Assembly: GCA_965261355.1 (NCBI GenBank)
Contig: CBDHDK010000002.1
Coordinates: 2,456 to 66,455, forward strand
Direction: 5' to 3'
DNA: 64,000 bases
Source of the DNA: Dehalococcoidia bacterium
GTDB lineage: Bacteria > Chloroflexota > Dehalococcoidia > Lucifugimonadales > UBA3495
Shown here: piece by piece, positions 1 to 64,000 of the stretch
Position numbering within the stretch: the stretch's first letter is position 1
How the letters are laid out: each line of letters begins with the position of its first letter
The notes under the pieces: model-generated
Database searches by the model: none
What the model was told of the DNA's origin: nothing
What the model saw: only the letters and a program-made list of their open reading frames with translations
Position numbers and translations under genes: made by a program

Positions 1-486
1 TATGTTCCGGTGCCGGTCGATGAACACGTCGTAGCTCCGCCCACTGCCGCTGAGATTCAGGATGTCGACGCTGACATAGGTGCGCTCCAAGTAGAAAGCC
101 GCGCCCGTGAACAGCACGCCCTCCCTGCCGGTCGCCGAGTCATAGGTCGAGGCGTGGCGGAGACACCGCTCCCATTCCGGCGGCATCCGCTCCATGTAGA
201 ACGCGGCAACGTCCTCCTTCGTGGTGCCGTTCGGGGCGCGGTAGGTGCGCAGAATGACCCATTTGTCCGGGGGCGAGACGGGGTTCTCGTTGCTCTCGGA
301 GGGATGGGGGTGGTCTTGGGTTGCATCCGCTCCGGGGAAGACGGGCAGGGAGTCCAACAGCTCTCGGTTCCGTCCGGTTTCGTACCAGCCGAACCAGAAG
401 ACACCGACTACGACCACTAAGGCTGCGAGTACCGCTGCCGCGGTAAGTGCCAACAGCACCCGCTTCCTCAACTGAGTGCCCGCCAA
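1..486 (-). CDS. hypothetical N-terminally membrane-anchored protein; 3' end lies beyond window edge
   Basis: Not in the ORF track (no stop inside the window). Hand translation of the minus strand is open from 486 to 1: ..AGTQLRKRVLLALTAAAVLAALVVVVGVFWFGWYETGRNRELLDSLPVFPGADATQDHP...KWVILRTYRAPNGTTKEDVAAFYMERMPPEWERCLRHAS...YDVFIDRHRNI. One clear TM helix. Only TTG (486, 471) or GTG (459) starts are available. Confidence 0.5.
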   Translation of the reverse strand, partial: MAGTQLRKRVLLALTAAAVLAALVVVVGVFWFGWYETGRNRELLDSLPVFPGADATQDHPHPSESNENPVSPPDKWVILRTYRAPNGTTKEDVAAFYMERMPPEWERCLRHASTYDSATGREGVLFTGAAFYLERTYVSVDILNLSGSGRSYDVFIDRHRNI

Positions 487-788
487 GTCGCGTGGCCGTG
501 CCCCGGAAACCTACTAGGCCCTGTGCCGGGGTCGTGAGCGTGTCCATCCAAGTCGGCGAGGAGCCTGTCAGCCCCGGGGTCGAGGCGGCGCGGGAATTCC
601 AGTATTTCCTGCTGAGTCTCGCGTATCTCCCTCATGTCCTCTCAGTCCGTGCCTACGACGAAGATTTTGAGCACGAGGTATATGGTTAGAGCGACGAGGG
701 CCACGGGCAATAAGACAGAGAGCGCTACGAACAGGTGGGCGGACGCGACCAGCAGAAGGGACAAGGCTTTCCGCAGCACCCTGCGCGG

Positions 789-1103
789 CTACCCAGAGAT
801 GCCGTAGAGGGCGGTTAGGTAGAACAGCACGAAAGATGGTTGTCCGTCGTCTTGGTGCTTGGTGGCGGATTTCCAAGGCCATCTGACAGCCATGGATTCT
901 TCTGTGGCTGAAGTTGCTGTGCCTCTCGTATTCCCAACCCTGGGCGATGGCCACGGCTTTGGCGCCATGTGGGCGGCGGCGCCCCAACCCCTTTGGGACG
1001 CCTGATGCAGGTCGCCCTGGGTCAGGTACTCCCTGCTCTTCGCCAAGAAGTCGCGCGCCTGATTCACGTGGTCTGCAACTGCCTCAGTGTCGGATGTGAT
1101 CAA
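789..1103 (-). pseudogene. possible frameshifted small helical protein (N-terminus reminiscent of PaREP1/HEPN-like proteins)
   Basis: The N-terminal half MITSDTEAVADHVNQARDFLAKSREYLTQGDLHQASQRGWGAAAHM looks protein-like. A plausible continuation, AKAVAIAQGWEYERHSNF, lies in a different frame (ORF 568..987). The rest of the listed ORF is low-complexity. Family assignment is from memory only. Confidence 0.25.
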
Positions 1104-1149
1104 CGGTCCTCCTCCTGCCGGGGCTGTGCTGTCGGATGCGGCCTTTCAT

Positions 1150-1542
1150 TCAGCTCCTAACCCAATCGCTGACGATTGAGGCAATTCCAACAGTTGTTGC
1201 GAGAACCGCAACCACCATCGGGAACCAGTTTACCTTCAGCCATGTGCGAAGAGGGTACTTGATTTCCTCTAGCCTTCTTATTCCTTTCGGCGTGAGTCCA
1301 CTTATGAAAGAAGTGGGCACATTTCCGTCCGCATTACGAGGGGAGGCACTAACAAGAAGCCCGTCATCGAAGAGATGCGCGACAAGAGCATCGATTCGCC
1401 CCCTTATGTGGGGTCTGTCAAGAACCATCTTGCTCTTAGCTGAATTCCAAACGTCTGTGCGTGAAGTGTGCAGCACATCCTCAAGAATGTCGCGCTCCAT
1501 CCGCGCCACGTCGAAAGCGTTTTCTTCTGGACGGCTTTTCAT
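1150..1542 (-). CDS. hypothetical protein, winged-helix-like core (DUF2513-like?) with C-terminal TM helix
   Basis: 130-aa ORF. The start overlaps the upstream stop (ATGA at 1539-1542). Contains ..RIDALVAHLFDDGLLV...GLTPKGIRRLEEI.. followed by the hydrophobic tail WFPMVVAVLATTVGIASIV. Lies in a lower-GC region. Confidence 0.5.
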   Translation of the reverse strand: MKSRPEENAFDVARMERDILEDVLHTSRTDVWNSAKSKMVLDRPHIRGRIDALVAHLFDDGLLVSASPRNADGNVPTSFISGLTPKGIRRLEEIKYPLRTWLKVNWFPMVVAVLATTVGIASIVSDWVRS

Positions 1543-1838
1543 GGTTCGTCCTTCCGATGGTCTAGGTCGGTGAGCATTTGGATGACGGTCGCATTGAAAT
1601 CTATTTGGCGACGCAATATCACGCTGTACGCCTTCATGAAAAGCCAGGGATTATGCCCCTGCCGCATAATCTGATGGTCCAAACCGTCGGGAATTTCGTT
1701 GTTTGTCAGCGATTGCTCGAATTGCTCACCGAACCAATCAGAGGACATCGATTCCGAGATTTTCAACCAAGATCCGAAGAACTGTTGATACCCTTCCAGA
1801 ATCTCCATGCGCCTTTCCCAATTGTCCATTGATGCCAT
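1539..1838 (-). CDS. hypothetical protein (99 aa from ATG 1838; track start TTG 1853)
   Basis: ORF MASMDNWERRMEILEGYQQFF... The ATG at 1838 lies 4 nt after the stop of the HNH-frame relic and is translationally coupled to the next gene. No family recognised. Confidence 0.45.
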   Translation of the reverse strand: MASMDNWERRMEILEGYQQFFGSWLKISESMSSDWFGEQFEQSLTNNEIPDGLDHQIMRQGHNPWLFMKAYSVILRRQIDFNATVIQMLTDLDHRKDEP

Positions 1839-1842
1839 TACT

Positions 1843-2031
1843 TCACACCCCAATTTCCGATAATCTCGCCACGAGGTACTCGTGGGGCCGGCCGCCCTTG
1901 ATGCGGTTGCAGCTTGAGCAAAACAGTTGCAGGTTTTCCAGGTGGTCAGTCTCGCCGCGAGAGCGGGGAACGCGGTGGTCTACGCGGATCGGTTGATGTA
2001 ATCTCTGAGCGACTTCATATGCCGTTCCAAC
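1843..2031 (-). pseudogene. HNH endonuclease C-terminal motif in an unlisted frame (relic or frameshifted 3' part of the 1980..2588 gene)
   Basis: Hand translation gives [62 protein letters not shown]. This carries the DH..P....G....NL..(x)C..CN..K HNH signature. There is no ATG/GTG/TTG start in the frame and no upstream CxxC. It overlaps the 3' end of ORF 1980..2588 in another frame. Confidence 0.55.
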
Positions 2032-2588
2032 TCAGGGATTCCAATGTGCTTCGGGTCCCGGCCGGCGAGTTGGTCTACAAACCGCAGCAGGCTCTTGGCG
2101 TTGTCGAGATGGTCGTCTCGCCACCACTGGGAGCATACATAAAACCTGTCGGCGTACAGTTTGGTGTAGAACCTGTTTTGTCTGTCGTTATCCGACCCCC
2201 TTCTACCCGCTTCCCTTCGTCTGAGAAGTGGGAACCCGCCAAGTTGAAGGCCTAGGATGTTCTGCGTGTAGTCCCGGTTCATCAGGTTTTCAATATCGGT
2301 TTCTGTAAAGAGAGAGGGGTAGTCCTCCAAGAGTGTTTTCATCAGTTCCCGGACGATGGGTTGCACCTGGTCGGGCTGGGTTCCCTCACTCATATCGGCA
2401 GTTGACCGGCACCCCGGTTCCCTGGTCCTGACTGTGGTGTCTTGGCTGATGCCGACAGCAAGGCGGAACAGGGCCTTCTCCTCATCCGCCAGTTCCTCGT
2501 ACGCGGCGACCGCTGCTCGTACCCGTTCGTTCCTCTGTAGTTCAAGCTCCAGCAGCATTCTCAGGTCCTGGCTGTACCGTTGCGTCAT
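1980..2588 (-). CDS. hypothetical protein (possibly the N-terminal part of a frameshifted HNH nuclease)
   Basis: 202-aa ORF with non-repetitive sequence (..[33 protein letters not shown]..). No family recognised. Its 3' end overlaps the HNH-motif frame. Confidence 0.5.
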
Positions 2589-3005
2589 GTAGCCTCACGT
2601 CCTTTGGACGGGTGCTGCTGTCCGGCCAACCGGTTCCCACTGGGCTGGACAGACTTTCCCAGGGTGTTTTCTCAAACCACGCTCCTACATCTGCGCTAGG
2701 TTGACGGCCAGGTTGTAGGCGAACCAGCCGTCCCGGGTCCGGAAGCTCTGCGGCTTCGCGGTGTGGGCGTCCCGCACCAGTCCGAACCCGTCCTACCTGA
2801 CCCTGAACTTCTTCCTGTCACCGGAGAAGTAGATGTGCTTGGTCGTGAACCCGAGGAGTCCGGTGTCTTGAGTGTAGCTCCCATCACGAACTCTGATTCC
2901 CCTGTGATTCTCATCTCATCTCGAGATTTGGGCCGGGTTCGCCACCGGGGTGTAGGCAAACCATCAGTCCTTGGTCTTGAAAGACAGGGATGGCCGGGAG
3001 TGGGG

Positions 3006-4022
3006 TCAGGTTCGGCCGGATTCAATTAGCGTTGCGATCCGTTCTATTTGCTCAACTATCGAGTTGAGAACAGCCTCGTATTTGTCGCCATGCAGATGGA
3101 CCGGGATATAAATGTGGGTACCGTTCTGGTGTGCGTGGAATGGTTCCTTGAACAGTGCATCGACGACTTCCTGGCGCAGCCCATAGTCGTGCAGAGTAAA
3201 CCAGAGAGGGTTGTGATGGTAAGTGCTCCAGTCCCGAAAATAAATGCCGAATGAGGAGCTTTCCACTCCGCAGAATGTCATGTATCGGACGCTGTAGACA
3301 CGATGGACCGCCGGGCGGTAGGCTCCTCCTGGAACCGCCGCCCGTGAGTTCTCTATCAGACGTTCGACCGTATCGTCAATCAGCCCGTACAGGAGCGGCA
3401 GCGACCTTGGGAATTCAGGAGTCAGTGGACCGCGCTGTGTAGAATCGAAACCCCTCAGTTCAGCAATGTCCTGAAGTTGGTGTATGTCGTTCACCGTCTG
3501 GGCGACTGCCCTGCTGGCTTGGGCCGCTATGCTGTCCAAAAGGAAACGCCAACTGGTGAGGATCAGTTTGCGATGCTCGTCAACATCGCACCAGCGTATT
3601 TCCTGCTCCACATTTTCGTTACTCAGGTTAAAGCAAGCCTCCACTGACACTCGGTCCTTCAGTTCCTGCCAAAGCTCCTTCAGTCTGACTGGCGGGGCAA
3701 CGAAGAGAAGCGCCGACTGTTTGTCCTTCGGCAGTCGGCGCAGGTAGGTTACAGGCTGGTTGCTGGTCAAGCCGGCCCAGAACTTGGCCTCCAGCAGCAG
3801 CCGTTCCTGCTCTGTTTCATCATAAGTCGCTAGGTCAGGAGTTCCACCGCCCCGTCTGCCTAGGTTCTGCGTATCAACTCTCTTGATTTCTCCAATGTCG
3901 ACGTCACGGGTCAGCAGGAAATCACGCAGGGCCTGCCTGGAGGCTTCGGAACTGCTGAGGATGTGTCCCAGGGTGTGGGTGACGATCTCCTCTGAGCGGT
4001 TTACCAACTTGGGGGTTGTCAT
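3006..4022 (-). CDS. PD-(D/E)xK nuclease-like hypothetical protein
   Basis: 338-aa ORF. GGGTPDLATYDETEQERLLLEAKFWAGLTSNQP fits a PD...(D/E)xK motif (PD ... E-A-K). Lower GC than the core genes. Confidence 0.55.
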   Translation of the reverse strand: MTTPKLVNRSEEIVTHTLGHILSSSEASRQALRDFLLTRDVDIGEIKRVDTQNLGRRGGGTPDLATYDETEQERLLLEAKFWAGLTSNQPVTYLRRLPKDKQSALLFVAPPVRLKELWQELKDRVSVEACFNLSNENVEQEIRWCDVDEHRKLILTSWRFLLDSIAAQASRAVAQTVNDIHQLQDIAELRGFDSTQRGPLTPEFPRSLPLLYGLIDDTVERLIENSRAAVPGGAYRPAVHRVYSVRYMTFCGVESSSFGIYFRDWSTYHHNPLWFTLHDYGLRQEVVDALFKEPFHAHQNGTHIYIPVHLHGDKYEAVLNSIVEQIERIATLIESGRT

Positions 4023-4260
4023 CAGGAACTACCTCCGAATTTGTGCAGAGTCGTCGCCGGTCATCAATACTCTCACTTCGCAATTCCCTCGTAGATTTCA
4101 GAGTGCCTAGTCGAAACGGAGTCGGATTAGTACTACAGTCGCAGATGACTGGCTTTAGGGCCGGAGGGCCTTGACGGCCGTTGAACTTGGCTTCGGTTTA
4201 TGCGTCTGCGATAGAGGCAGAGTAAGCTGGTTAGACCCCTCTCTCACAAAAGATCTCGCC

Positions 4261-4580
4261 ATGCTTACCCTGCGCGAGGCGATTCCACCGGTTCTAATCC
4301 CCTTCGCAACACTATTTCGCGGCCCGACTTGGCGCAAAGCTCAGGTCCTGTTGGTGGGGGCCGTTTTGGCCCCAGGCCAGCGCACCGTGGCCTCGGCCCT
4401 TCGCGTCATGGGACTCAGCGGCGACCGCAACTACGCCCACTACCATCATGTGCTCAATCGGGCGGCATGGTCGGTGTCTCAAGTCCTGCTGGTATTGCTG
4501 ATCCGCCACTTGGACCGGGGCGATGACCCCCTGATCTTCGGTATCGACGAGACCTTGGAGCGACGCCGAGGTCCCCAGAT
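4261..4580 (+). pseudogene. N-terminal fragment of an IS701/IS4-like DDE transposase
   Basis: MLTLREAIPPVLIPFATLFRGPTWRKAQVLLVGAVLAPGQRTVASALRVMGLSGDRNYAHYHHVLNRAAWS...IFGIDETLERRRGP matches my recollection of IS701-type transposase N-termini. Similarity stops near 4580 and the frame then runs into an AT-rich junction. Confidence 0.5.
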
Positions 4581-4641
4581 CAACTTCACGCCGTCCGGCC
4601 TAGCAGCCTGTCTGAGGATTAGATTTTGGAGACGACAAGCG

Positions 4642-5361
4642 TCATAGTCTAATCTCATTGGTGAATAATAGGGTTAAATAAAACAGTAATCGTAATAGTT
4701 GGCTTTGGTGAAGACGATTTTCGTTTAGAACATTGTTTCTCGGACAGACTGCTAGGGTGCTGCGGAGCGTGGACCTGGCCACCCCGTACTTCCGTGCCAC
4801 CGCCGCCACCGGCATCCCTCCCTCCACATCCTGCCTAATTGCGACGAGCTGCTCGTCGGTCAGACGCCGCGGCCGGCCCAGTTCCACGCCCTTCGCCCTG
4901 GCGGCTTGAAGCCCCGCCCTGGTCCTGCGGCTGATGTTCTGGCGCTCTTGCCTGGCCACGTAGGCCGCCATGCTGGCCAGGACGTTGCCCATGAAGGCCT
5001 CGGGCGAGTCGGGGTCCGCGTCCAGGTACTTCGTCCACTGGACCTCGTTGCCGGCCAGGGACCGCAGCCGGATGCCGCGGCGCTGCAGATCGTAGATCGC
5101 CCACATCGTCTCGAGGTAGCGCCGTCCCAGTCGGTCGATGGCGACAACCACCAGCACATCGCCCTGAGCGAGCTGCTGGTCCAGGACGTGCCACTGGTCG
5201 CGGCTGTTGTAGTCCTTGGCCCCCGATGCCGCGACGTCGGCGTACACCTGCGCGGGTTCCACGCCAGCGCCGACGAGCTGGCGGCGCTGGACGTGGGGGT
5301 CGCTGCCGGGATGGCCAGGCTCCTGGTCCCGGCTGGTGCGGATGTAGCCGTAGGTGGTCAT
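4642..5361 (-). CDS. small serine recombinase (resolvase/invertase family)
   Basis: MTTYGYIRTSRDQ.. (catalytic Ser region), ..VVVAIDRLGRR.., and a C-terminal HTH ..VAAVARKYGVARSTLRSTL. The last ~34 aa are encoded by AT-rich DNA and look non-native. Confidence 0.8.
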   Translation of the reverse strand: MTTYGYIRTSRDQEPGHPGSDPHVQRRQLVGAGVEPAQVYADVAASGAKDYNSRDQWHVLDQQLAQGDVLVVVAIDRLGRRYLETMWAIYDLQRRGIRLRSLAGNEVQWTKYLDADPDSPEAFMGNVLASMAAYVARQERQNISRRTRAGLQAARAKGVELGRPRRLTDEQLVAIRQDVEGGMPVAAVARKYGVARSTLRSTLAVCPRNNVLNENRLHQSQLLRLLFYLTLLFTNEIRL

Positions 5362-5376
5362 TGGCCCATCTTATCC

Positions 5377-5460
5377 TTTTTCGCCATGGCGTCACGAGAA
5401 GCAGGTGTCAGCATTTTCGCCAGTGGCGAAATACGGGCGTTTTTCGCCTCAGTGGTGAAC
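5377..5460. promoter_or_regulatory. res-like region: three inverted-repeat subsites directly upstream of the recombinase gene
   Basis: TTTTCGCCATGGCGTCAC (5377-5394), TTTCGCCAGTGGCGAAA (5415-5431, a perfect 8-1-8 palindrome), and TTTTTCGCCTCAGTGGTGAAC (5440-5460). They share the half-site TTCGCCA with different half-site spacing. The first lies 16 nt from the start codon. Confidence 0.5.
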
Positions 5461-5605
5461 CGGCAGGAATAATCGACAGAGTCGGCAAAGGTAGTTGACG
5501 TTAATCAGGAGGGTCTGTTCTGGAGGCAGCCTCCGGAATTCTGGGTTGCCGGACCGGATGCGCGCTTCCAGTTGATGGCATTACGTTTTTCGTTGCCAGT
5601 TCGGG

Positions 5606-5788
5606 TCACACGCCGCTGGCTTGGCGCTGCGATTCGCGCTCGGCTTTCTGTCGTGCTCTTCTGGCGGCGTCTGATTTGCGGCGGCGCTGTCGGTGTTTTT
5701 CAGCGCAGACTTCGCACATAGTCTGGTCAGGTATGGCTGGCTTCCTACATGCTCGGCACAACCCAAGTGCTCTGGCGGTCAGGCGCAT
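5606..5788 (-). CDS. small zinc-ribbon-like basic protein
   Basis: 60-aa ORF with CRAC...CEVC (a four-Cys pattern) and an Arg/Lys-rich tail. The frame stays open for 109 codons upstream without a canonical start. Confidence 0.4.
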   Translation of the reverse strand: MRLTARALGLCRACRKPAIPDQTMCEVCAEKHRQRRRKSDAARRARQKAERESQRQASGV

Positions 5789-6053
5789 CTGCTGAGCGTT
5801 TTTTCTGTAGAATTCCTTCCGTTCAGGTGTTTGGTTTCTGGCCTTGTCGTAGGCTTTGCGTTGTTCCGGTGTCTGCTTGGGTCTCGTTATTAGTACCTTG
5901 GCGGGGTTAGGGGTCCGGTTGGGCTGGTCGTCGTTCTGTAAAGGCTGGGGCTTGGGGTTACTCGGTCTCCGGATTTCTGTTCGGGTGGGTTTCAGGAGAG
6001 TCGGGTATGAAGAGGGCCGGGTAGGCGGATTGCGATTGGGCCGAAAGGATTTG

Positions 6054-6150
6054 GGCAGGGAGATGCGGATGGAGAAGATTGTGCCTATCGCCCGCTTATG
6101 CGGGAAAGACGGGTCTCAAGGCCTCCGGCGTTTAAAACGCGATTGCCCTG
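6054..6150 (-). repeat. solo, degenerate copy of the hairpin-containing end module of the ~1-kb elements
   Basis: The reverse complement of 6095-6150 reads CAGGGCAATCGCGTTTTAAACGCCGGAGGCCTTGAGACCCGTCTTTCCCGCATAAGCGGG. This parallels CAAGGAAATCGCGTCTTAAATGCCGGAGG...CCCGCGCAGGCGGG at 12946 and 13743. The far end (about 6054) is only weakly similar. Confidence 0.4.
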
Positions 6151-6300
6151 TCGCCACTATGCGCTTATCGCCGACTGCAGGCCCGGATGGTATACTCTGC
6201 AAAGGCGGCCAGTGCCAGGGGCCGTTCAATATTTTTGTGCGGATGTGTGACGGTGTACTCTGAATCCACTACCGCATCTCTGGCTGATCTTGCGCTGCCG

Positions 6301-6951
6301 ATGGAAGAGGGCCGGGGGCGCATCGCCAGAGACGCGGCACTGATCGTGGGCTTTGCCCTGTTCATTGCCCTTTTTGCCCGCTTTTCCCTGCACTTGCCAT
6401 TCACTCCCGTGCCAGTAACCGGGCAGACCTTTGCGGTGCTTCTCACCGGCGCAGCAGTTGGAAGCTGGAGAGGCGCAGGGGCTACGGGTGTTTACCTGCT
6501 GGCCGGGATGTTCCTGCCGTTTTACGCAGGGTCGGCTGACTCGTACCTCTGGGATGCGTCAGTGGGAGAGTACGTGTTCGGGTTCACTTCCGGAAGTTCC
6601 GGTCTCTTCTGGGGGATGCCGTCCGGCGGGTACATTATCGGCTTCATAGCCGCATCATATGTGGTTGGGTTCCTGTGCGAGCGGGGTGTCGGCTCGAGCG
6701 TGTGGATACTGCCAACGCTGTTGGTGGGCAACATTCTGGTCTACGTGCCGGGGCTGATACAGCTGTCGCTGTTCGCGCCGTCGGGGAAGACGCTGGCGTG
6801 GGGATTGTACCCTTTCATTGCCGGTGATTTGCTTAAGCTGGTGGCCGCGGCGCTGCTGGTTCCCGCGTCGTGGGGAATCGCCAACCGCTGGCTGGGCGGA
6901 GAAGACGACGGTTACCGGCGGTCGGAAGGCTCCGGCAGGCGCTGGCTGTAG
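6301..6951 (+). CDS. bioY: BioY-family biotin transporter S component
   Basis: ..LPFTPVPVTGQTFAVLLTGAAVG...GVYLLAGMFLPFYAG...GGYIIGFIAASYVVG.. is a typical BioY pattern. Internal ATG 6301 is preferred over the track start at 6187. Confidence 0.85.
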   Translation: MEEGRGRIARDAALIVGFALFIALFARFSLHLPFTPVPVTGQTFAVLLTGAAVGSWRGAGATGVYLLAGMFLPFYAGSADSYLWDASVGEYVFGFTSGSSGLFWGMPSGGYIIGFIAASYVVGFLCERGVGSSVWILPTLLVGNILVYVPGLIQLSLFAPSGKTLAWGLYPFIAGDLLKLVAAALLVPASWGIANRWLGGEDDGYRRSEGSGRRWL

Positions 6952-6969
6952 GGGAAGAGGGGACACAGG

Positions 6970-7608
6970 ATGGATCTGGCGTTTCTCGGGCATTCGTCAT
7001 TCAGGCTGCATGCAGACGGGATGGTGGTCATCACCGATCCATACCCAGAGGGGTTGGGGTTGCGGATGGAGAACCGACCGGCGGCGGTGGTCACGGTCAG
7101 CAACACGCATCCAAATCACTCGGCGAAGGGTGTGTTGAGCGGGGAGCCGCGGGTGTTCAGTGCGCCGGGGGAGTACGAGTTCAACGGCATCGTGGTGCGG
7201 GGAGTGATGACGCCTCTGCCGTCGGGAACGCCGCACGAGCAGCGGAATGTGGCGTTCACCATCGAGATAGATGGGGTGAACATCTGCCACCTGGGAGACC
7301 TGGCACTGCCGCTGACGACTCGGCAGGTGGACGAGCTCAAGCCGGTGGACGTGGCGCTGGTACCGGCGGGCGGGCACTGCACGGTCAGCCTGGACCAGGC
7401 GTTGCAAACGATCCAGGACCTGGACCCGAAGATCGTGATTCCGATGCATTACTCGCACGGGCAGGCCGGGGTGTCGCTGGAGGGTCCGGAGGGGTTCCTG
7501 CGGCGGCTGGGGCAGGACGAGTTGCAGCCACAGTCCCGGCTGGTGGTTTCAACGGGGAACCTGCCCTCGGATCTGCGGGTTAACCTGATGACACCGCCGC
7601 GGGGGTAG
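6970..7608 (+). CDS. MBL-fold metal-dependent hydrolase (UPF0173-like)
   Basis: MDLAFLGHSSFRLHADGMVVITDPY... and ..ICHLGDL...PVDVALVPAGG. Length of 212 aa is typical. Confidence 0.75.
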   Translation: MDLAFLGHSSFRLHADGMVVITDPYPEGLGLRMENRPAAVVTVSNTHPNHSAKGVLSGEPRVFSAPGEYEFNGIVVRGVMTPLPSGTPHEQRNVAFTIEIDGVNICHLGDLALPLTTRQVDELKPVDVALVPAGGHCTVSLDQALQTIQDLDPKIVIPMHYSHGQAGVSLEGPEGFLRRLGQDELQPQSRLVVSTGNLPSDLRVNLMTPPRG

Positions 7609-7704
7609 GCCTCGGGGGGCGGGCGGAACTTCGCTTCGAATTGATGAGGCAGCCGTTTGGCTGCCTCTTTTTTGGTTCCTGATTGGGCTGGCGACGGGCG
7701 GTGC

Positions 7705-8439
7705 TCAGTCGTCGGCGGGGGAAGGTCCAGCCGAATCGGGCGGGGCGGGCGGGCCGGCGGGAGCGATAGAGTCGTCGGGGCCAAGGGGTGAGCGGCGCCG
7801 GGCGGCGAAGAGCAGGGCGGCGCCGGCGGTGACGAAGGCGATACCCACAGCGATGGCGCCGGGCGGTATGCGGGTCACGGCGTGGTCGCCGGTGACGGGC
7901 AGTATGGCCGTCGGGGTGGGCGTCGGCTCGGGAGTCGCGGTCGGCGTCGGCTCGGGCGTGGGAGTCGGCTCGGGCGTGGGAGTCGGCTCGGGCGTGGGAG
8001 TCGGCTCGGGCGCGGGCGTCGGGGTTGGCGTCGGGTCGGGTGCCTGGGTCGGGAGCGGGTCGGCGAAGGTGAGGTTCACTGTGAAGCGGTTGCGGGCGGC
8101 GGCGTGGATGCCGTTCTCAGCGGCCTGTATGCTACCGTGCTCGTTAACAATGTGGAAGGTCACGGTGTCGGCGACGAGGCTGTGGTCGTTGGGGGCGACC
8201 TTAAGCCACTCGAAGGCACCGCTGGCGTCAAGGGACATCGGGTCGGACTGGTAGGCCGTGCAGGTCTCGACGCAGGCGACGAGCTGGGTGCTCCCCGGGG
8301 GCGCGAAGCCCTGGACGGTCACAGTACCGGAGTAGTAGTCGGGTTCGAGGGGGGAGGGCGGCCGTCCCTCCTGTCCGGGGACCGCTGCCACCAATGTTAA
8401 AAGGAGCAGGCCTCCCAACAGCCACCACCACACGCGCAC
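7705..8439 (-). CDS. LPXTG-type sorted surface protein with (TPEP)n linker
   Basis: Signal peptide [22 protein letters not shown], a [13 protein letters not shown] linker, then LPVTG followed by the hydrophobic stretch [18 protein letters not shown] and RRRS. Confidence 0.75.
7915..8045. repeat. 18-bp in-frame tandem repeat (GTCGGCTCGGGCGTGGGA x about 4 plus degenerate units) encoding PTPEPT
   Basis: Direct reading gives perfect units at 7946-7963, 7964-7981 and 7982-7999, with degenerate units either side. All lie inside CDS 7705..8439. Confidence 0.85.
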
Positions 8440-8705
8440 GGCTCATACCTCCACCGCCGATTTTGATTCATTCTATACGGATCGGGGGGCGAGTGGCCTT
8501 TGTTCCGAGTGCGGGGTTTTGCGAGTTTGGGGAACTGGTGTGTTGCCGGGTCCCTTCGGGTTGCTGGGTGCGACAATCGACGGGAGTCTGGGCTCCCACC
8601 GACGCGGGAATGCCGAGTGGTCAGGTGCGACTGTTGGGCCAGAGGGGAGTCTTGGGGATTCCTTCACCCTACCCTTATCTGGAGGAAAGGGTGAACGAAA
8701 GGGTT

Positions 8706-8729
8706 GGGGCGCACGGGTGGGTGCGCCCC
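8706..8729 (-). terminator. GC-rich hairpin downstream of rho
   Basis: GGGGCGCAC-gggtgg-GTGCGCCCC, a 9-bp perfect stem located 40 nt after the rho stop. Only a partly T-rich tail on the minus strand. Confidence 0.45.
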
Positions 8730-8768
8730 TGGGCAGTGACGATTGGAGCGGGGGTAGCGTTGCTGAGT

Positions 8769-10166
8769 CTAGGCGGCGGTGGATGCGGCGGAGAGGGTGC
8801 GGAGGAATTCGTGGTTGGTTGGGGTCTTGGCCAGACGTTCCAAGACGCGCTCGGTGGCGTTGCCGTCGTTGTTGTTGTTATTGGAGAGCATGCCGATCAT
8901 GCGGCGCAGGAGCACGACCTGCTTGTGAGCCTCGCCGGAGTATATGAGCTCTTCGCGGCGGGTGCCGGAGCGGACGATGTCGATGGCGGGGAAGTAGCGC
9001 CGCTCGGCGAGCTTGCGGTCCAGGTGCAGCTCCATGTTGCCGGTGCCCTTGAATTCTTCGTAGATGACCTCGTCCATGCGGGAGCCGGTGTCGACGAGGC
9101 AAGTGGCGATCACGGTGAGGGAGCCGCCCTCCTCGATGTTGCGAGCGCCGCCGAAGAACTTCTTGGGCGGGTATAGCGCGATGGGGTCGATGCCGCCGGA
9201 GAGGGTGCGGCCACTGGTGGGTACTGCGAGGTTGTAGGCGCGGGTGAGGCGGGTGATGCTGTCGAGGAGGATGACGACGTCCTTACCGAGCTCGACGAGT
9301 CGCTTGGCGCGGTCGAGGCAGAGTTCGGCGACGCGGCACTGTTCCTCGACATTTTCGTCGAAGGTGGAGGCGAACACATCGCCGTCGACGGAGCGGCGCA
9401 TGTCGGTGACTTCCTCGGGACGCTCACCGATGAGTGCGACCATGAGGACGGCCTCGGGGCAGTTGGTGACGACGCCGTGGGCGATCTGCTTGAGCATGGT
9501 GGTCTTGCCAGCCTTGGGTGGCGAGACGATGAGGCCGCGCTGGCCGAGGCCGATGGGGGCAAAGAGGTCGACCATACGGGTAGAGAGCTCGTTGGGGGAG
9601 GTCTCGAGGACGACCTGCTCCTCTGGGAAGATGGGAGTGAGGTGCTCGAAGAAGGGGCGGTTGCGCCCGTGGACCTTGTCGGTCTCGAAGCCGTTGATCT
9701 TCTCGACGCGGACAAGGCCGAAGTAGCGTTCGCCTTCCTTGGGGGGACGGACCTGTCCGGTGACGGTGTCGCCGGTGCGTAGGCCGAAGCGGCGGATCTG
9801 GGACTGGGAGATGTAGACGTCGCCGGTGGCGCGGTGGTGGGCGGCGATCTGTCTGAGGAAGCCGTAGCCTTCGTCCATGATCTCGAGGATGCCGGTGGCG
9901 ACTAGAGACTGGTTGGCGGAGGCGACCTGGAACATGCGGCCGAGGATGTCCTCGCGGTGCATGTTGCCGAGGGCGGCTGGGTCGCCGAGGCCAACGGCGG
10001 GAGCAAGGCCTAACAGTTCCTCTTTGGACTTGGAGCCGAGCTCTACAACGTCCAGGCTTTTCCGGGTAGCCGTCATGTTCACCTCTTGTTGATTCGTCTG
10101 CCCCGTGGCTCTTCGCCGCGTCCCGGTCTTGGCCGGTGCGGGTGTGTTGCTATTGTCTTCAGTCAT
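8769..10166 (-). CDS. rho: transcription termination factor Rho (with N-terminal extension)
   Basis: ..IRRFGLRTGDTVTGQVRPPKEGERYFGL.., Walker A SPPKAGKTTML, ..LLDSITRLTRAYN.. and ..ATCLVDTGSRMDEVIYEEFKGTGNMEL... An alternative start is at M31. Confidence 0.95.
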   Translation of the reverse strand: MTEDNSNTPAPAKTGTRRRATGQTNQQEVNMTATRKSLDVVELGSKSKEELLGLAPAVGLGDPAALGNMHREDILGRMFQVASANQSLVATGILEIMDEGYGFLRQIAAHHRATGDVYISQSQIRRFGLRTGDTVTGQVRPPKEGERYFGLVRVEKINGFETDKVHGRNRPFFEHLTPIFPEEQVVLETSPNELSTRMVDLFAPIGLGQRGLIVSPPKAGKTTMLKQIAHGVVTNCPEAVLMVALIGERPEEVTDMRRSVDGDVFASTFDENVEEQCRVAELCLDRAKRLVELGKDVVILLDSITRLTRAYNLAVPTSGRTLSGGIDPIALYPPKKFFGGARNIEEGGSLTVIATCLVDTGSRMDEVIYEEFKGTGNMELHLDRKLAERRYFPAIDIVRSGTRREELIYSGEAHKQVVLLRRMIGMLSNNNNNDGNATERVLERLAKTPTNHEFLRTLSAASTAA

Positions 10167-10180
10167 TGTCAGATCGCTCT

Positions 10181-10840
10181 TCAGGCCTGGGACGCTTTCT
10201 GCCAGTCGGCGATGAAACGGGCGAGGCCGGAGTCAGTTAGGGGGTGCTGGGCCATCTGCAGGAGGGTCTTGTAGGGGACGGTGGCGATGTGGGCGCCGGC
10301 CTGGGCCGCCTTGAGGCAATGAAGGGGGTGGCGGACGCTGGCGGCCATGACCTGGGTATCGACGGCGGCATCGCGGAAGAGGTCGGCGATGTCGCGGATG
10401 AGTTCGATGCCATCGTGGCCGATGTCATCGAGGCGGCCGATGAAGGGGCTGACGACGGTTGCGCCGGCCTGAGAGCCCAAGAGGGCCTGGTTGACGCTGA
10501 AGCAGAGGGTCTGGTTGCAGCGGATGCCCTCGGAGGCGAGGGCGGCGATGGCCTCGATGCCCTCGATGGTGCTGGGAATCTTGACCCAGGGGTTGGGAAT
10601 CCAGCCGGCGATGTCGCGGCCTTCGTCGATCATGCCCTGGGTGTCGGTGGATACGACCTCGACGGAGATGGGGCCGTCGACGAGTTCGGAGATTTCGGCG
10701 ACTGCGGAGCGGTAGGCCTCGCGGTCGCCGATGCCAGTGGCGGCGGCGAGAGACGGGTTGGTGGTGACGCCGGAGATGACGCCGATGCGGGCGCCGTCGC
10801 GGATCTCGTCGATGTTAGCGGTGTCGAGAAAGAGCTTCAT
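10181..10840 (-). CDS. tal: transaldolase / fructose-6-phosphate aldolase (short type 3B)
   Basis: MKLFLDTANIDEIRDGARIGVISGVTTNPSL... The start is taken at the MKLF ATG (10840); the track start is 10849. Confidence 0.9.
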   Translation of the reverse strand: MKLFLDTANIDEIRDGARIGVISGVTTNPSLAAATGIGDREAYRSAVAEISELVDGPISVEVVSTDTQGMIDEGRDIAGWIPNPWVKIPSTIEGIEAIAALASEGIRCNQTLCFSVNQALLGSQAGATVVSPFIGRLDDIGHDGIELIRDIADLFRDAAVDTQVMAASVRHPLHCLKAAQAGAHIATVPYKTLLQMAQHPLTDSGLARFIADWQKASQA

Positions 10841-10944
10841 AACCCTCACCCTACCTTTTACTTACATGTACAGCGGCGGGCGCTGAATATAAAGTGATGT
10901 TGGCGGGGCAGTTCACTGAAATTAAATTGACCTTCAAGTGTGGT

Positions 10945-12579
10945 CTATCCCAAGGGAAGCGGCTGCTGGCTACCTTCGCGGATGGTCTGCGTGGCCTCGG
11001 CGAGGAAGCGGACGAAGAGTGGATGGGGTCGATTGGGGCGAGACCGGAACTCGGGGTGGTACTGGACGCCGACCATGAACGGGTGGCCGCGGACCTCGCC
11101 GGCCTCCACGAGCTGGCCGTCGGGGGAGAGTCCGGCGGCGATGAGGCCGGACTGCTCGAGGGCCTCGCGGTAGGCGTTATTGAGCTCGAAGCGGTGGCGG
11201 TGGCGCTCCATGACCTCGCCGCCGCCGTAGGCCGCGTGGGTCATGGTATGAGCCTGGGGACGGCAGGGATAGCTACCGAGGCGCATGGTGCCGCCCTTGA
11301 TGGTGACAGCTTCCTGTTCGGCCATGATATGCACGACGGGATGGGCAGTCTCGGGCTCCAGCTCCTCAGAGTTGGCGCCCTTTAGACCCAGGACGTTGCG
11401 GGCCCAGTCGATGACCATCACCTGGAGGCCGAGGCAGAGGCCGAGGTAGGGAACCCGGTGCTCACGCGCGTAGCGGACGGTGTCGACCATGCCCTCGACG
11501 CCGCGGGTGCCGAAGCCGCCGGGGACGACGATGCCGCAGGCGTTGCGGAGAAGGTCGTCGGGGCCGTCGCGCTCGATGTCCTCGGAATGGACCCACTGGA
11601 GATCGACGTCTCGGGAGTTGATGAAACCGGCGTGGCGCAGGGCCTCGCGTACGGAAAGGTAGGAATCTGGGTATTCGACGTACTTTCCGACGAGGGCGAT
11701 GGGCAAGGGTTCCTTGGGCCGGTCCATCATTTCGACCATGGCCCGCCATTCGTCAAGCCCGCGCTGGTAGCCGGGCAGTGCCAGGGAGTCGAGGATGATA
11801 TCTCCCAATCCCGCCTCCTCAAGCACCAGAGGCACGCCGTAGACGTTCTGAACCGTCTCCAAAGGAATGACGGCATCGCTGGGAACGTCGCAGAAGGAGG
11901 CAATCTTTTCGCAAATCTGGGGCGGGACGGGATGGTCGCTGCGGCAGATGATGGCGTCGGGCTGGATGCCGATGGAGCGCAGTTCCTTGACGCTGTGTTG
12001 GGTGGGCTTGGTCTTGAGTTCCTGAGCGGCGGAGAGGTAGGGGAGGAGGGTGAGGTGGATGTAGTAGACGTTGTCCCGACCGACCTGGTTGCGCATCTGC
12101 CGGATGGCTTCCAGGAAGGGCAGTCCCTCAATATCGCCGACGGTGCCGCCGACCTCCACGACAATCACCTCCGCTCCCGACTCGTCGGCCAGGCGGACTA
12201 TGCGTTCCTTAATGTCGTTGGTCACATGAGGCACGGACTGAATGGTCCCGCCGAGGAAGTCGCCGCGGCGCTCCTTGGTGATGAGGTTCAGGTAGACGTC
12301 CCCTGCGGTGAGATTGGAACTGCGGGTCAACTCGAGGTCGATAAAACGCTCGTAGTGTCCCAAGTCGAGGTCGGTCTCGCCGCCGTCCTGAGTCACGAAC
12401 ACTTCACCGTGCTGATAGGGGGACATTGTGCCGGGGTCAACATTCAAATAGGGGTCGAGCTTCAAAACCGAAACGCTGAGGCCACGGCTCTTAAGGATAC
12501 GACCGATGGATGCGACACAGATGCCCTTGCCCAGGGAGCTTACGACACCGCCAGTGACGAAGATGAACTTTGTAGGCAT
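10945..12579 (-). CDS. pyrG: CTP synthase
   Basis: MPTKFIFVTGGVVSSLGKGI... and the glutamine amidotransferase half ..GLCLGLQ..HRHRFE... The start is at MPTKF (12579). Confidence 0.95.
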   Translation of the reverse strand: MPTKFIFVTGGVVSSLGKGICVASIGRILKSRGLSVSVLKLDPYLNVDPGTMSPYQHGEVFVTQDGGETDLDLGHYERFIDLELTRSSNLTAGDVYLNLITKERRGDFLGGTIQSVPHVTNDIKERIVRLADESGAEVIVVEVGGTVGDIEGLPFLEAIRQMRNQVGRDNVYYIHLTLLPYLSAAQELKTKPTQHSVKELRSIGIQPDAIICRSDHPVPPQICEKIASFCDVPSDAVIPLETVQNVYGVPLVLEEAGLGDIILDSLALPGYQRGLDEWRAMVEMMDRPKEPLPIALVGKYVEYPDSYLSVREALRHAGFINSRDVDLQWVHSEDIERDGPDDLLRNACGIVVPGGFGTRGVEGMVDTVRYAREHRVPYLGLCLGLQVMVIDWARNVLGLKGANSEELEPETAHPVVHIMAEQEAVTIKGGTMRLGSYPCRPQAHTMTHAAYGGGEVMERHRHRFELNNAYREALEQSGLIAAGLSPDGQLVEAGEVRGHPFMVGVQYHPEFRSRPNRPHPLFVRFLAEATQTIREGSQQPLPLG

Positions 12580-12785
12580 ATACCCGCGCAGCAACGGTTA
12601 AGGAAATGCTGTTAAGCGCGCGCCGCTGCAGTTGACAAAAGTGAAAGACGTCGCAGTGGCAACGCGAAGGGGGGGAAGGAGATTACTGCCTTATTGATTA
12701 TATGTATGGGTTCCGGTTGTGTCAAACATTGGGAGGAAATTAAGACGGAGGCAGACCTACCCAGCACCTGCAGGCTTTTCTTCGC

Positions 12786-12945
12786 TCAAATCACTGATCG
12801 CTCACGCCAGGAGTTCCCGACCGAGAAGCATGCCGCCCCCCAGGACGACCAGAATGATAACGACCTAGCGGAATGCCTGCTGGTTGAGGCGACTGACCAG
12901 CAAACTTGCGGTCCCGAATCCGACGAGCAGTCCTGGGAGCGGCAT
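12786..12945 (-). pseudogene. C-terminal piece of a TauE/SafE-type permease gene split by element A
   Basis: Minus-strand reading immediately after the element gives MPLPGLLVGFGTASLLVSRLNQQAFR*VVIILVVLGAACF.., with an in-frame TAG at 12865-12867. It continues the frame that ends at 13917. Confidence 0.5.
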
Positions 12946-13916
12946 CAAGGAAATCGCGTCTTAAATGCCGGAGGCTTTGTAATCCGTCATCCCCGCAATC
13001 CGTCATCCCCGCGCAGGCGGGGATCCAAACCCCCGTCTACGCTCGCTCCCAGAACCGCGGGAGCCACCCTCACTCATGAATTGATTACACTTGCCCCTTG
13101 CCTACTCCTGCAGGACGTGTGTAGCATTGATATAAGAATATGCGTTCGGGTCAAGAGCGGGATATTATCCCTGTGGGAGACATCGCCGTCGTAAGGGTGA
13201 AATCGCTGCCGTAAATGCCCGTCCTGGCAGTCTGGTCATTGTGAAAAACCTGATTGAGACAAGGCTGAGGCCCCTCGAACCACCGCCACTCCACCCGACA
13301 CCCCAAAGCTGCAATGAACGGAAATGCTCCGATTTGCTCGGAATTTCAAGATTTATGGGCCGCCCGGGCCCTTCAGGAGATGCTCAATGTCCCTCGCTCA
13401 GATAAGGAGCCGCGTCAGAACCCTCCAGCGTCGTTTTGCCCTCGCCCTCTCGGTTGTACGCGCACGCCGCGTCGCAGAGCGCCTCTGCCAGGATTGGACC
13501 GCCGACCACGCCGACGGCAAACCCCTGCCCGACCCCTTCCAGGCGGTCGCGAAGGTGCGTGAAGCCGGTATCCGCAACGCTGCCTTCATCGACTTTCAGA
13601 GATACATACGGAGCTGCGTCGACGACAACCGCTGCCCCGAGCGAGCCCCGCGGCTTCCTCGAATCCCTGTTGCCCCGGGCCTCCAACGCCGGCCTCGTCC
13701 GCGCCGCCCTGCACTGGGACGCCGGCCCCCGGGACTGACCGGCAGGGAAATCCCGTCTCAAACGCCGGAGGCCGCGTACCCCGTCTTTCCCGCGCAGGCG
13801 GGAATCCAAACCCCCGTCTCACCTCGCATCCAGAACCGAAGGAGGCACTGCCACCACTACCTGCACCGCCAATACGGCCCGATTTGTGTGCTGAGTCATA
13901 AGACGCGATTACCCTG
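12946..13916 (+). mobile_element. ~1-kb TIR/TSD-bounded element, copy A (no recognisable transposase)
   Basis: Ends are CAAGGAAATCGCGTCTTA... and ...TAAGACGCGATTACCCTG, an 18-bp imperfect TIR with a 12-bp perfect core AATCGCGTCTTA. Flanking 10-bp repeats are GGAGCGGCAT (12936-45) and GGAGCAGCAT (13917-26). The element is collinear with the inverted copy at 48124..49114. Confidence 0.75.
13387..13738 (+). pseudogene. element-borne small ORF, copy A, frameshifted by a 4-bp insertion
   Basis: MSLAQIRSRVRTLQRRFALALSVVRARRVAERLCQDWTADHADGKPLPDPFQAVAKVREAGIRNAAFIDFQRYIRSCVDDNRCPE, then the frame is lost. Copy A reads cccgagCGAGcccc where copy B reads cccgagcccc. The C-terminus PRGFLESLLPRASNAGLVRAALHWDAGPRD continues in another frame. 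Confidence 0.65.
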
Positions 13917-14090
13917 GGAGCAGCATCGCCATATTGACAAGGGTGTCGCGAGTGTAGAGACCGGTGGAGGCATAGAGCACGACCGCGATGAGGCTGGAGA
14001 AGCCGAACATTGCAGCGAGGGAAGCGCGAACCGTCTCGGTGGGCCAGCGCTGGACGACGGCGAGCTCCATTCCGGTCAGCATTGGTCAGC
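13917..14090 (-). pseudogene. upstream piece of the TauE/SafE-type permease gene split by element A
   Basis: MLTGMELAVVQRWPTETVRASLAAMFGFSSLIAVVLYASTGLYTRDTLVNMAMLLPG, followed by a stop (TAA) supplied by the element TIR. The sequence further upstream is degenerate. Confidence 0.5.
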
Positions 14091-14467
14091 GCCTACTGAA
14101 GACCTTGCGCCATTTGTGAATCCCAATTTTGGGGTTGCCAGTGTCCTTCCAGCGTCAAACCGCAGTATTGTGGGCGGCGATTGAGAAGATGGCAATGAAG
14201 TCGGACCTGCGCTCCGATCGCATAACCCGCTGGCCGCTATCTGGAAGGCCGTCGGCGTCAAGTGGTCCAGGCCTGGAGGGACATCGTCAGCTGACGGGAG
14301 GGAATGGTTTCCGACTTTCGTGCAGGGTATGTATCAAGAGAGGAAAGAATACACAAAATTTTCACGAAATCGTTATACAAGGCCTTTGATTAAGAAACTT
14401 TCTGAGACTAGAGTAAGTTGTCGCTGGCAGTTCCAAGATAGACCAGAGCGAGTCAGCGAGCCCAGAA

Positions 14468-15679
14468 ATGAGGAAGGCTATTTCGATGATTGCGTTCACA
14501 TCCTGGATACGATGGGCTATTGTCCCAGCATTGACGGTGGCGGTAGTCGCGATGGCCGCGGCTTGCGGATCTGACCCGACACCGACCTCCGCTCCTGCCC
14601 CGACGGCGGCGCCGGAGCCTACGGCCGCGCCAACGAACACACCTGAACCAACGGCCGCGCCCGCACCTACGAATACACCCGCTCCCACCAACACGCCCGC
14701 GCCAACGAATACGCCGGTCCCCACCGAGGCGCCGGCACCTCCTCCGACCAACGCTCCGGAGCCAACGGCGGCTCCGACTGAACCGCCGGGCATGATGGCA
14801 GGATCCCTGAGGGAGTTCAAGATCACGGAGACGACGACAGGAGGAGAAATGGCGGCCCTGCTATCGGACGAGGAGAACACCTGCGTTCGCGAGGCCGTGG
14901 GGGACGCCCTTTTCGGACTGATACAGTCCGCTCCCATAATGATGATGGCGGCCGGAGACATCTCCCAGACGGCGCCGCTGTTCAATTGTCTGACCGAGGA
15001 GAACGTGGTGTACCTGGTTGTGGCATTCCTGGACGTCCAGGCTGGTGGGTGGAGCGAGGAGAGCCGCGATTGCATCACCAACGTGGGCCTGGACCACCCT
15101 GACGCGGTGTACGTGAGGCTTGGACTGCAACTGTCGCCTGAACCCATAGACCCGTCTGAAACCCTTGACCACAACGTGCAAATCTACGAGTGCCTGTCCA
15201 TCGAGGAACAGAGGGACTTCACGATCGGCCTCTGGACAGCGTTCGACAGGCACACAGGGGCCACCGGGGCCGACATCCTTGGCCTGCTGTCGGATGCCGA
15301 GGCGGCCTGTCTACAAGAGGGCCTTACCGAAGAACAGCTAATCGCGATCGCGGTAGCCACACCCCTTGAGGCCGTAACCATTGGCAGCGTAGTGTCCCAC
15401 TGCATCGACCCTGAGACGAACATCAAAATACTCGCAAACGGGATACAGTGGGCCATCGGCGGCGTGACCGACGAGACCCTGAGTTGCCTTGAGAACTTCG
15501 CCAGGGACAACCCGGAGTTCACCGCGCTCTTCGCGTCCGGCTATGACTCCATACACAACATGTCTGCCGAGCAGTTCGTGGAGCTCAGCGACGTCGGACA
15601 AGGACAATACGCCTGCATGACCGAGGACGAGCTGTTGCGAGTGCAGTATGCCGCCACAGAGGCGCTGGCCATGCCGTAG
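14468..15679 (+). CDS. putative lipoprotein with Pro/Thr linker and repeated Cys-containing modules
   Basis: Signal peptide then ..MAAACGSDPTPT.., a PT-rich linker (APTNTP repeats), and repeated LSDEENTCVREA / LSDAEAACLQEG / VTDETLSCLENF motifs. Confidence 0.65.
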   Translation: MRKAISMIAFTSWIRWAIVPALTVAVVAMAAACGSDPTPTSAPAPTAAPEPTAAPTNTPEPTAAPAPTNTPAPTNTPAPTNTPVPTEAPAPPPTNAPEPTAAPTEPPGMMAGSLREFKITETTTGGEMAALLSDEENTCVREAVGDALFGLIQSAPIMMMAAGDISQTAPLFNCLTEENVVYLVVAFLDVQAGGWSEESRDCITNVGLDHPDAVYVRLGLQLSPEPIDPSETLDHNVQIYECLSIEEQRDFTIGLWTAFDRHTGATGADILGLLSDAEAACLQEGLTEEQLIAIAVATPLEAVTIGSVVSHCIDPETNIKILANGIQWAIGGVTDETLSCLENFARDNPEFTALFASGYDSIHNMSAEQFVELSDVGQGQYACMTEDELLRVQYAATEALAMP

Positions 15680-15740
15680 GTTGCGCACTTCGAGTACGTT
15701 GCCACATTAGCGGCCAATTTCGACCGAATAACGCCCAGAG

Positions 15741-15772
15741 ATGCCCGGCAAGGTCATGCCCCTGCCGGGCAT
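15741..15772 (+). terminator. hairpin downstream of the lipoprotein gene
   Basis: ATGCCCGGCA-12 nt-TGCCGGGCAT, a 10-bp perfect stem. There is no clear U-tract. Confidence 0.35.
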
Positions 15773-16199
15773 CTGCGTTAGCCCCAATCCACCGAAGGGG
15801 TGAGTGTGGCGGCGGGTTGAAGGGGTAAAAAAGTGCTCCCGGCATCGGGGATAATGGTTGTTGTTACGGCAAACCATCCTCGAAGCAGGAGCACCTGATA
15901 GATGCTACCACCCAGCGAGCCCGACCGCATCCGAATCGCCTTCGACGACCACCGCCTGGTGAGCAATGCCGGGCTGATCCTTCCGGTCACCCTCGCCCAG
16001 CGCCTGGGCTTGGGTGAACTCGTCGGCAATCACGTTGACCTGGGAAATGCGCCGGGGCGGGCGAACACGGGGGACAAGATGCTGACCCTGGTGGCCTCCG
16101 CGCTGGCCGGTGGCGACTGCATTGACGACGCCGATGCGCTGCGTGCGGGGCGGACCTCCTTGGTGCTGGGGTGCACGGTCAAGGCGCCGTCCACCCTAG

Positions 16200-18115
16200 A
16201 AATCTGGCCGGAAAGGGTTTGAGTCGCCGAGCATTTATAATTGGGGTCAACAAGAGTAGCGAGGGTTGAGAATGCTGGGAGAGCGTTCGGACCAGAGGGG
16301 TCTTTGGGAAGCGGACCGGTTGTACCTGGACCACGTGGGGAAGGACACCTTCTACGGTCTGCTGGCTTCCCTGCGGGGCCGGCTGTTCCAGGACTCCGAT
16401 TTCGCGGTGTTCTACTGCGCTGACAACGGCCGGGACAGCGTGCCGCCCAGCCTGCTGGCCACGGCGCTGCTGTTGCAGACCCACGACAAGGTGAGCGACG
16501 CCGAGGCCAAGGCCCGGGCCGACTTCGACATCCGCTGGAAGGTGGCTCTGGGGATTGAGGTGGAGGACAGGCCCTTCGCCAAAAGCACGCTCCAGGTGTT
16601 CCGGGCCCAGCTGATCCTGCACGACAGGGTGCGGGAGGTATTCGAGTCCAGCGTGCGCCTCGCCCGGGAGTCGGGCTACCTGAAGAGGCGCAGCATGAAG
16701 GTGGCTCTGGACACGACCAACATCCTGGGCCGGGGCGCGGTGAGGGACACCTACAATCTGCTGGCCGACGGGATCGTCAAACTGATGCGGGCGCTGGCGC
16801 AGGTTGAGGGAATCAGCGTCGGGAAATGGGCCAAGGCCCGGGGATACGGGCGGTACCTCGCCTCCAGCATCAAGGGAGAGGCGACCATCGACTGGTCGGA
16901 CAAGCGGGCGCGGACGGCACTGCTGGCGGGGATTGTGGGAGACGCGGACCGGCTCTTGGAATTATCGCGGCTGGCCCAGGGGGAGTTGCCCGAGGACGGT
17001 GCTGAGCGTCAGCAGATAGTGGCGGCGGCGGAACTGCTGGGGCAGTTGCTGCTCCAGGACATTGAGCGCAAGGGTGGCGACGGCGACGGCGACGGCGATG
17101 ACGGCGTGAGCCTCAAGGACGGGGTGAGCAAGGACCGGATGATGTCGGTGCACGACCCTGAGATGCGCCACGGGCACAAGAGCAGCAGGAGACGCTTCGA
17201 CGGACACAAGGCGGCGATTGTGGTTGACACCGACACCCAGCTGATCACCGCCGTGGAGGTACTGCCGGGCAACGCTCCGGACAACCTGGGGGCGCTGGAA
17301 CTGGTAGAACAGAGCGAGGCCAACACCGGTGTGCCGGTGCAGGAGGCCATGGGCGACGCCGCCTATGGAGACGGAGCTACCAGGCAGACCTTCGCCGACG
17401 CGGGCCGCACCCTGATTGCCCGGGTGCCGGGACGGCCCGACCGGCAGCGCTTTCCCAAGAATGACTTTGTCATCGACCTGGTGGCGGGCAGTTGCACCTG
17501 TCCGGCAGGGCAGGTCACCCACACCATAGTGCCAGCGGGACGGCGTACGGATGCCGCGGGTCGGATACACCACTTGCAGGCCTTCCAGTTCGACGGGTCC
17601 GAATGTATGACATGTCCCCTGCGGTCTCAGTGCATCTCGGCCAAGGGCAGGAAGGGACGGCGGGTGCTGATCCATCCCCAGGAGGCTCTCCTGCAACAGG
17701 CCCGTGCGTTGCAACAGAGCGCCGGGTATGACGAATATCGAGCGCGACGCGTGGTGGTCGAGCACAGATTGGCCCGACTGGTCCAGTTGGGCATTCGCCA
17801 GTCCCGCTACTTCGGACGCGCCAAGACGCGATTCCAGCTGTACCTAGCGGCTACAGTGGCCAACCTGACCCTGGTGGCGGGCAAAATCGAGCTGTCGGAC
17901 AGTGTCGGCGGTGGGCTTCCGCGCCACCGCGCCGTCCTCAGTGCCGTCCCCAGTGCCGTCCCCAGTGATGTCCAGGCTGTTTCCCACGGTGTGGTCGCCC
18001 ATGCTACGGCCATTTTCGGCGCTGTCCGGCTCGGACTGCTGTGGTCCCAGATTCTGTTCGCCCCGGCTTTACTGCCGAAATCTCTCTCCCCATCCAGGGC
18101 TTTTCGGCCCGGCTT
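16200..18115 (+). mobile_element. IS1182/IS5-superfamily-like insertion inside IS1380 copy 1
   Basis: Flanked by CTAG at 16196-99 and 18116-19; the uninterrupted copy has CTGG at this site. The ends are imperfect inverted repeats (AAATCTGGCCGGAAAGGG.. / ..GGGCTTTTCGGCCCGGCTT). Confidence 0.7.
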
Positions 18116-18119
18116 CTAG
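16266..18119 (+). CDS. IS1182-like (IS5 superfamily) DDE transposase
   Basis: 617-aa ORF. The N-terminal region ..FYCADNGRDSVPPSLLATALLLQTHDKVSDAEA..DIRWKVALG.. is typical of the DUF772-type transposase N-domain. The stop codon is the TAG of the CTAG duplication. Confidence 0.65.
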   Translation: MRMLGERSDQRGLWEADRLYLDHVGKDTFYGLLASLRGRLFQDSDFAVFYCADNGRDSVPPSLLATALLLQTHDKVSDAEAKARADFDIRWKVALGIEVEDRPFAKSTLQVFRAQLILHDRVREVFESSVRLARESGYLKRRSMKVALDTTNILGRGAVRDTYNLLADGIVKLMRALAQVEGISVGKWAKARGYGRYLASSIKGEATIDWSDKRARTALLAGIVGDADRLLELSRLAQGELPEDGAERQQIVAAAELLGQLLLQDIERKGGDGDGDGDDGVSLKDGVSKDRMMSVHDPEMRHGHKSSRRRFDGHKAAIVVDTDTQLITAVEVLPGNAPDNLGALELVEQSEANTGVPVQEAMGDAAYGDGATRQTFADAGRTLIARVPGRPDRQRFPKNDFVIDLVAGSCTCPAGQVTHTIVPAGRRTDAAGRIHHLQAFQFDGSECMTCPLRSQCISAKGRKGRRVLIHPQEALLQQARALQQSAGYDEYRARRVVVEHRLARLVQLGIRQSRYFGRAKTRFQLYLAATVANLTLVAGKIELSDSVGGGLPRHRAVLSAVPSAVPSDVQAVSHGVVAHATAIFGAVRLGLLWSQILFAPALLPKSLSPSRAFRPGF

Positions 18120-18303
18120 GCACCTTCCTGCGCAGCTTCCGGTGGGGCCATGTCCGCCAGCTGGACCGGGTGAGCCGTGAGCTGCTGGCGCGGGCCTAGG
18201 CCACTGGGGCCGGACCCGGTGACGGGCCGTTGACCATAGACCTGGACTCCACCATCTGCGAGACCTCCCCACTAACCAACGTCGTCACGCGGCAATTGGC
18301 GCG

Positions 18304-19695
18304 TCAGGGGGGGGCGTAGGTTGTGTGTTCCGGAGCATCGGGGATGGGCACCAGCAAATAGCCCAGTTGCGCCGCCCGCCGCTTTGCCGCGCGCAACGCC
18401 CGCTGCTGATATCGGCGTTCGTAGTATTCGGCCCCGGCGTCCACGTACTCTTGACCGTAGCGCAGCATGGAATAGAAGATGCGAGCCAGCTTGTGGGCCG
18501 TGGCGGTGATGGCCTTGGGCCCGCCCATCTGTGCCTTCTTCCGGCGCAGGAAGGCGCCCAGGGCGCTGTCGGAGCGGTGCAGAGCGTTGGCCGCCAGACG
18601 TAAGGCCGCCGCCGCACGGTTGGCGCTGGGCTTGGTCTTGGAGCTCATGACCTTGCCGCCGGTGATGCGGTTGTTCGGGCTCAGCCCCAACCAGGACGCA
18701 AAGTGCTTCGCACTCGGCCATTTCGTCATGTCGGCGCCAATCTCACTCACCACCTTGAGCGCGGTGTAGGCATCCACACCGTCGATCTGGGTCAGGTCAA
18801 CCCCCGTCATACGGTACAGGTGCGTCCAAACGTCGAAGCGTGGCGCGTTTCCTTTGCTGCGTCTCCGGCCGGACTTCGCCGCCGGAGGATCACCATTGCT
18901 GCGGTCCTCGAAACGCTCCAACTGGGCTTCAATCTCCCGGTCGCACTCGGCAATCTTATCCTGATAGAACCGGTACAGCTCCAGGGCTTGGTTCAGCTCG
19001 AAGATGTGCTCCTCCCGCCAGTGCCCCTGCAGCGACTTGGCGATGGTTGCCTCGTCGGCTTTGATCCTGGGATCGCGCAATTGCGCCAGTTGTCGCGGGT
19101 CCCGTTGGCCGTCCACGATGGCCTCGATGATGTCCAGGCCGGTCTTGCCGGTGATATCGCTGATGACGTGGTGGAGCTTCACGTTCATCTGGGTCAGCGC
19201 CTTCTGCATATGCTGGATATGGTGGGATGCGTACTGCACCAGCATGACCCGCTGCCGCAGGTAGCTGCGTAAGCGTCGGATCTCCCCGTCGGGCCGGAAA
19301 GCCCCCGAGAGCAGGCCGTAGGTGTGCAGCTGCTGCAGCCACTGGCAGTCCAGCACGTCGGTCTTGCGGCCGGGCACGTTCTTGATGCGCCGGGGGTCCA
19401 CCAGCATCACCTGGAAGCCCCGTTCTTCCAGCACCCCGAACAGCGGTATCCAGTACACGCCGGTGGACTCCATGACCACGGTCTCCACACCACACTCGGT
19501 CAGCCAGTCCGCCAAACGGTACAGGTCCGCCGTGAAAGCCTCGAACTCTCGCACCGGCTGCTCCGCCCGGTCGGCGGGCACCGCCACATAGTGGCTGGTA
19601 GCGCCCACGTCGATGCCCGCCGCGTTCAGGTTCAGCTGGGACAGCCCTTCCGGTTTTGCCCCGCTCTGGCGTCTGCTCATCATCGCCTCTGCCAT
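18304..19695 (-). CDS. IS110-family DEDD transposase/recombinase
   Basis: ..NAAGIDVGATSHYVAVP..VVMESTGVYWIPLF..LVDPRRIKNVPGRKTDVLDCQWLQ.. and the C-terminal ..SWLGLSPNNRITGGK... The start is uncertain (ATG at 19695, 19683 or 19680; track start 19881). Confidence 0.85.
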   Translation of the reverse strand: MAEAMMSRRQSGAKPEGLSQLNLNAAGIDVGATSHYVAVPADRAEQPVREFEAFTADLYRLADWLTECGVETVVMESTGVYWIPLFGVLEERGFQVMLVDPRRIKNVPGRKTDVLDCQWLQQLHTYGLLSGAFRPDGEIRRLRSYLRQRVMLVQYASHHIQHMQKALTQMNVKLHHVISDITGKTGLDIIEAIVDGQRDPRQLAQLRDPRIKADEATIAKSLQGHWREEHIFELNQALELYRFYQDKIAECDREIEAQLERFEDRSNGDPPAAKSGRRRSKGNAPRFDVWTHLYRMTGVDLTQIDGVDAYTALKVVSEIGADMTKWPSAKHFASWLGLSPNNRITGGKVMSSKTKPSANRAAAALRLAANALHRSDSALGAFLRRKKAQMGGPKAITATAHKLARIFYSMLRYGQEYVDAGAEYYERRYQQRALRAAKRRAAQLGYLLVPIPDAPEHTTYAPP

Positions 19696-19940
19696 TGCCG
19701 TGTAGGCGTGTCGCCGGAGGGAGCCGCGGACTGTAGCCACTCTCCCCAACGGGATCGCCCCGATCGGGGCTTCACCAATGATGCCGTCGTAAGGCTCCCG
19801 GACCATGCTACGGGTCGGGCAATACGCACCAGAGTCTGCTCGGTCTTTGTCCGGACGACACGCCTCGCCATGAGCATACATCCTTGGGCCGACTCACCAG
19901 TTAGTCGCCTCTGCACAGGCCGGACAAGGCCATAATATTG
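19696..19940 (-). ncRNA. candidate bridge-RNA-encoding left end of the IS110-like element
   Basis: A ~245-nt non-coding stretch 5' of the recombinase, as in IS110-group elements. It contains internal copies of both insertion junctions (TGCTACGGG at 19806-14; CTCCCCA at 19742-48) and a GCCCCGATCGGGGC palindrome (19757-70). No structure model was run. Confidence 0.35.
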
Positions 19941-21155
19941 CTACGGGCTGGCCAAGGAGGGGGCGCGCCACCACGGCTACACCGGCCAGCGGGGCTATCA
20001 CCCGCTGCTGGCCGTCGCCGCCGGCACCGGCGACGTGCTGATGGTCCGGCTCAGAGAGGGCCGCGCCAATACCGCTCGGGGCGCCGCTCACTTCCTGCGT
20101 GAGACGGTGGGACGGGTGCGCTACGCCGGGGCCAAAGGACAACTCACGATGCGGGCCGACAGCGGCTTCTACACCCACGCCATCGTCGCGGTCTGCCGCA
20201 AGCTGGATGTCCGTTTCTCCATCACCGTTCGGCAGCACGCCAGCCTGCGGAACCTCATCGAGGCCATACCGGAGGCGGACTGGACGCCGGTCCCCTACTG
20301 GACGGACGGCGCCGCCGACGTGGCGGAGACCAGCTACACCCCCTTCCAGAGTGAGCCCGGCGCCGCACCGGTGCGGCTCATAGTCCGGCGGGTGAAGCCC
20401 ACGCCTGGCTCTCAACTGGCCCTGTTGGCCACCTACAGCTATCACGCCTTCATCACCGACCGGGATGGCGACACCCTGGATCTCGAGGCAGACCATCGCC
20501 GCCACGCCGAGATCGAGAATGCCATTCGCGACCTCAAGTACGGCGTGGGTCTCAACCATCTCCCGTCCGGCCGTTTCGCCGCCAACGGCGCTTGGCTGGC
20601 GGTCCAGGCGATTGCTCACAACCTGGCGCGCTGGACGGCGCGCATCGGTCTGGGCGAGCAGGTGGTGACCACCAAGACCCTGCGGCGGCGATTCTTCTCC
20701 CTCGCCGGTCGGCTCACCCGCTCGGCGCGCCGCCTGACCCTGCATTTGCCTCGGCGCTGGCCTTGGGAGGAGGCCCAGTTCACTGGCGCCCTGACCCGAT
20801 TGCGCACCCTGCCGCTTCCCTCCTGACCGTGGCGCCGGCAACCGGCCCACCATCCTCGCCCTCATCCACCAGCCAGTCGAAGATCTCTCCCACTCGCGCC
20901 GCACGAATCGGCCAGCGAGAGTTCCTTGCTGCCTTCGGCCACCTCATGAGCGGCTCCTCTCACCGCCAACAGACCTGCTACTGGCTCCGCCCGCCCCATA
21001 TCCGCCGGGACGGTCCCTTCCCCATCCCTGTGATGCCCTGTTCCACCGCCCTCCCCACTCCGTTCGGTGGATTGGGGCTTAAATGGCGGGCGAACGAAGG
21101 GTAACGGAGGCGACGGAAGGGGCGGCAGGAAGGTGTCGGGCGAAAGGACGGTGAG

Positions 21156-21617
21156 TCAGCGGGCGGGGGCGTTACGGGAGATGGCTTCCTCCAGGGCGGT
21201 CCAGGGCAGGAGGGCGCACTTGATACGGACGGGGTACTGCTTGACGACACCAAGGGCGTAGAGGTCGCCGAGCTCGGACGAGGGGGCCGATCGGCCGGGA
21301 CCGGGTCGGAGGAAGGAACGGAAGCGGGCGGAGAGGGCCTCCACTTCCGGGACAGTCCTGCCCTTCACGGCCTCGGACATCATGGAGGCGGATGCCTGGA
21401 TGATGGAGCAGCCCTCGCTGTGGGCGCTGACACCGTCGACAGCACCGTCATCGTCAAGGCGCAGCTTAAGGTCGATTGAGTCTCCGCAGAAGGGGTTCAA
21501 CTCGTAGGCGGAGAGGGTGGGATCGGCCAATGGATCGCGGTTCCGCGGGGTGCGGTAGTGATCCATTATCATCTGGCCGTAGAGGCCGTCGAAGACTGGG
21601 CCGGACTGTTGGGTCAT
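21156..21617 (-). CDS. second SufU/IscU-like Fe-S scaffold paralog
   Basis: MTQQSGPVFDGLYGQMIMDHYRTPRNRDPL..NPFCGDSIDLKLRLD..GCSIIQASASMMSEAVKG..YPVRIKCALLPW. The ATG at 21617 lies within the longer track ORF. Confidence 0.75.
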   Translation of the reverse strand: MTQQSGPVFDGLYGQMIMDHYRTPRNRDPLADPTLSAYELNPFCGDSIDLKLRLDDDGAVDGVSAHSEGCSIIQASASMMSEAVKGRTVPEVEALSARFRSFLRPGPGRSAPSSELGDLYALGVVKQYPVRIKCALLPWTALEEAISRNAPAR

Positions 21618-21690
21618 GGCATTCGGGGTCCCGGTTAGCGTCGAGTTGCCGACCGGAGTGTAACAGAAATGCAGGAGACGGGGATCAGGT

Positions 21691-22140
21691 TCACTCCGTT
21701 GTGATCGTGTCGCCTTCGCCGTCGAGGGCGGAGCGCATAGTGTGCCAAGCGAGGACGGCGCACTTGATGCGGGTGGGGTACTCATTGACGCCGGAGAGGG
21801 TCTCGAGGTCGCCGAGGGTGTCGAAGTCGAGTTCAGCACCCGGGTGGGTGAGCATGTCGTGGAAGGCTTCGAAGACCACATGGGCTTCCTCGAGGCTCTT
21901 GCCCTTGATGCTCTGGGTCATCATGGAGGCTGAGGCGCGGGAGATGGCGCAGCCGACGCCCTGGAATCCGACGTCCTCAACGACGTCGTCGACGACCTTG
22001 AGGTAGAGGGTAATCTGGTCGCCACAGAGGGGGTTGTAGCCCTCGGCGGTGGAGCTGGCGTCTTCCACGCGCCGGAAGTTGCGGGGTTTGCTGTTGTGCT
22101 CGAGGAGGATTTCCTGGTAGAGGTCGCTGAGTCCCGACAT
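21691..22140 (-). CDS. sufU: SUF-system Fe-S cluster scaffold SufU
   Basis: ..LLEHNSKPRNFRRVE..NPLCGDQITLYLKV..GCAISRASASMMTQSIKG..YPTRIKCAVLAW. Overlaps the sufS stop by 1 nt. Confidence 0.9.
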   Translation of the reverse strand: MSGLSDLYQEILLEHNSKPRNFRRVEDASSTAEGYNPLCGDQITLYLKVVDDVVEDVGFQGVGCAISRASASMMTQSIKGKSLEEAHVVFEAFHDMLTHPGAELDFDTLGDLETLSGVNEYPTRIKCAVLAWHTMRSALDGEGDTITTE

Positions 22141-23366
22141 TAACTGAACACCTCTATGACGCGGTCAATGGCACGGACCAAGGCGTCGATGTCATCCTTC
22201 GTATTGTACATAGCCATGGAAGCGCGGGCGGTTGCGGGGATCTGGAAGCGCTGCATCACGGGCTGGGCGCAGTGATGGCCGGTGCGGACTGCGACGCCTT
22301 CAGCGTCGAGGATGGTGCCGATGTCGTGGGGGTGGATGTTCTCGATAACGAAAGAGAGGATGCCGGCCTTGTGGGGCGAAGTACCGATAATGCGCAAGCC
22401 GCCGATCTGCTCCAAGGCCTTGGTGCCGTAGTCAAGCAGTTCATCCTCGTAGGCTCCGAAGGCGTCGTAGCCTACGGACTGCACGTAATCGACGGCCGCG
22501 CCGAGGCCGATGGCGCCGGCGATGTTGGGGGTGCCGGCCTCGAATTTGTAGGGCAGGTCGTTGTATATAGTCTTCTCGAAGGTTACCGACTTGATCATCT
22601 CGCCGCCGCCATGCACCGGCGGCATGGCGTCCAGCAGTTCGGCCTTACCGTAGAGGACGCCGATTCCGGTGGGGCCGAAGAGCTTGTGGCCGGAAAAGAC
22701 GTAAAAATCGCAGTCCAGCTTTCGGACGTCCACTGGCAGGTGAGGCACGGCCTGGGCGCCGTCCAGCATAACGGGAACGCCCTGGGCGTGAGCCATGCCG
22801 ATGATTTCCTCCACAGGCAGTATGGTGCCGAGAGCGTTGGAGACATGGGTGATGGACACCAGCTTGGTGCGCGGCGACAGCATACGCTCGTATTCGTCCA
22901 TCATCAGTTCGCCAGCGTCGTCGATGGGGACGACCTTGAGGACGATGCCCTTTTCCTCACGGAGCATCTGCCAAGGGACTATGTTGGAGTGGTGCTCCAT
23001 GTTGGAGACGATTACCTCGTCGCCGGGGCCGAGGGTCTGCTTCCCGAAGGCCTGGGCGACGATGTTGATGCTGTCGGTGGTGCCACGGGTGAAGATGATT
23101 TCGTGATCATCTGCGGCGTTGAGCAGCCGGCGCAGCTTGGCTCGCGCGCCCTCGTAGTCGTCGGTAGCAAGCTGGCTGAGGGTGTGGACGCCGCGATGCA
23201 CGTTGGCGTTTTCGGTGGTGTAGTAGCGCACCAACTCGTCAATGACGGATTGGGGTTTCTGAGAGGTTGCACCGTTGTCGAGGTAGACAAGCGGCTTGCC
23301 GTTGACCTGCTGTTGCAGGATGGGGAAGTCGGCCCGCACTCTTTCGGCATCAAAACCCGTGGGCAT
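22140..23366 (-). CDS. sufS: cysteine desulfurase SufS
   Basis: 408 aa. ..[25 protein letters not shown].., ..[17 protein letters not shown].., ..[10 protein letters not shown].. Confidence 0.95.
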
Positions 23367-23396
23367 TTGAGCTATCTCCTGAATCTGCCGGTCTCC

Positions 23397-24656
23397 CTAG
23401 ACAAAAGCGACCGGAAGGCTTTTCACGGCAATGGAACGGTCAAAGAGGGACTCGAGGTAATTGCGAAGTGACTCGGGCTTGACGGTATCGACGATTTCTC
23501 TGGCGAAGGCCTGCACCAGCATCCGGCTGGCGGTCTCGAGGTCGAGGCCGCGGCTGCGCAGGTAGAACAAGGTCTGGGCGTCAATCTGGCCGGCGGTGGC
23601 CCCGTGGCTGCACTGAACGTCATCGGCGTAGATAAGCAGGCTGGGCTTGCTGTCGACTTCGGCGTCCTCAGAGAGCAGCAGGTTCTTGTCGGTCTGCTGG
23701 GCGTCGCTCTTCTGAGCGTTGCGACGGACAACCACCTCGCCTCCAAAGACGGCACGGGAGTTACCGTCGAGGATGCCCTTGTAGTTCAGGCGACTGGTGC
23801 AGTGGGGCTGGGCGTGGTCGATGCTTATGAGGTTGTCGATGTGCTGCCCCTGCCCGGTGTAGTAGAGACCGTTGAGGGAGCAGAAAGCGCCGGGACCGTC
23901 GAGGGTGACGGAGAAGTCGTTGCGAGCCAGGGCGGTGCCCAAGGCGAAGGATGCAGAGCTGAAACTGCTGTCTTTCGCCTGGTGGACGCGGGTGGTGCCG
24001 ACGTGGAAGGCGTCGGGGTTTTCGTGAAGCAGGCGATAGTGGTCGACGCGAGCGCCGTCGGCCAGCACGATTTCGGTGACGGCGTTGGTGAAGTAGCGCG
24101 GGCCGTCGGGGCCGGTGTAGGTCTCGACAACCGTGAGGTTGGCGTTGCGGCCCGCGATGATGAGCGTGCGGGGGTGGCGCGCGAATTGCTGGCCGGCGTC
24201 GGGGCTGGCCGGGCCGGTGTGGTTGACGGAAACGGTGACAGGCTCGTCGCTGCCGTCGGGGATGCGTACGACGGCCACGTCGCAGAGGAAGGAGGTGTTG
24301 AGGGCGACGAAGCCGTCGTCCTCGAGGGGGGCGATGCTGCCGAGATGGTGGCGCACTTCCCCTTCTTCATCAAACGCCGAGAGCGCCGAGACCGCAGAGA
24401 AGCCGAAGTCCAACTCCGGGCTGCCCGAGTTCTCTGGTTCAGCGTGAGGGGAAGCGAAGTTGACGCGGGAGATGGGCAGTACGCTGGTGTACTTCCAGCG
24501 CTCATTGCCGCGGCGGGCGGTGGGGAAACCGATCTCGTTGAAGCGCTCCCAGCCGGCAGCGCGCAGGTCGTTCAGCCACGCCGGGGCGGTATTACCGGCG
24601 ACGAGGGCCAAGTGGTCTTCGTAGTATTGGGGGTGGCGGATAGTTTGGGTTGTCAT
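23397..24656 (-). CDS. sufD: Fe-S cluster assembly protein SufD
   Basis: 419 aa. C-terminal ..LSEDAEVDSKPSLLIYADDVQCSHGATAGQID..LFYLRSRGL... Position between sufC and sufS. Confidence 0.9.
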   Translation of the reverse strand: MTTQTIRHPQYYEDHLALVAGNTAPAWLNDLRAAGWERFNEIGFPTARRGNERWKYTSVLPISRVNFASPHAEPENSGSPELDFGFSAVSALSAFDEEGEVRHHLGSIAPLEDDGFVALNTSFLCDVAVVRIPDGSDEPVTVSVNHTGPASPDAGQQFARHPRTLIIAGRNANLTVVETYTGPDGPRYFTNAVTEIVLADGARVDHYRLLHENPDAFHVGTTRVHQAKDSSFSSASFALGTALARNDFSVTLDGPGAFCSLNGLYYTGQGQHIDNLISIDHAQPHCTSRLNYKGILDGNSRAVFGGEVVVRRNAQKSDAQQTDKNLLLSEDAEVDSKPSLLIYADDVQCSHGATAGQIDAQTLFYLRSRGLDLETASRMLVQAFAREIVDTVKPESLRNYLESLFDRSIAVKSLPVAFV

Positions 24657-24657
24657 C

Positions 24658-25437
24658 TTATTGCTTGCTGGACTCCACTTCTTCGCGAACCCAGTCGTAG
24701 CCTTTTTCTTCCAGCTCGAGGGCTAGTTCCGGGCCGCCGGAGCGTACTATGCGGCCATCGACGAGGACGTGGACGTGGTCGGGGCGGACGTAGTTCAGCA
24801 TGCGCTGGTAGTGGGTTACGAGGACCATGGCGTTTTCGTCGGAGCGCAGCCTGTTGACGCCGTCGGAGACGATGCGGAGAGCGTCGATATCGAGCCCGGA
24901 GTCGGTCTCGTCGAGCAGGGCCAAGCGGGGTTCTAGGACGGCCATCTGGAGGATTTCGTTGCGCTTCTTCTCACCACCGGAGAAACCCTCGTTGACGGCG
25001 CGGCGGACCAGCTCAGGGTCTATCTCGACCGCCTTTACCTTCTCGTCGAGAAGGCGCTGGAACTCGCGGGCCGAGAGCTCTTCTTCGCCGTTGTGAACGC
25101 GACGGGCGTCGACACCAGCCTTGAGGAACTGCCAAGCGCGGACGCCGGGGAGCTCAACCGGGTACTGGAAGGCGAGGAACACGCCCATGCGGGCGCGGAT
25201 TTCGGGTTCCAGGGACAGGAGGTTTTCGCCGTCGTAGATAGCCTCCCCGCCGGTGACGGTGTAGTCGGGGCGGCCAGCGAGGACGTTGGCGAGAGTGCTC
25301 TTGCCGGAGCCGTTGGGGCCCATGATGGCGTGGACTTCGCCGGCGTAGACTTCGAGGTTGACGCCGTTCAGGATTTTGAGGTCGCCCGCCGAGGCGCAGA
25401 GGCCGCGGACGGAGAGGAGGGGACTGTTGTTGGTCAT
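24658..25437 (-). CDS. sufC: Fe-S cluster assembly ATPase SufC
   Basis: ..IMGPNGSGKSTL.. Walker A, ..FSGGEKKRNEILQMAVLEPRLALLDETDSGLD.. Confidence 0.95.
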   Translation of the reverse strand: MTNNSPLLSVRGLCASAGDLKILNGVNLEVYAGEVHAIMGPNGSGKSTLANVLAGRPDYTVTGGEAIYDGENLLSLEPEIRARMGVFLAFQYPVELPGVRAWQFLKAGVDARRVHNGEEELSAREFQRLLDEKVKAVEIDPELVRRAVNEGFSGGEKKRNEILQMAVLEPRLALLDETDSGLDIDALRIVSDGVNRLRSDENAMVLVTHYQRMLNYVRPDHVHVLVDGRIVRSGGPELALELEEKGYDWVREEVESSKQ

Positions 25438-25648
25438 TGTCGCATCCGATTCTAGTCTAGGAGGTCAGTTTTCGAGTGGGTCTTATGGTCGAGCACTCTT
25501 TGAGACCGGGATGGAGTCACTCGGTGCAATGAGTGATTACAGTTTGTTCCTGTACCTCAAGTATGCCCAAACTTATTCTTCTTCGGGGCGAGACCAGCCC
25601 TTAACGAACGGAGATACGGCGCGGCGATCGGTTACGTGGGTTGCCCGG

Positions 25649-27112
25649 TTAGCCGACGGCGCCTTCGAGGCTTACCTTGAGGAGCTGAGAAGCTTCCATG
25701 GCGAACTCGAAGGGGAGTTCCTGGAAGATGCCGCGGCAGAAGCCGTTGACGATCATAAAGTGGGCGTCCTCGACAGACATGCCGCGCTGCTGGCAGTAGA
25801 AGAGCTGGTCGTCGCTGACCTTGGAGGTGGACGCCTCGTGCTCCAACTGTGCCGTAGGGTTCTTGACCTCGATGTACGGGACAGTATGGGCGCCGCACTG
25901 GTCGCCAATAAGCAGGGAGTCGCACTGGGTAAAGTTCTTTGCGCCGTCGGCGGTGGGCATCATGTTGACGAGGCCGCGGTAGGTGGCGTTGCCCTTGCCA
26001 GCAGAGATACCCTTGGCCACGATGGTGCTCTTGGTGTTTTTGCCCAGGTGGATCATCTTGGTGCCAGTGTCGGCCTGCTGGTAGTTGTTGACGAGAGCCA
26101 CCGAGTAGAACTCGCCGGTGGAGTTGTCGCCCTGCAGGATGACGCTGGGGTACTTCCAGGTGATGGCCGAGCCGGTCTCTACCTGGGTCCAGGAAATCTT
26201 GGAGTTGCGCCCGCTGGCGAGGCCGCGTTTGGTGACGAAGTTGTAGACGCCGCCGTTGCCGTCCTTGTCGCCGGGGAACCAGTTCTGGAGTGTCGAGTAC
26301 TTGATCTCGGCGTCGTCCAGAGCCACCAGCTCGACCACCGCGGCATGAAGCTGGTGGGACTTGCGAGCGGGGGCGGTGCAGCCCTCGAGGTAGCTGACGT
26401 AAGCGCCCTCCTCACAGACGATGAGGGTGCGCTCGAACTGGCCGGAGTCAGCCTGGTTGATGCGGAAGTAGGTCATCAGCTCGATGGGGCAGCGTACGCC
26501 CTTGGGAATGTAGGCGAAGGAGCCGTCGCTGAACACCGCCGAGTTGAGGGTGGCAAAGAAATTGTCGGTATAGGGGACAACGGAACCCAGGTACTTCTGC
26601 ACCAGTTCGGGGTGATTCTTCACCGCCTCGCTCATGGAACAAAAGATGACGCCCTCCTTTTCCAGCCTGTCCTGGTAGGTGGTGGCGACGGATACGCTGT
26701 CGAGCACGGCGTCCACGGCCACGCCGGCCAGGCGCTCACGCTCCTGGAGGGGGATGCCCAATTTTTCGAAGGCCTCGAGAACCTCGGGGTCGACCTCGTC
26801 GAGGCTCTTGGGGGCGTTACCGTTGGAAGGAGCGGCGTAGTAATAGATGTCCTGATAGTCGATGGGGGCGTGGTGGATGTTGGCCCAGGCCGGTTCCTCG
26901 TACTTGAGCCGCTCCCAGTGGCGGTAGGCTTTGAGGCGCCATTCCAGCATCCACTCGGGCTCTTCCTTCTTGGCGGAGATAAGACGGACGACGTCCTCGC
27001 TGAGCCCCTTGGGGGCCAGGTCGGAGCCGATGTCGATGGTAAAGCCCCACTTGTAGTCGGAATCCAACTCGGTGGAGGTGGTGTCACGGGAAATGACCCT
27101 GGGGGTGGTCAT
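25649..27112 (-). CDS. sufB: Fe-S cluster assembly protein SufB
   Basis: The start is taken at ATG 27112 ([10 protein letters not shown]..), preceded by GGGAGGAG. ..YKWGFTIDI.., ..[14 protein letters not shown].., ..[17 protein letters not shown].. Confidence 0.95.
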
Positions 27113-27219
27113 CGGCTGCTCCTCCCGATGGGGGAATGCATTCGGAACGCGTCTCGAACGCGCATTAGCGGTATATTGGGCCGCCGCGCCCATGGCGACC
27201 AACGGATAGATTAGCATTC

Positions 27220-27236
27220 TTGACCAAACAGGTCAA
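27220..27236. promoter_or_regulatory. perfect palindrome TTGACC-AAACA-GGTCAA in the sufB/tatD divergent intergenic region
   Basis: Read directly from the sequence. It lies about 110 nt upstream of the sufB start and may be an operator. A related GTCAAC / GTTGACC pair lies nearby. Confidence 0.3.
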
Positions 27237-27358
27237 CAATTATGCTAGCACTGGCGGTTGGGGGTGTCAACGAGCGTTGGAGGGGCATAAAAGTTGACCG
27301 GGTTTGGCTTGCGTGGATATGATTCGGGCAACTTGAGCACGGAAATGAGGAGCGGGGG

Positions 27359-28147
27359 ATGAGCGAGCCGCTTTTGTTTGGGGACTGTCATACGCACCTG
27401 GACCAGTACGATGCTGCGGAGTTGCCCGGGTTGGTGGAACGTGCTGCGGAGGTGGGTGTGACGTCGGTGATACTGGCGGGGACTACGCTGGAGTCTACGA
27501 GGGGGTGTATTGAACTAGCGGGGCAGTTTGATGCCTTTTATGCGGGCGTGGGGATTCATCCGTGCCAGGCCTATGAGCGGGTGGATGACGCGATGTACGC
27601 GGAACTGGAACGGCTGGCGCAGTTGCCGAAGGTGGTGTGCATCAGCGAGGTGGGGCTGGACTATCTGCCGGAGTCGCCGGACCACGGGGTACAGGACCAG
27701 GTGCTCCGTGAGCACATCCGGCTGGCGAAAAGCCTGGACCTGCCGATCATCTTCCACTCGCGGGAGGCGCACTCGGCCTGCTTCCAAGTGTTGCGCGAGG
27801 AGTCGGCGGGCGACGTGGGCGGCGCGATGCACTACTTCCAGGCCGACGAGGCGACGGCACGAGAGGCCATCGACTGCGGGTTCTACATATCGCTGGCGAG
27901 ACCGTTGACCCGGCTGCCGGAGGTGCAGGAGGCGGCGCGGGCGATACCGCTGCAGAACATCGTGCTGGAGACGGACGCTTTTCCGCAGCCGTTCAAGAAG
28001 TACCGCCACAACTGGACCGAGCCGCGGCATGTAGCGGAGGTGGCGCAGTGCCTGGCGGAGGTCAAGGGGGTATCGGTAGATGAAGTGGCGGAAGTGACCA
28101 CCGCCAATTTGAGGAAGATGCTGAACCGGGGGAACACCTTTATATGA
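27359..28147 (+). CDS. tatD: TatD-family metal-dependent hydrolase
   Basis: ..GDCHTHLDQYD.., ..GIHPCQA.., ..ISEVGLDY.., ..IIFHSREA.., ..LETDAFPQ.. Confidence 0.85.
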   Translation: MSEPLLFGDCHTHLDQYDAAELPGLVERAAEVGVTSVILAGTTLESTRGCIELAGQFDAFYAGVGIHPCQAYERVDDAMYAELERLAQLPKVVCISEVGLDYLPESPDHGVQDQVLREHIRLAKSLDLPIIFHSREAHSACFQVLREESAGDVGGAMHYFQADEATAREAIDCGFYISLARPLTRLPEVQEAARAIPLQNIVLETDAFPQPFKKYRHNWTEPRHVAEVAQCLAEVKGVSVDEVAEVTTANLRKMLNRGNTFI

Positions 28148-28608
28148 CGACCGAGCACGATCACCCTGAGGCGCCAGAACAGATAGTCCCACAGAGCCTG
28201 AACGACTACCTGGAAGTGATGACCAAGGCTGTGTTCCAGAGCGGCCTGTCGTGGCAGGTGGTTACCAGCTAGTGGCCGGGGTTCCAGGTCGGATTTCAAG
28301 GGTTCGACGTGTCTGCTGTTGCCTCCATGGGCGAGCCGGAGATCGACGCGCTGGCCGAGGATACGGCCATCGTGCGCAACCGACGTAAGATCGCGGCTAC
28401 CGTACACAACGCGCAGCGGCTGATCGAGCTGGACGAAGAGTACGGCGGGATACAGAACTACATGAGGTCGCACAGCGACTTCTACGCCGCGCTCAAGGAC
28501 GTGCGGAGGCAGTTCAAGTACATGGGCGACACAGGGACGTACTTCTGGTTCTACGTCCTTGGCGAAGAAGTACCGGACTACTCGGAGTTCTGCAGCCGGG
28601 GCAAGTAA
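28144..28608 (+). pseudogene. DNA-3-methyladenine glycosylase I (Tag)-like gene with one in-frame TAG
   Basis: The ATG overlaps the tatD stop (ATGA). MTTEHDH..LEVMTKAVFQSGLSWQVVTS*WPGFQVGFQGFDVSAVASMGEPEIDALAEDTAIVRNRRKIAATVHNAQ.. The TAG is at 28270-28272. The track lists only the 3' part (28309..28608). Confidence 0.65.
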
Positions 28609-28692
28609 TCGCAGCTACAACGCTGTGGTACCATTTCATCATCAATCCGAGGGCGATCCGCGCCCAGAGGAACCGGTCCGGAGGATGAGGCC

Positions 28693-29286
28693 ATGACGAC
28701 TCCAGACAAGTGCCAGATGGCCCTGAAGGAGTGGGCGATAACCTGTGAGGCCATCGGCAAGGGCGAGCAGATTCTGCTGCTACGGAAGGGCGGAATCCAC
28801 GAGGACGGCAAGGACTTCAGGGTGATCCACCGGGAGTTCCTACTGTATCCGACGTACGAGCACCAGAAGGTGGATCTGCTGCGAACTGAGCACCAGCCAG
28901 CGCTGGAAGCTCTGCTGGCGCAGCCGCATGACGCGAAGGAGATCACCTTCACCCACTACGCCAGGGCTGAGGAAGTTCTGGAAGTGGAGGACCAGGGGAA
29001 GGTGGACGACCTGGCGCCGCATTACATCTGGACCACCGCCTACGCGCAGTCGCGACTGCGCTGGAAGCCCATGCTGCCGCTGTCGGTGATGCTGCTGCGG
29101 GGGTATCGGCTGGAAGCGCCGGTGACGGTGCCGTGGCTGCCGGAGTACAGTGGGTGCACTTCGTGGGTGGATGTGCTGACGGACGTGCCGCTGGGGCGGA
29201 TAGAGCCGGTGCTGACCGACGCGAAGTTCCAGGCGCAGGTGGATGCCATCAAGGGCAGCCTGGGTCTGGCGGTGACGGCCGGGTAG
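28693..29286 (+). CDS. DUF1802-family protein
   Basis: ..ALKEWAITCEAIGKGEQILLLRKGGIHE...FLLYPTYEHQ.. matches my recollection of DUF1802. Confidence 0.6.
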   Translation: MTTPDKCQMALKEWAITCEAIGKGEQILLLRKGGIHEDGKDFRVIHREFLLYPTYEHQKVDLLRTEHQPALEALLAQPHDAKEITFTHYARAEEVLEVEDQGKVDDLAPHYIWTTAYAQSRLRWKPMLPLSVMLLRGYRLEAPVTVPWLPEYSGCTSWVDVLTDVPLGRIEPVLTDAKFQAQVDAIKGSLGLAVTAG

Positions 29287-29325
29287 CGGTGGTTTGAGGC
29301 ATCAGCCGAGCGTGGGAGTGCTGAA

Positions 29326-29928
29326 TTGACAGGGCTGGTTTCCCTATTGGAACAGGAAAGCCGCAAGCGTGGGTTTCTGGCTGATGGCGAATCTCTTACA
29401 GCGAAGCGGGCGTTTGCGCTGGTGCGGGACATGCCCTACCAGCGGGCGAGCTCACGGAAGCCGAATGCGATTATCGAGGAGTGGCGCGAGACGTGCTTGG
29501 GTAAGCACTATCTGCTGGCGGATATTTTTCGGGAGATGGGGCTGGAATCGCGAGTGATTATGTGCACCCACTGGTTCACGAAGGAGAATACCGGGCACTT
29601 TCCAGCGGAGCTGCGGGAACTGGTGGCCTCTGCGCCCGTGCCGGATGTGCATACGTATCTTCGGGTGAAGACGGCGGAGGGCTGGGCGGTGGTGGATGCC
29701 ACATGGCCGAGCAGCGCGGGGCCGCTGGGGATGACGGTGAACCGGGAGTTTACGCCGGAGCGCGACATGGTCATCGCCTGTGAGCCGATCGATACGATTC
29801 CAGTGCCGGATGGATGTAACCTGCAGGAGTTCAAGGAGCAAGTAATCGCGGAGTTCTGCGGGGACAGCAGCGCGGTGCGCGACGAGTTCATCGAGGGCAT
29901 GGGGAGCTGGCTGGGGGAATCTACATGA
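29326..29928 (+). CDS. transglutaminase-like superfamily protein
   Basis: ..ETCLGKHYLLADIFREMGLESRV.. (Cys), ..PDVHTYLRV.. (His), ..WAVVDATW.. (Asp): a Cys-His-Asp pattern. Confidence 0.5.
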   Translation: MTGLVSLLEQESRKRGFLADGESLTAKRAFALVRDMPYQRASSRKPNAIIEEWRETCLGKHYLLADIFREMGLESRVIMCTHWFTKENTGHFPAELRELVASAPVPDVHTYLRVKTAEGWAVVDATWPSSAGPLGMTVNREFTPERDMVIACEPIDTIPVPDGCNLQEFKEQVIAEFCGDSSAVRDEFIEGMGSWLGEST

Positions 29929-29941
29929 GGACGCAGGCGAG

Positions 29942-30943
29942 ATGAAGTTTCGACAATTGCCGCGAACGGACCTGGTGCTGTCAGAGGTGGGGTTCGGGGT
30001 GTGGACTGTTGCCACGAACTGGTGGGGGAAGCTGGAGGACGCCGAGCGGGCCGCGCTGCTGGAAAACGCGGTGGAGCTGGGAATCAACTTCTTCGACACG
30101 GCCGACACGTACGGCGACGGGTACGGAGAGGAAATCCTGGCCACGGTGCTGGGACACAAGCGCAACGACCTCGTCATCGCGACGAAGTTCGGGTACGACA
30201 TCTACGATCCGACGCCACGGGACGGGCACCGGGAGAGGCCGCAGAAGTTCGACAAGGAGTTCGTGAAGTTCGCCTGCGAACAGAGCCTAAAGCGGCTGGA
30301 CACGGACTACATCGACCTGTACCAGGTGCACAACCCGCGGGTGGAGGCCCTGGAGCGGGACGAACTGTTCGAAGTCCTGGAGCAGCTCAAGTTCGAGGGG
30401 AAGATACGGCACTTCGGGGTCGCGCTGGGGCCGGACATCGGCTGGTTCGAGGAAGGCGAGATGTCGATGAGGGAGCGGCAGGTGGAAAGCCTGCAAATCA
30501 TCTACAGCATCCTGGAGATGGAGCCGGCCATCGACTTCTTTCCCATCGCCGAGGAGTGCGAGGTGGGGCTGCTGTCTCGGGTGCCGCACGCGTCGAACAC
30601 GCTGACGGGAGAATTCACCCAGGTGCCGGAGTTCGACCCGTCGGACCACCGGGCGTTCCGGCGAGGCGAGTGGATGCGGGAGGCGCTGGCCAAGGTGGAG
30701 CGGGTGCGGTTCCTAGCACAGGAGGACGCGAGGACAATGGCGCAGTCTGCGTTGCAGTTCGTGCTGAAGAAGCCGCAGATTGTTTCGGTGCTGCCCAACT
30801 TCACGAAGATGGAAGAGCTTCGGGAGTACACGGCCGCGGTGGATACGCCGCCGCTGACGGACGAGGAGCAGGGGCTGCTGGACGAGCTTTGGCAGAACAA
30901 GTTCTACCTGGAGGACCCGGAGCCGGTTTTCCGGGAGATTTAG
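29942..30943 (+). CDS. aldo/keto reductase
   Basis: ..GFGVWTV.., ..INFFDTADTYGDGYGEEIL.., ..IDLYQVHNP.., 333 aa. Confidence 0.85.
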   Translation: MKFRQLPRTDLVLSEVGFGVWTVATNWWGKLEDAERAALLENAVELGINFFDTADTYGDGYGEEILATVLGHKRNDLVIATKFGYDIYDPTPRDGHRERPQKFDKEFVKFACEQSLKRLDTDYIDLYQVHNPRVEALERDELFEVLEQLKFEGKIRHFGVALGPDIGWFEEGEMSMRERQVESLQIIYSILEMEPAIDFFPIAEECEVGLLSRVPHASNTLTGEFTQVPEFDPSDHRAFRRGEWMREALAKVERVRFLAQEDARTMAQSALQFVLKKPQIVSVLPNFTKMEELREYTAAVDTPPLTDEEQGLLDELWQNKFYLEDPEPVFREI

Positions 30944-31044
30944 GAATCGCTTCTGCCCGGGGTTGGCTTTACCTCGACCCTCCCCCTATCCCTCCCCACC
31001 GAGGGGTAAGAGATTTGGGGGCCTTCTTGTTGTCATCCTGACGA

Positions 31045-32178
31045 TCAGTCATCGTCGTCGGTTTGCACCTGGAGGTCGCGCGGGTTGTCAAGAACCCAAC
31101 GCTGCCCCTCGCGACGCAAGTCACCTTCCAACGAGACTACCTTCCTCTGGTCATGGGCCTCCACAATTCGGCTGTATTCTGAGGGGGCGAAGTCTACCCT
31201 GACGGAACTGATCGCTCCATCAACTATCGCCTTGAGGGTTACACGCCCACTAATTTGGGTCTGTCCGCGGGCCAAGACGTACACGTACCCGTCAAGTCGC
31301 TCGTTGGTGCGTTCTTGTCGGCCTTTTAGTATTCGGGACGCTTCTTTCAGAACGGCCATATCCGAACTGTTAAAAGCAATCTGAGCTCGACCCTCAGGGG
31401 GTTCTCGAACCAGCGACCAACTCACAGATACATCGACACTCTGACGGTTCTCAACATCGAGAAGGTTAGCTATGGCATCACACAGGTTGGCGCTCACCCC
31501 TTGTGATACATTCTGTTCAAACGCACTGATGCCTTCACCGTGGTCTGCCAAGGATACAGCACTCTTGGCCGACCTAAGTCCCGAGACCAGTTTCCGAGTA
31601 ACCCTACGGGCGAAAGGTTCAGGCGGCATTCCAGTGCTCATATCAGCTTGTCCCATAAGATTGGGAGGCACCGGGGAAAGCAGACTGATTACAAAACTTC
31701 CCATCTCTGTTTGTCCGAACCGGACAGTGTCCATATAATCGCTCGCTTCCTGAATTCGCCCCGCCCTATAAGCTCGTTGCGGCCGCGAAACGGAGCATGC
31801 AGCTGCCAGCAACAGGTTACGAGATTCTTGAAAGGATGAGACTCCGTCGGACACGCGCACCGAGCCGCTCGGAGCGGGTTCGGGTAATCGGACGCGAATT
31901 AGGTCATATTCAGACATTGAGACATCCCTAAGGATAGCCAGGGAGTCGCGATCCTCTACTTCCGATAATGTTTGGAGTATCTCCTCTATCCTGCGCTGGT
32001 AGTCAGAAAGAATGCGTGAAGGAACCAGAAGCTCCTGAGGCTGATTTTCCAAACCGAAGAGAAGCCCTGATTCGCCGAACGGTTCAATTTTCTGCCAGCC
32101 TTGAGATGCCAAGTAAAAATAAAGGGACCGCAGAGTCACCGACGAGAGTCCTAGAGATTCACTCGCATACCGGATCAT
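31045..32178 (-). CDS. hypothetical protein, partner of the DUF4365-like gene
   Basis: 377-aa non-repetitive ORF. The ATG lies 4 nt after the upstream stop and is preceded by AAGGGGTGA. GC is about 48% in hand-counted samples. No family recognised. Confidence 0.6.
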   Translation of the reverse strand: MIRYASESLGLSSVTLRSLYFYLASQGWQKIEPFGESGLLFGLENQPQELLVPSRILSDYQRRIEEILQTLSEVEDRDSLAILRDVSMSEYDLIRVRLPEPAPSGSVRVSDGVSSFQESRNLLLAAACSVSRPQRAYRAGRIQEASDYMDTVRFGQTEMGSFVISLLSPVPPNLMGQADMSTGMPPEPFARRVTRKLVSGLRSAKSAVSLADHGEGISAFEQNVSQGVSANLCDAIANLLDVENRQSVDVSVSWSLVREPPEGRAQIAFNSSDMAVLKEASRILKGRQERTNERLDGYVYVLARGQTQISGRVTLKAIVDGAISSVRVDFAPSEYSRIVEAHDQRKVVSLEGDLRREGQRWVLDNPRDLQVQTDDDD

Positions 32179-32182
32179 GTGT

Positions 32183-32686
32183 TCACCCCTTTAGCGGCTC
32201 GCCACGCCTTATCCTGTCCATCAGGAGAAACATCGCGTCGAGATCAAACCTTTGCGATTCTGGAATTACAACGACCCTAGAATCCCTCTCAATTTCGGGA
32301 TACCCCCAAAGCCATTCCCACCACGCGCATCGACGGATAATCAGTCCCTCGGCACTACAATCTACCCATTCCTCGGAAGCAGCGGGCAGCTCGAGAACCA
32401 CCAATATGGCCTTTAGCGTTCGATCCTCCTTCAAATCGTCATAGTTCTTGCGCCTCAGCCGAAAGTGCAAACCGTCTGCGTGCCAGTCGGGTGATGATGT
32501 CGCTTTGAGTTGTACGTCGAACACCGGCCTACTCGAACCTCGAGTACGTACAGTGGCATCAATACCATCTTCGTCCGGTGTGGGTCCCCTTTGGCAGGTA
32601 TAGCCTGCAATTGCGCACAAAGCGGAAAGATAAGAAAAAGACAATTCGCCCTTACGCTGATTGTCATCCATTGTACGGATGGTCAT
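32183..32686 (-). CDS. DUF4365-like PD-(D/E)xK-fold protein
   Basis: ..QRKGELSFSYLSALCAIAGYTCQRGPTPDEDGIDATVRTRGSSRPVFDVQLKATSS.. fits the GE..(x)YL...D.GID...VQ(L/V)KAT pattern I associate with DUF4365. GC is about 45% in a hand-counted sample. Confidence 0.55.
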   Translation of the reverse strand: MTIRTMDDNQRKGELSFSYLSALCAIAGYTCQRGPTPDEDGIDATVRTRGSSRPVFDVQLKATSSPDWHADGLHFRLRRKNYDDLKEDRTLKAILVVLELPAASEEWVDCSAEGLIIRRCAWWEWLWGYPEIERDSRVVVIPESQRFDLDAMFLLMDRIRRGEPLKG

Positions 32687-32913
32687 GCAGACAATGTCTC
32701 ACTTGCAGCTTGAGTATCCTCATCGAAACGAGGCGGCTAGCGGGTATCTTAACGCCATGGGACAAAACAGCAAACTTACGGGCTGAACTGAGCCAGAATC
32801 GCCGATACCCCTACGATCGAGAACATACCTTACGTTTATGTGTTGATTCTCGAATCGCCGCATTGGGATGTCAACGATGATTCCAATGCCGTTTGGCTAG
32901 CCGCAGCACAGGT

Positions 32914-32942
32914 TTGGCCCTCCCCGCGTGGTCGGGTATAAT
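32914..32942 (+). promoter_or_regulatory. sigma-70-like promoter candidate upstream of ppdK
   Basis: TTGGCC (32914-19), a 17-nt spacer, then TATAAT (32937-42), about 85 nt before the ppdK start. Confidence 0.35.
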
Positions 32943-33027
32943 CGAATTTCCTGGTTTATTGAGGTATGGGGTTGTTGTGTGCGTGAAACGACCGGGCAAT
33001 TGATGGAAATATAAGGGGTTTTTGCCG

Positions 33028-35802
33028 ATGGTTGTTGAGGCTCAGGCGGCGCAAATGGTGTACCGGTTTAGCGAAGGGGACGCCTCGATGGGGGACCTTC
33101 TGGGCGGCAAGGGAAGCAATCTCTGCGAGATGACGCGGCTGGGGCTGCCGGTCCCTCCGGGGTTTGTCATCACAACGCAGGTCTGCCGCGATTACCTAGC
33201 CGGGGACTATACGCTGCCCGAGGGGCTGGCGGCGACCGTCCGCGAACGCATTGTCGAGCTTGAGAAATCGATCGGGCACGATTTCGGCTCGGCCACGAAC
33301 CCGCTGCTGGTGTCTGTGCGGTCGGGTGCGCGCATCTCGATGCCCGGGATGATGGACACCATCCTGAACCTGGGCATCAACGACGAGATCGTCGATGGAC
33401 TGGGTGCGATGATGGGCGACCTCAGGCCGGCCTGGGACGCCTACCGCCGCTTCGTCCAGATCTACGCCGAAGTGGTGCAAGAGGTTGCGCCGGAACCTTT
33501 CGAGGAATGCCTGGCGGAGCACAAGGCACGAGCGGGTGTGGATCTGGATTTCCAGTTGACGGCCGAGCAACTACAGGCGGTAACCTCCGACTTCAAGGAG
33601 ATTGCACGGGAGTCCGCCGGGGCACCCCCGCCCAATGACCCATGGGAGCAGCTTTTCGGCGCAGTGGAAGCGGTGTTCCGGAGCTGGAACAACCCCCGGG
33701 CCACCGTGTACCGCAACCAGTACGGCATCGACCACCACATGGGAACGGCCGTGACCATCATGGGCATGGTGTACGGGAACCTGGGCCCGACAAGCGGGAC
33801 CGGAGTGCTGTTCACACGGGACCCGTCAAACGGGCGTCGCGAGGTGTACGGAGAGTTCCTGAGGAACGCGCAGGGCGAGGACGTGGTGGCCGGGGTACGC
33901 ACTCCCGAGCCGCTGTCGGCGCTGGCCGGAGCGATGCCGGAGCGGTCGAAGGAACTGCTGACGCTGGCAAACAACCTGGAAAAGCATTACCGCGACGTGC
34001 AGGACGTGGAGTTCACCATCGAGCAGGGGCGGCTGTACCTGCTACAGACGCGAAACGCCAAGCGCACACCGCTATCGGCGGTGAAGACGGCGGTGGACAT
34101 GGTGCGGGAGGGGATGATCAACCGTGAGGAGGCTCTGAAGCGGGTGGACGCCGAGGAAATCACGCGGCTGCTGGTGCCGCAGTTCGCCGCCGATATGTCG
34201 CCGAACGAACTGGACGAGAGACTGCTGACCACGGGAGCTGCGGCTTCGCCGGGGGCGGCGTCGGGCCGAGTGTGCTTCGACGCGGACGTTGCGGAAGACC
34301 TGGCCCGAAGAGGCGAGCAGGTCATCCTGGTGCGGCCGGAAACCAAGCCGGACGACATCCACGGCATCATCGCGTCGGCCGGGGTGGTCACCAGCCGCGG
34401 AGGAGTGACGAGCCACGCAGCAGTGGTGACGAGGGGGCTGGGGAAGCCTTGCATAGTCGGCTGCGAGGGGATGCAGGTCGACCTAGAACAGAGGGAGATG
34501 AATGGCAACGGGCTGACCGTCAAGGAAGGAGAGCGGGTCAGCATCGACGGAGCCCTGGGGCGGGTGTACACGGGGGAGCTGGCCACGGTGAACCCGAGAC
34601 TGGAGGACCTGCCGGAAGCGAGCGAGTTGCTGCGCTGGGCGGACGAGACGCGCCGGCTGGGCGTGATGGCCAACGCCGATACGCCGGCCGACGCCAGGCA
34701 GGCAATCGTGATGGGCGCGGAGGGCATCGGATTGTGCCGTACGGAGCACATGTTCCTTGACCCGAACCGCCTACCCGCGGTCCGACAGATGCTGCTGAAC
34801 TCGGAGGCGGCGGAAGAGTGGCGGCGGGAGCACGGAGACCTGCATGTCGATCCGCTGGCCAATCCGTTCATGAACCCGGAAGTGTCGGACATCCCGTCGG
34901 CAGTCGTCGACTTCTACAAGGCCCTGGACCGGGTGAAACTGCTGCAGACCAACGACTTCAGGGGAATACTGCGGGTGATGTCGCGCAAGCCGGTGATCAT
35001 CCGGCTGCTGGACGCGCCGCTGCACGAGTTCCTGCCGCCGTACGAGGAATTGCTGACGGAAGTAGTGACGCTCAGAGCAACGAGAGCGGATGCGGTTCTG
35101 GTCTCGGAGAAAGAATCGTTCCTGCAGAGGGTGGAGTCGCTTCGTGAGACGAACCCGATGCTGGGGCATCGCGGTTGCCGGCTGGGGCTGTCGTTCCCGG
35201 ACATCTACAGGATGCAGGTGGAGGCAATCATTACGGCCGGGGCACAACTGGTCCAAGAGGGCGTCGAGGTCCATCCGGAGATCATGATTCCGCTGACGGT
35301 GGACGTGGAAGAGATGCGGAGGCTGCGGGCCGACCTGACGCGGGTTGCCTCGTTAGTGCAGGAGCAGATGGACGTCGAGGTGCACTACAAATTCGGGACG
35401 ATGGTGGAGACACCTAGGGCGGCTCTGACGGCGGGGGCAGTGGCAGAGGAGTCGGAGTTCTTCAGCTTCGGCACCAACGACCTGACGCAGATGACATACG
35501 GTTTCAGCCGGGACGACGCCGAGGGGAAGTTCCTGCGAAACTACATCAACGAGGGAGTGCTGCCAGCGGACCCCTTCGCCACCATCGACCGGGACGGCGT
35601 GGGCGAGCTGGTGCGAATGGCGGTGAAGGCGGGTCGCAAGGTGCGGCCGGACCTGGAGATAGGCATCTGCGGCGAGCACGGGGGCGACCCGTCGAGCGTG
35701 GCCTTCTGCCATGAGGCGGAATTGGACTACGTGAGCTGCTCGCCCTTCCGGGTGCCGGTGGCGCGGCTGGCAGCGGCGCAGGCGGCGTTGCGAGACAGCT
35801 AA
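33028..35802 (+). CDS. ppdK: pyruvate, phosphate dikinase
   Basis: ..GGKGSNLCEMTRLGLPVPPGFVITT.., the phospho-His region ..TSRGGVTSHAAVVTRGLGKPC.., ..GLCRTEHMF.., ..CGEHGGDP... The track start TTG 33022 is also possible. Confidence 0.95.
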   Translation: MVVEAQAAQMVYRFSEGDASMGDLLGGKGSNLCEMTRLGLPVPPGFVITTQVCRDYLAGDYTLPEGLAATVRERIVELEKSIGHDFGSATNPLLVSVRSGARISMPGMMDTILNLGINDEIVDGLGAMMGDLRPAWDAYRRFVQIYAEVVQEVAPEPFEECLAEHKARAGVDLDFQLTAEQLQAVTSDFKEIARESAGAPPPNDPWEQLFGAVEAVFRSWNNPRATVYRNQYGIDHHMGTAVTIMGMVYGNLGPTSGTGVLFTRDPSNGRREVYGEFLRNAQGEDVVAGVRTPEPLSALAGAMPERSKELLTLANNLEKHYRDVQDVEFTIEQGRLYLLQTRNAKRTPLSAVKTAVDMVREGMINREEALKRVDAEEITRLLVPQFAADMSPNELDERLLTTGAAASPGAASGRVCFDADVAEDLARRGEQVILVRPETKPDDIHGIIASAGVVTSRGGVTSHAAVVTRGLGKPCIVGCEGMQVDLEQREMNGNGLTVKEGERVSIDGALGRVYTGELATVNPRLEDLPEASELLRWADETRRLGVMANADTPADARQAIVMGAEGIGLCRTEHMFLDPNRLPAVRQMLLNSEAAEEWRREHGDLHVDPLANPFMNPEVSDIPSAVVDFYKALDRVKLLQTNDFRGILRVMSRKPVIIRLLDAPLHEFLPPYEELLTEVVTLRATRADAVLVSEKESFLQRVESLRETNPMLGHRGCRLGLSFPDIYRMQVEAIITAGAQLVQEGVEVHPEIMIPLTVDVEEMRRLRADLTRVASLVQEQMDVEVHYKFGTMVETPRAALTAGAVAEESEFFSFGTNDLTQMTYGFSRDDAEGKFLRNYINEGVLPADPFATIDRDGVGELVRMAVKAGRKVRPDLEIGICGEHGGDPSSVAFCHEAELDYVSCSPFRVPVARLAAAQAALRDS

Positions 35803-35808
35803 TCCCCA

Positions 35809-38709
35809 ATGCCCGGAGTAACCGCTCTGATGAAGCGGACCGCAATGATCGTCGGAGTGCTGGCCGTTGTAGCGCTGGCACTCCTTATTGTTGCGTGTGG
35901 GTCTGATCCCACCCCCACCGTGCCTGCAGCACCCGAGGCCCCACAAACGGTAGCGCCTGCGACTCCCGTGCCAACGGCAACGACCCCTCCGCAACCGACG
36001 GCGCAGCCCACGCAGGGCCCAACCCGGGCCGCGCCCGCGACGACGGCGGCTCCGACACCGGCGCCAACTCCCGAGGAGCCGGGGGAAGCCGATCCCAGCG
36101 ATGCTTACTTCGCGATAGACAGGGTGCTGGAAGTCAGTATCGAAATCGATCCCGACGACTGGGACACGCTACGGCATCAGACGCGGACGTTCGAGGAACT
36201 GATGGCGGAGATCGAGAAATACAACCTCTCCCAGCCCTTCGCCGACATTTACACATGGTTTCCCGCCACTGTGACTATTGACGGAGAGACTAATGCCGAA
36301 GTAGGAGTGCGCAAGAAGGGGTTCCTGGGATCCCAGAGCGACACCAAGCCGTCGCTGAAACTGCGGTACGACAAGTACGTGGATGGCCAGAGCCTGGGCG
36401 GCGTCATGGAACGGATGACCCTGAATAACAGCGTCCAGGACCCGTCGATGGTCAACACCTGCCTTGCGTACCAGGTTTTTGCCGCCGCCGGCAATCCCGC
36501 GCCGCGCTGCAATTTCGCCAACGTCACGGTGAACGGGATGGAACTGGGCCTGTACGTTCACGTGGAAGAACTGAAGAAACCGTTTCTGGCGCGGCACTTC
36601 GACAGCGCCGAGGGCAACCTGTATGAGGGGACGGTCAGCGACTTCACGTCGTCACATCGCGGCACGATGGAAAAGAAAACCAACGAAGACGAGGACGACT
36701 GGTCGGACGTAGATGCCATGGTGGCGGCGCTGCAGGACCCGTCGGATGCCGGGCTGGAGGCTCTGGGCGAATTGGTGGACCTCGACCGGTTCCTGACCTT
36801 CTGGGCAACGGAAGTGCTGGTTGGGCACTGGGACGGGTATGCAGGCGACCGCAACAACTATCACTTCTACCGGGAGCCGGATGGGAAGTTCGTGTTCATT
36901 CCGTGGGGGGTGGACGACGTATTCCACCTGAAGGACGACCCCAATCCCTTCGACCATGTTCTCGAGCCGCCGCCGTCGGTGCTCGCCCTCTCGGCCATCC
37001 CCAACCGGCTTTACAACCATCCTGAATGGCGGGCGAAGTACGTGGGGCGCTTGAAGGAATTACTGGACACCGACTGGAACGAGGACGCGCTGCTGGCAAG
37101 TGTGGATGCGATGGCTGCCATTCTGCAGGAACACGCCTTGCCGGAGGCAAAGGATGAGAGGGCCAGGGACACTGAACGGGTGCGGAAGTTCATCCTGAAA
37201 CGGAAGGGAGAGATACTGGCAGACCTCACACCGGAGCCGCCCCACTGGCCGGAACCGGAAGAGGCAGGAGCGACCTCAAACGAGTTCAATCTCGAAGCTT
37301 TTGAGGTGCGCTTTGAGACCACCTGGGGGTCCCACGTAAGCGCCAATCCGCTCGCGGAAGGAAAGGTTTACGGGTTGAACGAAGACGGGGAGTGGGTCGC
37401 ATCAGAGGGCGACGCCGGAGCCACCGCCGGCAGGGCCAGTCCTCAGGAGGAGACGGACATCGGTGTGAAGGATGCGGCGATGATCACCGTTATGGGGCTT
37501 TATCCTGACGGCACCATTCAGGGAGCCACTTTTTGGATGCCAGCTGACCGGATTGCCGCCGGAGTCGAATTGTCTATCGGCGTGGTCGCCGGGGTCGGCG
37601 GAGTTATCTGGCAGATACCCGCTGGCAAGTTCGAGCCCGAGGGGTTCGTTCCGGTCACCAGCGGCAGCATCGAACTGACCGAGGCCGACGCGGAGCCGGG
37701 CGCGGTCATCGCGGGACGTCTCTACGCAGGTTTCGAAGGCTCCACGGCTCAGGTGGGCGAAGGCGAAGCTGACGGAACGGAATCCGGCTCTCTGGAAGTA
37801 AGATTTGAGACCGCTTGGGGGACTAATCAGAGCGTCGACCCCTTCTCCGCGGGTGGCTCGGTTACCTATCTAGAACTCAGCGATATCGAGGAATCCGCCG
37901 AGGGTGTCGTTGCCATCGCCGGAAACGCTGGGCCGGATGAGCGGCTCCTACTGCCCGATGTGGCAGATGTAGCCTCTGTTGCCGTCTTCAGCCTGGAGGA
38001 AGACGGCTCCCTGACCGGTATGACCCTCGTGCTGCCCATATCCCAACTGACCGACGGCGCCACATTGGTTATGGGCGAGGACCATATCGCGGGCGGAATC
38101 TGGGCTATACCGCCGGGCGGCTCTGTGCCGGACTTCTTCCTGCCCTTCACCGCAGGCAAGCTGGAGTTGTCGGAAGCCGGGTCCAATGAGGGCGCGAAAA
38201 TTTCCGGCAGTTTCACCGGCACCTTCGGCGGCGCTGTTCCCCCAACGAGTGCCATGGAACCGATTGCGGAGACGGCAAACACCTGGCTAGTCATCAACGA
38301 AGTCGCCGCAAAGGGCGACCCACTGGACTGGTTTGAGATTTACAACTCCACCGACCAGCACATATCCCTGGCTAACTTCTTCGTGGCCGACGACCTGACC
38401 GACGTCGGCAAGCGGGTAGCATTCCCGACGAATTTGACGATCGCGCCGGGCCAGTATGTGCAGGTCGAGGTGAATAGCGACAATTGGGCCGGGTTCAATC
38501 TGGGAGGCGGCGAGGAGTTGGGCATCTGGACCCTCGCCGGTAGCGAAAAGGAGGGCTGGAGCACTGACGGTGACTTGGTGGACAGCGTAGGCTGGGATGA
38601 GGGCGACTCGGGAGAGGGAGAGAGCTTCGCTCGAGTGCCGGATGTGAGCGGCGAGTTCCAGACGGTCGGCAACCCCACTCCGGGGGCGGCGAATTCGGAT
38701 GGCAACTGA
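35809..38709 (+). CDS. lipoprotein with CotH kinase-like domain and C-terminal lamin-tail (LTD) domain
   Basis: Lipobox ..LLIVACGSDPTPT... CotH-like region ..VGVRKKGFLGSQSDTKPSLKLRYDKY..LNNSVQDPSMVNTCLAYQVF..VNGMELGLYVHVEE..GNLYEG... LTD-like region ..LVINEVAAKGDPLDWFEIYNSTDQHISLANFFVADD.. Confidence 0.7.
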   Translation: MPGVTALMKRTAMIVGVLAVVALALLIVACGSDPTPTVPAAPEAPQTVAPATPVPTATTPPQPTAQPTQGPTRAAPATTAAPTPAPTPEEPGEADPSDAYFAIDRVLEVSIEIDPDDWDTLRHQTRTFEELMAEIEKYNLSQPFADIYTWFPATVTIDGETNAEVGVRKKGFLGSQSDTKPSLKLRYDKYVDGQSLGGVMERMTLNNSVQDPSMVNTCLAYQVFAAAGNPAPRCNFANVTVNGMELGLYVHVEELKKPFLARHFDSAEGNLYEGTVSDFTSSHRGTMEKKTNEDEDDWSDVDAMVAALQDPSDAGLEALGELVDLDRFLTFWATEVLVGHWDGYAGDRNNYHFYREPDGKFVFIPWGVDDVFHLKDDPNPFDHVLEPPPSVLALSAIPNRLYNHPEWRAKYVGRLKELLDTDWNEDALLASVDAMAAILQEHALPEAKDERARDTERVRKFILKRKGEILADLTPEPPHWPEPEEAGATSNEFNLEAFEVRFETTWGSHVSANPLAEGKVYGLNEDGEWVASEGDAGATAGRASPQEETDIGVKDAAMITVMGLYPDGTIQGATFWMPADRIAAGVELSIGVVAGVGGVIWQIPAGKFEPEGFVPVTSGSIELTEADAEPGAVIAGRLYAGFEGSTAQVGEGEADGTESGSLEVRFETAWGTNQSVDPFSAGGSVTYLELSDIEESAEGVVAIAGNAGPDERLLLPDVADVASVAVFSLEEDGSLTGMTLVLPISQLTDGATLVMGEDHIAGGIWAIPPGGSVPDFFLPFTAGKLELSEAGSNEGAKISGSFTGTFGGAVPPTSAMEPIAETANTWLVINEVAAKGDPLDWFEIYNSTDQHISLANFFVADDLTDVGKRVAFPTNLTIAPGQYVQVEVNSDNWAGFNLGGGEELGIWTLAGSEKEGWSTDGDLVDSVGWDEGDSGEGESFARVPDVSGEFQTVGNPTPGAANSDGN

Positions 38710-38793
38710 GGGCGAAGTAAGCCGGGAGATGTCAGCGAGAAACCGCTATAATCACCGCGTTCCCATTGCTGAGAAAGATCTAAGGAGCGAACC

Positions 38794-39963
38794 GTGGTAG
38801 CAACATCCGCAGAGGCACGTTCCCAGATTGTGGCGCTGGTGCGCGATTTCGTGCGCCGGGAGGTGGAACCGGTGGCCGCCGAACTGGACCGGGAAGACCG
38901 GGTGCCTCACGACCTGATTGACCAGATGAAGGATCTGGGACTATTCGGAATCACGGTGCCGGAAGAGTACGGAGGGCTGGGACTGGATTACACCACCTTT
39001 GCCAGCATCTTCGAGGAACTAAGCATGGGCCTGATGAGCCTCAGCGGGGCCATCGGGACGCATCACATCCTGACCTACGTGCTAACACACTACGGCACCG
39101 AGGAGCAGAAGGAGCGTTTCCTGCCCGACCTGGCCTCGGGGCGTAAGCGGGGCGGACTGGCGCTGACCGAACCGGGCGGCGGGACAGACGTGGCTAACCT
39201 GCAGACCACGGCCACCAAGGACGGCGAGGAATACATCGTCAACGGCTCCAAGATGTTTATCACCAACGGACGCTACGGCGATATGTTCTGCCTGCTGGCG
39301 CGCACCGACCGGGATATGGAGCCACGACACCGGGGGCTGAGCGCCTTCGTCATGGAGCGGGGCGAGCCGGGTTCGGGCTTCGAAGTGGGCCGCGACCTGG
39401 ACAAGCTGGGGTACCGCGGCCTGGACACCGTGGAGTTGAACTTCAACAACTATGCCATCCCCGCCGACAACCTGATCGGGGAGCAGGAGGGTGTCGGATT
39501 CGGCCATGTGATGAGCGGGCTGGAGACGGGGCGAATCAACGTGGCGGCGCGTGCCGTGGGCGTAGCGCAGGCGGCGTTCAACGCAGCCATCCGGTACGCG
39601 CAGCAGCGTGAGTCCTTCGGCAAGCCGATCTCCGAGCACCAAGCCATACAGCTGAAGCTGGCTGACATGGCTACCAAGATACAGGCGTCCCGTCTACTGG
39701 TGTACGACGCCGCCACCAAGAAGGACGAAGGCGGACGCATCGACGTAGAATCGGGAATGGCCAAGCTGTTCGCCAGCGAGGTTTGCGGCGAAGTGACCAT
39801 GGAGGCCATGCGGATCCACGGCGGTTACGGTTTCATCAAGGAGTCTCCGGTGGAAAGGTACTACCGGGACGCGCCTCTAATGATCATCGGTGAGGGAACA
39901 AACGAGGTCATGCGGCTGGTGATTGCGCGTCAGCTGCTGCGGAGGCCGGAGTACCAGATCTAA
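38794..39963 (+). CDS. acyl-CoA dehydrogenase
   Basis: ..GGLALTEPGGGTDVANLQTTA..YIVNGSKMFITNG.., ..QRESFGKPI..HQAIQ.., ..YYRDAPLMIIGEGTNEV.. Confidence 0.9.
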   Translation: MVATSAEARSQIVALVRDFVRREVEPVAAELDREDRVPHDLIDQMKDLGLFGITVPEEYGGLGLDYTTFASIFEELSMGLMSLSGAIGTHHILTYVLTHYGTEEQKERFLPDLASGRKRGGLALTEPGGGTDVANLQTTATKDGEEYIVNGSKMFITNGRYGDMFCLLARTDRDMEPRHRGLSAFVMERGEPGSGFEVGRDLDKLGYRGLDTVELNFNNYAIPADNLIGEQEGVGFGHVMSGLETGRINVAARAVGVAQAAFNAAIRYAQQRESFGKPISEHQAIQLKLADMATKIQASRLLVYDAATKKDEGGRIDVESGMAKLFASEVCGEVTMEAMRIHGGYGFIKESPVERYYRDAPLMIIGEGTNEVMRLVIARQLLRRPEYQI

Positions 39964-40007
39964 AGGGCATAAAGTAAAGGCTCTGAACAGCACAAAGGGG
40001 TGCAAGG

Positions 40008-40874
40008 ATGAAGCCAGCGAAGTTCGACTACTATGCTCCAACGACCCGGGACGAGGCGCTGGAACTACTGGGGCAGCACGGGTACGACGCCAAGGTGCTG
40101 GCGGGTGGCCAGAGCCTGATGCCGATGATGAACCTGCGCCTGGCGCGACCGGCGGTGGTGGTGGACATCAACCGCGTGGACGGCCTCTCGGGGATCGCCA
40201 GCGACGGCGGAGGACTGACTATCGGGGCAATGACCCGGCAGCGACAGATAGAGCGGTCGTCCGAGGTAAGTGCGAGGTTTCCGGTAATCTCTGCGGCGAT
40301 ACCGCACATCGCACACTTCCAGATACGGAACCGCGGAACGATCGGCGGTAGCCTTGCACACTCGGATCCGGCAGCAGAGATTCCCGCGCTATGCGTAGCA
40401 CTGGACTCCGAAATAACGGCGGCCAGCAGCAGTGGAGAGCGGACCATAGCGGCCGGAGACTTCGCGCAGGGGGTGCTCACAACGGCGCTGGAACCAGAGG
40501 AGCTTCTGACGCAGGTCCGGCTGCCAGCACTGGACGGGGATGGAGAATGGCGCTGGGGGTTCCGAGAAGTGTGTCGCCGGGACGGGGATTTCGCGCTGGT
40601 GGGAGCGATTGCCTTGCTGCGGGTAGGCGGCGGGGGAGTGTGCCAGGAAGCGCGTATCACGATGTTCGCGGTGGGCGACGGCCCGATGCGCATGTCCGAG
40701 GCCGAGGCCTCGCTGTTGGGAAAGGTCGTAGATGCCGATGCTCGGGCCGAGGCTGCTGTGCTGGTATCGGCGGCGGTAGATCCCGGATCGGACATACACG
40801 CCTCGGCCGAATACCGCAAAGAAGTGAGCGGAGTGATGGCGCGGAGGGCATTGGAAGACGCCTGTTCGGGCTGA
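40008..40874 (+). CDS. FAD-binding medium subunit of a xanthine dehydrogenase/CODH-family Mo-hydroxylase (CoxM-like)
   Basis: MKPAKFDYYAPTTRDEALELLGQHGYDAKVLAGGQSLMPMMNLRLA.., ..IRNRGTIGGSLAHSDP.. Confidence 0.85.
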   Translation: MKPAKFDYYAPTTRDEALELLGQHGYDAKVLAGGQSLMPMMNLRLARPAVVVDINRVDGLSGIASDGGGLTIGAMTRQRQIERSSEVSARFPVISAAIPHIAHFQIRNRGTIGGSLAHSDPAAEIPALCVALDSEITAASSSGERTIAAGDFAQGVLTTALEPEELLTQVRLPALDGDGEWRWGFREVCRRDGDFALVGAIALLRVGGGGVCQEARITMFAVGDGPMRMSEAEASLLGKVVDADARAEAAVLVSAAVDPGSDIHASAEYRKEVSGVMARRALEDACSG

Positions 40875-40969
40875 TCGATGTTCCGGGTTTCTTGACACGC
40901 TAGGGTAAGAGCCAGCAACACAGGATTCGAATACGCTAGCCCAGCATCGGCACAGGGGGATGACCCGAG

Positions 40970-41437
40970 ATGACGCCACTGATCGACATCCAGATGACGG
41001 TAAACGGACGGGAGTACACAGGGAGGGTGGAGCCAAGGCTCACGCTGGCCGATTTCCTCCGCAACGAACTGGACCTGACGGGCACCCACCTGGGCTGTGA
41101 GCATGGCGTGTGCGGGGCCTGCACCATATTGGTGGACGGCGAGGCGGTGCGGTCGTGCCTTCTGCTGGCAGTGCAAGCGGACGGAGCGACGCTAATGACG
41201 GTGGAGGGGCTGGCCAACGGCGACGAGCTTCACCCGTTGCAGGCAGCGTTCCAGGAGAACCACGCGCTGCAGTGCGGGTTCTGCACACCCGGGTTCCTGA
41301 TGACCGCCTACGCGTTCTTGCGGGACAACCCCAACCCGAATGAGGCGGAAGTGCGCAACGGCATCGGCGGCAACATCTGCCGGTGCACGGGATATGTGCC
41401 GATCGTGAAGGCGATCATGGATACAGGGACAGTGTAG
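40970..41437 (+). CDS. (2Fe-2S)-binding small subunit (CoxS-like)
   Basis: ..GCEHGVCGACTILVDG.., ..LQCGFCTPGF.., ..NICRCTGY.. Confidence 0.9.
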   Translation: MTPLIDIQMTVNGREYTGRVEPRLTLADFLRNELDLTGTHLGCEHGVCGACTILVDGEAVRSCLLLAVQADGATLMTVEGLANGDELHPLQAAFQENHALQCGFCTPGFLMTAYAFLRDNPNPNEAEVRNGIGGNICRCTGYVPIVKAIMDTGTV

Positions 41438-41484
41438 GAGCCTCACTTTCCTGAACTACGACCTTCTTTACCTGAAGGCAGCTA

Positions 41485-41785
41485 ATGACAACGACCGAGC
41501 AGAAGCTGATAACCGCCGAAGAGCTGCTGCCGCTTTCCCGGGGAGAAGGCAAGCGGAATCAAGCCTCCCAGCAACTCCAACCCTTAGATGGCAGCCTAGG
41601 CCCAGATGTGGCCGTGCTACGGTTCGCAATTGGCAATAGTCCCTGACCCGGACACCAGCACCGGCATCGCCTACAGGCCCAACGCCGAGCCGATCAGTTT
41701 CGGTGAAGATGATGTTTTGGACATCGAGAATCTGCAGCCGGGCTTCTCAACGCAGGTGTGGAGGCTGTTCCGAAGACGACGGTAG
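41485..41785 (+). pseudogene. internally deleted, frameshifted Uma2-family (DUF820) endonuclease relic
   Basis: N-terminal-like MTTTEQKLITAEELLPLSRGEGKR..GPDVAVL.. ends in a stop. In another frame the C-terminal-like AYRPNAEPISFGEDDVLDIENLQPGFSTQVWRLF is followed by TAG at 41783-85. The total is far shorter than a full Uma2 gene. Confidence 0.5.
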
Positions 41786-41809
41786 ACCAACGTCCGATAG
41801 GAGCGCGCA

Positions 41810-44162
41810 ATGGAAGGACACGAGCATGTAGTACGTCCAGAGCTGGCCCGCATGGTGCGAGGGCGAGGACGGTTCGTGGACGACGTCAAGCTGCCCGGGA
41901 TGTGCTTCGCGGCCTTCGTGCGCAGCGATTATGCCCACGCCAACATCAAGGCGATCAACGTCGAAGAGGCGTTGAAGATACCGGGGGCAATCGGCGTCAT
42001 CACGCCGGAGGAAGTGCTGCCGCACGTGAACCCGGTGCGACCGGCGGCGCCCGGTTCCAGTGAGTTCGCGCGTCCCTATGACCGGTTCCAGATGCCGCCG
42101 GGGAAGGTGACCTTTGTTGGCGATCCAGTCGTGGCGGTGGCAGCCGAGACTGCCCACGCGGCTCAGGACATGGCGGAAGCAGTTATCGTTGAGTACGAGC
42201 CGCTACCGGTGGTGGACGGGGTGGAGACGGCTCTCGCAGAGAGTGCGCCTGTCATTCACGCCGGCATGGAGGACAACATCGTCTTCTATCGCGAGTTCGG
42301 CGGCGGCGACGTGGAGCGAGCATTCCGGCAGGCGGATCTTACTCTGGATAAGACCTTCAACTTCCCGCGGCAGACTGCGGTCCCGATAGAGACTCGCGGA
42401 GTGGTTGCTCACTACGACCGGGGAGAAGAGCGGCTGTCGGTGTGGACGTCCTGCCGGTCGCCTCACCTGGTGCGAACCACCATCTCCAACGTGATGCGTT
42501 TGCCGCAGCACGCTGTGCGGGTGATATCGCAGGACGTGGGCGGCGAGTTCGGAATCAAAGGGGCGGCCTACCCGGAGAGCATCATACTGGGGTTCCTGTC
42601 GCGGAAGATTGACCGGCCGGTGAAGTGGGTCGAAGACCGAATGGAGAACCTGCTGGCCTGCGGACACGCTCACGAGATGGTGATTGAGGTGTCGGTGGCC
42701 GCGGCGAACAACGGGCGAATTCTGGGCATTGACGCGAAGGTGCTGGTGGACCAGGGAGCGCACACCCTAGGGCCCACCTCGGCGAGGCTCGAGCCGATGA
42801 CAGCTGGGCAGTCAATTGTCGGGCCATACCGGATTGATAATTTTCGATGTAACTCCTACGGCGTCCTGACCAACAAGTGTCCCGGCGCCGCCTACAGGGG
42901 AGTTGGCACGGTGCAGGGCGTATTCGTCATCGAGCGGGTGATGGACATTATCGCGGCCAAGCTGGGGCTGGATCCGGCCGACGTTCGGATGAAGAACTTC
43001 ATTCAGCCTGAAGACCAGCCATTCAACACTTCGGCGGGCCGGCTGTATGACAGCGGAGACTATCCCGAAACGCTGGCGAAGCTGCTGGAAGTTTCGGAGT
43101 ACGAGAAGATGAGGGCGGCGCAGGCAGAGGCACGGGAGAGGGGCGAACTGGCCGGCATAGGCATCTGCTGCTTCGTGGAGCACTCCAGCACCGGCTCGCA
43201 GGACTACCACAAGAGGGGCGTTTACGGGCTTCCCGCCTTCGATTCTGCCACGGTGAAGGTGGATGCGGGCGGCAACATAATGGTGGCGGTGAGCGCCAAA
43301 TCCACAGGGCAGAGCCACGACAGCGTCTTCGCCCTGCTGGTGGCGCGCGAGCTTGGGGTTCCCTATGAAACGGTGAAGATCCTTGGAGGGAGACACCGAC
43401 GCGGTGCCCTTCGGGTCGGGTACGGGAGTCAGCCGCAGCGCCGTGAGCACGGGCGGCGCCATCCGGCTGGCGGTGCGCGACGTGAAGAACAAGGCGACCG
43501 AGATCGCCCGTTTCTTCATGGAGGGGGAAGCGGGAGAGCTGGAGATTTCAGAGGGGAAGATATACGCCATCGGGGACCCGTCCCGCAGCGTCGCGTTCGC
43601 CGCAGTAGCCGCCGCGGCCCACGACGCATCGCGGATCGTCTCGCTGCCGAAAAGCATCGAGCGGGGGTTGCAGGCAACACGCACTTTCGACCCGCCACAC
43701 CAGACCTTCGGCCACGGCGCGCACATGGCCTTTGTCCGCGTCGATCGGGAGACGGGGATGGTGAAGGTGGAGGACTACGTGTGCGTGGAGGACTGCGGCA
43801 CCATCATCGACCACGTCATCGTCGACGGACAGGTGGTGGGCGCCGTGGGATTAGGCATCGGCAACGCGCTGCACGAGGAGCCGGTGTACGACGGAGACGG
43901 CCAATTGCTGACCGGCACGTTCATGGACTACCTGGTGCCGACTGCCCCGGACATACCGGACATCCATACCACGCACACGGAGACGCCTTCACCCTTCACG
44001 GAAGGCGGGGTGAAAGGCGTAGGGGAGGCGGGGACCGTTGGGGCATACACCGCCGTGGCGAACGCGGTGGCCGATGCGTTGCTGCCGCTGGGAGTGGAGG
44101 TGACACATCCACCGGTGGGGCCGCAGCGAGTGTGGGGGCTGATCAAGGGCGCGGAAGCCTAG
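41810..44162 (+). pseudogene. Mo-hydroxylase large subunit (CoxL-like, paralog 1) with a 1-nt frameshift near 43383-43386
   Basis: Frame 1 is credible up to ..ARELGVPYETVKIL and then turns into Arg/Gly-rich nonsense. Frame 2 (track ORF 43383..44162) continues EGDTDAVPFGSGTGVSRSAV... to a normal C-terminus. Skipping one nucleotide in ATCCTTGGAGGGAGAC restores KILEGDTD. Confidence 0.8.
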
Positions 44163-44184
44163 AAAGTCGTCCGGGCAGGAAATC

Positions 44185-46659
44185 GTGATGGTAAGTTCGT
44201 CTGCCGTAACCGAGAGCGGCGGGTTCAGGTATATCGGCAAGCCCATCAGGAGGAAAGAGGACCGGCGGTTTCTCACCGGGCGTGGGCAATTCGTGGACGA
44301 CGTGAAGCTGCCGAATGCGCTGCACGCCGCCATCCTGCGCAGTCCTCACGCCCACGCCAGCATCGTCTCCATCGACACCGCGCCGGCCCGGGAGATGCTT
44401 GGCGTGGTGGATGTCCTGACCTTCCAGGACATAGCGGCGATGGTAGAGCCGCGACCCATCCCGGTTCGGCTTAGAGCGTACAGCGATCTGCTGCGGTTCC
44501 TGCAGTACCCACTGGCCCAGGGAAAGGTGCGGTACGTTGGCGATCCGGTGGCGATAGTGCTGGCAGAAAGCCGGTACCTTGCGGAGGATGCTGTCGAGGC
44601 GGTGCAGGTTGAGTACGAACCAATGCCTGCCTTGGTGGACGTGAAGGAGTCAGTGAAGGGCGAGACGCTAATTCACGAGGCTCAGGGAACCAACATCGCC
44701 TTCGAGTTCTCGTCGTCAATCGGTGATCCCGACGCTGCTTTCCGTGACGCAGAGTACGTGCGGAAGGAGGAGTTCCGCTGCCACCGGCACACTGCCAACC
44801 CCATGGAAACCCGGGGTCTTGCGGCGTCTTATGACGCGGGACGGGAGCAGCTGACGGTCTGGGGCGAGACGAAGGTGCCGCACTACAACCGAGGTGTGCT
44901 GTCATCGCTGCTGCAGATGCCTGAGCACCGCATCCACTTCGTGGAGCCGGATGTGGGCGGCGGGTTCGGAGTACGCGGGGAATTCTATCCCGAGAATTTC
45001 CTGGTGCCTTTCGCGGCGATCAAGACGGGGCGACCGGTGAAGTGGACCGAAGACCGGGCCGAGCATCTAATCGCGGCCAACCACTCGCGGGAGCACGTTT
45101 GCGAACTGGAGGTAGCAGCGCGAAGGGACGGCACGATACTAGGGATGCGGGCACGGGTGCTGGGTGCGCTGGGCGGGTACGTACGGACACACGGGGCGTC
45201 GGTGCCGACCTCAACGACGGCGCTGATGACAGGTCCATACAACATCCCCAACTACGGGTGGGACGTGAAGTGCGTGCTGACCAACAAAGTGGGAATGGGG
45301 ACGTTCAGCGCACCGGGGCGGTATGAGTCGTGCTTCTTCCGTGAGCGGATGTTCGACATGGTTGCCGCCGACCTGGGCCTGGACCCCACAGAGTTCCGGC
45401 AGAAGAACCTCATCCCGCCTTCGATGATGCCGTACGAGGTGGGAAGGACCCGTCCGGAAACCTATTCCATAATCTATGACAGCGGGGACTACCCCGAGTT
45501 GCTGCGGCAGGCGCTGGAGGGAATCGAGTACGAGTCGCTGAAGCCGGACATGGGACGTGAAGTGGATGGCAAGTACCACGGCGTGGGGACGGCGTGCTTC
45601 GTGAAGAGCACGGGCACCGGGGACCCGGGCGAAGGGGCGCGAATCGTCATCACCAACGCGGGGGGACCGCACCAAGGGCCGCTGCCGGGCGAGCGAGGAA
45701 TGCAAACGTACCCAGGTTGGGGAGACGAAAGCGAACCGGCGCGGGCGGAGGTCGCCGTCTACCTGGGCATCGCCACGATGGGACAGGGGCACGAGACCAT
45801 CTTCGCGCAGATCTGCGCCGACGGGCTGGGAGTGCCACTGGAAAGCGTGACGGTGTACCACGGCAGCACTGACCTGACGCCCTTCGGCGGGGGCACATAC
45901 GCCAGCCGCGGCACGACGCTGGCGGGCAACGCGGTGTATGGGGCGGCGCAGAAGCTGCGGGACAGGGTGCTGGCGGTGGCGGCGGCGTATATGGACATCG
46001 ACCCGTCGGAACTGGAGCTGGCTAACTGGATGGTACAGCGCAAGGGGGGCGCACTGGAATCGGACCTGACGCTCACGCTGGCGGAGGTGCTTCGGCTGGC
46101 AGCCCCGGCGAGCCGTTATAACCTGGGCGAGGCGGGACTGGAGGTGAACCACTACTTCCAGTCGCCACAGGAGCTGTATCCGTGTGGGGCCCACGCGGTG
46201 CATGTGGCGGTCGACCCGGAGACGGGCGAGATCGACATTCTGCGCTATGTCATTGCAGAGGACGTAGGGCACGTCATCAACCCGCTGCTGCTGAACGGGC
46301 AAATCATCGGAGCGGCGGCGCAAGGCGTGGGGGCGACACTGCTGGAGGAACTGGTTTACGACGATCAGGGACAGCCGCTGGCCGGAACGCTGATGGACTA
46401 TCTGCTGCCGACGGCCACGGACATACCGGACTTCGAAACGAGGGTGCTGGACCTGGCTCCCTCGCCGCTGAATCCGCTGGGCGTGAAGGGCGGCGGCGAG
46501 ATCGGCATCGTAGCGACGGGAGCGGCGCTGGCCAACGCGGTCTCGAGCGCCCTGGCCCCATTTGGGGTTCAGGTGCGCGGGCTGCCGCTCAGTCCCGACC
46601 GTGTGCGGCGCCTGGTGCGAGAGGCGGAGGAGGCTAGCGCCCGAGTCGGCTCGCCATAA
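44185..46659 (+). CDS. Mo-hydroxylase large subunit (CoxL-like, paralog 2), intact
   Basis: 824 aa. ..IGKPIRRKEDRRFLTGRGQFVDDV.., ..EPDVGGGFGVRGE.., ..GTFSAPGRYESCFF.., ..LGVKGGGEIGIVA.. Confidence 0.9.
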   Translation: MMVSSSAVTESGGFRYIGKPIRRKEDRRFLTGRGQFVDDVKLPNALHAAILRSPHAHASIVSIDTAPAREMLGVVDVLTFQDIAAMVEPRPIPVRLRAYSDLLRFLQYPLAQGKVRYVGDPVAIVLAESRYLAEDAVEAVQVEYEPMPALVDVKESVKGETLIHEAQGTNIAFEFSSSIGDPDAAFRDAEYVRKEEFRCHRHTANPMETRGLAASYDAGREQLTVWGETKVPHYNRGVLSSLLQMPEHRIHFVEPDVGGGFGVRGEFYPENFLVPFAAIKTGRPVKWTEDRAEHLIAANHSREHVCELEVAARRDGTILGMRARVLGALGGYVRTHGASVPTSTTALMTGPYNIPNYGWDVKCVLTNKVGMGTFSAPGRYESCFFRERMFDMVAADLGLDPTEFRQKNLIPPSMMPYEVGRTRPETYSIIYDSGDYPELLRQALEGIEYESLKPDMGREVDGKYHGVGTACFVKSTGTGDPGEGARIVITNAGGPHQGPLPGERGMQTYPGWGDESEPARAEVAVYLGIATMGQGHETIFAQICADGLGVPLESVTVYHGSTDLTPFGGGTYASRGTTLAGNAVYGAAQKLRDRVLAVAAAYMDIDPSELELANWMVQRKGGALESDLTLTLAEVLRLAAPASRYNLGEAGLEVNHYFQSPQELYPCGAHAVHVAVDPETGEIDILRYVIAEDVGHVINPLLLNGQIIGAAAQGVGATLLEELVYDDQGQPLAGTLMDYLLPTATDIPDFETRVLDLAPSPLNPLGVKGGGEIGIVATGAALANAVSSALAPFGVQVRGLPLSPDRVRRLVREAEEASARVGSP

Positions 46660-46739
46660 CTCTGGGATGTGATTCCCTGCCAGGTTCAGGAAATTGTCCG
46701 GGCAGGGGTAGCGGCCGGCGGGTTAAGTCGAAGAACGTA

Positions 46740-46768
46740 GAAGGGGCGGGATTGAAACCCGCCCCTTC
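46740..46768. terminator. bidirectional terminator hairpin between convergent genes
   Basis: GAAGGGGCGGG-attgaaa-CCCGCCCCTTC, an 11-bp perfect stem between the coxL-like stop (46659) and the enoyl-CoA hydratase stop (46795). Confidence 0.6.
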
Positions 46769-46794
46769 TGCTTCTCGCTGGTTGTCTGAAGGGA

Positions 46795-47571
46795 TTAGCG
46801 GCCCTGCCAGTTGGGCTTGCGCTTTTCGGCGAAGGCGCGGGGGCCTTCCTGGCTGTCTTCGGTGGTGAGGAGCTGGTCGTACATGTGATAGGTGAGGGAT
46901 GAGATGTCTTGCGTGGACATGTTGAGGCCGCGGTAGGCGAGCTCCTTGAAATACTGGACGGCCAAGGGGGCGTTCTCGGCAATCTGCAGGGCGAGGGCCA
47001 TGGCCTCTTCCATCAGATCCTCGGCCGGGACTACCTTGTTGAGGAAGCCGATGTCGTAAGCGCGCTGGGCGGTGATTGGCGCGGCGGTGAAGACGAGTTC
47101 TAGCACCGCAGACAGGGGAATCATCTTTGGCAGTATGGTGCCGAAGGGGGGCAGGAGGCTCCACTTTGTCTCGGTGATGCCAAGCCTCGCGTCGTCGGAG
47201 GCAAGGCGGAGGTCGCACATCTGGGCGATGGACCAGCCACCGGCCAGGGCGAAGCCGTTGACGGCGGCGATCATGGGTTTCCAGGTCTGCGGCCACATGT
47301 AGGGCCTGTCAGGACTCATGCTGTGGGAGGCGCGGGCCTGAACGCCTTCGGCGTTGTCCTCGGCGCGCTCCTTAAGGTCGCGGCCGGCGCAGAAGGCCCG
47401 CCCAGCGCCGGTGACGATGGCGACAAAGGCCTGGGGGTCGCTGTCGAACTCGGTGATGGCGTCGGCAAGCTCGCCACGGAGTTGTCGGTTGATGGCGTTC
47501 AGGTTGTCCGGGCGGTTGAGGGTGATGACTACGATGTTATCCCGCTTTTCGTAAAGGACTGTTTCAGCCAA
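46795..47571 (-). CDS. enoyl-CoA hydratase/isomerase family protein
   Basis: ..VVITLNRPDNLNAIN.., ..AIVTGAGRAFCAGRDLKE.., ..MIAAVNGFALAGG.. Confidence 0.9.
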   Translation of the reverse strand: MAETVLYEKRDNIVVITLNRPDNLNAINRQLRGELADAITEFDSDPQAFVAIVTGAGRAFCAGRDLKERAEDNAEGVQARASHSMSPDRPYMWPQTWKPMIAAVNGFALAGGWSIAQMCDLRLASDDARLGITETKWSLLPPFGTILPKMIPLSAVLELVFTAAPITAQRAYDIGFLNKVVPAEDLMEEAMALALQIAENAPLAVQYFKELAYRGLNMSTQDISSLTYHMYDQLLTTEDSQEGPRAFAEKRKPNWQGR

Positions 47572-47603
47572 ATCGGTATGCTCCCTAGATAAGACTGTTG
47601 TTA

Positions 47604-47990
47604 CTACGATCGCGAAGGGTACGGGCTGGGGATGGACGACATACTCAGGTCATGCTCGACGTAGTGGCCGAGGAAGGTGCCGCCAACGACATGGAGGTGA
47701 CCGTGGCTCTGGCTCTGAAGGCCATCCCGTCCGAAGTTGGAGAGGATGCGGAACCCGTTGGGGGCGTACATAGCGCCCATGTCTACCATCAACCGGCCCA
47801 GCCGGGGCAACAACCCGCTGTCCCACATACCAATCTGCGATAGGTGCTCCTTGGGCATTACCAGAAGCATGAGTGGCACCCAGTCCAGCCTGTTTACGAT
47901 GACGATAATGTCATTGTCCACATAGCGAACCCTGGCGGGTGACTTGCCAGCGACTATCTGGCAAAAGACACAGTTGGGATCGGTTCTCAA
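47604..47990 (-). CDS. HIT-family (histidine triad) protein
   Basis: ..DPNCVFCQIVAGKSPA.., ..LLVMPKEH.., histidine triad ..SQSHGHLHVVGG... The start is taken at TTG 47990. The longer track ORF (to 48497) reads into element B and is not credible. Confidence 0.75.
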   Translation of the reverse strand: MRTDPNCVFCQIVAGKSPARVRYVDNDIIVIVNRLDWVPLMLLVMPKEHLSQIGMWDSGLLPRLGRLMVDMGAMYAPNGFRILSNFGRDGLQSQSHGHLHVVGGTFLGHYVEHDLSMSSIPSPYPSRS

Positions 47991-48123
47991 GGGCTCGTAT
48001 CCGCAGAGGTAATCCGGCGATTTTGCGATGTGAATATAGTCGGGGGCAATGAGGTTGTCAACGCGAATGGCGGCTAGACTACCTTGGCTGGAGAGGCGGA
48101 ATGTGACGGGCCTGCCCTTGAAG

Positions 48124-49114
48124 CAGGGCAATCGCGTCTTATGACTCAGCCCACAAATCGGGCCCGATTGGCGGTGCAGGTAGTGGTGGCAGTGCCTCCT
48201 TCGGTTCTGGGTGCGAGGTGAGACGGGGGTTTGGATTCCCGCCTGCGCGGGAAAGACGGGGTACGCGGCCTCCGGCGGGGGTACGCGGCCTCCGGCGTTT
48301 GAGACGGGATTGCCCTGGTGGTCAGTCCCGGGGGCGGGCGTCCCAGTGCAGGGCGGCGCGGACGAGGCCGGCGTTGGAGGCCCGAGGCAGCAGGGATTCG
48401 AGGAATCCGCGGGGCTCGGGGCAGCGGTTTTCGTCGACGCAGTGGCGTATGTATCTCTGAAAGTCGATGAAGGCAGCGTTGCGAATACCGGCTTCACGCA
48501 CCTTCGCGACCGCCTGGAAGGGGTCGGGCAGGGGTTTGCCGTCGGCGTGGTCGGTGGTCCAATCCTGGCAGAGGCGCTCGGCGACGCGGCGGGCGCGGAC
48601 TACGGAGAGGGCGAGGGCAAAACGACGCTGGAGGGTTCTGACGCGGCTCCTTATCTGAGCGAGGGTCATTGAGCATCTCCTCAAGGGCCCGGGCGGCCCA
48701 TAAATCTTGAAATTCCGAGCAAATCGGAGCGTTTCCGTTCATTGCAGCTTTGGGGTGGCCGGTGGAGTGGCGGTGGTTCGAAGGGCCTCAGCCTTGTCTC
48801 AGTCAGGATTTTCACAATGGCCAGCCAGCCAGGACGGGCATTTACGGCAGCTATTTCACCCTCACGACGGCGATGTCTCCCGCGGGAAAATATCCTGTTC
48901 TCTATCAGCACACATATTCTTATATATATGCTACACACGTCCTGCAGGAGTCGGCAAGGGGCAAGTGTCATCAATTCAGGAGTGAGGGTGGCTACTTCAC
49001 TTCGGTTCTGGGTGCGGGCGTAGACGGGGGTTTGGATTCCCGCCTGCGCGGGGATGACGGATTGCGGGGATGACGGATTACAAAGCCCCCGGCATTTAAG
49101 ACGCGATTGCCTTG
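48124..49114 (-). mobile_element. ~1-kb TIR-bounded element, copy B (inverted relative to copy A)
   Basis: Ends are CAGGGCAATCGCGTCTTATGAC... and ...CATTTAAGACGCGATTGCCTTG. The flanks GCCCTTGAAG / GCCTTGACG(T) form an imperfect TSD. Collinear with 12946..13916 on the opposite strand. Relative to A it has an extra 18-bp tandem duplication and lacks the 4-bp insertion. Confidence 0.75.
48322..48669 (-). CDS. element-borne small basic protein (115 aa), intact copy
   Basis: MTLAQIRSRVRTLQRRFALALSVVRARRVAERLCQDWTTDHADGKPLPDPFQAVAKVREAGIRNAAFIDFQRYIRHCVDENRCPEPRGFLESLLPRASNAGLVRAALHWDARPRD. Against copy A, I count 7 synonymous differences and 4 amino-acid changes in the first ~255 nt (hand alignment). 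Confidence 0.6.
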   Translation of the reverse strand: MTLAQIRSRVRTLQRRFALALSVVRARRVAERLCQDWTTDHADGKPLPDPFQAVAKVREAGIRNAAFIDFQRYIRHCVDENRCPEPRGFLESLLPRASNAGLVRAALHWDARPRD

Positions 49115-49234
49115 GCCTTGACGTGGCTGGAAACCCTAACGCGGCAGAAGCGGTTATACTGATGCCGCGATTTGCCCGCGGAAAGGCATGCCGCGCCTGG
49201 AGCGAGCAGGCGAGCCTGGAGGAGAAACAGATCG

Positions 49235-50368
49235 ATGCACTGTGGAGTGATGGTTACCGGGTATAACCAAGGCGACTGGCCCCGCCTGATGGCGGAAGAC
49301 TACGACCGCCCACCGGCGATAACGGACGCCAGCAATATGGACGACACCCTCTACATGGGAGAACTGGTCGAACCGCTGGGGTTCGATTCGATATGGGCAA
49401 CCGAACACTACGGTTCTGCCTATTCAATGCAGCCCAACCCTCTGCAGTACCTAGCGTACTGGGCAGGCAGAACAAGTCGTGTTGATGTGGGTACCGCGGT
49501 CATCGTCGCTCCGTGGTGGAACCCAGTCAGACTGGCGTCCGAGATTTCCATGCTGGACATCCTGCTGAAAGGCAGGCAGTTGCACCTCGGAATCGGCCGC
49601 GGAATCGCGCCGCACGAGTATGCTTCATTGGGCTACCCGATCGACCAATCACACAAGTACTTCTACGATGTGATCAACGCCATCAAGGCCGCGGACGGTG
49701 CGGAACGGTTCGATTTCAAGGGGGACGTCTACGACATTCCGCCGACCACCATCCGGCCCCAGGCCCGGCACAAGGGTGAGCTTACGAAGGACATCAAGGT
49801 AGCGTTCACCACAGAGGCATCGGCGAGAATGGCTGCCGAAAACGGTCTCGGACAGATGTTTGTGGCCGGAGACGACGTCAACGAAATGACGGACAAGGTG
49901 CGGCGGTTCAATGCGATCAGGAGGGAACTAGGCCTGCCTCCCGACCAGCCTACGACGTTGCTTTGGATGTACTGCGCCGAGACCGCAGAGGAGGCCGAAG
50001 AGGGCTGGACGTATTTCCACAACCAACTCACCGCGGCGCAGCACCACTACTTCGAGTGGAACAACCCGGGCTATGAAGGCATACAGGGTTACGAGGAATA
50101 CCTGATACGCCAGACAGCCGACGTCGGTACGGCGGACGCCAGTTTCGCCATGAGGCGCGCCACGCAACCCATTGGCACCCCGGACGAGATCATCGAAAAG
50201 ATCAGGGCGCTGCAGTGGACCATCAGCCTGGAAAAGCTGGTAGTCCACATGTTTTACGGAGGGATGCCGAGGGAAAAGGCCGAAAAGAGCCTCAGACTCT
50301 TCGCCGAAAAGGTCCTTCCGGAAGTGCAGGCCATGCCTACTCCGATCAATTCCAAGTCCTTGGGGTGA
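49235..50368 (+). CDS. LLM-class (luciferase-like) flavin-dependent oxidoreductase
   Basis: ..GFDSIWATEHY.., ..LASEISMLDILLKGRQLHLGIGRG... ATG 49235 is preceded by GGAGGAG; the track start is 49172. Confidence 0.8.
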   Translation: MHCGVMVTGYNQGDWPRLMAEDYDRPPAITDASNMDDTLYMGELVEPLGFDSIWATEHYGSAYSMQPNPLQYLAYWAGRTSRVDVGTAVIVAPWWNPVRLASEISMLDILLKGRQLHLGIGRGIAPHEYASLGYPIDQSHKYFYDVINAIKAADGAERFDFKGDVYDIPPTTIRPQARHKGELTKDIKVAFTTEASARMAAENGLGQMFVAGDDVNEMTDKVRRFNAIRRELGLPPDQPTTLLWMYCAETAEEAEEGWTYFHNQLTAAQHHYFEWNNPGYEGIQGYEEYLIRQTADVGTADASFAMRRATQPIGTPDEIIEKIRALQWTISLEKLVVHMFYGGMPREKAEKSLRLFAEKVLPEVQAMPTPINSKSLG

Positions 50369-50500
50369 CCCACCTACTGAGAAACCGGCCCGGTAATGGG
50401 CTGAACGAATCGCCGGGGAGATTCACGGGGTTCCGGCCGCAGCTTCCAGATTCGTTTTCCGGCTTTTCGGGTTGTGGTATTATTTGCGGCGGAGGTCGCA

Positions 50501-50992
50501 ATGTTCGGTTTGGGCGTATTGACGGTCAGCACATCGGGAGCGCAGGGCAGCCGCGAGGACACCAGCGGAGAAGCCATCCGCGAGATACTGTCGTCGGACG
50601 GCTTTGAGGTGGTGCGATCCGAGATAGTGGCGGACGACCATGCGACGATTGCAGAGAAATTGTCGGAGTGGGCTGACGCTTCTGACGTGAACCTGATTGT
50701 TACCACGGGGGGCACCGGTCTGGGGAGACACGACGTGACGCCGGAGGCTTGCCTGTCGATCCTGGACAAGGAAGTGCCGGGAATTGCCGAGGCGATGCGG
50801 GCCAAGACGCTGGAGTTCACACCGATGGCGATGATCAGCCGTTCGGTGGCGGGCATCCGGAGCAACACGCTGATCATCACGCTACCGGGCAGCACCAAGG
50901 GCGTGCGCGAGTGCCTGGAGGTGGTGCAGCCGGTCCTCCACCACTCAATAGAACTACTGCAACGGGAAACGGTGAGCGAGCATCCTGTCTGA
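50501..50992 (+). CDS. MogA/MoaB-family molybdenum cofactor biosynthesis protein
   Basis: MFGLGVLTVSTSGAQGSREDTSGEAI.., ..NLIVTTGGTGLGRHDVTPEA.., ..LPGSTKGVREC.. Confidence 0.85.
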   Translation: MFGLGVLTVSTSGAQGSREDTSGEAIREILSSDGFEVVRSEIVADDHATIAEKLSEWADASDVNLIVTTGGTGLGRHDVTPEACLSILDKEVPGIAEAMRAKTLEFTPMAMISRSVAGIRSNTLIITLPGSTKGVRECLEVVQPVLHHSIELLQRETVSEHPV

Positions 50993-51056
50993 GTGATTCG
51001 GCTCTGAACGGGGAATAGGCTAGCTGCGTCAACACTTTGAATTCGGGTTAGGGAGC

Positions 51057-51404
51057 ATGAGCGAAGGTTCCGGCAACGAGAACGTGGTCTATTGGCCCAG
51101 GGTCAAAGAACTATTGGATGGCATCATGGCGAAATGGATTGAACGCTGGGGGCGAGAACCGTTGCCCGGCATCCACGCTTACTACTGGGAAACACCGGAG
51201 GAGCTGCAAAAATCCGTGCTCTCGGGCATACGGGCAATTGAGCCGGGCGTACCCGGAAAGGACACGCAGCTAGTCCGCTCGCTGGCGCGCAGCGTGGGCA
51301 CCTCGGGCAGAATGCCACTGCGCGGCCCGTTCATGCCCCGAGCTGAGGTCGAGGAAATCATCGCCTGGATCGACAACGGAATGCCAAAGGGGCCTGACTG
51401 CTAG
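51057..51404 (+). CDS. hypothetical protein
   Basis: 115-aa non-repetitive ORF. The C-terminal ..GRMPLRGPFMPRAEVEEIIAWIDNGMP.. is reminiscent of the tail of planctomycete cytochrome-like domains, but there is no CxxCH. Confidence 0.5.
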   Translation: MSEGSGNENVVYWPRVKELLDGIMAKWIERWGREPLPGIHAYYWETPEELQKSVLSGIRAIEPGVPGKDTQLVRSLARSVGTSGRMPLRGPFMPRAEVEEIIAWIDNGMPKGPDC

Positions 51405-51460
51405 GGGCCAAGAGGGTGTGCCACCCTCTCACATACAGCAGTCGCGGCACGTAAAAGAAA

Positions 51461-51482
51461 GGGGCGCACGGTTGTGCGCCCC
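51461..51482. terminator. bidirectional terminator hairpin
   Basis: aaaagaaa-GGGGCGCAC-ggtt-GTGCGCCCC-ttagt, between convergent genes (51404 and 51510). A second hairpin, GAGGGTG-tgc-CACCCTC, lies at about 51411-51429. Confidence 0.6.
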
Positions 51483-51509
51483 TTAGTCGTTGCGAGAGCA
51501 ACAAGCGGT

Positions 51510-52514
51510 CTAGCGAAGGACGGGTTCGTCTTCCTTTACGTAGACCTGGATGCGGCCACGGGTGTGGTCGATGATGGCCACGCGGCCTTGATCGTCAATC
51601 CGCACACCGCAGGGGTGGGCGAAGCGCTGCTCGTAGGTGGGGTCGTTGACGTAGGCGATGTTCCGCTGCCGAATCATGTCGGGGTTGGAATTCAGCTTGT
51701 CCTTGCCCCACTTGGAGAGGGCGGCGTCGCCGCGGAACATAGTGACGAAGCGACCGTCGGGAGCGAAGACCTGCACCCGGTTGTTCATCCAGTCGGCAAC
51801 ATAGATGTCGCCGTCGGCGTCAACGGCTACGCCGTTGGGCCGGTTGAACTGGCCGACGCCATCGCCGGTGGATCCAATGGACTGCTGCCACTCACCGTCG
51901 TGGCTAAAGACCTGGACACGGTCGTTTCGCCAGTCAGCGATGTAGATGTTGTCGTTGCTGTCGAGGCTAATGCCCCACGGCAAGTTGAACTGGCCAGGGC
52001 CGCTGCCCTCGGAGCCAAAACTGCTGATGAACTGGCCGCTGAGAGCGAACTTTTGGACCCGGTTGTTCTTGCTGTCGACAACGATCATGTGGCCGTGGGA
52101 GTCGATGGCGATGCCGGACGGGCCGTTAAGCTCACCCTCGCCGGAGCCAGCGGTTCCCCACTTGCTGATGTAGTCGCCATCGGCCGTGAACTTGGAGATG
52201 CGGTTCAGCCACTCGTCGGCGACGTAAACGTTGCCGTCTGCGTCCAAGGCCACAGAGGTGGGCCAGACGAACTGGCCATCGCCCTCGCCGTACTCGCCGA
52301 AGGCCGAGATGTATTCCTCGTCCAGAGTGCACACGGTCATGTGCACGCCGTCCGGGCGGTTTTCGTAGGAGCGGTTTACGACATAGACCGAGCCGTCGGA
52401 AGAGATTGCCATGTCCACCGGGTTACGGAAGCCGGTGCCGGCAAATTCGTTCCGGCCGACGGCGTGGCTATGGTAAAATGTCCGGTCTTTCAGACCGAAA
52501 AAATGTGTCGCCAT
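51510..52514 (-). CDS. NHL-repeat beta-propeller protein
   Basis: Six repeats of the ..G.G.GQF..P.G(I/V)A(V/L)D..G.(I/V)YVAD..N.R(V/I)Q(V/K)F.. pattern. Confidence 0.8.
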   Translation of the reverse strand: MATHFFGLKDRTFYHSHAVGRNEFAGTGFRNPVDMAISSDGSVYVVNRSYENRPDGVHMTVCTLDEEYISAFGEYGEGDGQFVWPTSVALDADGNVYVADEWLNRISKFTADGDYISKWGTAGSGEGELNGPSGIAIDSHGHMIVVDSKNNRVQKFALSGQFISSFGSEGSGPGQFNLPWGISLDSNDNIYIADWRNDRVQVFSHDGEWQQSIGSTGDGVGQFNRPNGVAVDADGDIYVADWMNNRVQVFAPDGRFVTMFRGDAALSKWGKDKLNSNPDMIRQRNIAYVNDPTYEQRFAHPCGVRIDDQGRVAIIDHTRGRIQVYVKEDEPVLR

Positions 52515-52593
52515 ATCCTTACCTCGTCGTACTTTGTGCGTGGGAAGGCATCATCGGACACCTTCCCGTTAAGAGTCAATGGCCGGAAGTGGT

Positions 52594-53736
52594 CTAGGTG
52601 TTGAAGAACTTGACCCGCTCGAAGTTGCCGTTGACGATGGGGTTGGCCTCAAGACCGAACCAGTCTTCGAGGATCGTCGAGTAGACGGAGCGGTAGTCAA
52701 GGTTGAAGGCCAGGTTGCCGCCCTCTTCCTGATCTGCGGGAGCCATGGACGGGTACATACCGTAGACGCCGCCCTTGACGTGCTCGCCGACGGCGAAAGC
52801 GACGCTGGCTGCGCCGTGGTCGGTGCCGGAGCCGTTGTCGTTGACGCGGCGACCGAACTCACTAAACAGCAACAGGGTTACGTTGTCGCTGGCGTCGTGG
52901 TCGCGCAGGTCGGTGAAGAAGGTGTCGACGGTGTTGGAAACGTCGGTCCACAAGGCGGCGTTGGCCTGCGCCTGGTTGGCGTGGGAGTCAAAGCCGTTGT
53001 AGGGCGACGTGGTGTACAGGACGCGGGTGCCAAAGTTGGCCAAGTGGGTCTGGGCGATGTTCTTCATGTAGCCGCCAATGACGGTATTGGAGTACTCGAC
53101 ATTGGAGGTGTACTGGTTCGGCGCGGTGGCCAGGATGTCGGCGCCCTTCAAAGCGTCGATACCGGTGGAGTGGATGTAGTCCATGACCGGGCCGGTGCCG
53201 ATTGCCGGGGAGTACATGCGGCCGAAGACGTCCAGGGCCTCATTGCGCTGGTCTTCGCCGTCTATGCCGGTCAGCAGGCCGTAGGTCTCGAGGTTGCCGA
53301 CGGAGGCAACGGGCACGCCTTCCATCACCAGGGCACGCGGGAGGCCGCGGCCGAAGTTAACGGAGGTCAGCACGTTCTCGGAGTTGGGGTCCATCAGCTT
53401 GGCGGCGCGGCCCAGCCAGCCCTCGGTACCGATGATTTCGGGCTCGCAGGTGTGCCAGATGTCCATGCTGCGGAAGTGGGAGTAGCTGGGGGTCGGGTAG
53501 CCGATGCCCACGAATACGGCCAACTGCCCGGCTTCCCAGAACTTCATCAGGGGAGCCATGGTCGGGTGGAAGCCCAAGTCGTCGTTGATGGGCAGAATCT
53601 GGTCTTCCGGCACACCGATGGTGGGGCGGAAGTCCCGGTAGTAGCCGTTGTTGCGGGGGATGACAGTGTTCAAGCCGTCGTTCCCGCCCGACAGGGAGAG
53701 GACTGCCAGGACAGGGTCTTTCGCGGTCGATACCAT
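52594..53736 (-). CDS. DUF1501-family (sulfatase-fold) protein
   Basis: ..LSLSGGNDGLNTVIP.., ..GFDSHANQ.., ..FSEFGRRVNDNGSGTDHG... Paired with DUF1800, as is usual. Confidence 0.8.
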   Translation of the reverse strand: MVSTAKDPVLAVLSLSGGNDGLNTVIPRNNGYYRDFRPTIGVPEDQILPINDDLGFHPTMAPLMKFWEAGQLAVFVGIGYPTPSYSHFRSMDIWHTCEPEIIGTEGWLGRAAKLMDPNSENVLTSVNFGRGLPRALVMEGVPVASVGNLETYGLLTGIDGEDQRNEALDVFGRMYSPAIGTGPVMDYIHSTGIDALKGADILATAPNQYTSNVEYSNTVIGGYMKNIAQTHLANFGTRVLYTTSPYNGFDSHANQAQANAALWTDVSNTVDTFFTDLRDHDASDNVTLLLFSEFGRRVNDNGSGTDHGAASVAFAVGEHVKGGVYGMYPSMAPADQEEGGNLAFNLDYRSVYSTILEDWFGLEANPIVNGNFERVKFFNT

Positions 53737-53839
53737 TTGTCGCTCCTTGCTAGCATTGTGATTTGCGTTTTGCTATTGCCTTGACTGGCTGTCCAACCGT
53801 GTGTCATGGGACACACGGTTGGATACTTTGGAACCGAGA

Positions 53840-55258
53840 TTACTCGAATTGGAACTCGGCGGTGGAGACGATCATCTGGAACATCTCGCCAGTGCGCCGG
53901 GTGAAAGTGGCACGCTCATCGTCGCTGCCGTGGCTGAGATTGCCCTCCTGGGAAGCGTGGGCCACTAACTGAGCGTGGGTGTCGGCAGTGACCTGCACCG
54001 GGCCGGTCATGTCCAGACAGCCGTCCACGAACTGCTCGGGGCTCAGGGTAGCGCCGCGAGCCATCAGGCGATCCACCAAGCCACGAACGCCCTCGAGAGC
54101 GGTGTTGCCGAGCAGTTCGGCGGCGAAGTTGATGCGCTCTACCAGGGTGCCGCTGTCGATCCATTCGCGGCCGGTGTGCCAGCCTTCCACCGTGGGTGGG
54201 TTCATGAGGTCCTGGCCCATGTACTTGGGCTCCTGGGACAACTCGAACAGGCCGGGCTTGATATCCTTGTGCTCACCGACCATGCGGATCAGGCTGATAA
54301 CCATCTCGGCCGGGTTCTTCACCTTCTGGTAGCGAACCGACTCGTCCTTGAAGAAGTCGGAGGTGAACAGGGCCTCGAGCATGGCCTTGATGGAGTGACC
54401 GGAGTCGAAGTAGACCTTCTCGAGGGTCTCTATGGCTTCGATGTCCCGCGGCGGGGTCAGCCGCCAAGCGGGGATCTGCGGCTCGTCAGCCACGAAGTAG
54501 TTGTACAAGTGGCGGGCGAGGAAGCGGGCCGTTCCGGGCTGCTCGCAGATGATGCGAATGATGTCGTCGCCGTTCCAAGAACCGGTCTCGCCCAGGAAGG
54601 TCTTTTCGCTGTTGTCGTGGTCGGCGGGGTCGAAGCGGAAGACCCAGGGGCTGCGGCCGTGGGGGAAGGGCGGGTATGAAGGGGCCACGTTCCAGCCGGT
54701 GAAGGCGCGGGCGCAAACCTTGACGTCATCCTCGCTATAGTTGAAGGCGCCGTCCTTGCCAACGCCGAGGGAGAAGAGCTCGAGGAGCTCACGACCATAG
54801 TTCTCGTTCAGGTTGGCCTTATGGGACTCGGTGTTGTCCAGGTAGTACATCATGCCGGGGTTTTCGGACAGCCTAAGAAGCAGGTCGTCGAAGCGACCCA
54901 TGCCGTGCTCCCGGAACATGTTGACCATGATGCCCATTTCCTGGCCGGAGTCGATCTTGCTGTGGCCGGCGCAGAAGATCATGTGCCAGAAGAGGGCGAC
55001 CTTTTCCTGGAGCTGGTTGGGGTTGTTGATCATCTTGTATACCCAGAGCTGGGTATTGACCTCAATAGCGCCCGGTTCGTGATAAGACGGGTTGTAGCGC
55101 ATAAGGAGATCATCGTCGACGCCGCCACTTGGGTTGAGCAACTCCCGGACCACGTTGTCGTAGCCCTGCGCTGCCTTGGATTCGATCTCATCCCGGCTCG
55201 CCCCGAAACCGGCGCGGCGCATCAGGTGAGCTACCAATGCAATGTCCTGGTCAGCCAT
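53840..55258 (-). CDS. DUF1800-family protein
   Basis: ATG 55258 is preceded by AAGGAGGAG. MADQDIALVAHLMRRAGFGASRDEIE.., ..LFWHMIFC.., ..YLDNTESHK.., ..NENYGRELLELFSLGVG.. Confidence 0.8.
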   Translation of the reverse strand: MADQDIALVAHLMRRAGFGASRDEIESKAAQGYDNVVRELLNPSGGVDDDLLMRYNPSYHEPGAIEVNTQLWVYKMINNPNQLQEKVALFWHMIFCAGHSKIDSGQEMGIMVNMFREHGMGRFDDLLLRLSENPGMMYYLDNTESHKANLNENYGRELLELFSLGVGKDGAFNYSEDDVKVCARAFTGWNVAPSYPPFPHGRSPWVFRFDPADHDNSEKTFLGETGSWNGDDIIRIICEQPGTARFLARHLYNYFVADEPQIPAWRLTPPRDIEAIETLEKVYFDSGHSIKAMLEALFTSDFFKDESVRYQKVKNPAEMVISLIRMVGEHKDIKPGLFELSQEPKYMGQDLMNPPTVEGWHTGREWIDSGTLVERINFAAELLGNTALEGVRGLVDRLMARGATLSPEQFVDGCLDMTGPVQVTADTHAQLVAHASQEGNLSHGSDDERATFTRRTGEMFQMIVSTAEFQFE

Positions 55259-55485
55259 ATGCTCCTCCTTTTTATAGCCTTTTCCCTTTGTTTCCCAAGG
55301 ATTATACCCTTTGTCGACGCCCTTTGGATATTGCCGGTTACATAAATAGCCACCCCGCCCGCAGCGGACCGCCGGTCGGGGGTCGCCATCCTTATGTAAC
55401 ATTCATTACAAGAAAGAAATATATGGCAATGAGACGGAGGTGTCAACAGTTTTTCCACCGAACCTGCCCTCACGCCCCGGCTTAA

Positions 55486-57180
55486 CCCGAATCCACCGAT
55501 GGGAGGCGTGAAAGCTGGGCAAATTGGTATGAGGGAGCCTACAAGGGAGAGAGCCTTGGCTCCATTGGGACCGATGTGACACGGCAGAGGGTTTTCAGTA
55601 GCCGCCCCGGGCCTGGAAAGCGGTCTATGGAGGCTGGGAATCGCCGGATAGTGAGATCGGACGCAGCGGAATGCACTCGCGGACCGGGCGGACGCGAGTT
55701 TGGAGGCCTTGGGTCGGTTGCGGATAGCGCCGTCAGGCTGGGAGTGGGATGGCTCGCAGTCGGGCCAGGGCGAGAGTGGCCTGCTCAGCCCAGGGCCAGC
55801 CCCGGGGAAGATGCAAAGTGAGTCTGCGCGCCGAGCGGGTGAGCCGTCCCACCAGACCGAAGAACCGTCGCCGGAGGGTCTTGGTGGTCACGATCTGCTC
55901 GCCCAGACCAATTCGCGCCGTCCAGCGGGCCAGGTTATGGGCCATCACCTGCACCGCCAACCAGGCGGCGTTGGCGGCGAAGCGGCCCGAGGGAAGATGG
56001 TTCAGGCCGACGCCGTACTTCAGGTCTCGGATGGCATTCTCGATCTCGGCGTGGCGGCGATGGTCAGCCTCCAGTTCGAGCGTCTCCCCGTCCCGGTCGG
56101 TGATGAAGCCGTGATAGCTGTAGCTGGCGAACAGGGCCAGTTGGGAACCGGGCGTGGGCTTCACCCGCCGGACGATGAGCCGCACCGGCGCGGCGCCGGC
56201 CTCACTCTCAAAGGGAGTGTAGGTGGTCTCGGCCACATCGGCGGCGCCGTCCATCCAGTATGGGATGGGCGTCCAATCCGTCTCGGGTATGGCCTCGATG
56301 AGATTGCGCAGGCTTTTGTGCTGGCGGATGGTGATGGAGTAGCGGACATCCATCTTGCGGCAGACGGCGACGATGGCGTGGGCATAGAAGCCGCTGTCGG
56401 CCCGCACCGTGAGTCGGCCCCTGGCGCCGGCGTAGCGCACCCGTCCCACCGTCTCGCGCAGGAAGTGGGCGGCACCCCGGGCGGTGTTGGCCCGGCCCTC
56501 GCGCAGCCGGGACATCAGCACGTCGCCGGTGCCAGAGGCCACGGCCAGCAGCGGGTGATAGCCTCGCTTGCCGGTATAGCCGTGGTGGCGTGCGCCCTCC
56601 TTGGCCAGACCGTAGGTCTCGCAGATGGTGGAGTCCAGGTCGATGGTCAGCGGCCCGTCGCCGGGTCCGGCACCGGCGGCCCAGGCCCGTGCCAGCAGCT
56701 CCCGGCTCACCCGGTCCAGCTGACGGACATGGCCCCATCGGAAGCTGCGCAGGAAGGTGCCCAGGGTGGAGGGCGCTTTGACCATGCACCCCAGCACCGA
56801 GTAGGTCCGCCCCGCACGCAGCGCATCGGCGTCGTCAATGCAGTCGCCGCCCGCCAGCGCCGAGGCCACCAGCGTCAGCATCTTGTCTCCCGCGTTCGCC
56901 CGCCCCGGCGCATCCCCGAGGTCGAGGTGACGGTCAACGAGTTCACGCAGGCCCACGTGCTGGGCCAGGGTGGCCGGCAGGAGCAGCCCGGCATTGTTGA
57001 CCAGGCGGTGGTCGTCGAAGGCTATTTGGATGCGGTCGGGGTGCTCAAGTGGTAGCATCTGTTGGGTGCTCCTTGTTTCTGGTCGGTTTCCTTTCTCGAA
57101 AACCATTATCCCAGATTCAGAGGAGCACCTTCTTGCCGCTTCAGTTCGCCAACCTGACGCCCACTATCGGTGGATTCGGG
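55486..57180 (-). mobile_element. IS1380-like element, copy 2, intact
   Basis: IRs are CCCGAATCCACCGAT (55486) and ATCGGTGGATTCGGG (ending at 57180). Flanked by direct CTTAA at 55481-85 and 57181-85. 1695 bp with a single 457-aa ORF. Confidence 0.85.
55733..57106 (-). CDS. IS1380-family DDE transposase
   Basis: 457 aa. ..IAFDDHRLVNNAGLLLPATLAQHVGL.., ..IDLDSTICETYG..KRGYHPLL.., ..HAEIENAIRDLKYGVGLNHLPSGRFAANAAWL... Family assigned from memory. Confidence 0.8.
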   Translation of the reverse strand: MVFEKGNRPETRSTQQMLPLEHPDRIQIAFDDHRLVNNAGLLLPATLAQHVGLRELVDRHLDLGDAPGRANAGDKMLTLVASALAGGDCIDDADALRAGRTYSVLGCMVKAPSTLGTFLRSFRWGHVRQLDRVSRELLARAWAAGAGPGDGPLTIDLDSTICETYGLAKEGARHHGYTGKRGYHPLLAVASGTGDVLMSRLREGRANTARGAAHFLRETVGRVRYAGARGRLTVRADSGFYAHAIVAVCRKMDVRYSITIRQHKSLRNLIEAIPETDWTPIPYWMDGAADVAETTYTPFESEAGAAPVRLIVRRVKPTPGSQLALFASYSYHGFITDRDGETLELEADHRRHAEIENAIRDLKYGVGLNHLPSGRFAANAAWLAVQVMAHNLARWTARIGLGEQIVTTKTLRRRFFGLVGRLTRSARRLTLHLPRGWPWAEQATLALARLRAIPLPA

Positions 57181-57272
57181 CTTAACCTCAGCCGCGATCT
57201 ACCATTTCTTGACAACTGAAATTCGAGAGAGCAACACGGGCAAACAGAAGGCAAGATATGACACGCATTTGC

Positions 57273-57301
57273 TTGACATAGTTTTAGACGCTTGCTAGGA
57301 T
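57273..57301 (+). promoter_or_regulatory. sigma-70-like promoter candidate upstream of the polyprenyl synthase / hopanoid genes
   Basis: TTGACA (57273-78), a 17-nt spacer, then TAGGAT (57296-301). Followed by the palindrome ACATCGG-cat-CCGATGT at about 57313-57329. Confidence 0.3.
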
Positions 57302-57410
57302 TCAATGCTATACATCGGCATCCGATGTTGAGCCGTCAGCCACGGCTTCCGGCTCCCTGAGCGGCCGAGCCAGCGTATTATATGGCAAGCAGGCGGGATA
57401 GGCGCAAACG

Positions 57411-58493
57411 ATGGCATCGGACTCAACCTACGTTCCCACGACTGATGCTCGTTCCGTTCCCGGGCTCCCGGGAATGTTCGCTCGCTACAAAGACCTTATA
57501 GAGGAAGCGTTGGGACGCGCCGTGCCAGAAACCACTGGCGACGACTTAAACCTGCTCCTTAACTACCATCTGGGCTGGGTTGACCGACACGGTAAGCGGG
57601 CCGCCTCGGCATCTTCACAAGGAAAGGCCCTTCGCCCCACACTCTGCATGTTCGCCTGCGAGGCACTTACTCCCGACCACACCCGAGCCACGCCAGCCGC
57701 CGCGGCCTTGGAACTCATCCACAACTTTTCGCTGCTGCATGACGACATCCAGGACCAGGACCTGGAACGGCGGCACCAGCCCACCGCGTGGAGCGTTTGG
57801 GGAATACCAAAGGCCCTGGTAGCAGGGGATGCGATGCAGTCGACGGGAGATGCGGTCCTGCTCAGGGTTCCAGATGAGGGAGTTCCTGAAGAGGTTGCGC
57901 TCAGGGTTTCGGCGATCCTGACCGGTGGCTACCTTGAAATGATAGAAGGGCAGTGCCTGGACCTAGAATTCGAAGGGCGCACGGATATCACAATAGATGA
58001 GTACCTGCACATGATCGCCTGCAAGACCGGAGCACTCATTCGCTGCGGTCTCGAGGCAGGGGCGCTGTTGGCGGACGGGGACGAAGATACAGTGCGGGCC
58101 TTCGCCCGGTTCGGAGAGGGACTGGGACGCGCTTTCCAAATCCGGGACGATTACCTTGGCATCTGGGGGGACGAGGCCACGCTGGGCAAGGCGACGGGAA
58201 ATGACATACGACGGCGCAAGAAATCGTACCCTGTGGTTTTCGCCCTAGAGAAGGCGGAGGGCGGTGCGCTGAAAGATCTGCAGCGAATCTATTCGCAGAC
58301 TGAACTGGAAGATGACGACGTGCAGCGGGTCCTGACAATACTGGACCAGGTGGGAGCTCGAGAAAGCGCCCAGTACCTCACACATTCGGCGGCCAATCAT
58401 GCCCTGGGAGCGCTGGAGCCCATCTCGCTTCCGGTCTGGGCTCGAACCGAGGCAGAGGAACTCGTGGATTTCCTGGCCAGGCGGGAATACTAG
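57411..58493 (+). CDS. polyprenyl diphosphate synthase (trans-isoprenyl diphosphate synthase family)
   Basis: First DDxxD region ..LLHDDIQDQDLERR.. and second ..FQIRDDYLGIWG... Confidence 0.85.
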   Translation: MASDSTYVPTTDARSVPGLPGMFARYKDLIEEALGRAVPETTGDDLNLLLNYHLGWVDRHGKRAASASSQGKALRPTLCMFACEALTPDHTRATPAAAALELIHNFSLLHDDIQDQDLERRHQPTAWSVWGIPKALVAGDAMQSTGDAVLLRVPDEGVPEEVALRVSAILTGGYLEMIEGQCLDLEFEGRTDITIDEYLHMIACKTGALIRCGLEAGALLADGDEDTVRAFARFGEGLGRAFQIRDDYLGIWGDEATLGKATGNDIRRRKKSYPVVFALEKAEGGALKDLQRIYSQTELEDDDVQRVLTILDQVGARESAQYLTHSAANHALGALEPISLPVWARTEAEELVDFLARREY

Positions 58494-58671
58494 GAATGGT
58501 GGAAATTGAAATAGAATAGGCGCAGCGGAATTCATCAGCTCGTCTCGCCGGCACAAGCGAACACATCTAGGCTAACACCAATATGATTCGAGTCCCCGAG
58601 TGGGTCGAAGGTCAGTAAGACCAAAATGACGGATTTCGAGGGGCCAAAGTCTGGTCAATAAGGAATAACCA

Positions 58672-59724
58672 ATGACGACGACTTCCAAACGCGCCAAACG
58701 TCCAATGGAGCTGTCCGTCCGCTTGGCTGGCTACATTCTCAAAAACAAGATGCGGAGGCGGAGCAAGTTTCCCTTGGTGACCATGCTGGAGCCGCTGGAG
58801 ATGTGCAACCTAGCCTGCATCGGCTGCGGGCGAATCCGCGAGTACAAGCCGGTGCTGGACAAGATGATGCCTGTAGACGAGGCGATCAACGCGGTGAAAG
58901 AGTCGGGGGCGCCTATCGTTTCAATAGCGGGTGGGGAGCCGACAATCCACCCGCGGATTCACGAAATCATCAACCGGCTGGTGGAGGAGAAATACTTCGT
59001 CTACTGCTGCACCAACGGGCTGCTGCTTGAACGGGTGATGGACAAGGTGGAGCCCTCGAAATACCTGTGCTGGGTGGTGCACCTGGACGGGATGGAAGAG
59101 AAGCACGACGAGTCGGTGGCAAGGGAAGGGGTGTTCAAGAAGGCGGTGGGCGTCATCGAGCAGGCATTGGAACGGGGCTATCGCGTCTGCACGAACACAA
59201 CGGTGTTCCGGGGCAGCGACGTTGAAGACCTGACCGAGATGTTCCGGATGGTGAGCGACATAGGGGTCGAGGGGTCGATGATTTCGCCGGGGTACGACTT
59301 CATCGACGCGCCAGACCAAGAGATTTTCCTGACACGGCAAGAATCGCACGCGTTGTTCAAGGAACTGCTGGACCCGGAAACGTCGGAAGGGGCGCGGTTC
59401 TACAACAACCCACTGTACCTGAATTTCCTCAAGGGAGACCGGGAGTACCAATGCACGGCCTGGTCGAACCCGACCTACACGGTGATGGGCTGGCGAAAGC
59501 CTTGCTACCCGCTGGCCGACGAACACGTTGATCACGTTTCGGAACTCTTCGACAAGGACCTCTGGGACAATTACGGAGTGGGGAAGGACCCACGCTGCTC
59601 AAACTGCATGATGCACTGCGGATTCGAGTCGGCAACGATATTCAACGCGGTGCAGTCGCCCAGAGACTGGGCCACGCTTATCAAGTCAGGTGCGGCCCAC
59701 AAGGGCGGCATCACGGCCGCGTAA
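58672..59724 (+). CDS. hpnH: radical SAM adenosyl-hopene transferase HpnH
   Basis: ..FPLVTMLEPLEMCNLACIGCGRIREY.. (CxxxCxxC), about 350 aa, in hopanoid gene context. Confidence 0.75.
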   Translation: MTTTSKRAKRPMELSVRLAGYILKNKMRRRSKFPLVTMLEPLEMCNLACIGCGRIREYKPVLDKMMPVDEAINAVKESGAPIVSIAGGEPTIHPRIHEIINRLVEEKYFVYCCTNGLLLERVMDKVEPSKYLCWVVHLDGMEEKHDESVAREGVFKKAVGVIEQALERGYRVCTNTTVFRGSDVEDLTEMFRMVSDIGVEGSMISPGYDFIDAPDQEIFLTRQESHALFKELLDPETSEGARFYNNPLYLNFLKGDREYQCTAWSNPTYTVMGWRKPCYPLADEHVDHVSELFDKDLWDNYGVGKDPRCSNCMMHCGFESATIFNAVQSPRDWATLIKSGAAHKGGITAA

Positions 59725-59731
59725 GTCAGAG

Positions 59732-60487
59732 TTGCTGTACGTCGTCGCTGGAATGGTGGACGAACTGGCCGGGCTGCGGCATGAACTGGAGGCCCCCGGA
59801 GTGAAGGAGGGTCTTAGGTTTCCGCTGGAGTTCCAGGTGGTCGGGATCGGGCCGGAACGCTCGGGCCAGACCATGGCGGAGTTACTGGCCAATGGGAGAC
59901 GCAAACCCGCGGGCGTGTTGATGCTGGGGGTCGCCGGGGCACTGGAGCCCGGGAGAGAGACGGGCGAACTGATCCTGGCGGGGAGTTACGCGCTGGACTC
60001 CGACGTCAAGGAGAGGCAAGCCATCGCGCCGAACGGGGCGATGCTGGAAGCGGCGGAAGCGGCAGCAGCGGATGAGCGTATGCCGGTAACGCGAGGAGAC
60101 TCGCTGACGGTGGACCACCTAATCTGCGAAAGCTGGGAAAGACGGCAACTGAGAGAAAAGTACGGCACGGACAGCGTGAACATGGAAGACCATGCCGTGG
60201 CGTCCGCGGCGGATGCAGCCGGAGTGCCCTTCCTGTCGGTGCGAGTAGTGCTGGACACGGCGGAGCAGACGCTTCCTGGCTACCTGCCCAAGCTGTCGCA
60301 GGGTCGCGGAGCGGTCTTCAGCGAGGTTCTGGCAAAGCCATGGCGTATTCCAGTCCTTAGGCGGCTCAAGTCGCAGATGGGGTTGTGCCAGGCGGTGCTA
60401 ACCAGGTTCGGAATGTCATATCTGCATCTGGAGTCCAAGAGGCTAAGGAGCGAAAAGGAAAGGGCGACCGCTGAGGCAATCTACTAG
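59732..60487 (+). CDS. hpnG: hopanoid-associated phosphorylase/nucleosidase HpnG-like
   Basis: PNP/UDP-phosphorylase-like ..VVAGMVDELAG.., ..MLGVAGAL.., ..VNMEDHAV... The start is taken at TTG 59732; the track start 59690 overlaps hpnH. Confidence 0.6.
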   Translation: MLYVVAGMVDELAGLRHELEAPGVKEGLRFPLEFQVVGIGPERSGQTMAELLANGRRKPAGVLMLGVAGALEPGRETGELILAGSYALDSDVKERQAIAPNGAMLEAAEAAAADERMPVTRGDSLTVDHLICESWERRQLREKYGTDSVNMEDHAVASAADAAGVPFLSVRVVLDTAEQTLPGYLPKLSQGRGAVFSEVLAKPWRIPVLRRLKSQMGLCQAVLTRFGMSYLHLESKRLRSEKERATAEAIY

Positions 60488-60546
60488 GGTCTAATACAGG
60501 AATTCTGTTGGCAGACGGGGCCCGGGATGAAGTTGGCTGACGTTCT

Positions 60547-61590
60547 ATGAAAGTCCTGGTAACTGGAGCCACGGGATTCATCGGCGGCAACCTAGCCCGG
60601 GAACTTGACGCCCGCGGGTACAAGGTCAGGGCGTTGGTACGACCGGGGAACAACACTTTAACAATTGATGACACCGGAGCGGAGCGAGTCGAGGGCGACA
60701 TTCTGGACCGGGAGTCGATAGATAGAGCGGTCACCGGATGCACGGCCGTATTCCACTGCGCGGCTGCATACACATTCTGGTCGAAGGACCCCAAGGGAGT
60801 GCGGCGAGCCAACGTGGAAGGCACGTTAAACGTGCTGGAGTGCGCTACTCGGGCAGGGGTCGACCGAATCGTCTACACCAGCACAGTGTCCACAATCGGA
60901 ATCCCAAACCACGGCACCGTGGGGGACGAAGATACCGTGCTGACACCCGGTTCGCTTCACGGGCACTACAAGCAGTCGAAATACGAAGCGGAGCAGGAAG
61001 CGCTGAGGCTGACTGAGCCGGCGCCACAAGGAATCGGGGCTCCGGTAGTTGTGGTGAACCCAACGGCTCCGGTTGGACCGTGGGACGTGAAACCGACTCC
61101 GACCGGGAAGATTGTGCTCGATTTCATCAGGCAACGGATACCGGCATACCTGGCAACGGGAATGAACCTTGTGGATGTGGCCGACGTTAGCGCGGGCCAC
61201 GTCCTGGCACTTGAGAGGGGACAAGTTGGCGAAAGATACATACTGGGGAACCGCAATGTTACGTTGAAAGAAATGTTCGAAATGCTCAGCGGGATAACGG
61301 GAAATCCCGCCCCGCGGGTGCGATTGCCCTACTGGCTGGTGGTCGGCGCCGGATATGTCGACCAAGCAATTTCGGGAGGGTTGTTGCGACGGCATCCGAC
61401 CATACCAGTGGAGGGAGTGCTTGCCTCAAAGAAGCCGGCGTGGGTGAGTAGCAACCGGGCAATACAGGACTTGGGAATGCCGCAGAGCCCGGTGGAAGGG
61501 GCACTGGCTCGGGCGGTGGAATGGTTCAAGGCACACGGATACTCGGAAACAAGGAACGTGGTATCCAGGAAGGACGGCGCAAGATCTTGA
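60547..61590 (+). CDS. hpnA: NAD-dependent epimerase/dehydratase, HpnA-like
   Basis: MKVLVTGATGFIGGNLARELDARGYKVRALVR.., ..YKQSKYEAE... Position between the hpnG-like gene and shc. Confidence 0.65.
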   Translation: MKVLVTGATGFIGGNLARELDARGYKVRALVRPGNNTLTIDDTGAERVEGDILDRESIDRAVTGCTAVFHCAAAYTFWSKDPKGVRRANVEGTLNVLECATRAGVDRIVYTSTVSTIGIPNHGTVGDEDTVLTPGSLHGHYKQSKYEAEQEALRLTEPAPQGIGAPVVVVNPTAPVGPWDVKPTPTGKIVLDFIRQRIPAYLATGMNLVDVADVSAGHVLALERGQVGERYILGNRNVTLKEMFEMLSGITGNPAPRVRLPYWLVVGAGYVDQAISGGLLRRHPTIPVEGVLASKKPAWVSSNRAIQDLGMPQSPVEGALARAVEWFKAHGYSETRNVVSRKDGARS

Positions 61591-61600
61591 GGCAAACTCA

Positions 61601-63664
61601 ATGGGTTCGACACTAAATGGACTGACAAAACCGGTTGAATTGGCGGACAAAGTCAAGAAAGCGATAAGCCACTCGCACAGGTACTTCCGGGCGTCGCAGC
61701 ACCCCGACGGCTACTGGTGGGGTGAACTGGAGTCGAACCCGACGATGGAAGCCGAGTACCTGATGCTGAGCCACTTCATGGGTCGTCAGAACCCGGAGAG
61801 GTGGAGGAAGGTCGCCAACTACATAGTGGGCAAACAGCAGGATGACGGTTCATGGGGGCAGTATTATGAGGCGCCCGGAGACGTCAGCACCAGCGTGGAA
61901 TGCTATTTCGCGCTGAAGCTGGCGGGCCATTCGCCAAATTCGCCGGAGATGGCAAAGGCTCGAGAGTTCATCCTGAGCAAAGGCGGGGTGGAGAAGACGC
62001 GGGTTTTTACGAAAATCTGGCTGGCGTTGTTCGGTCAGTGGGAGTGGAGCGGGACGCCGAATCTGCCGCCGGAGTTGATCCTTTTGCCGTCGTGGGCGCC
62101 ATTCAACATCTACGAGTTTTCTAGCTGGGCGAGGGCAACGATAGTGCCCATGAGCATCATACTGACTGAACGGCCTTTCTGCCCTGTGCCGGATTCGGCA
62201 CGGATTGACGAACTGTATCCCGATGGGAGGCAATCCGCGGACTTTTCTCTGTCGGTTCCCGACGACTGGATATCGCGGGGCCTGTTCACCCTTGACCGCC
62301 TGATGAACATCTATCGCAAGTCGCCAATGCAGCCGCTGAGAGGACTGGCCCGCAAGAGAGCAATTCAGTGGATCTTGGAGCATCAGGAAGAGGACGGCGC
62401 ATGGGGAGGCATTCAGCCGCCCTGGGTGTATTCGTTGATAGCGCTGCAGCACGCGGGAGGGGACGAGTTCTCGGACGCGCTGGACAAGGGGTTCGACGGT
62501 TTCGACTCGTTCGCCATCGAGGATGAGGACACCTGCTCGGTCCAAGCCTGCATTTCACCGGTGTGGGACACATGCCTGGCCCAGGTTGCGCTGTTGGAAT
62601 CCGGAGTGCCAGCGGACGATCCGCTTGTCCAAAAGTCCAGCCAGTGGCTCATGGACAACCAAATCCTGGAGGAAGGTGACTGGGCCGTCCGCGCGAAGGG
62701 AACACCTCCCGGAGGCTGGGCCTTCGAGTTTCACAACGACAAGTACCCGGACATAGACGACTCCTCCGAGGTCATCATCGCGCTGGAGCTGGCCAGGCTG
62801 GAAGGGGCAGAAGAGGAACGCCGGCAGGAGGCAATCAGGCGAGGTGTGGACTGGATTGAAGGAATGCAGTCCCGGAGCGGCGGCTGGGCCGCCTTCGACA
62901 AGGACAACGACCGATGGTATGTGGCGAAGATACCGTTCTCGGACTTCGGGGAAACGCTGGACCCGCCGAGCGCCGACGTTACAGCCCACATTCTGGAGAT
63001 GTACGGTCGGCTGGGCTACTCGCTGGAGCATCCGCCGGTACAGCGCGGCTACCAGTACCTGCGGCAAGAGCAGGAGTTGGATGGCCCATGGTTCGGCCGG
63101 TGGGGAGTCAACTTCATCTATGGCACAGGGGCAGCGCTACCAGCCCTGGAGGCCATCGGCGAAGACATGGGCCAGCCCTTCATCCGTCGCGCGGTGGAGT
63201 GGCTGTTGGCCCACCAGAACGATGACGGCGGCTGGGGAGAATGCTGCGGGTCGTACGTGGACGAATCGCTCAGGGGGGTCGGCTCCTCCACGGCATCGCA
63301 GACAGCGTGGGCGCTTCTGGCGCTCATAGCAGCCGGGGAGGCGGGTTCGGAAGCGTGCCGAAGAGGGGTGAGGTACCTGCTGGACATTCAGCAGCCTGAC
63401 GGAAGCTGGGACGAACCCTACTTTACCGGTACCGGCTTCCCGGGTTACCGGATCGGGCAACCGCCCAAGGGAATGCCAAAACGCGGAGAGGCCGAATACC
63501 AGGGCCTGGATATGCCAGCCGGATTCATGATCAACTATCACCTCTACAGGAACTATTGGCCCCTGCTGGCGCTGGGTCGCTTCGACAGGGCCACGTCGGA
63601 AGGCGGCTGGGGAGCTGCCGTCAAGACCGAGGGCGAAGAGAGCCGCGTCAGTTCGAAGGCGTAG
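61601..63664 (+). CDS. shc: squalene-hopene cyclase
   Basis: QW repeats (..DGSWGQYY.., ..DGAWGGIQ.., ..SGGWAAFD.., ..DGGWGE.., ..DGSWDE..), a catalytic DxDD region ..YPDIDDSSEVI.., ..GRWGVNFIYGT.. Confidence 0.9.
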   Translation: MGSTLNGLTKPVELADKVKKAISHSHRYFRASQHPDGYWWGELESNPTMEAEYLMLSHFMGRQNPERWRKVANYIVGKQQDDGSWGQYYEAPGDVSTSVECYFALKLAGHSPNSPEMAKAREFILSKGGVEKTRVFTKIWLALFGQWEWSGTPNLPPELILLPSWAPFNIYEFSSWARATIVPMSIILTERPFCPVPDSARIDELYPDGRQSADFSLSVPDDWISRGLFTLDRLMNIYRKSPMQPLRGLARKRAIQWILEHQEEDGAWGGIQPPWVYSLIALQHAGGDEFSDALDKGFDGFDSFAIEDEDTCSVQACISPVWDTCLAQVALLESGVPADDPLVQKSSQWLMDNQILEEGDWAVRAKGTPPGGWAFEFHNDKYPDIDDSSEVIIALELARLEGAEEERRQEAIRRGVDWIEGMQSRSGGWAAFDKDNDRWYVAKIPFSDFGETLDPPSADVTAHILEMYGRLGYSLEHPPVQRGYQYLRQEQELDGPWFGRWGVNFIYGTGAALPALEAIGEDMGQPFIRRAVEWLLAHQNDDGGWGECCGSYVDESLRGVGSSTASQTAWALLALIAAGEAGSEACRRGVRYLLDIQQPDGSWDEPYFTGTGFPGYRIGQPPKGMPKRGEAEYQGLDMPAGFMINYHLYRNYWPLLALGRFDRATSEGGWGAAVKTEGEESRVSSKA

Positions 63665-63704
63665 CCCACGCAGGCCCGACCCACCGAATGTGAGGAATCG
63701 AACA

Positions 63705-64000
63705 ATGAAGAGCAAGACGTTCTGTCTCAGGGTCAAAACCGAGGAAGCACCCCAGTTTATCGACATTACTGACTGGGTATCGGGCTGCATTTCGGAATCC
63801 ACGATAGCCAACGGGTTTGCGGTCGTATTCTCCAAGCACACCACAGCAGCGGTGAAGATCAACGAGAACGAGCCCCTGCTGCTGGAAGACATGGCGGCAT
63901 TCCTCGAAGGCGTCGCGCCCCGACACGCAGCGTACCGGCACAACGACTTCGAGATTCGAACGGTCAACATGAATCCGGATGAGTCGCCCAACGGTCATGC
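63705..64000 (+). CDS. YjbQ/UPF0047-family protein (3' end beyond window)
   Basis: Not in the track (no stop inside the window). MKSKTFCLRVKTEEAPQFIDITDWVSGCISESTIANGFAVVFSKHTTAAVKINENEPLLLEDMAAFLEGVAPRHAAYRHNDFE..NGH. Confidence 0.7.
   Translation, partial: MKSKTFCLRVKTEEAPQFIDITDWVSGCISESTIANGFAVVFSKHTTAAVKINENEPLLLEDMAAFLEGVAPRHAAYRHNDFEIRTVNMNPDESPNGH

Follow-up and report, generated by a model that had tools for sequence, protein, structure and literature searches.

The insertion and its structure

The window, by which we mean the whole 64-kb stretch of DNA that was analysed, carries at positions 12946-13916 a discrete insertion of 971 bp, which has 18-bp terminal inverted repeats, is flanked by a 10-bp target duplication, and lies within the remains of a TauE/SafE-like permease gene. 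A second copy of the element and a relic of one of its parts are found elsewhere in the window. The features are as follows.

6091-6150, minus strand: relic of a MITE-like unit, formed by the repeat CAGGGCAATCGCGTTTTA (6133-6150) and about 40 bp
12802-12945, minus strand: the part of the TauE/SafE relic downstream of the insertion, interrupted by a TAG at 12867-12865 and ending on its natural stop at 12804-12802
12936-12945: left copy of the target-site duplication, GGAGCGGCAT, identical at 9/10 positions to 13917-13926
12946-12963, plus strand: left terminal inverted repeat CAAGGAAATCGCGTCTTA, of ISAs1 type, 16/18 to the consensus
12946-13067, plus strand: left arm, which combines ~106 bp from the 5' side of the MITE-like unit with a 16-bp internal duplication
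13068-13293, plus strand: spacer of low conservation, AT-rich and promoter-like at ~13125-13150
13294-13386, plus strand: conserved leader of ~90 bp, shared with loci L006, L008, L010 and L011
13387-13738, plus strand: cargo gene ORF2, here a pseudogene, with a GAGC duplication at ~13639-13646
13743-13760, plus strand: internal third copy of the repeat, CAGGGAAATCCCGTCTCA, 4 nt past the ORF2 stop
13743-13916, plus strand: complete 174-bp MITE-like unit, consisting of a repeat, a REP-like hairpin (13787-13804) and a repeat
13899-13916, minus strand: right terminal inverted repeat, CAGGGTAATCGCGTCTTA in the minus-strand reading and TAAGACGCGATTACCCTG in the plus-strand reading
13917-13926: right copy of the target-site duplication, GGAGCAGCAT, identical at 9/10 positions to 12936-12945
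13917-14082, minus strand: upstream piece of the TauE/SafE relic, the present ORF being 14082-13909
48124-49114, minus strand: second copy of the element, 991 bp, 94% identical, with an intact ORF2 (48322-48669, minus strand)

The terminal repeats have the 18-bp consensus CAGGGCAATCGCGTCTTA, and the left and right repeats of the 971-bp element are complementary at 16 of 18 positions. Allowing up to 3 mismatches, this 18-mer occurs 7 times in the 64-kb window, where 0.02 occurrences are expected: three times in the 971-bp element, at the same three places in the second copy, and once in the relic at 6133-6150. The repeat starts with CAGGG at the right ends and in the internal copy, and with CAAGG at most left ends. 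A first-pass annotation of this DNA had described an element of roughly 1 kb bounded by terminal inverted repeats and by a 10-bp direct repeat with one mismatch, and both observations are confirmed. The duplication, 9/10 in the window, is perfect (10/10, GGAGCAGCAT) at the equivalent site of a related strain (L003/L005), and a single copy of the 10-mer is present in the empty-site homologue L140.

The element is a mosaic in three parts: on the left a MITE-like arm that is truncated, then the cargo module, and on the right a MITE-like unit that is complete at 174 bp. This right unit opens with the internal third repeat, which has the orientation of the left repeat and the same position in every copy, and closes with the right terminal repeat. 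In blastn, the left arm (~120 bp) aligns in direct orientation with 13743-13848 (~80%), and it has a REP-like hairpin of its own (13006-13023). Of the 174-bp unit it covers no more than positions 1-106, and it is without the inner inverted repeat, so that the whole is a mosaic cassette and not a clean pair of MITEs. A diversity-generating retroelement, considered on account of the direct repeats of ~110 bp, was rejected, since the mismatches between them are not A-specific and no reverse transcriptase is present.

Between the two arms, the AT-rich stretch of the spacer resembles a TAGAAyrTATrTACTAT box that precedes the homologous modules of L006, L008 and L011, and a scan of the element with the sigma-70 consensus found no promoter. 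The leader contains three direct repeats of ~10-11 bp (13313-13347), spaced 10-11 bp, together with a hairpin GGGCC-N5-GGCCC (13357-13371) and a Shine-Dalgarno sequence AGGAG (13375-13379). RNAalifold gave no covariation support within the leader, the only structure being a hairpin that is conserved in sequence, and Rfam returned nothing credible for the whole window at the gathering threshold or for the element at E <= 1.

The interrupted permease gene

The first-pass annotation had also proposed that the element is inserted in a TauE/SafE-like permease gene, and this is supported in two ways. When the element and one of the 10-mers were deleted in silico, a single minus-strand frame was restored, ..TLVNMAM(P/L)LPGLLVGFGTASLLVSRLNQQAFR, which matches positions 155-235 of 237 of Pfam TauE, its C-terminal third, with E = 2e-7 and a score of 31.3 bits, marginally below the 32.6-bit cutoff. 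Moreover, the TauE homologue P0158 (78% amino acid identity), encoded at locus L140 of another genome, is contiguous over the junction (..NMGMLLPGLLVGFG..), and blastn of the L140 DNA against the window flanks yields two alignments whose overlap is exactly the 10 duplicated bases. This uninterrupted site belongs to a TauE homologue whose genomic context is different, and it speaks against the objection that the permease had never existed as one ORF.

The interrupted ORF ends, as previously noted, on a stop codon inside the terminal repeat, namely TAA at 13911-13909 in the right repeat. What had been taken for a permease gene is indeed TauE-like and was hit by a genuine insertion, but it is only a C-terminal relic, in which the N-terminal ~150 codons are missing and the TAG at 12867-12865 replaces a Tyr codon that is present in P0158. 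The TauE fragment in the window is a pseudogene, and the permease was either a remnant already before the insertion or became one afterwards.

ISAs1-type ends without a transposase

Insertion sequences of the ISAs1 family have inverted repeats of 14-22 bp starting with CAGGG and direct repeats of 10 bp (PMC11946415), and one of them, ISArsp11, has the ends CAGGGCTGATGCAAAGTCG and a 10-bp direct repeat (PMC6305408). The ends of our element have a length within the 14-22 bp of the family and its CAGGG start, with CAAGG at most left ends, and the duplications of 9-10 bp agree with the ~10 bp (8-10) left by ISAs1 elements. Scanning metagenome contigs with the pattern CARGGNAATCNCGTCTYA returned 120 loci, and in at least 10 of these the repeat borders an ISAs1 transposase gene. 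Among them, L089 is a complete IS of 1230 bp that has CAGGGCAATCGCGTCTTA at both of its ends, the very sequence of the window element's consensus, and L062 is a relative of 1223 bp, again with the repeat at both ends. The transposases of both match PF13808 and PF01609, and that of L089 scores 410.9 bits against the NCBIfam ISAs1 equivalog NF033564, for which the cutoff is 70. Judged by their sequence, the ends of the element are therefore ISAs1-family ends. The first-pass annotation had suggested looking for an autonomous relative with the same terminal repeats, and L089 is such a relative as regards its 18-bp ends and its transposase; both L089 and L062 come from metagenomes unrelated to the host, and they have nothing in common with the window element beyond the ~18-bp repeat tips.

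A transposase ORF (PF13808 with PF01609, or NF033564) was found neither in 12946-13916 nor in 48124-49114. Having no transposase of its own, the element is a non-autonomous derivative and not an insertion sequence.

For the host lineage, a related strain represented by a contig of 2.36 Mb contains an ISAs1 insertion sequence of 1224 bp (L147, 540-1763), whose 18-bp repeats, CAGGACGATTGCAAAGTC, and flanking duplication, GTAACCACC(C), are both perfect. This IS adjoins a solo MITE with window-type repeats as well as a copy of the cassette. Its transposase gene is split into ORFs of 230 and 149 aa (96 and 47 bits to NF033564), and its repeat, which we call type b, is identical to the window repeat (type a) at 10/18 positions. 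The type-b repeat is also that of a MITE located 3' of ORF2 in the more distant genome of L006. The window and ~100 kb of host-lineage DNA were examined, and an autonomous IS of type a was found in neither. A profile search for the host's ISAs1 transposase gave 7997 matches; the 120 listed came without exception from contigs that are not related to the host, and almost all of these are short. The IS1182-like transposases (DUF772/DDE_Tnp_1_6) encoded near copies in L001 and L008 were discarded as candidates, as the sequence at their ends, ..CCGGAAAGTGGTTTGAGTCGC, shows no relationship to the element's repeat. We infer mobilisation in trans and, likewise, the transposase that would have carried it out in this host.

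Further copies and their target sites

The second copy of the element in the window has a HIT-family gene on one side and a luciferase-like monooxygenase gene on the other, and its flanking duplication is imperfect there (CGTCAAGGC/CTTCAAGGG, 7/9). On the 2.36-Mb contig of the related strain, the element occupies both window sites and others besides, with flanks that are 96-98% identical. Altogether, at least five sites were found in related genomes, each with its own duplication of 9-10 bp, sites A and B being those of the window.

Site A (L003): GGAGCAGCAT, 10/10
Site B (L002): CGTCAAGGG / CTTCAAGGG, 8/9
Site C (L001): GCGACGGGGC / GCGACAGGGC, 9/10
Site D (L147): CCTGCTGACA / TCTGCTGACA, 9/10
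Site E (L148): CGTCCAACCT, 10/10

The duplication was compared at six loci (L003, L148, L001, L147, L002 and the window), two of which have it in perfect form (10/10). A cluster look-up recovered at least 8 distinct variants of ORF2 on the 2.36-Mb contig, which points to ~10 copies per genome. A solo MITE of 278 bp, with both window-type repeats, is present in the relative (L147, 1773-2050), and in the DNA examined the copies of the cassette outnumber such solo MITEs. One cassette copy, L144, combines a left end that is type-b-like with a right end of type a. The search for further copies and empty sites, which the first-pass annotation had recommended, gave both: more copies in related genomes and the uninterrupted site in L140.

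These copies also bear on whether the element is still mobile. It is quite conceivable, at somewhat short of an even chance, that it is a fossil, which transposed in the past, is now immobile, and has copies that are homogenised only by gene conversion. In every related strain found, the element is present at both window sites, without insertion polymorphism, and exact-protein look-ups with the flanking genes of the window, made in search of strains with an empty site, retrieved only occupied sites. Between copies A and B there is a difference of 6% in the window genome (93.8% identical), and the copies of the relative at these two sites are 99.9% identical to each other; same-site copies of the two genomes are only 94-95% identical, with flanks at 96-98%. 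This pattern of identity between sites and between genomes speaks for conversion and not for new insertion. The frameshift in ORF2 of copy A and the split transposase gene of the resident IS (L147) are further points in favour of a fossil, although the latter could be an indel error of long-read sequencing. On the other hand, the perfect 10/10 duplications at L148 and L003, and the perfect one around the resident IS, suggest fairly recent events, and the genome portion that was covered is a small part.

The cargo gene ORF2 and its partner ORF1

The only sizeable ORF of the element had been described as an Arg-rich protein of 115-120 aa. A protein of 115 aa, with 19 Arg and a pI of 10.9, is indeed encoded by ORF2 in the second copy and in other strains, but in the 971-bp copy the gene is broken by a frameshift, caused by the 4-bp GAGC duplication at ~13639-13646; the unbroken frame runs to a TGA at 13736-13738. 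Among moderately diverged copies (70-96% amino acid identity), dN/dS is 0.26-0.40, from which we conclude that ORF2 is, by this estimate, under purifying selection.

That the protein is unlike any transposase, as had been stated, is borne out by the profile and structure searches suggested at the time. ORF2 and 62 diverse members of its family had no match in Pfam, ORF2 had none in NCBIfam, PHROGs or PADLOC, and a sequence profile search against the PDB found nothing meaningful. The AF2 model is all-helical (pLDDT 91.4, pTM 0.80), and in Foldseek searches with the models of pLDDT 91 (against PDB) and pLDDT 85 (against PDB and BFVD) the best E value was ~1. The product of ORF2 is most plausibly a nucleic-acid-binding or regulatory protein. 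The other first-pass option, in which the small protein itself acts in mobility, gains no support here but may nonetheless hold.

A library-wide profile search with ORF2 returned 252 cluster representatives at E <= 0.001 and 103 at E <= 1e-10, that is, a family of ~250 clusters when these are counted at 50% identity. The named genomes that carry it are MAGs of Dehalococcoidia and other Chloroflexi, with two or three copies each, and conservation across lineages is confined to the leader and ORF2. In L006 and L013, ORF2 is preceded by ORF1, an HTH gene of 169 aa, and in P0039 the two are fused. For ORF1, matches were obtained to terminase-small-subunit PHROGs (E = 2.6e-7) and, at a weaker level, to HTH_Tnp_1_2; no trace of it was detected in the window element. 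The modules at L008 and L011-L015 have no ISAs1-type repeats around them and are multicopy as well, so that mobilisation of ISAs1 type is insufficient to account for all of the spread of ORF2.

In a rival reading, ORF2, with ORF1 in the full-length relatives and the repeated motif of the leader, is the active core of an undescribed selfish module of Chloroflexota rather than passive cargo. Its proteins might recruit, regulate or adapt the ISAs1 transposase at the cassette ends, or the module might bring about its own spread, for example if the leader motif were bound as a packaging or recombination site, and the ISAs1-type ends would then reflect a partnership that recurs, not a chance capture. 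Several observations are compatible with such a role: ORF2 is multicopy in several distant Chloroflexota genomes; the ORF1-ORF2 pair, fused in P0039, is kept between lineages in which ORF2 is only 38% identical; one MAG has a long copy (ORF1 and ORF2, L013) next to short ones (ORF2 only, L014/L015), a coexistence that resembles pairs of autonomous and deleted elements; an ISAs1-type repeat lies 3-4 nt past the ORF2 stop both in the window (type a) and in L006 (type b); cassettes are more numerous than solo MITEs; and, besides the similarity of ORF1 to small terminase subunits, the leader repeats recur within the 5' part of ORF1. Nevertheless, we regard this role as improbable. ORF2 shows no catalytic motif and no similarity to a transposase, recombinase or nuclease, and an enzymatic function is unlikely for a helical protein of 115 aa; ORF1 is missing from the window element; relatives of ORF2 were absent from the viral contigs searched; and an ISAs1 transposase fully accounts for the ends and the duplications.

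Discussion

Taken together, the element is likely to be a mobile insertion cassette that has ends of ISAs1 type, was moved by an ISAs1 transposase acting in trans, and has a functional gene aboard, with a product that is probably nucleic-acid-binding. It has everything that characterises this class, namely inverted repeats of IS type, a passenger gene, a target duplication, and no transposase. MITEs, in turn, are non-coding, multicopy elements of ~30-300 bp bounded by terminal inverted repeats, a description that fits only the 174-bp right unit and the 278-bp solo copy at L147, since the whole is 971 bp long and encodes a protein under selection. A composite bracketed by MITEs would have two complete ones around its cargo, and here the left arm is partial. 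As for the movement itself, an ISAs1-family DDE transposase supplied in trans would, by analogy with the family, bind both outer 18-bp inverted repeats and move the 0.97-kb segment; the target would be cut with a stagger of ~10 bp, and its repair would leave the 9-10-bp direct duplication. The segment carries a self-contained module, composed of a promoter-like region, a conserved leader in which three short direct repeats precede a hairpin, and ORF2. The first-pass proposal of a non-autonomous element with a passenger is in this sense upheld, with the addition of ISAs1-type ends.

Segmental duplication, which the first-pass annotation had named as a possible refutation of discrete insertions, or site-specific integration at an att site, can be dismissed as refuted and hardly credible, since it has nothing more in its favour than the existence of two similar copies, while the similarity between the two window copies ends exactly at the repeat tips, their flanks are unrelated, the duplicated target differs from site to site, no integrase or recombinase is present, and the multicopy status with separate duplications at several sites excludes it.

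With respect to known systems, the cassette resembles the insertion sequences of the ISAs1 family (ISAs1, ISArsp11 and the E. coli H-repeat, of YbfD/YdcC type) in its 18-bp repeats with CAGGG and its duplications of 9-10 bp, but it differs from them in having no transposase gene, in its length (0.97 kb versus 1.2-1.5 kb), and in bearing an unrelated gene and an extra internal repeat. A mobile insertion cassette known from another bacterium is MIC231 of Bacillus cereus. In cassettes such as that of qnrS2 on Aeromonas plasmids, inverted repeats of IS type surround one or more genes other than a transposase, the target is duplicated, and movement is presumed to occur in trans (PMC5444012; PMC4133298). 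Our element shares with these the IS-type inverted repeats, the passenger gene and the flanking target duplication, and is set apart from those named by its ISAs1-derived ends, by ~10 copies per genome instead of one or few, and by a cargo that is an orphan gene and not a resistance or metabolic one. In the MITE-bracketed composites (TIME-COMP of the Tn3 family, and integron mobilisation units), MITE-like units in direct orientation flank a cargo, and the outer repeats are the ends (PMC4133298). The same holds for the direct orientation and the outer repeats here, whereas the left unit is truncated and without the inner repeat, the source is another IS family, and the duplication is of 10 and not 5 bp. 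Finally, the 174-bp right unit and the solo copy of 278 bp at L147 are like bacterial MITEs with REP-like hairpins in being short, non-coding, bounded by inverted repeats and provided with a GC-rich hairpin; the 971-bp element as a whole is too long for this and codes for a protein. Elements of this kind are thus already known, as mobile insertion cassettes and MITE-driven composites, and this one is distinguished by its derivation from ISAs1, its occurrence in an under-studied phylum, its unusually high copy number and its orphan cargo.

For annotation, the read-through ORFs of 265-297 aa that span the element are artefacts. For the biology of these bacteria, the cassette offers a testable system, in which the end of a defined ISAs1 subfamily is linked to a non-autonomous carrier of cargo in poorly studied Chloroflexota-like genomes, and its dispersed copies are a clean example of sequence homogenisation (concerted evolution). 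The element itself is ordinary, and it is the ORF2 family that deserves to be followed up: an unannotated family, with a confidently predicted fold that has no known relative, residing on mobile DNA at ~10 copies per genome. Should ORF2 indeed prove to act on transposition, it would represent a novel kind of accessory factor in a family of DDE transposons.

Similarity between the cassette copies

The two copies of the cassette (the transposase-less element with ISAs1-type terminal repeats) in the window, copy A at site A (12946-13916) and copy B at site B (48124-49114, minus strand), are 93.8% identical. Their counterparts in the related 2.36-Mb genome match one another at 99.9%, yet when either site is compared between the window genome and this relative, the two cassettes share only 94-95% identity, with flanks at 96-98% (loci compared with the window: L002, L003, L136 and L138). 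This pattern points to gene conversion between the dispersed copies, that is, to their concerted evolution.

The cargo gene and its leader

In copy A, the cargo gene ORF2 is frameshifted by a tandem GAGC duplication (13639-13646), and as a consequence gene callers report a spurious read-through ORF of 265-286 aa (13324-14184; P0010); other strains carry an intact, 115-aa ORF2 at this site. A conserved C-terminal tail, N-x-Y/C-R/K-P-x3-Y-x-G-x-V-F-P-I/L-L/M, characterizes one ORF2 subfamily (P0006, P0007, P0012, P0016 and L011 3340-3402), and is missing from the window ORF2 protein. Upstream of ORF2 lies a conserved leader, shared with more distant loci; in distant lineages an HTH gene, ORF1, also lies 5' of ORF2:

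Window 13313-13371; L006 3950-3990; L008 3955-4000; L011 2925-2985: conserved leader upstream of ORF2
L006 3377-3886; L013 2282-2791: ORF1, 169-aa HTH protein, distant lineages

The leader comprises three direct repeats (GAxCGGAWWT-like) spaced by 10-11 bp, an A-rich run and, directly 5' of the Shine-Dalgarno site, a GGGCC-N5-GGCCC hairpin. The repeat motif, found again within the 5' part of ORF1 (L006), may be a protein-binding site. ORF1 itself is similar to the small subunit of phage terminases (PHROG 2538, E = 2.6e-7) and is fused with ORF2 into one protein in P0039; the window element lacks ORF1.

Other genes

Window 47604-48152, minus strand; L002 3499-4047; L138 3441-3968: HIT-family gene adjoining copy B (gene calls)
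Window 14468-15679, plus strand: gene for a 403-aa protein, with 18-bp tandem repeats at 14603-14757

The called start of the HIT-family gene falls in or right at the right terminal repeat of copy B (48124-48141), and in the window the gene is a 297-aa ORF reading through from within the cassette, whose insertion may have replaced its 5' end or promoter. The 403-aa protein, which has no match in Pfam, has a hydrophobic segment at its N-terminus and a Pro/Thr-rich region (PTNTPA-like) encoded by the tandem repeats.

A MITE relic and the clustering of ISAs1-type elements

Window 6091-6150, minus strand: relic of the MITE-like unit, a short repeat-bounded segment; terminal repeat plus about 40 bp, with similarity lost beyond

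This relic sits directly upstream of a BioY-family gene. We found end-to-end clusters of ISAs1-type elements at L147 540-3131, L148 1719-3027, L001 3528-3545 and L144 3027-3070. At L147 the insertion of the resident ISAs1 IS directly abuts the tip of a lone MITE-like unit, which is itself separated from a cassette copy by 10 bp. Several target flanks look like the terminal repeat itself (e.g. CAGGGCAATTGCC beside L001), and at L144 tandem repeats of the repeat tip extend past the right end of the cassette. These arrangements suggest that ISAs1-type elements prefer to insert beside existing ends.

Other insertion sequences

The window also holds an IS nest (15844-20772), with a related intact IS at 55700-57116:

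Window about 55.7-57.1 kb: intact IS, DDE_Tnp_1_4 (PF13701) transposase
Window 16266-18119: transposase of an IS1182-like element
Window 18304-19881: transposase of an IS110-family element

In the nest, a second DDE_Tnp_1_4 IS copy, inverted and 84-86% identical, is broken into three pieces, split by the IS1182-like and IS110-family elements. An IS1182-like element differs in position between two closely related strains (L001 1-1470 versus L004 1-1860): in L001 it adjoins an ADH gene that is intact, and in L004 it lies within this gene. Other ISs are thus active in this population at present.

Follow-up and report, generated by a model that had tools for sequence, protein, structure and literature searches.

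In the genome of an uncultured member of the Dehalococcoidia, two genes of the minus strand, termed A and B here, sit between an aldo/keto reductase gene and ppdK. What do these genes encode, and do they form an undescribed defence system? An earlier note on this DNA had taken them for a foreign cassette that pairs a nuclease-fold protein with an unrecognised partner. We analysed the cassette within a window of 64 kb, which is the whole stretch of DNA under study, in 32 related genomes and among relatives of the two proteins.

Organization and base composition of the locus

Both ORFs lie between the two flanking genes, exactly where the earlier note had placed them (Table 1). The junction of A and B was read directly; on the minus strand it is ...AAAGGGGTGAacacATG, so the spacer is a gap of 4 nt. 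The junction also contains the Shine-Dalgarno-like sequence that had been noticed inside the upstream gene. Hand counts had suggested a GC content of 45% and 48% in the cassette against 68% in ppdK. The dip is real but smaller than that: GC is 52.2% in A and 53.5% in B, compared to 65.0% in ppdK, 62.9% in the reductase gene and a window mean of 61.8%. No other 1.9-kb stretch of the window is as GC-poor as the insert (0.522, against a mean of 0.618 with an sd of 0.029). GC3 is a far stronger sign of foreign composition than this dip, being 0.53-0.54 in the cassette and 0.74-0.88 in five neighbouring genes.

The cassette has no other defence gene beside it in the 64-kb window, and the window contains no tRNA. 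No integrase ORF was seen, and the repeats that flank the insert are short, chance-level matches only. The Rfam search gave no non-coding RNA in the cassette at E ≤ 1.

Table 1. Features of the cassette and its flanks, numbered along the window
Feature	Position	Strand	Description or basis
Aldo/keto reductase (Aldo_ket_red)	29942-30943	+	Flank of the cassette
Whole inserted segment, ~1.87 kb	31035..32910	.	In the reductase-ppdK gap; GC 0.528
Gene B	31045..32178	-	377-aa ORF; partner of A; PADLOC PDC-M02B
C-terminal OB-like β-barrel of B (residues 290-371)	31066..31311	-	DSSP order β1-β2-β3-α-β4-β5
Central domain of B (residues 109-250)	31429..31854	-	Most conserved part; conservation in 53 diverse pairs
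Gene A	32183..32686	-	167-aa ORF; predicted stand-alone DUF4365 (DREN-type) PD-(D/E)xK nuclease; PADLOC PDC-M02A
Shine-Dalgarno-like AAGGGG for B	32186..32191	-	Within the 3′ end of A; sequence read
Catalytic core of A, D43 ... D57-V-Q59-L-K61	32504..32560	-	D...QxK variant of PD-(D/E)xK
Promoter-like TTGACA-17-GAGAAT	32846..32874	-	Upstream of A within the insert; consensus scan, 10/12 matches, a consensus match only, with a consensus that lacks validation for Dehalococcoidia promoters
ppdK (PPDK_N/PEP-utilizers)	33022-35802	+	Flank of the cassette

The cassette occupies a defence hotspot

On the left of the insert, the reductase stop codon and a G/C-rich block reaching to ~31030 are common to the empty-site genomes; on the right, the ppdK promoter block TTTGGCC...GTCGGGTATAAT (32912-32942) is common to all alleles. 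A 224-bp region upstream of A, which surrounds the promoter-like site, travels with the cassette and is also found in the L001 allele, in which A is intact and B is frameshifted; the frameshift may be a sequencing error. Only one of the 32 syntenic relatives has the cassette, and in several of them the reductase-ppdK gap is almost empty, down to 9 bp. Because of this distribution and its foreign composition, comparison of the sequences indicates that the cassette is horizontally acquired, in agreement with the earlier note.

The reductase-ppdK locus is a lineage-specific, integrase-free defence hotspot in uncultured Dehalococcoidia. In other relatives among the 32 genomes, the gap holds one or another of these: PD-T4-4 together with PDC-S03, PDC-M32, two type II restriction-modification (RM) systems, an IIG-like methylase, ApeA/PDC-S58, Abi_alpha or a PIN toxin.

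The L015 and L005 alleles of the hotspot match nothing known, and the locus could therefore be mined for more systems.

A and B form a pair of the PDC-M02 family

The pair had been put forward as a candidate for an undescribed system, with no place in any named one. This view is not borne out, because both proteins match PADLOC-DB v2 profiles of the candidate family PDC-M02 over their full length: A matches PDC-M02A (PDLC04278; E = 7.6e-47, residues 6-163 on profile positions 3-165 of 167), and B matches PDC-M02B (PDLC04298; E = 1.1e-123, residues 7-375 on positions 7-377 of 380). The genes are adjacent and on the same strand, A then B, as the family definition has it. The A-B pair almost certainly belongs to PDC-M02, and the cassette is a new member of a catalogued candidate family, not an undescribed system.

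Payne et al. 2024 (bioRxiv 10.1101/2024.01.29.577857) introduced PDC-M02 as cassette CAS_00021 (FAM_01850>>FAM_00842), which has a count of 894 in their supplementary table. It is one of 145 "guilt-by-embedding" candidates, which the authors themselves call untested; other PDCs, PDC-M63 and PDC-S04 among them, failed on testing (PMC12409345). In the literature searched, PDC-M02 is named in no main text and no functional study was found, and the DUF4365 literature searched held no paper describing the A-B pair. The family is known by computational definition alone.

Pairing of the two genes is close throughout the family. Of 77 loci, 75 have a DUF4365 gene directly upstream of B, even where B identity falls to ~20%, which bears out the co-occurrence that the earlier note had expected. 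The identities of A and B correlate (r = 0.87; Mantel 0/999). From these sequence comparisons, A and B co-evolve in a near-obligatory pairing. The present pair shares gene order, strand and tight coupling with the rest of PDC-M02 and shows no structural difference; the Dehalococcoidia member differs in its spacer of +4 nt, as the genes overlap by 4 nt in 52 of 58 pairs of relatives. Two A-B fusion proteins, P0082 and P0301, were also found. P0082 is exactly 167+377 aa in size, and we take the tag '4x' in the name of its record to mean low coverage. One indel is enough to fuse two genes that overlap by 4 nt, so both could be single-indel artefacts and give weak Rosetta-stone support.

Relatives of the pair are, like PDC-M02 in general, tied to BREX/DISARM/RM-type loci. 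Some lie within DISARM-like loci, where ThsB-TIR, AbiJ and AAA_15/DUF4276 genes are their neighbours, others adjoin an Eco57I-type enzyme, and RM loci also house relatives; together with the hotspot, these surroundings agree with the defence-like context proposed before. RelE/ParE and HipA modules are also among the neighbours. Relatives are carried on 13 plasmids in several phyla and in Mycobacterium abscessus prophages; representative pairs are WP_077804025/WP_077804026 of Gluconobacter albidus pGS1191_1 and genes 1-2 of M. abscessus prophi102-2. In the M. abscessus prophage record, the pair is located at the extreme left end beside genes for WXG-motif proteins, away from the replication genes. 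No phage, replication or recombination genes were found near the pair in the window, nor in most loci.

A is a predicted DUF4365 nuclease with an intact catalytic motif

DUF4365 is the sole domain of A (Pfam PF14280; score 60.3 bits, cutoff 24.3; E = 2.7e-16, residues 14-158 on profile positions 2-138 of 139), which lacks APAZ. The AF2 model (pLDDT 90.7) is of PD-(D/E)xK fold, with α-β-β-β-α-β order. The best Foldseek matches of this model are the DREN chains of SPARDA (9qcc, 9vx6 and 9jt2; E = 2.7e-7 to 1e-5, TMq 0.55-0.61), followed by archaeal Holliday-junction resolvases (Hjc) and EcoRV; SwaI and I-Ssp6803I were matched as well. At the sequence level, the A profile found no match in the PDB.

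The motifs quoted in the earlier note (GELSFSYL, DEDGIDA and DVQLKAT) are all present. D43, Q59 and K61 occur without exception in 42 homologs and in 53 of 53 diverse pairs, D57 is variable among the latter, and the place of the first Asp of DxGxD is taken in the clade of A by the nearby invariant D38 (PD-x-D-[SGT]-[IV]-D). Taken together, sequence and model identify A as a putative DUF4365 PD-(D/E)xK nuclease with an intact catalytic motif, as had been suspected. In TmuRE, the residues equivalent to the Gln and Lys of A are needed (Q62A/K64A) (PMC10810196); in toxin EAT16 (D42/D46/Q66/K68), three of the four single mutants lost cytotoxicity (PMC11297309). Experiments have established that DUF4365 can act as a non-specific DNase and as a toxin (PMC10810196; PMC11297309).

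B is a multi-domain protein with a conserved central domain

The partner protein had been described as unrecognised, and Pfam and NCBIfam indeed gave no match for B. A scan of 40 B-family members at E ≤ 10 revealed no consistent weak family. In the metagenome clusters (50% identity), the B family has 5641 cluster representatives at E ≤ 1e-3; PHROG families exist for B and for A. The AF2 model of B (pLDDT 86.4, pTM 0.79) suggests three parts: an N-terminal α/β domain, a strongly conserved central domain and a C-terminal OB-like barrel. Foldseek against the PDB returned no whole-chain match, and no fold was assigned. The best BFVD match is an uncharacterised protein of Leptospira phage LE1 (E = 3.4e-22); the others are uncharacterised B-family members and a weak DUF6575 match. 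One B homolog, P0297, has a C-terminal TPR array.

The central domain holds 28 of the 47 positions that are conserved at ≥90% in the 53 diverse pairs. Its conserved residues include A126-A127-C128, G155/T157/E158/G160/S161 and G227/S229/A230/N231/L232/C233, and the domain matches no known domain. The weak local Foldseek matches of B (~90 columns, E = 0.009-0.2) are all OB-fold proteins: PolC OB, SSB, RPA, Stn1/Ten1, AspRS and viral SSB/LEF-3. We infer that they fall on residues 290-371 of the model, as query ranges are not part of the Foldseek output. No recognisable sensor domain was found in B.

Two other assignments of B were rejected. The sole PDB sequence matches of the B profile, designed armadillo-repeat proteins, are a repeat artefact in which one 30-residue stretch was matched repeatedly. 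A divergent APAZ or Argonaute found no support in Pfam or Foldseek: Ago/APAZ chains are absent from the best 50 of the 664 weak Foldseek PDB matches of B and none of the matches reaches E ≤ 0.001, in a set that does contain SPARDA complexes, which A finds.

With these results, the four outcomes that the earlier note had set against its own reading all turned out the other way: the cassette is not conserved at this position with host-like composition, B belongs to no housekeeping family recognised here, a nuclease fold is predicted for A, and the two families co-occur.

Comparison with known systems

SPARDA (short prokaryotic Argonaute with DREN-APAZ) has the same effector domain and catalytic motif as A, and it is likewise a two-gene system with the nuclease gene before the partner. 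On its own, DREN is an inactive monomer, and its tetramerisation on the sensor filament switches it on (PMC12205087); by analogy, an inactive monomeric nuclease and sensor-driven assembly are the likely shared logic of SPARDA and A-B. Different from SPARDA, A is a stand-alone protein of 167 aa without APAZ, B has no MID/PIWI or APAZ similarity in Pfam or Foldseek, and nothing points to nucleic-acid guides for A-B.

The eCIS toxin EAT16 and the integron defence cassette 'Divona' use a DUF4365 nuclease domain, like that of A, as a toxic or defensive effector, and their D...QxK residues are needed for toxicity. However, these are single proteins with other fused domains and no B-like partner has been reported: Divona is a Mrr-subfamily RecB-like nuclease plus crr6, and EAT16 has a second, C-terminal domain. 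Hachiman consists of the DUF1837 nuclease HamA and the helicase HamB and acts through abortive-type DNA degradation; its small PD-(D/E)xK effector and its larger partner, a presumed sensor of DNA state, resemble A and B. Nevertheless, B lacks helicase/ATPase motifs, the nuclease is of another subfamily, and no homology was detected.

Possible functions of the cassette

The cassette quite probably has a defence function. The whole explanation that we favour, with somewhat less assurance, is that of a mobile two-gene anti-phage module in which B acts as the infection sensor and brings about assembly or activation of the A nuclease. In this view, a PDC-M02 module landed in the hotspot between the reductase gene and ppdK. 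A, as a minimal DUF4365/DREN nuclease, would be the effector; B, co-produced through translational coupling and probably in complex with A, would keep A inactive or dispersed before infection. The cue of infection would most plausibly be a nucleic-acid intermediate of the phage that binds to the OB-like or to the central domain; B would then alter its assembly state and join A protomers into an active oligomer. This oligomer would degrade DNA, possibly also RNA, non-specifically, and phage replication would be halted while the cell itself turns dormant or dies. The specific mechanism, with an A-B complex, B as the sensor and activation by assembly, is proposed tentatively. The OB-like barrel of B and the TPR array of its homolog P0297 speak for a sensor role, and DREN of SPARDA sets a precedent for activation by assembly. 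The central domain is better conserved than the OB-like barrel, so the idea of sensing by the OB-like domain may be wrong.

Two-subunit restriction of type IV-like (Mrr-type) kind, in which B reads modified bases or unusual structure in phage DNA and directs A straight to foreign DNA as a first line of defence, without killing the cell, is unlikely. The D...QxK motif of DUF4365 is shared by Mrr, and EcoRV and SwaI are among the structural matches of A. Type I RM and BREX loci are the classic setting of modification-dependent nucleases (Mrr, McrBC and BrxU/GmrSD), and are the kind of loci that gave rise to the PDC-M02 pick and house the relatives of the pair. However, Pfam, Foldseek and the 40-member scan revealed in B none of the known readers of modified DNA, such as SRA, winged-helix or YTH domains, although the conserved central domain, which resembles no known domain, may have such a role; the only recognisable element of B is OB-like, usually a single-strand binder, and the characterised DUF4365 nucleases are all non-specific or collateral (PMC12205087, PMC10810196, PMC11297309).

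A toxin-antitoxin pair, with A as toxin and B as antitoxin, would stabilise plasmids, prophages and islands, with phage defence being secondary. A toxic-type nuclease that is tightly coupled in translation to its partner and co-evolves with it fits this role, as do carriage on plasmids and prophages and the toxin-antitoxin modules among the neighbours. Yet B is large and multi-domain, is under stronger constraint than a typical antitoxin, and has no detected HTH, RHH, AbrB or other antitoxin-type DNA-binding domain; addiction alone also leaves the DISARM-like/RM embedding unexplained. The frameshifted B beside an intact A in L001 can be counted for a toxin-antitoxin pair; if real and not a sequencing error, it means that A is tolerated without functional B, and this speaks against A being toxic at all times. 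We hold addiction as the main role to be rather improbable, though one module could serve both as a toxin-antitoxin pair and in abortive infection.

Recombination or repair of a mobile element, by an Hjc-like nuclease and an OB-fold single-strand-binding or annealing partner that process DNA with no part in immunity, would suit the resolvase-like A, the SSB/RPA/LEF-3-like C-terminus of B and the PHROG families of both, but is very improbable given the missing phage, replication and recombination neighbours, the place of the M. abscessus prophage copy at its left end, and the exchange of the cassette with RM, Abi and PD-T4-4 systems as cargo of one hotspot.

Implications

The anti-phage module remains the reading that we favour. 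Among defence candidates yet to be characterised, PDC-M02 is one of the commoner ones, with its count of 894 and more than 5,600 B clusters, and it pairs a potent collateral DNase/RNase domain, the one of SPARDA that is used in diagnostics, with a partner that has no recognised fold. Perhaps B is a sensor of an uncharacterised type, whose central pocket (C128, T157/E158/S161, N231/C233) and OB-like barrel recognise phage nucleic acid or a small molecule and activate a DREN-type collateral nuclease by assembly. Control of the nuclease by B, once shown, would add a sensor type to bacterial immunity, and the pair could yield a compact, guide-free switchable nuclease. If B is indeed the sensor, it would represent an Argonaute- and guide-independent route to SPARDA-like effector chemistry, and the family that uses this route would number thousands of members, spread over many phyla and carried on plasmids and in prophages as well.

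A Dehalococcoidia pair of the PDC-M02 family

The cassette consists of two minus-strand ORFs, gene A (a DUF4365 nuclease) and gene B (its partner), located between an aldo/keto reductase gene and ppdK, with ORF positions and flanks exactly as read in the earlier note. In PADLOC-DB v2, A matched PDC-M02A (E=7.6e-47) and B matched PDC-M02B (E=1.1e-123), both essentially over full length, and the pair agrees with PDC-M02 in every feature checkable by computation. The earlier note could not place the pair in any named system; the PADLOC run that it proposed showed the pair to be already catalogued, as a Dehalococcoidia addition to the computationally defined candidate family PDC-M02. Such phage defence candidates (PDCs), 145 in number and candidates only, were defined by 'guilt-by-embedding' in BREX, DISARM and type I RM loci; the supplementary table gives a count of 894 for CAS_00021 (FAM_01850>>FAM_00842) and the remark 'Assign as candidate PDC-M02' (Payne et al. 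2024). Tests of other PDCs have gone both ways, with PDC-M05, S05 and S70 positive (PMC12881386) and PDC-M63 and S04 negative (PMC12409345). The name 'PDC-M02' is absent from the main texts of the literature searched, and the A-B pair is described in none of the DUF4365 papers found.

The A-B junction, on the minus strand, is AAAGGGGTGAacacATG; the 4-nt spacer and the SD-like AAGGGG within the end of A, both noticed earlier, are visible in it. The GC dip first noticed is real, its size having been exaggerated: A has 52.2% and B 53.5%, where the reductase has 62.9%, ppdK 65.0% and the whole window 61.8%. Third codon positions have a GC of 0.53-0.54 in both cassette genes versus 0.74-0.88 in five neighbouring host genes. 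Delimited by alignment to empty-site genomes, the insert has a lower GC (0.522) than any other 1.9-kb stretch of the window (mean 0.618, sd 0.029) and is bounded by a G/C-rich block past the reductase stop codon and by the conserved ppdK promoter block TTTGGCC...GTCGGGTATAAT. Part of it is the cassette's native upstream region of 224 bp, including a TTGACA-17-GAGAAT site, a consensus match from a scan that may not suit Dehalococcoidia promoters. No tRNA, integrase or meaningful flanking repeat was found around the insert, and an Rfam search of the cassette gave no match. The window has one more low-GC patch, less pronounced (about 0.55); two of its ORFs (202 and 338 aa) have no Pfam or PADLOC match, a DDE_5 transposase fragment lies beside them, and the patch may be another acquired islet.

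Coordinates of the cassette, its surroundings and the cargo of the reductase-ppdK gap in related loci (L-numbers)
Feature	Source	Position	Strand	Content
Gene A	window	32183..32686	-	ORF, 167 aa
Gene B	window	31045..32178	-	ORF, 377 aa
B central domain	window	31429-31854	-	residues 109-250
Reductase (flank)	window	29942-30943	+	Aldo_ket_red
ppdK (flank)	window	33022-35802	+	single 926-aa ORF
Gap	window	30944-33021
Insert	window	~31035-32910
ppdK promoter block	window	32912-32942
Second low-GC patch	window	about 500-4650
ORF in patch	window	1980-2588	-
ORF in patch	window	3006-4022	-
ORF in patch	window	4171-4647	+
Gap	L001-L042	about 9000-14700
Gap	L022, L020, L029, L021, L016, L004, L027, L038			empty or nearly so (9-271 bp)
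Gap cargo	L001	9091-10225 (B)	-	same PDC-M02 cassette, B frameshifted
Gap cargo	L002			PD-T4-4 A+B + PDC-S03/Uma2
Gap cargo	L023			PDC-M32 A+B
Gap cargo	L033			NotI-family REase + D12 methylase
Gap cargo	L037			type II REase + methylase
Gap cargo	L039			921-aa IIG-like methylase
Gap cargo	L014, L026			ApeA_NTD1 / PDC-S58
Gap cargo	L034			DUF2806 / Abi_alpha
Gap cargo	L011			PIN toxin
Gap cargo	L010			P63C-domain protein
Gap cargo	L015	9097-10970	+	ORFs of 286, 170, 165 aa; no Pfam or PADLOC match
Gap cargo	L005	9170-10252		360 aa; no Pfam or PADLOC match
Gap cargo	L008	9033-9518		no Pfam or PADLOC match
Gap cargo	L006, L019, L032, L003			secreted metalloprotease-like protein, non-defence
Split ppdK	L045	6375-9151		800 + 144 aa

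Structural features of A and B

A belongs to DUF4365 (Pfam PF14280; 60.3 bits, cutoff 24.3), agrees with that family in all features checkable by computation and has an intact active site: D43, Q59 and K61 are invariant among 42 homologs and 53 diverse A-B pairs, while D57 varies. A is modelled confidently by AlphaFold (pLDDT 90.7). The closest PDB structures to the model are the DREN (DUF4365 nuclease) domains of SPARDA, a short Argonaute system (9qcc, 9vx6 and 9jt2; E=2.7e-7 to 1e-5, TMq 0.55-0.61), followed by archaeal Hjc resolvases, EcoRV and I-Ssp6803I, in agreement with the nuclease fold proposed at first reading. Published work shows that DUF4365/DREN nucleases act non-specifically (PMC10810196, PMC11297309, PMC12205087). 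TmuRE is inactivated by Q62A/K64A (PMC10810196); of the four single mutants of the eCIS toxin EAT16 (D42/D46/Q66/K68), three lost cytotoxicity (PMC11297309); and the isolated DREN domain is an inactive monomer until tetramerised by a sensor filament (PMC12205087).

B remains as unrecognisable as first described, with no match in Pfam or NCBIfam, no solved structure found that matches the whole chain, and no recurring weak family among 40 B-family members. The sole result of a PDB sequence profile search was a repeat artefact. The AlphaFold model is good (pLDDT 86.4, pTM 0.79); its only structural signal is weak local matching (~90 columns, E=0.009-0.2) to OB-fold proteins, including PolC OB, SSB, RPA, Stn1/Ten1, AspRS and viral SSB/LEF-3, which we infer from the model may correspond to the C-terminal beta1-3/alpha/beta4-5 element (residues 290-371). 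The strongest structural relative, an uncharacterised 381-aa Leptospira phage LE1 protein (E=3.4e-22), is a family member rather than an annotation. Conservation peaks in the central domain, not in the OB-like barrel; 28 of the 47 B positions conserved at >=90% across the 53 diverse pairs are located there, including invariant C128, T157/E158/S161 and N231/C233, a sequence pattern which suggests a specific ligand-binding or catalytic pocket. The family is large, with 5641 cluster representatives (50% identity) at E<=1e-3 and, under the stricter threshold of E<=1e-30, 2017. A 101-aa Nodularia phage vB_NspS-kac65v162 protein (A0A482MK90, BFVD) superposes unusually well on a ~89-residue part of B (TMt 0.76, rmsd 1.9 A, 24% identity); that this stand-alone phage copy is a decoy or anti-defence protein is pure speculation.

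A and B are paired and co-evolve

From metagenomes and IMG/VR we took 89 loci with B relatives, 77 of which have upstream room. A DUF4365 gene lies directly upstream of B on the same strand in 75 of these 77, down to ~20% B identity; the pairing is almost obligatory, and the co-occurrence proposed in the earlier note is borne out. The exceptions are L050, where the 551 nt upstream of B lack any ORF of >=60 aa, and L074, with an unrelated 175-aa ORF in that place. In 52/58 full-length pairs the end of A overlaps the beginning of B by 4 nt, the +4 spacer of the window being a minor variant. Pairwise identities of A and B are correlated (r=0.87; Mantel 0/999); the two proteins co-evolve. Two apparent A-B fusions (P0082, P0301) were given little weight, because a single indel in the 4-nt overlap makes a fusion. 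One B homolog, P0297 (752 aa), has a C-terminal TPR array, a feature typical of sensor proteins.

In complete genomes, the pair is embedded in loci ordered as MmeI-type methylase, pair, ~1130-aa Helicase_C protein, MZB/DUF1998 protein and PLDc protein, which we take to be DISARM-like from their Pfam content; ThsB-TIR, AbiJ_NTD4 and AAA_15/DUF4276 genes lie beside them. In another genome the pair adjoins an Eco57I-type enzyme. This context, together with RM and Abi-type genes at the same site in relatives of the window, fits the defence-like shape seen at first. The pair is also mobile. By tblastn it is borne by 13 plasmids (Alpha- and Betaproteobacteria, Entomospira, Streptomyces, Pusillibacter and Pigmentibacter), and in two M. 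abscessus prophage records it occupies the extreme left end, gene 1 being DUF4365 and overlapping gene 2 by 4 nt. A Gluconobacter plasmid that is conjugative has a RelE/ParE module directly beside the pair and a Fic gene nearby.

The reductase-ppdK site is a variable defence hotspot

Using the reductase as anchor, we obtained 44 loci, almost all from Dehalococcoidia MAGs; ppdK follows in 32, with gaps of 9 bp to 5.7 kb. In eight genomes reductase and ppdK are adjacent without the cassette, in support of the horizontal origin proposed earlier. The GC of the cargo is below that of the flanks in every case. The site varies among Dehalococcoidia MAGs as a defence hotspot that lacks an integrase, and its cargo is likely exchanged via homologous recombination through the conserved flanks. 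Only one other genome (L001) has the same cassette at this site; there A is intact and a 1-nt insertion (CAGGAAGCG to CAGGAATGCG) splits B into 178-aa and 229-aa ORFs, reflecting either system decay or assembly error. On L045, a metagenome contig whose B gene is identical, ppdK is split into two gene calls, probably an assembly error given the '3x' tag in the contig name.

The three ORFs of L015 are separated by a 4-nt overlap and then a 6-nt spacer, and the 170-aa product has a homolog in L008, beside a 413-aa weakly DndB/DpdB-like protein. As unnamed systems, the cargoes of L015, L005 and L008 are stronger candidates than the A-B pair.

Putative mechanism

A would be the effector nuclease and B its co-translated partner, a sensor or scaffold in a putative A-B complex. 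On detecting an infection cue, B would turn the inactive A into an active oligomer, which would degrade nucleic acids non-specifically, leading to abortive infection. Sensing by B with activation of A by oligomerisation is the best-supported, though tentative, reading; the assembly step is proposed by analogy with SPARDA. The pair is not a SPARDA: A lacks an APAZ domain, and B, judging by Pfam and the top 50 of its 664 weak Foldseek hits in the PDB, is not an Argonaute. Where the effector acts, its mode of action may still resemble that of SPARDA. It is unlikely that the pair is instead a two-subunit type IV-like restriction enzyme. Slightly less probable still is a toxin-antitoxin or addiction module, and a recombination or repair module is very improbable.

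The pair is probably a defence system. Its existence is unsurprising to specialists; what B does, and how a stand-alone DREN nuclease is controlled, can be tested.
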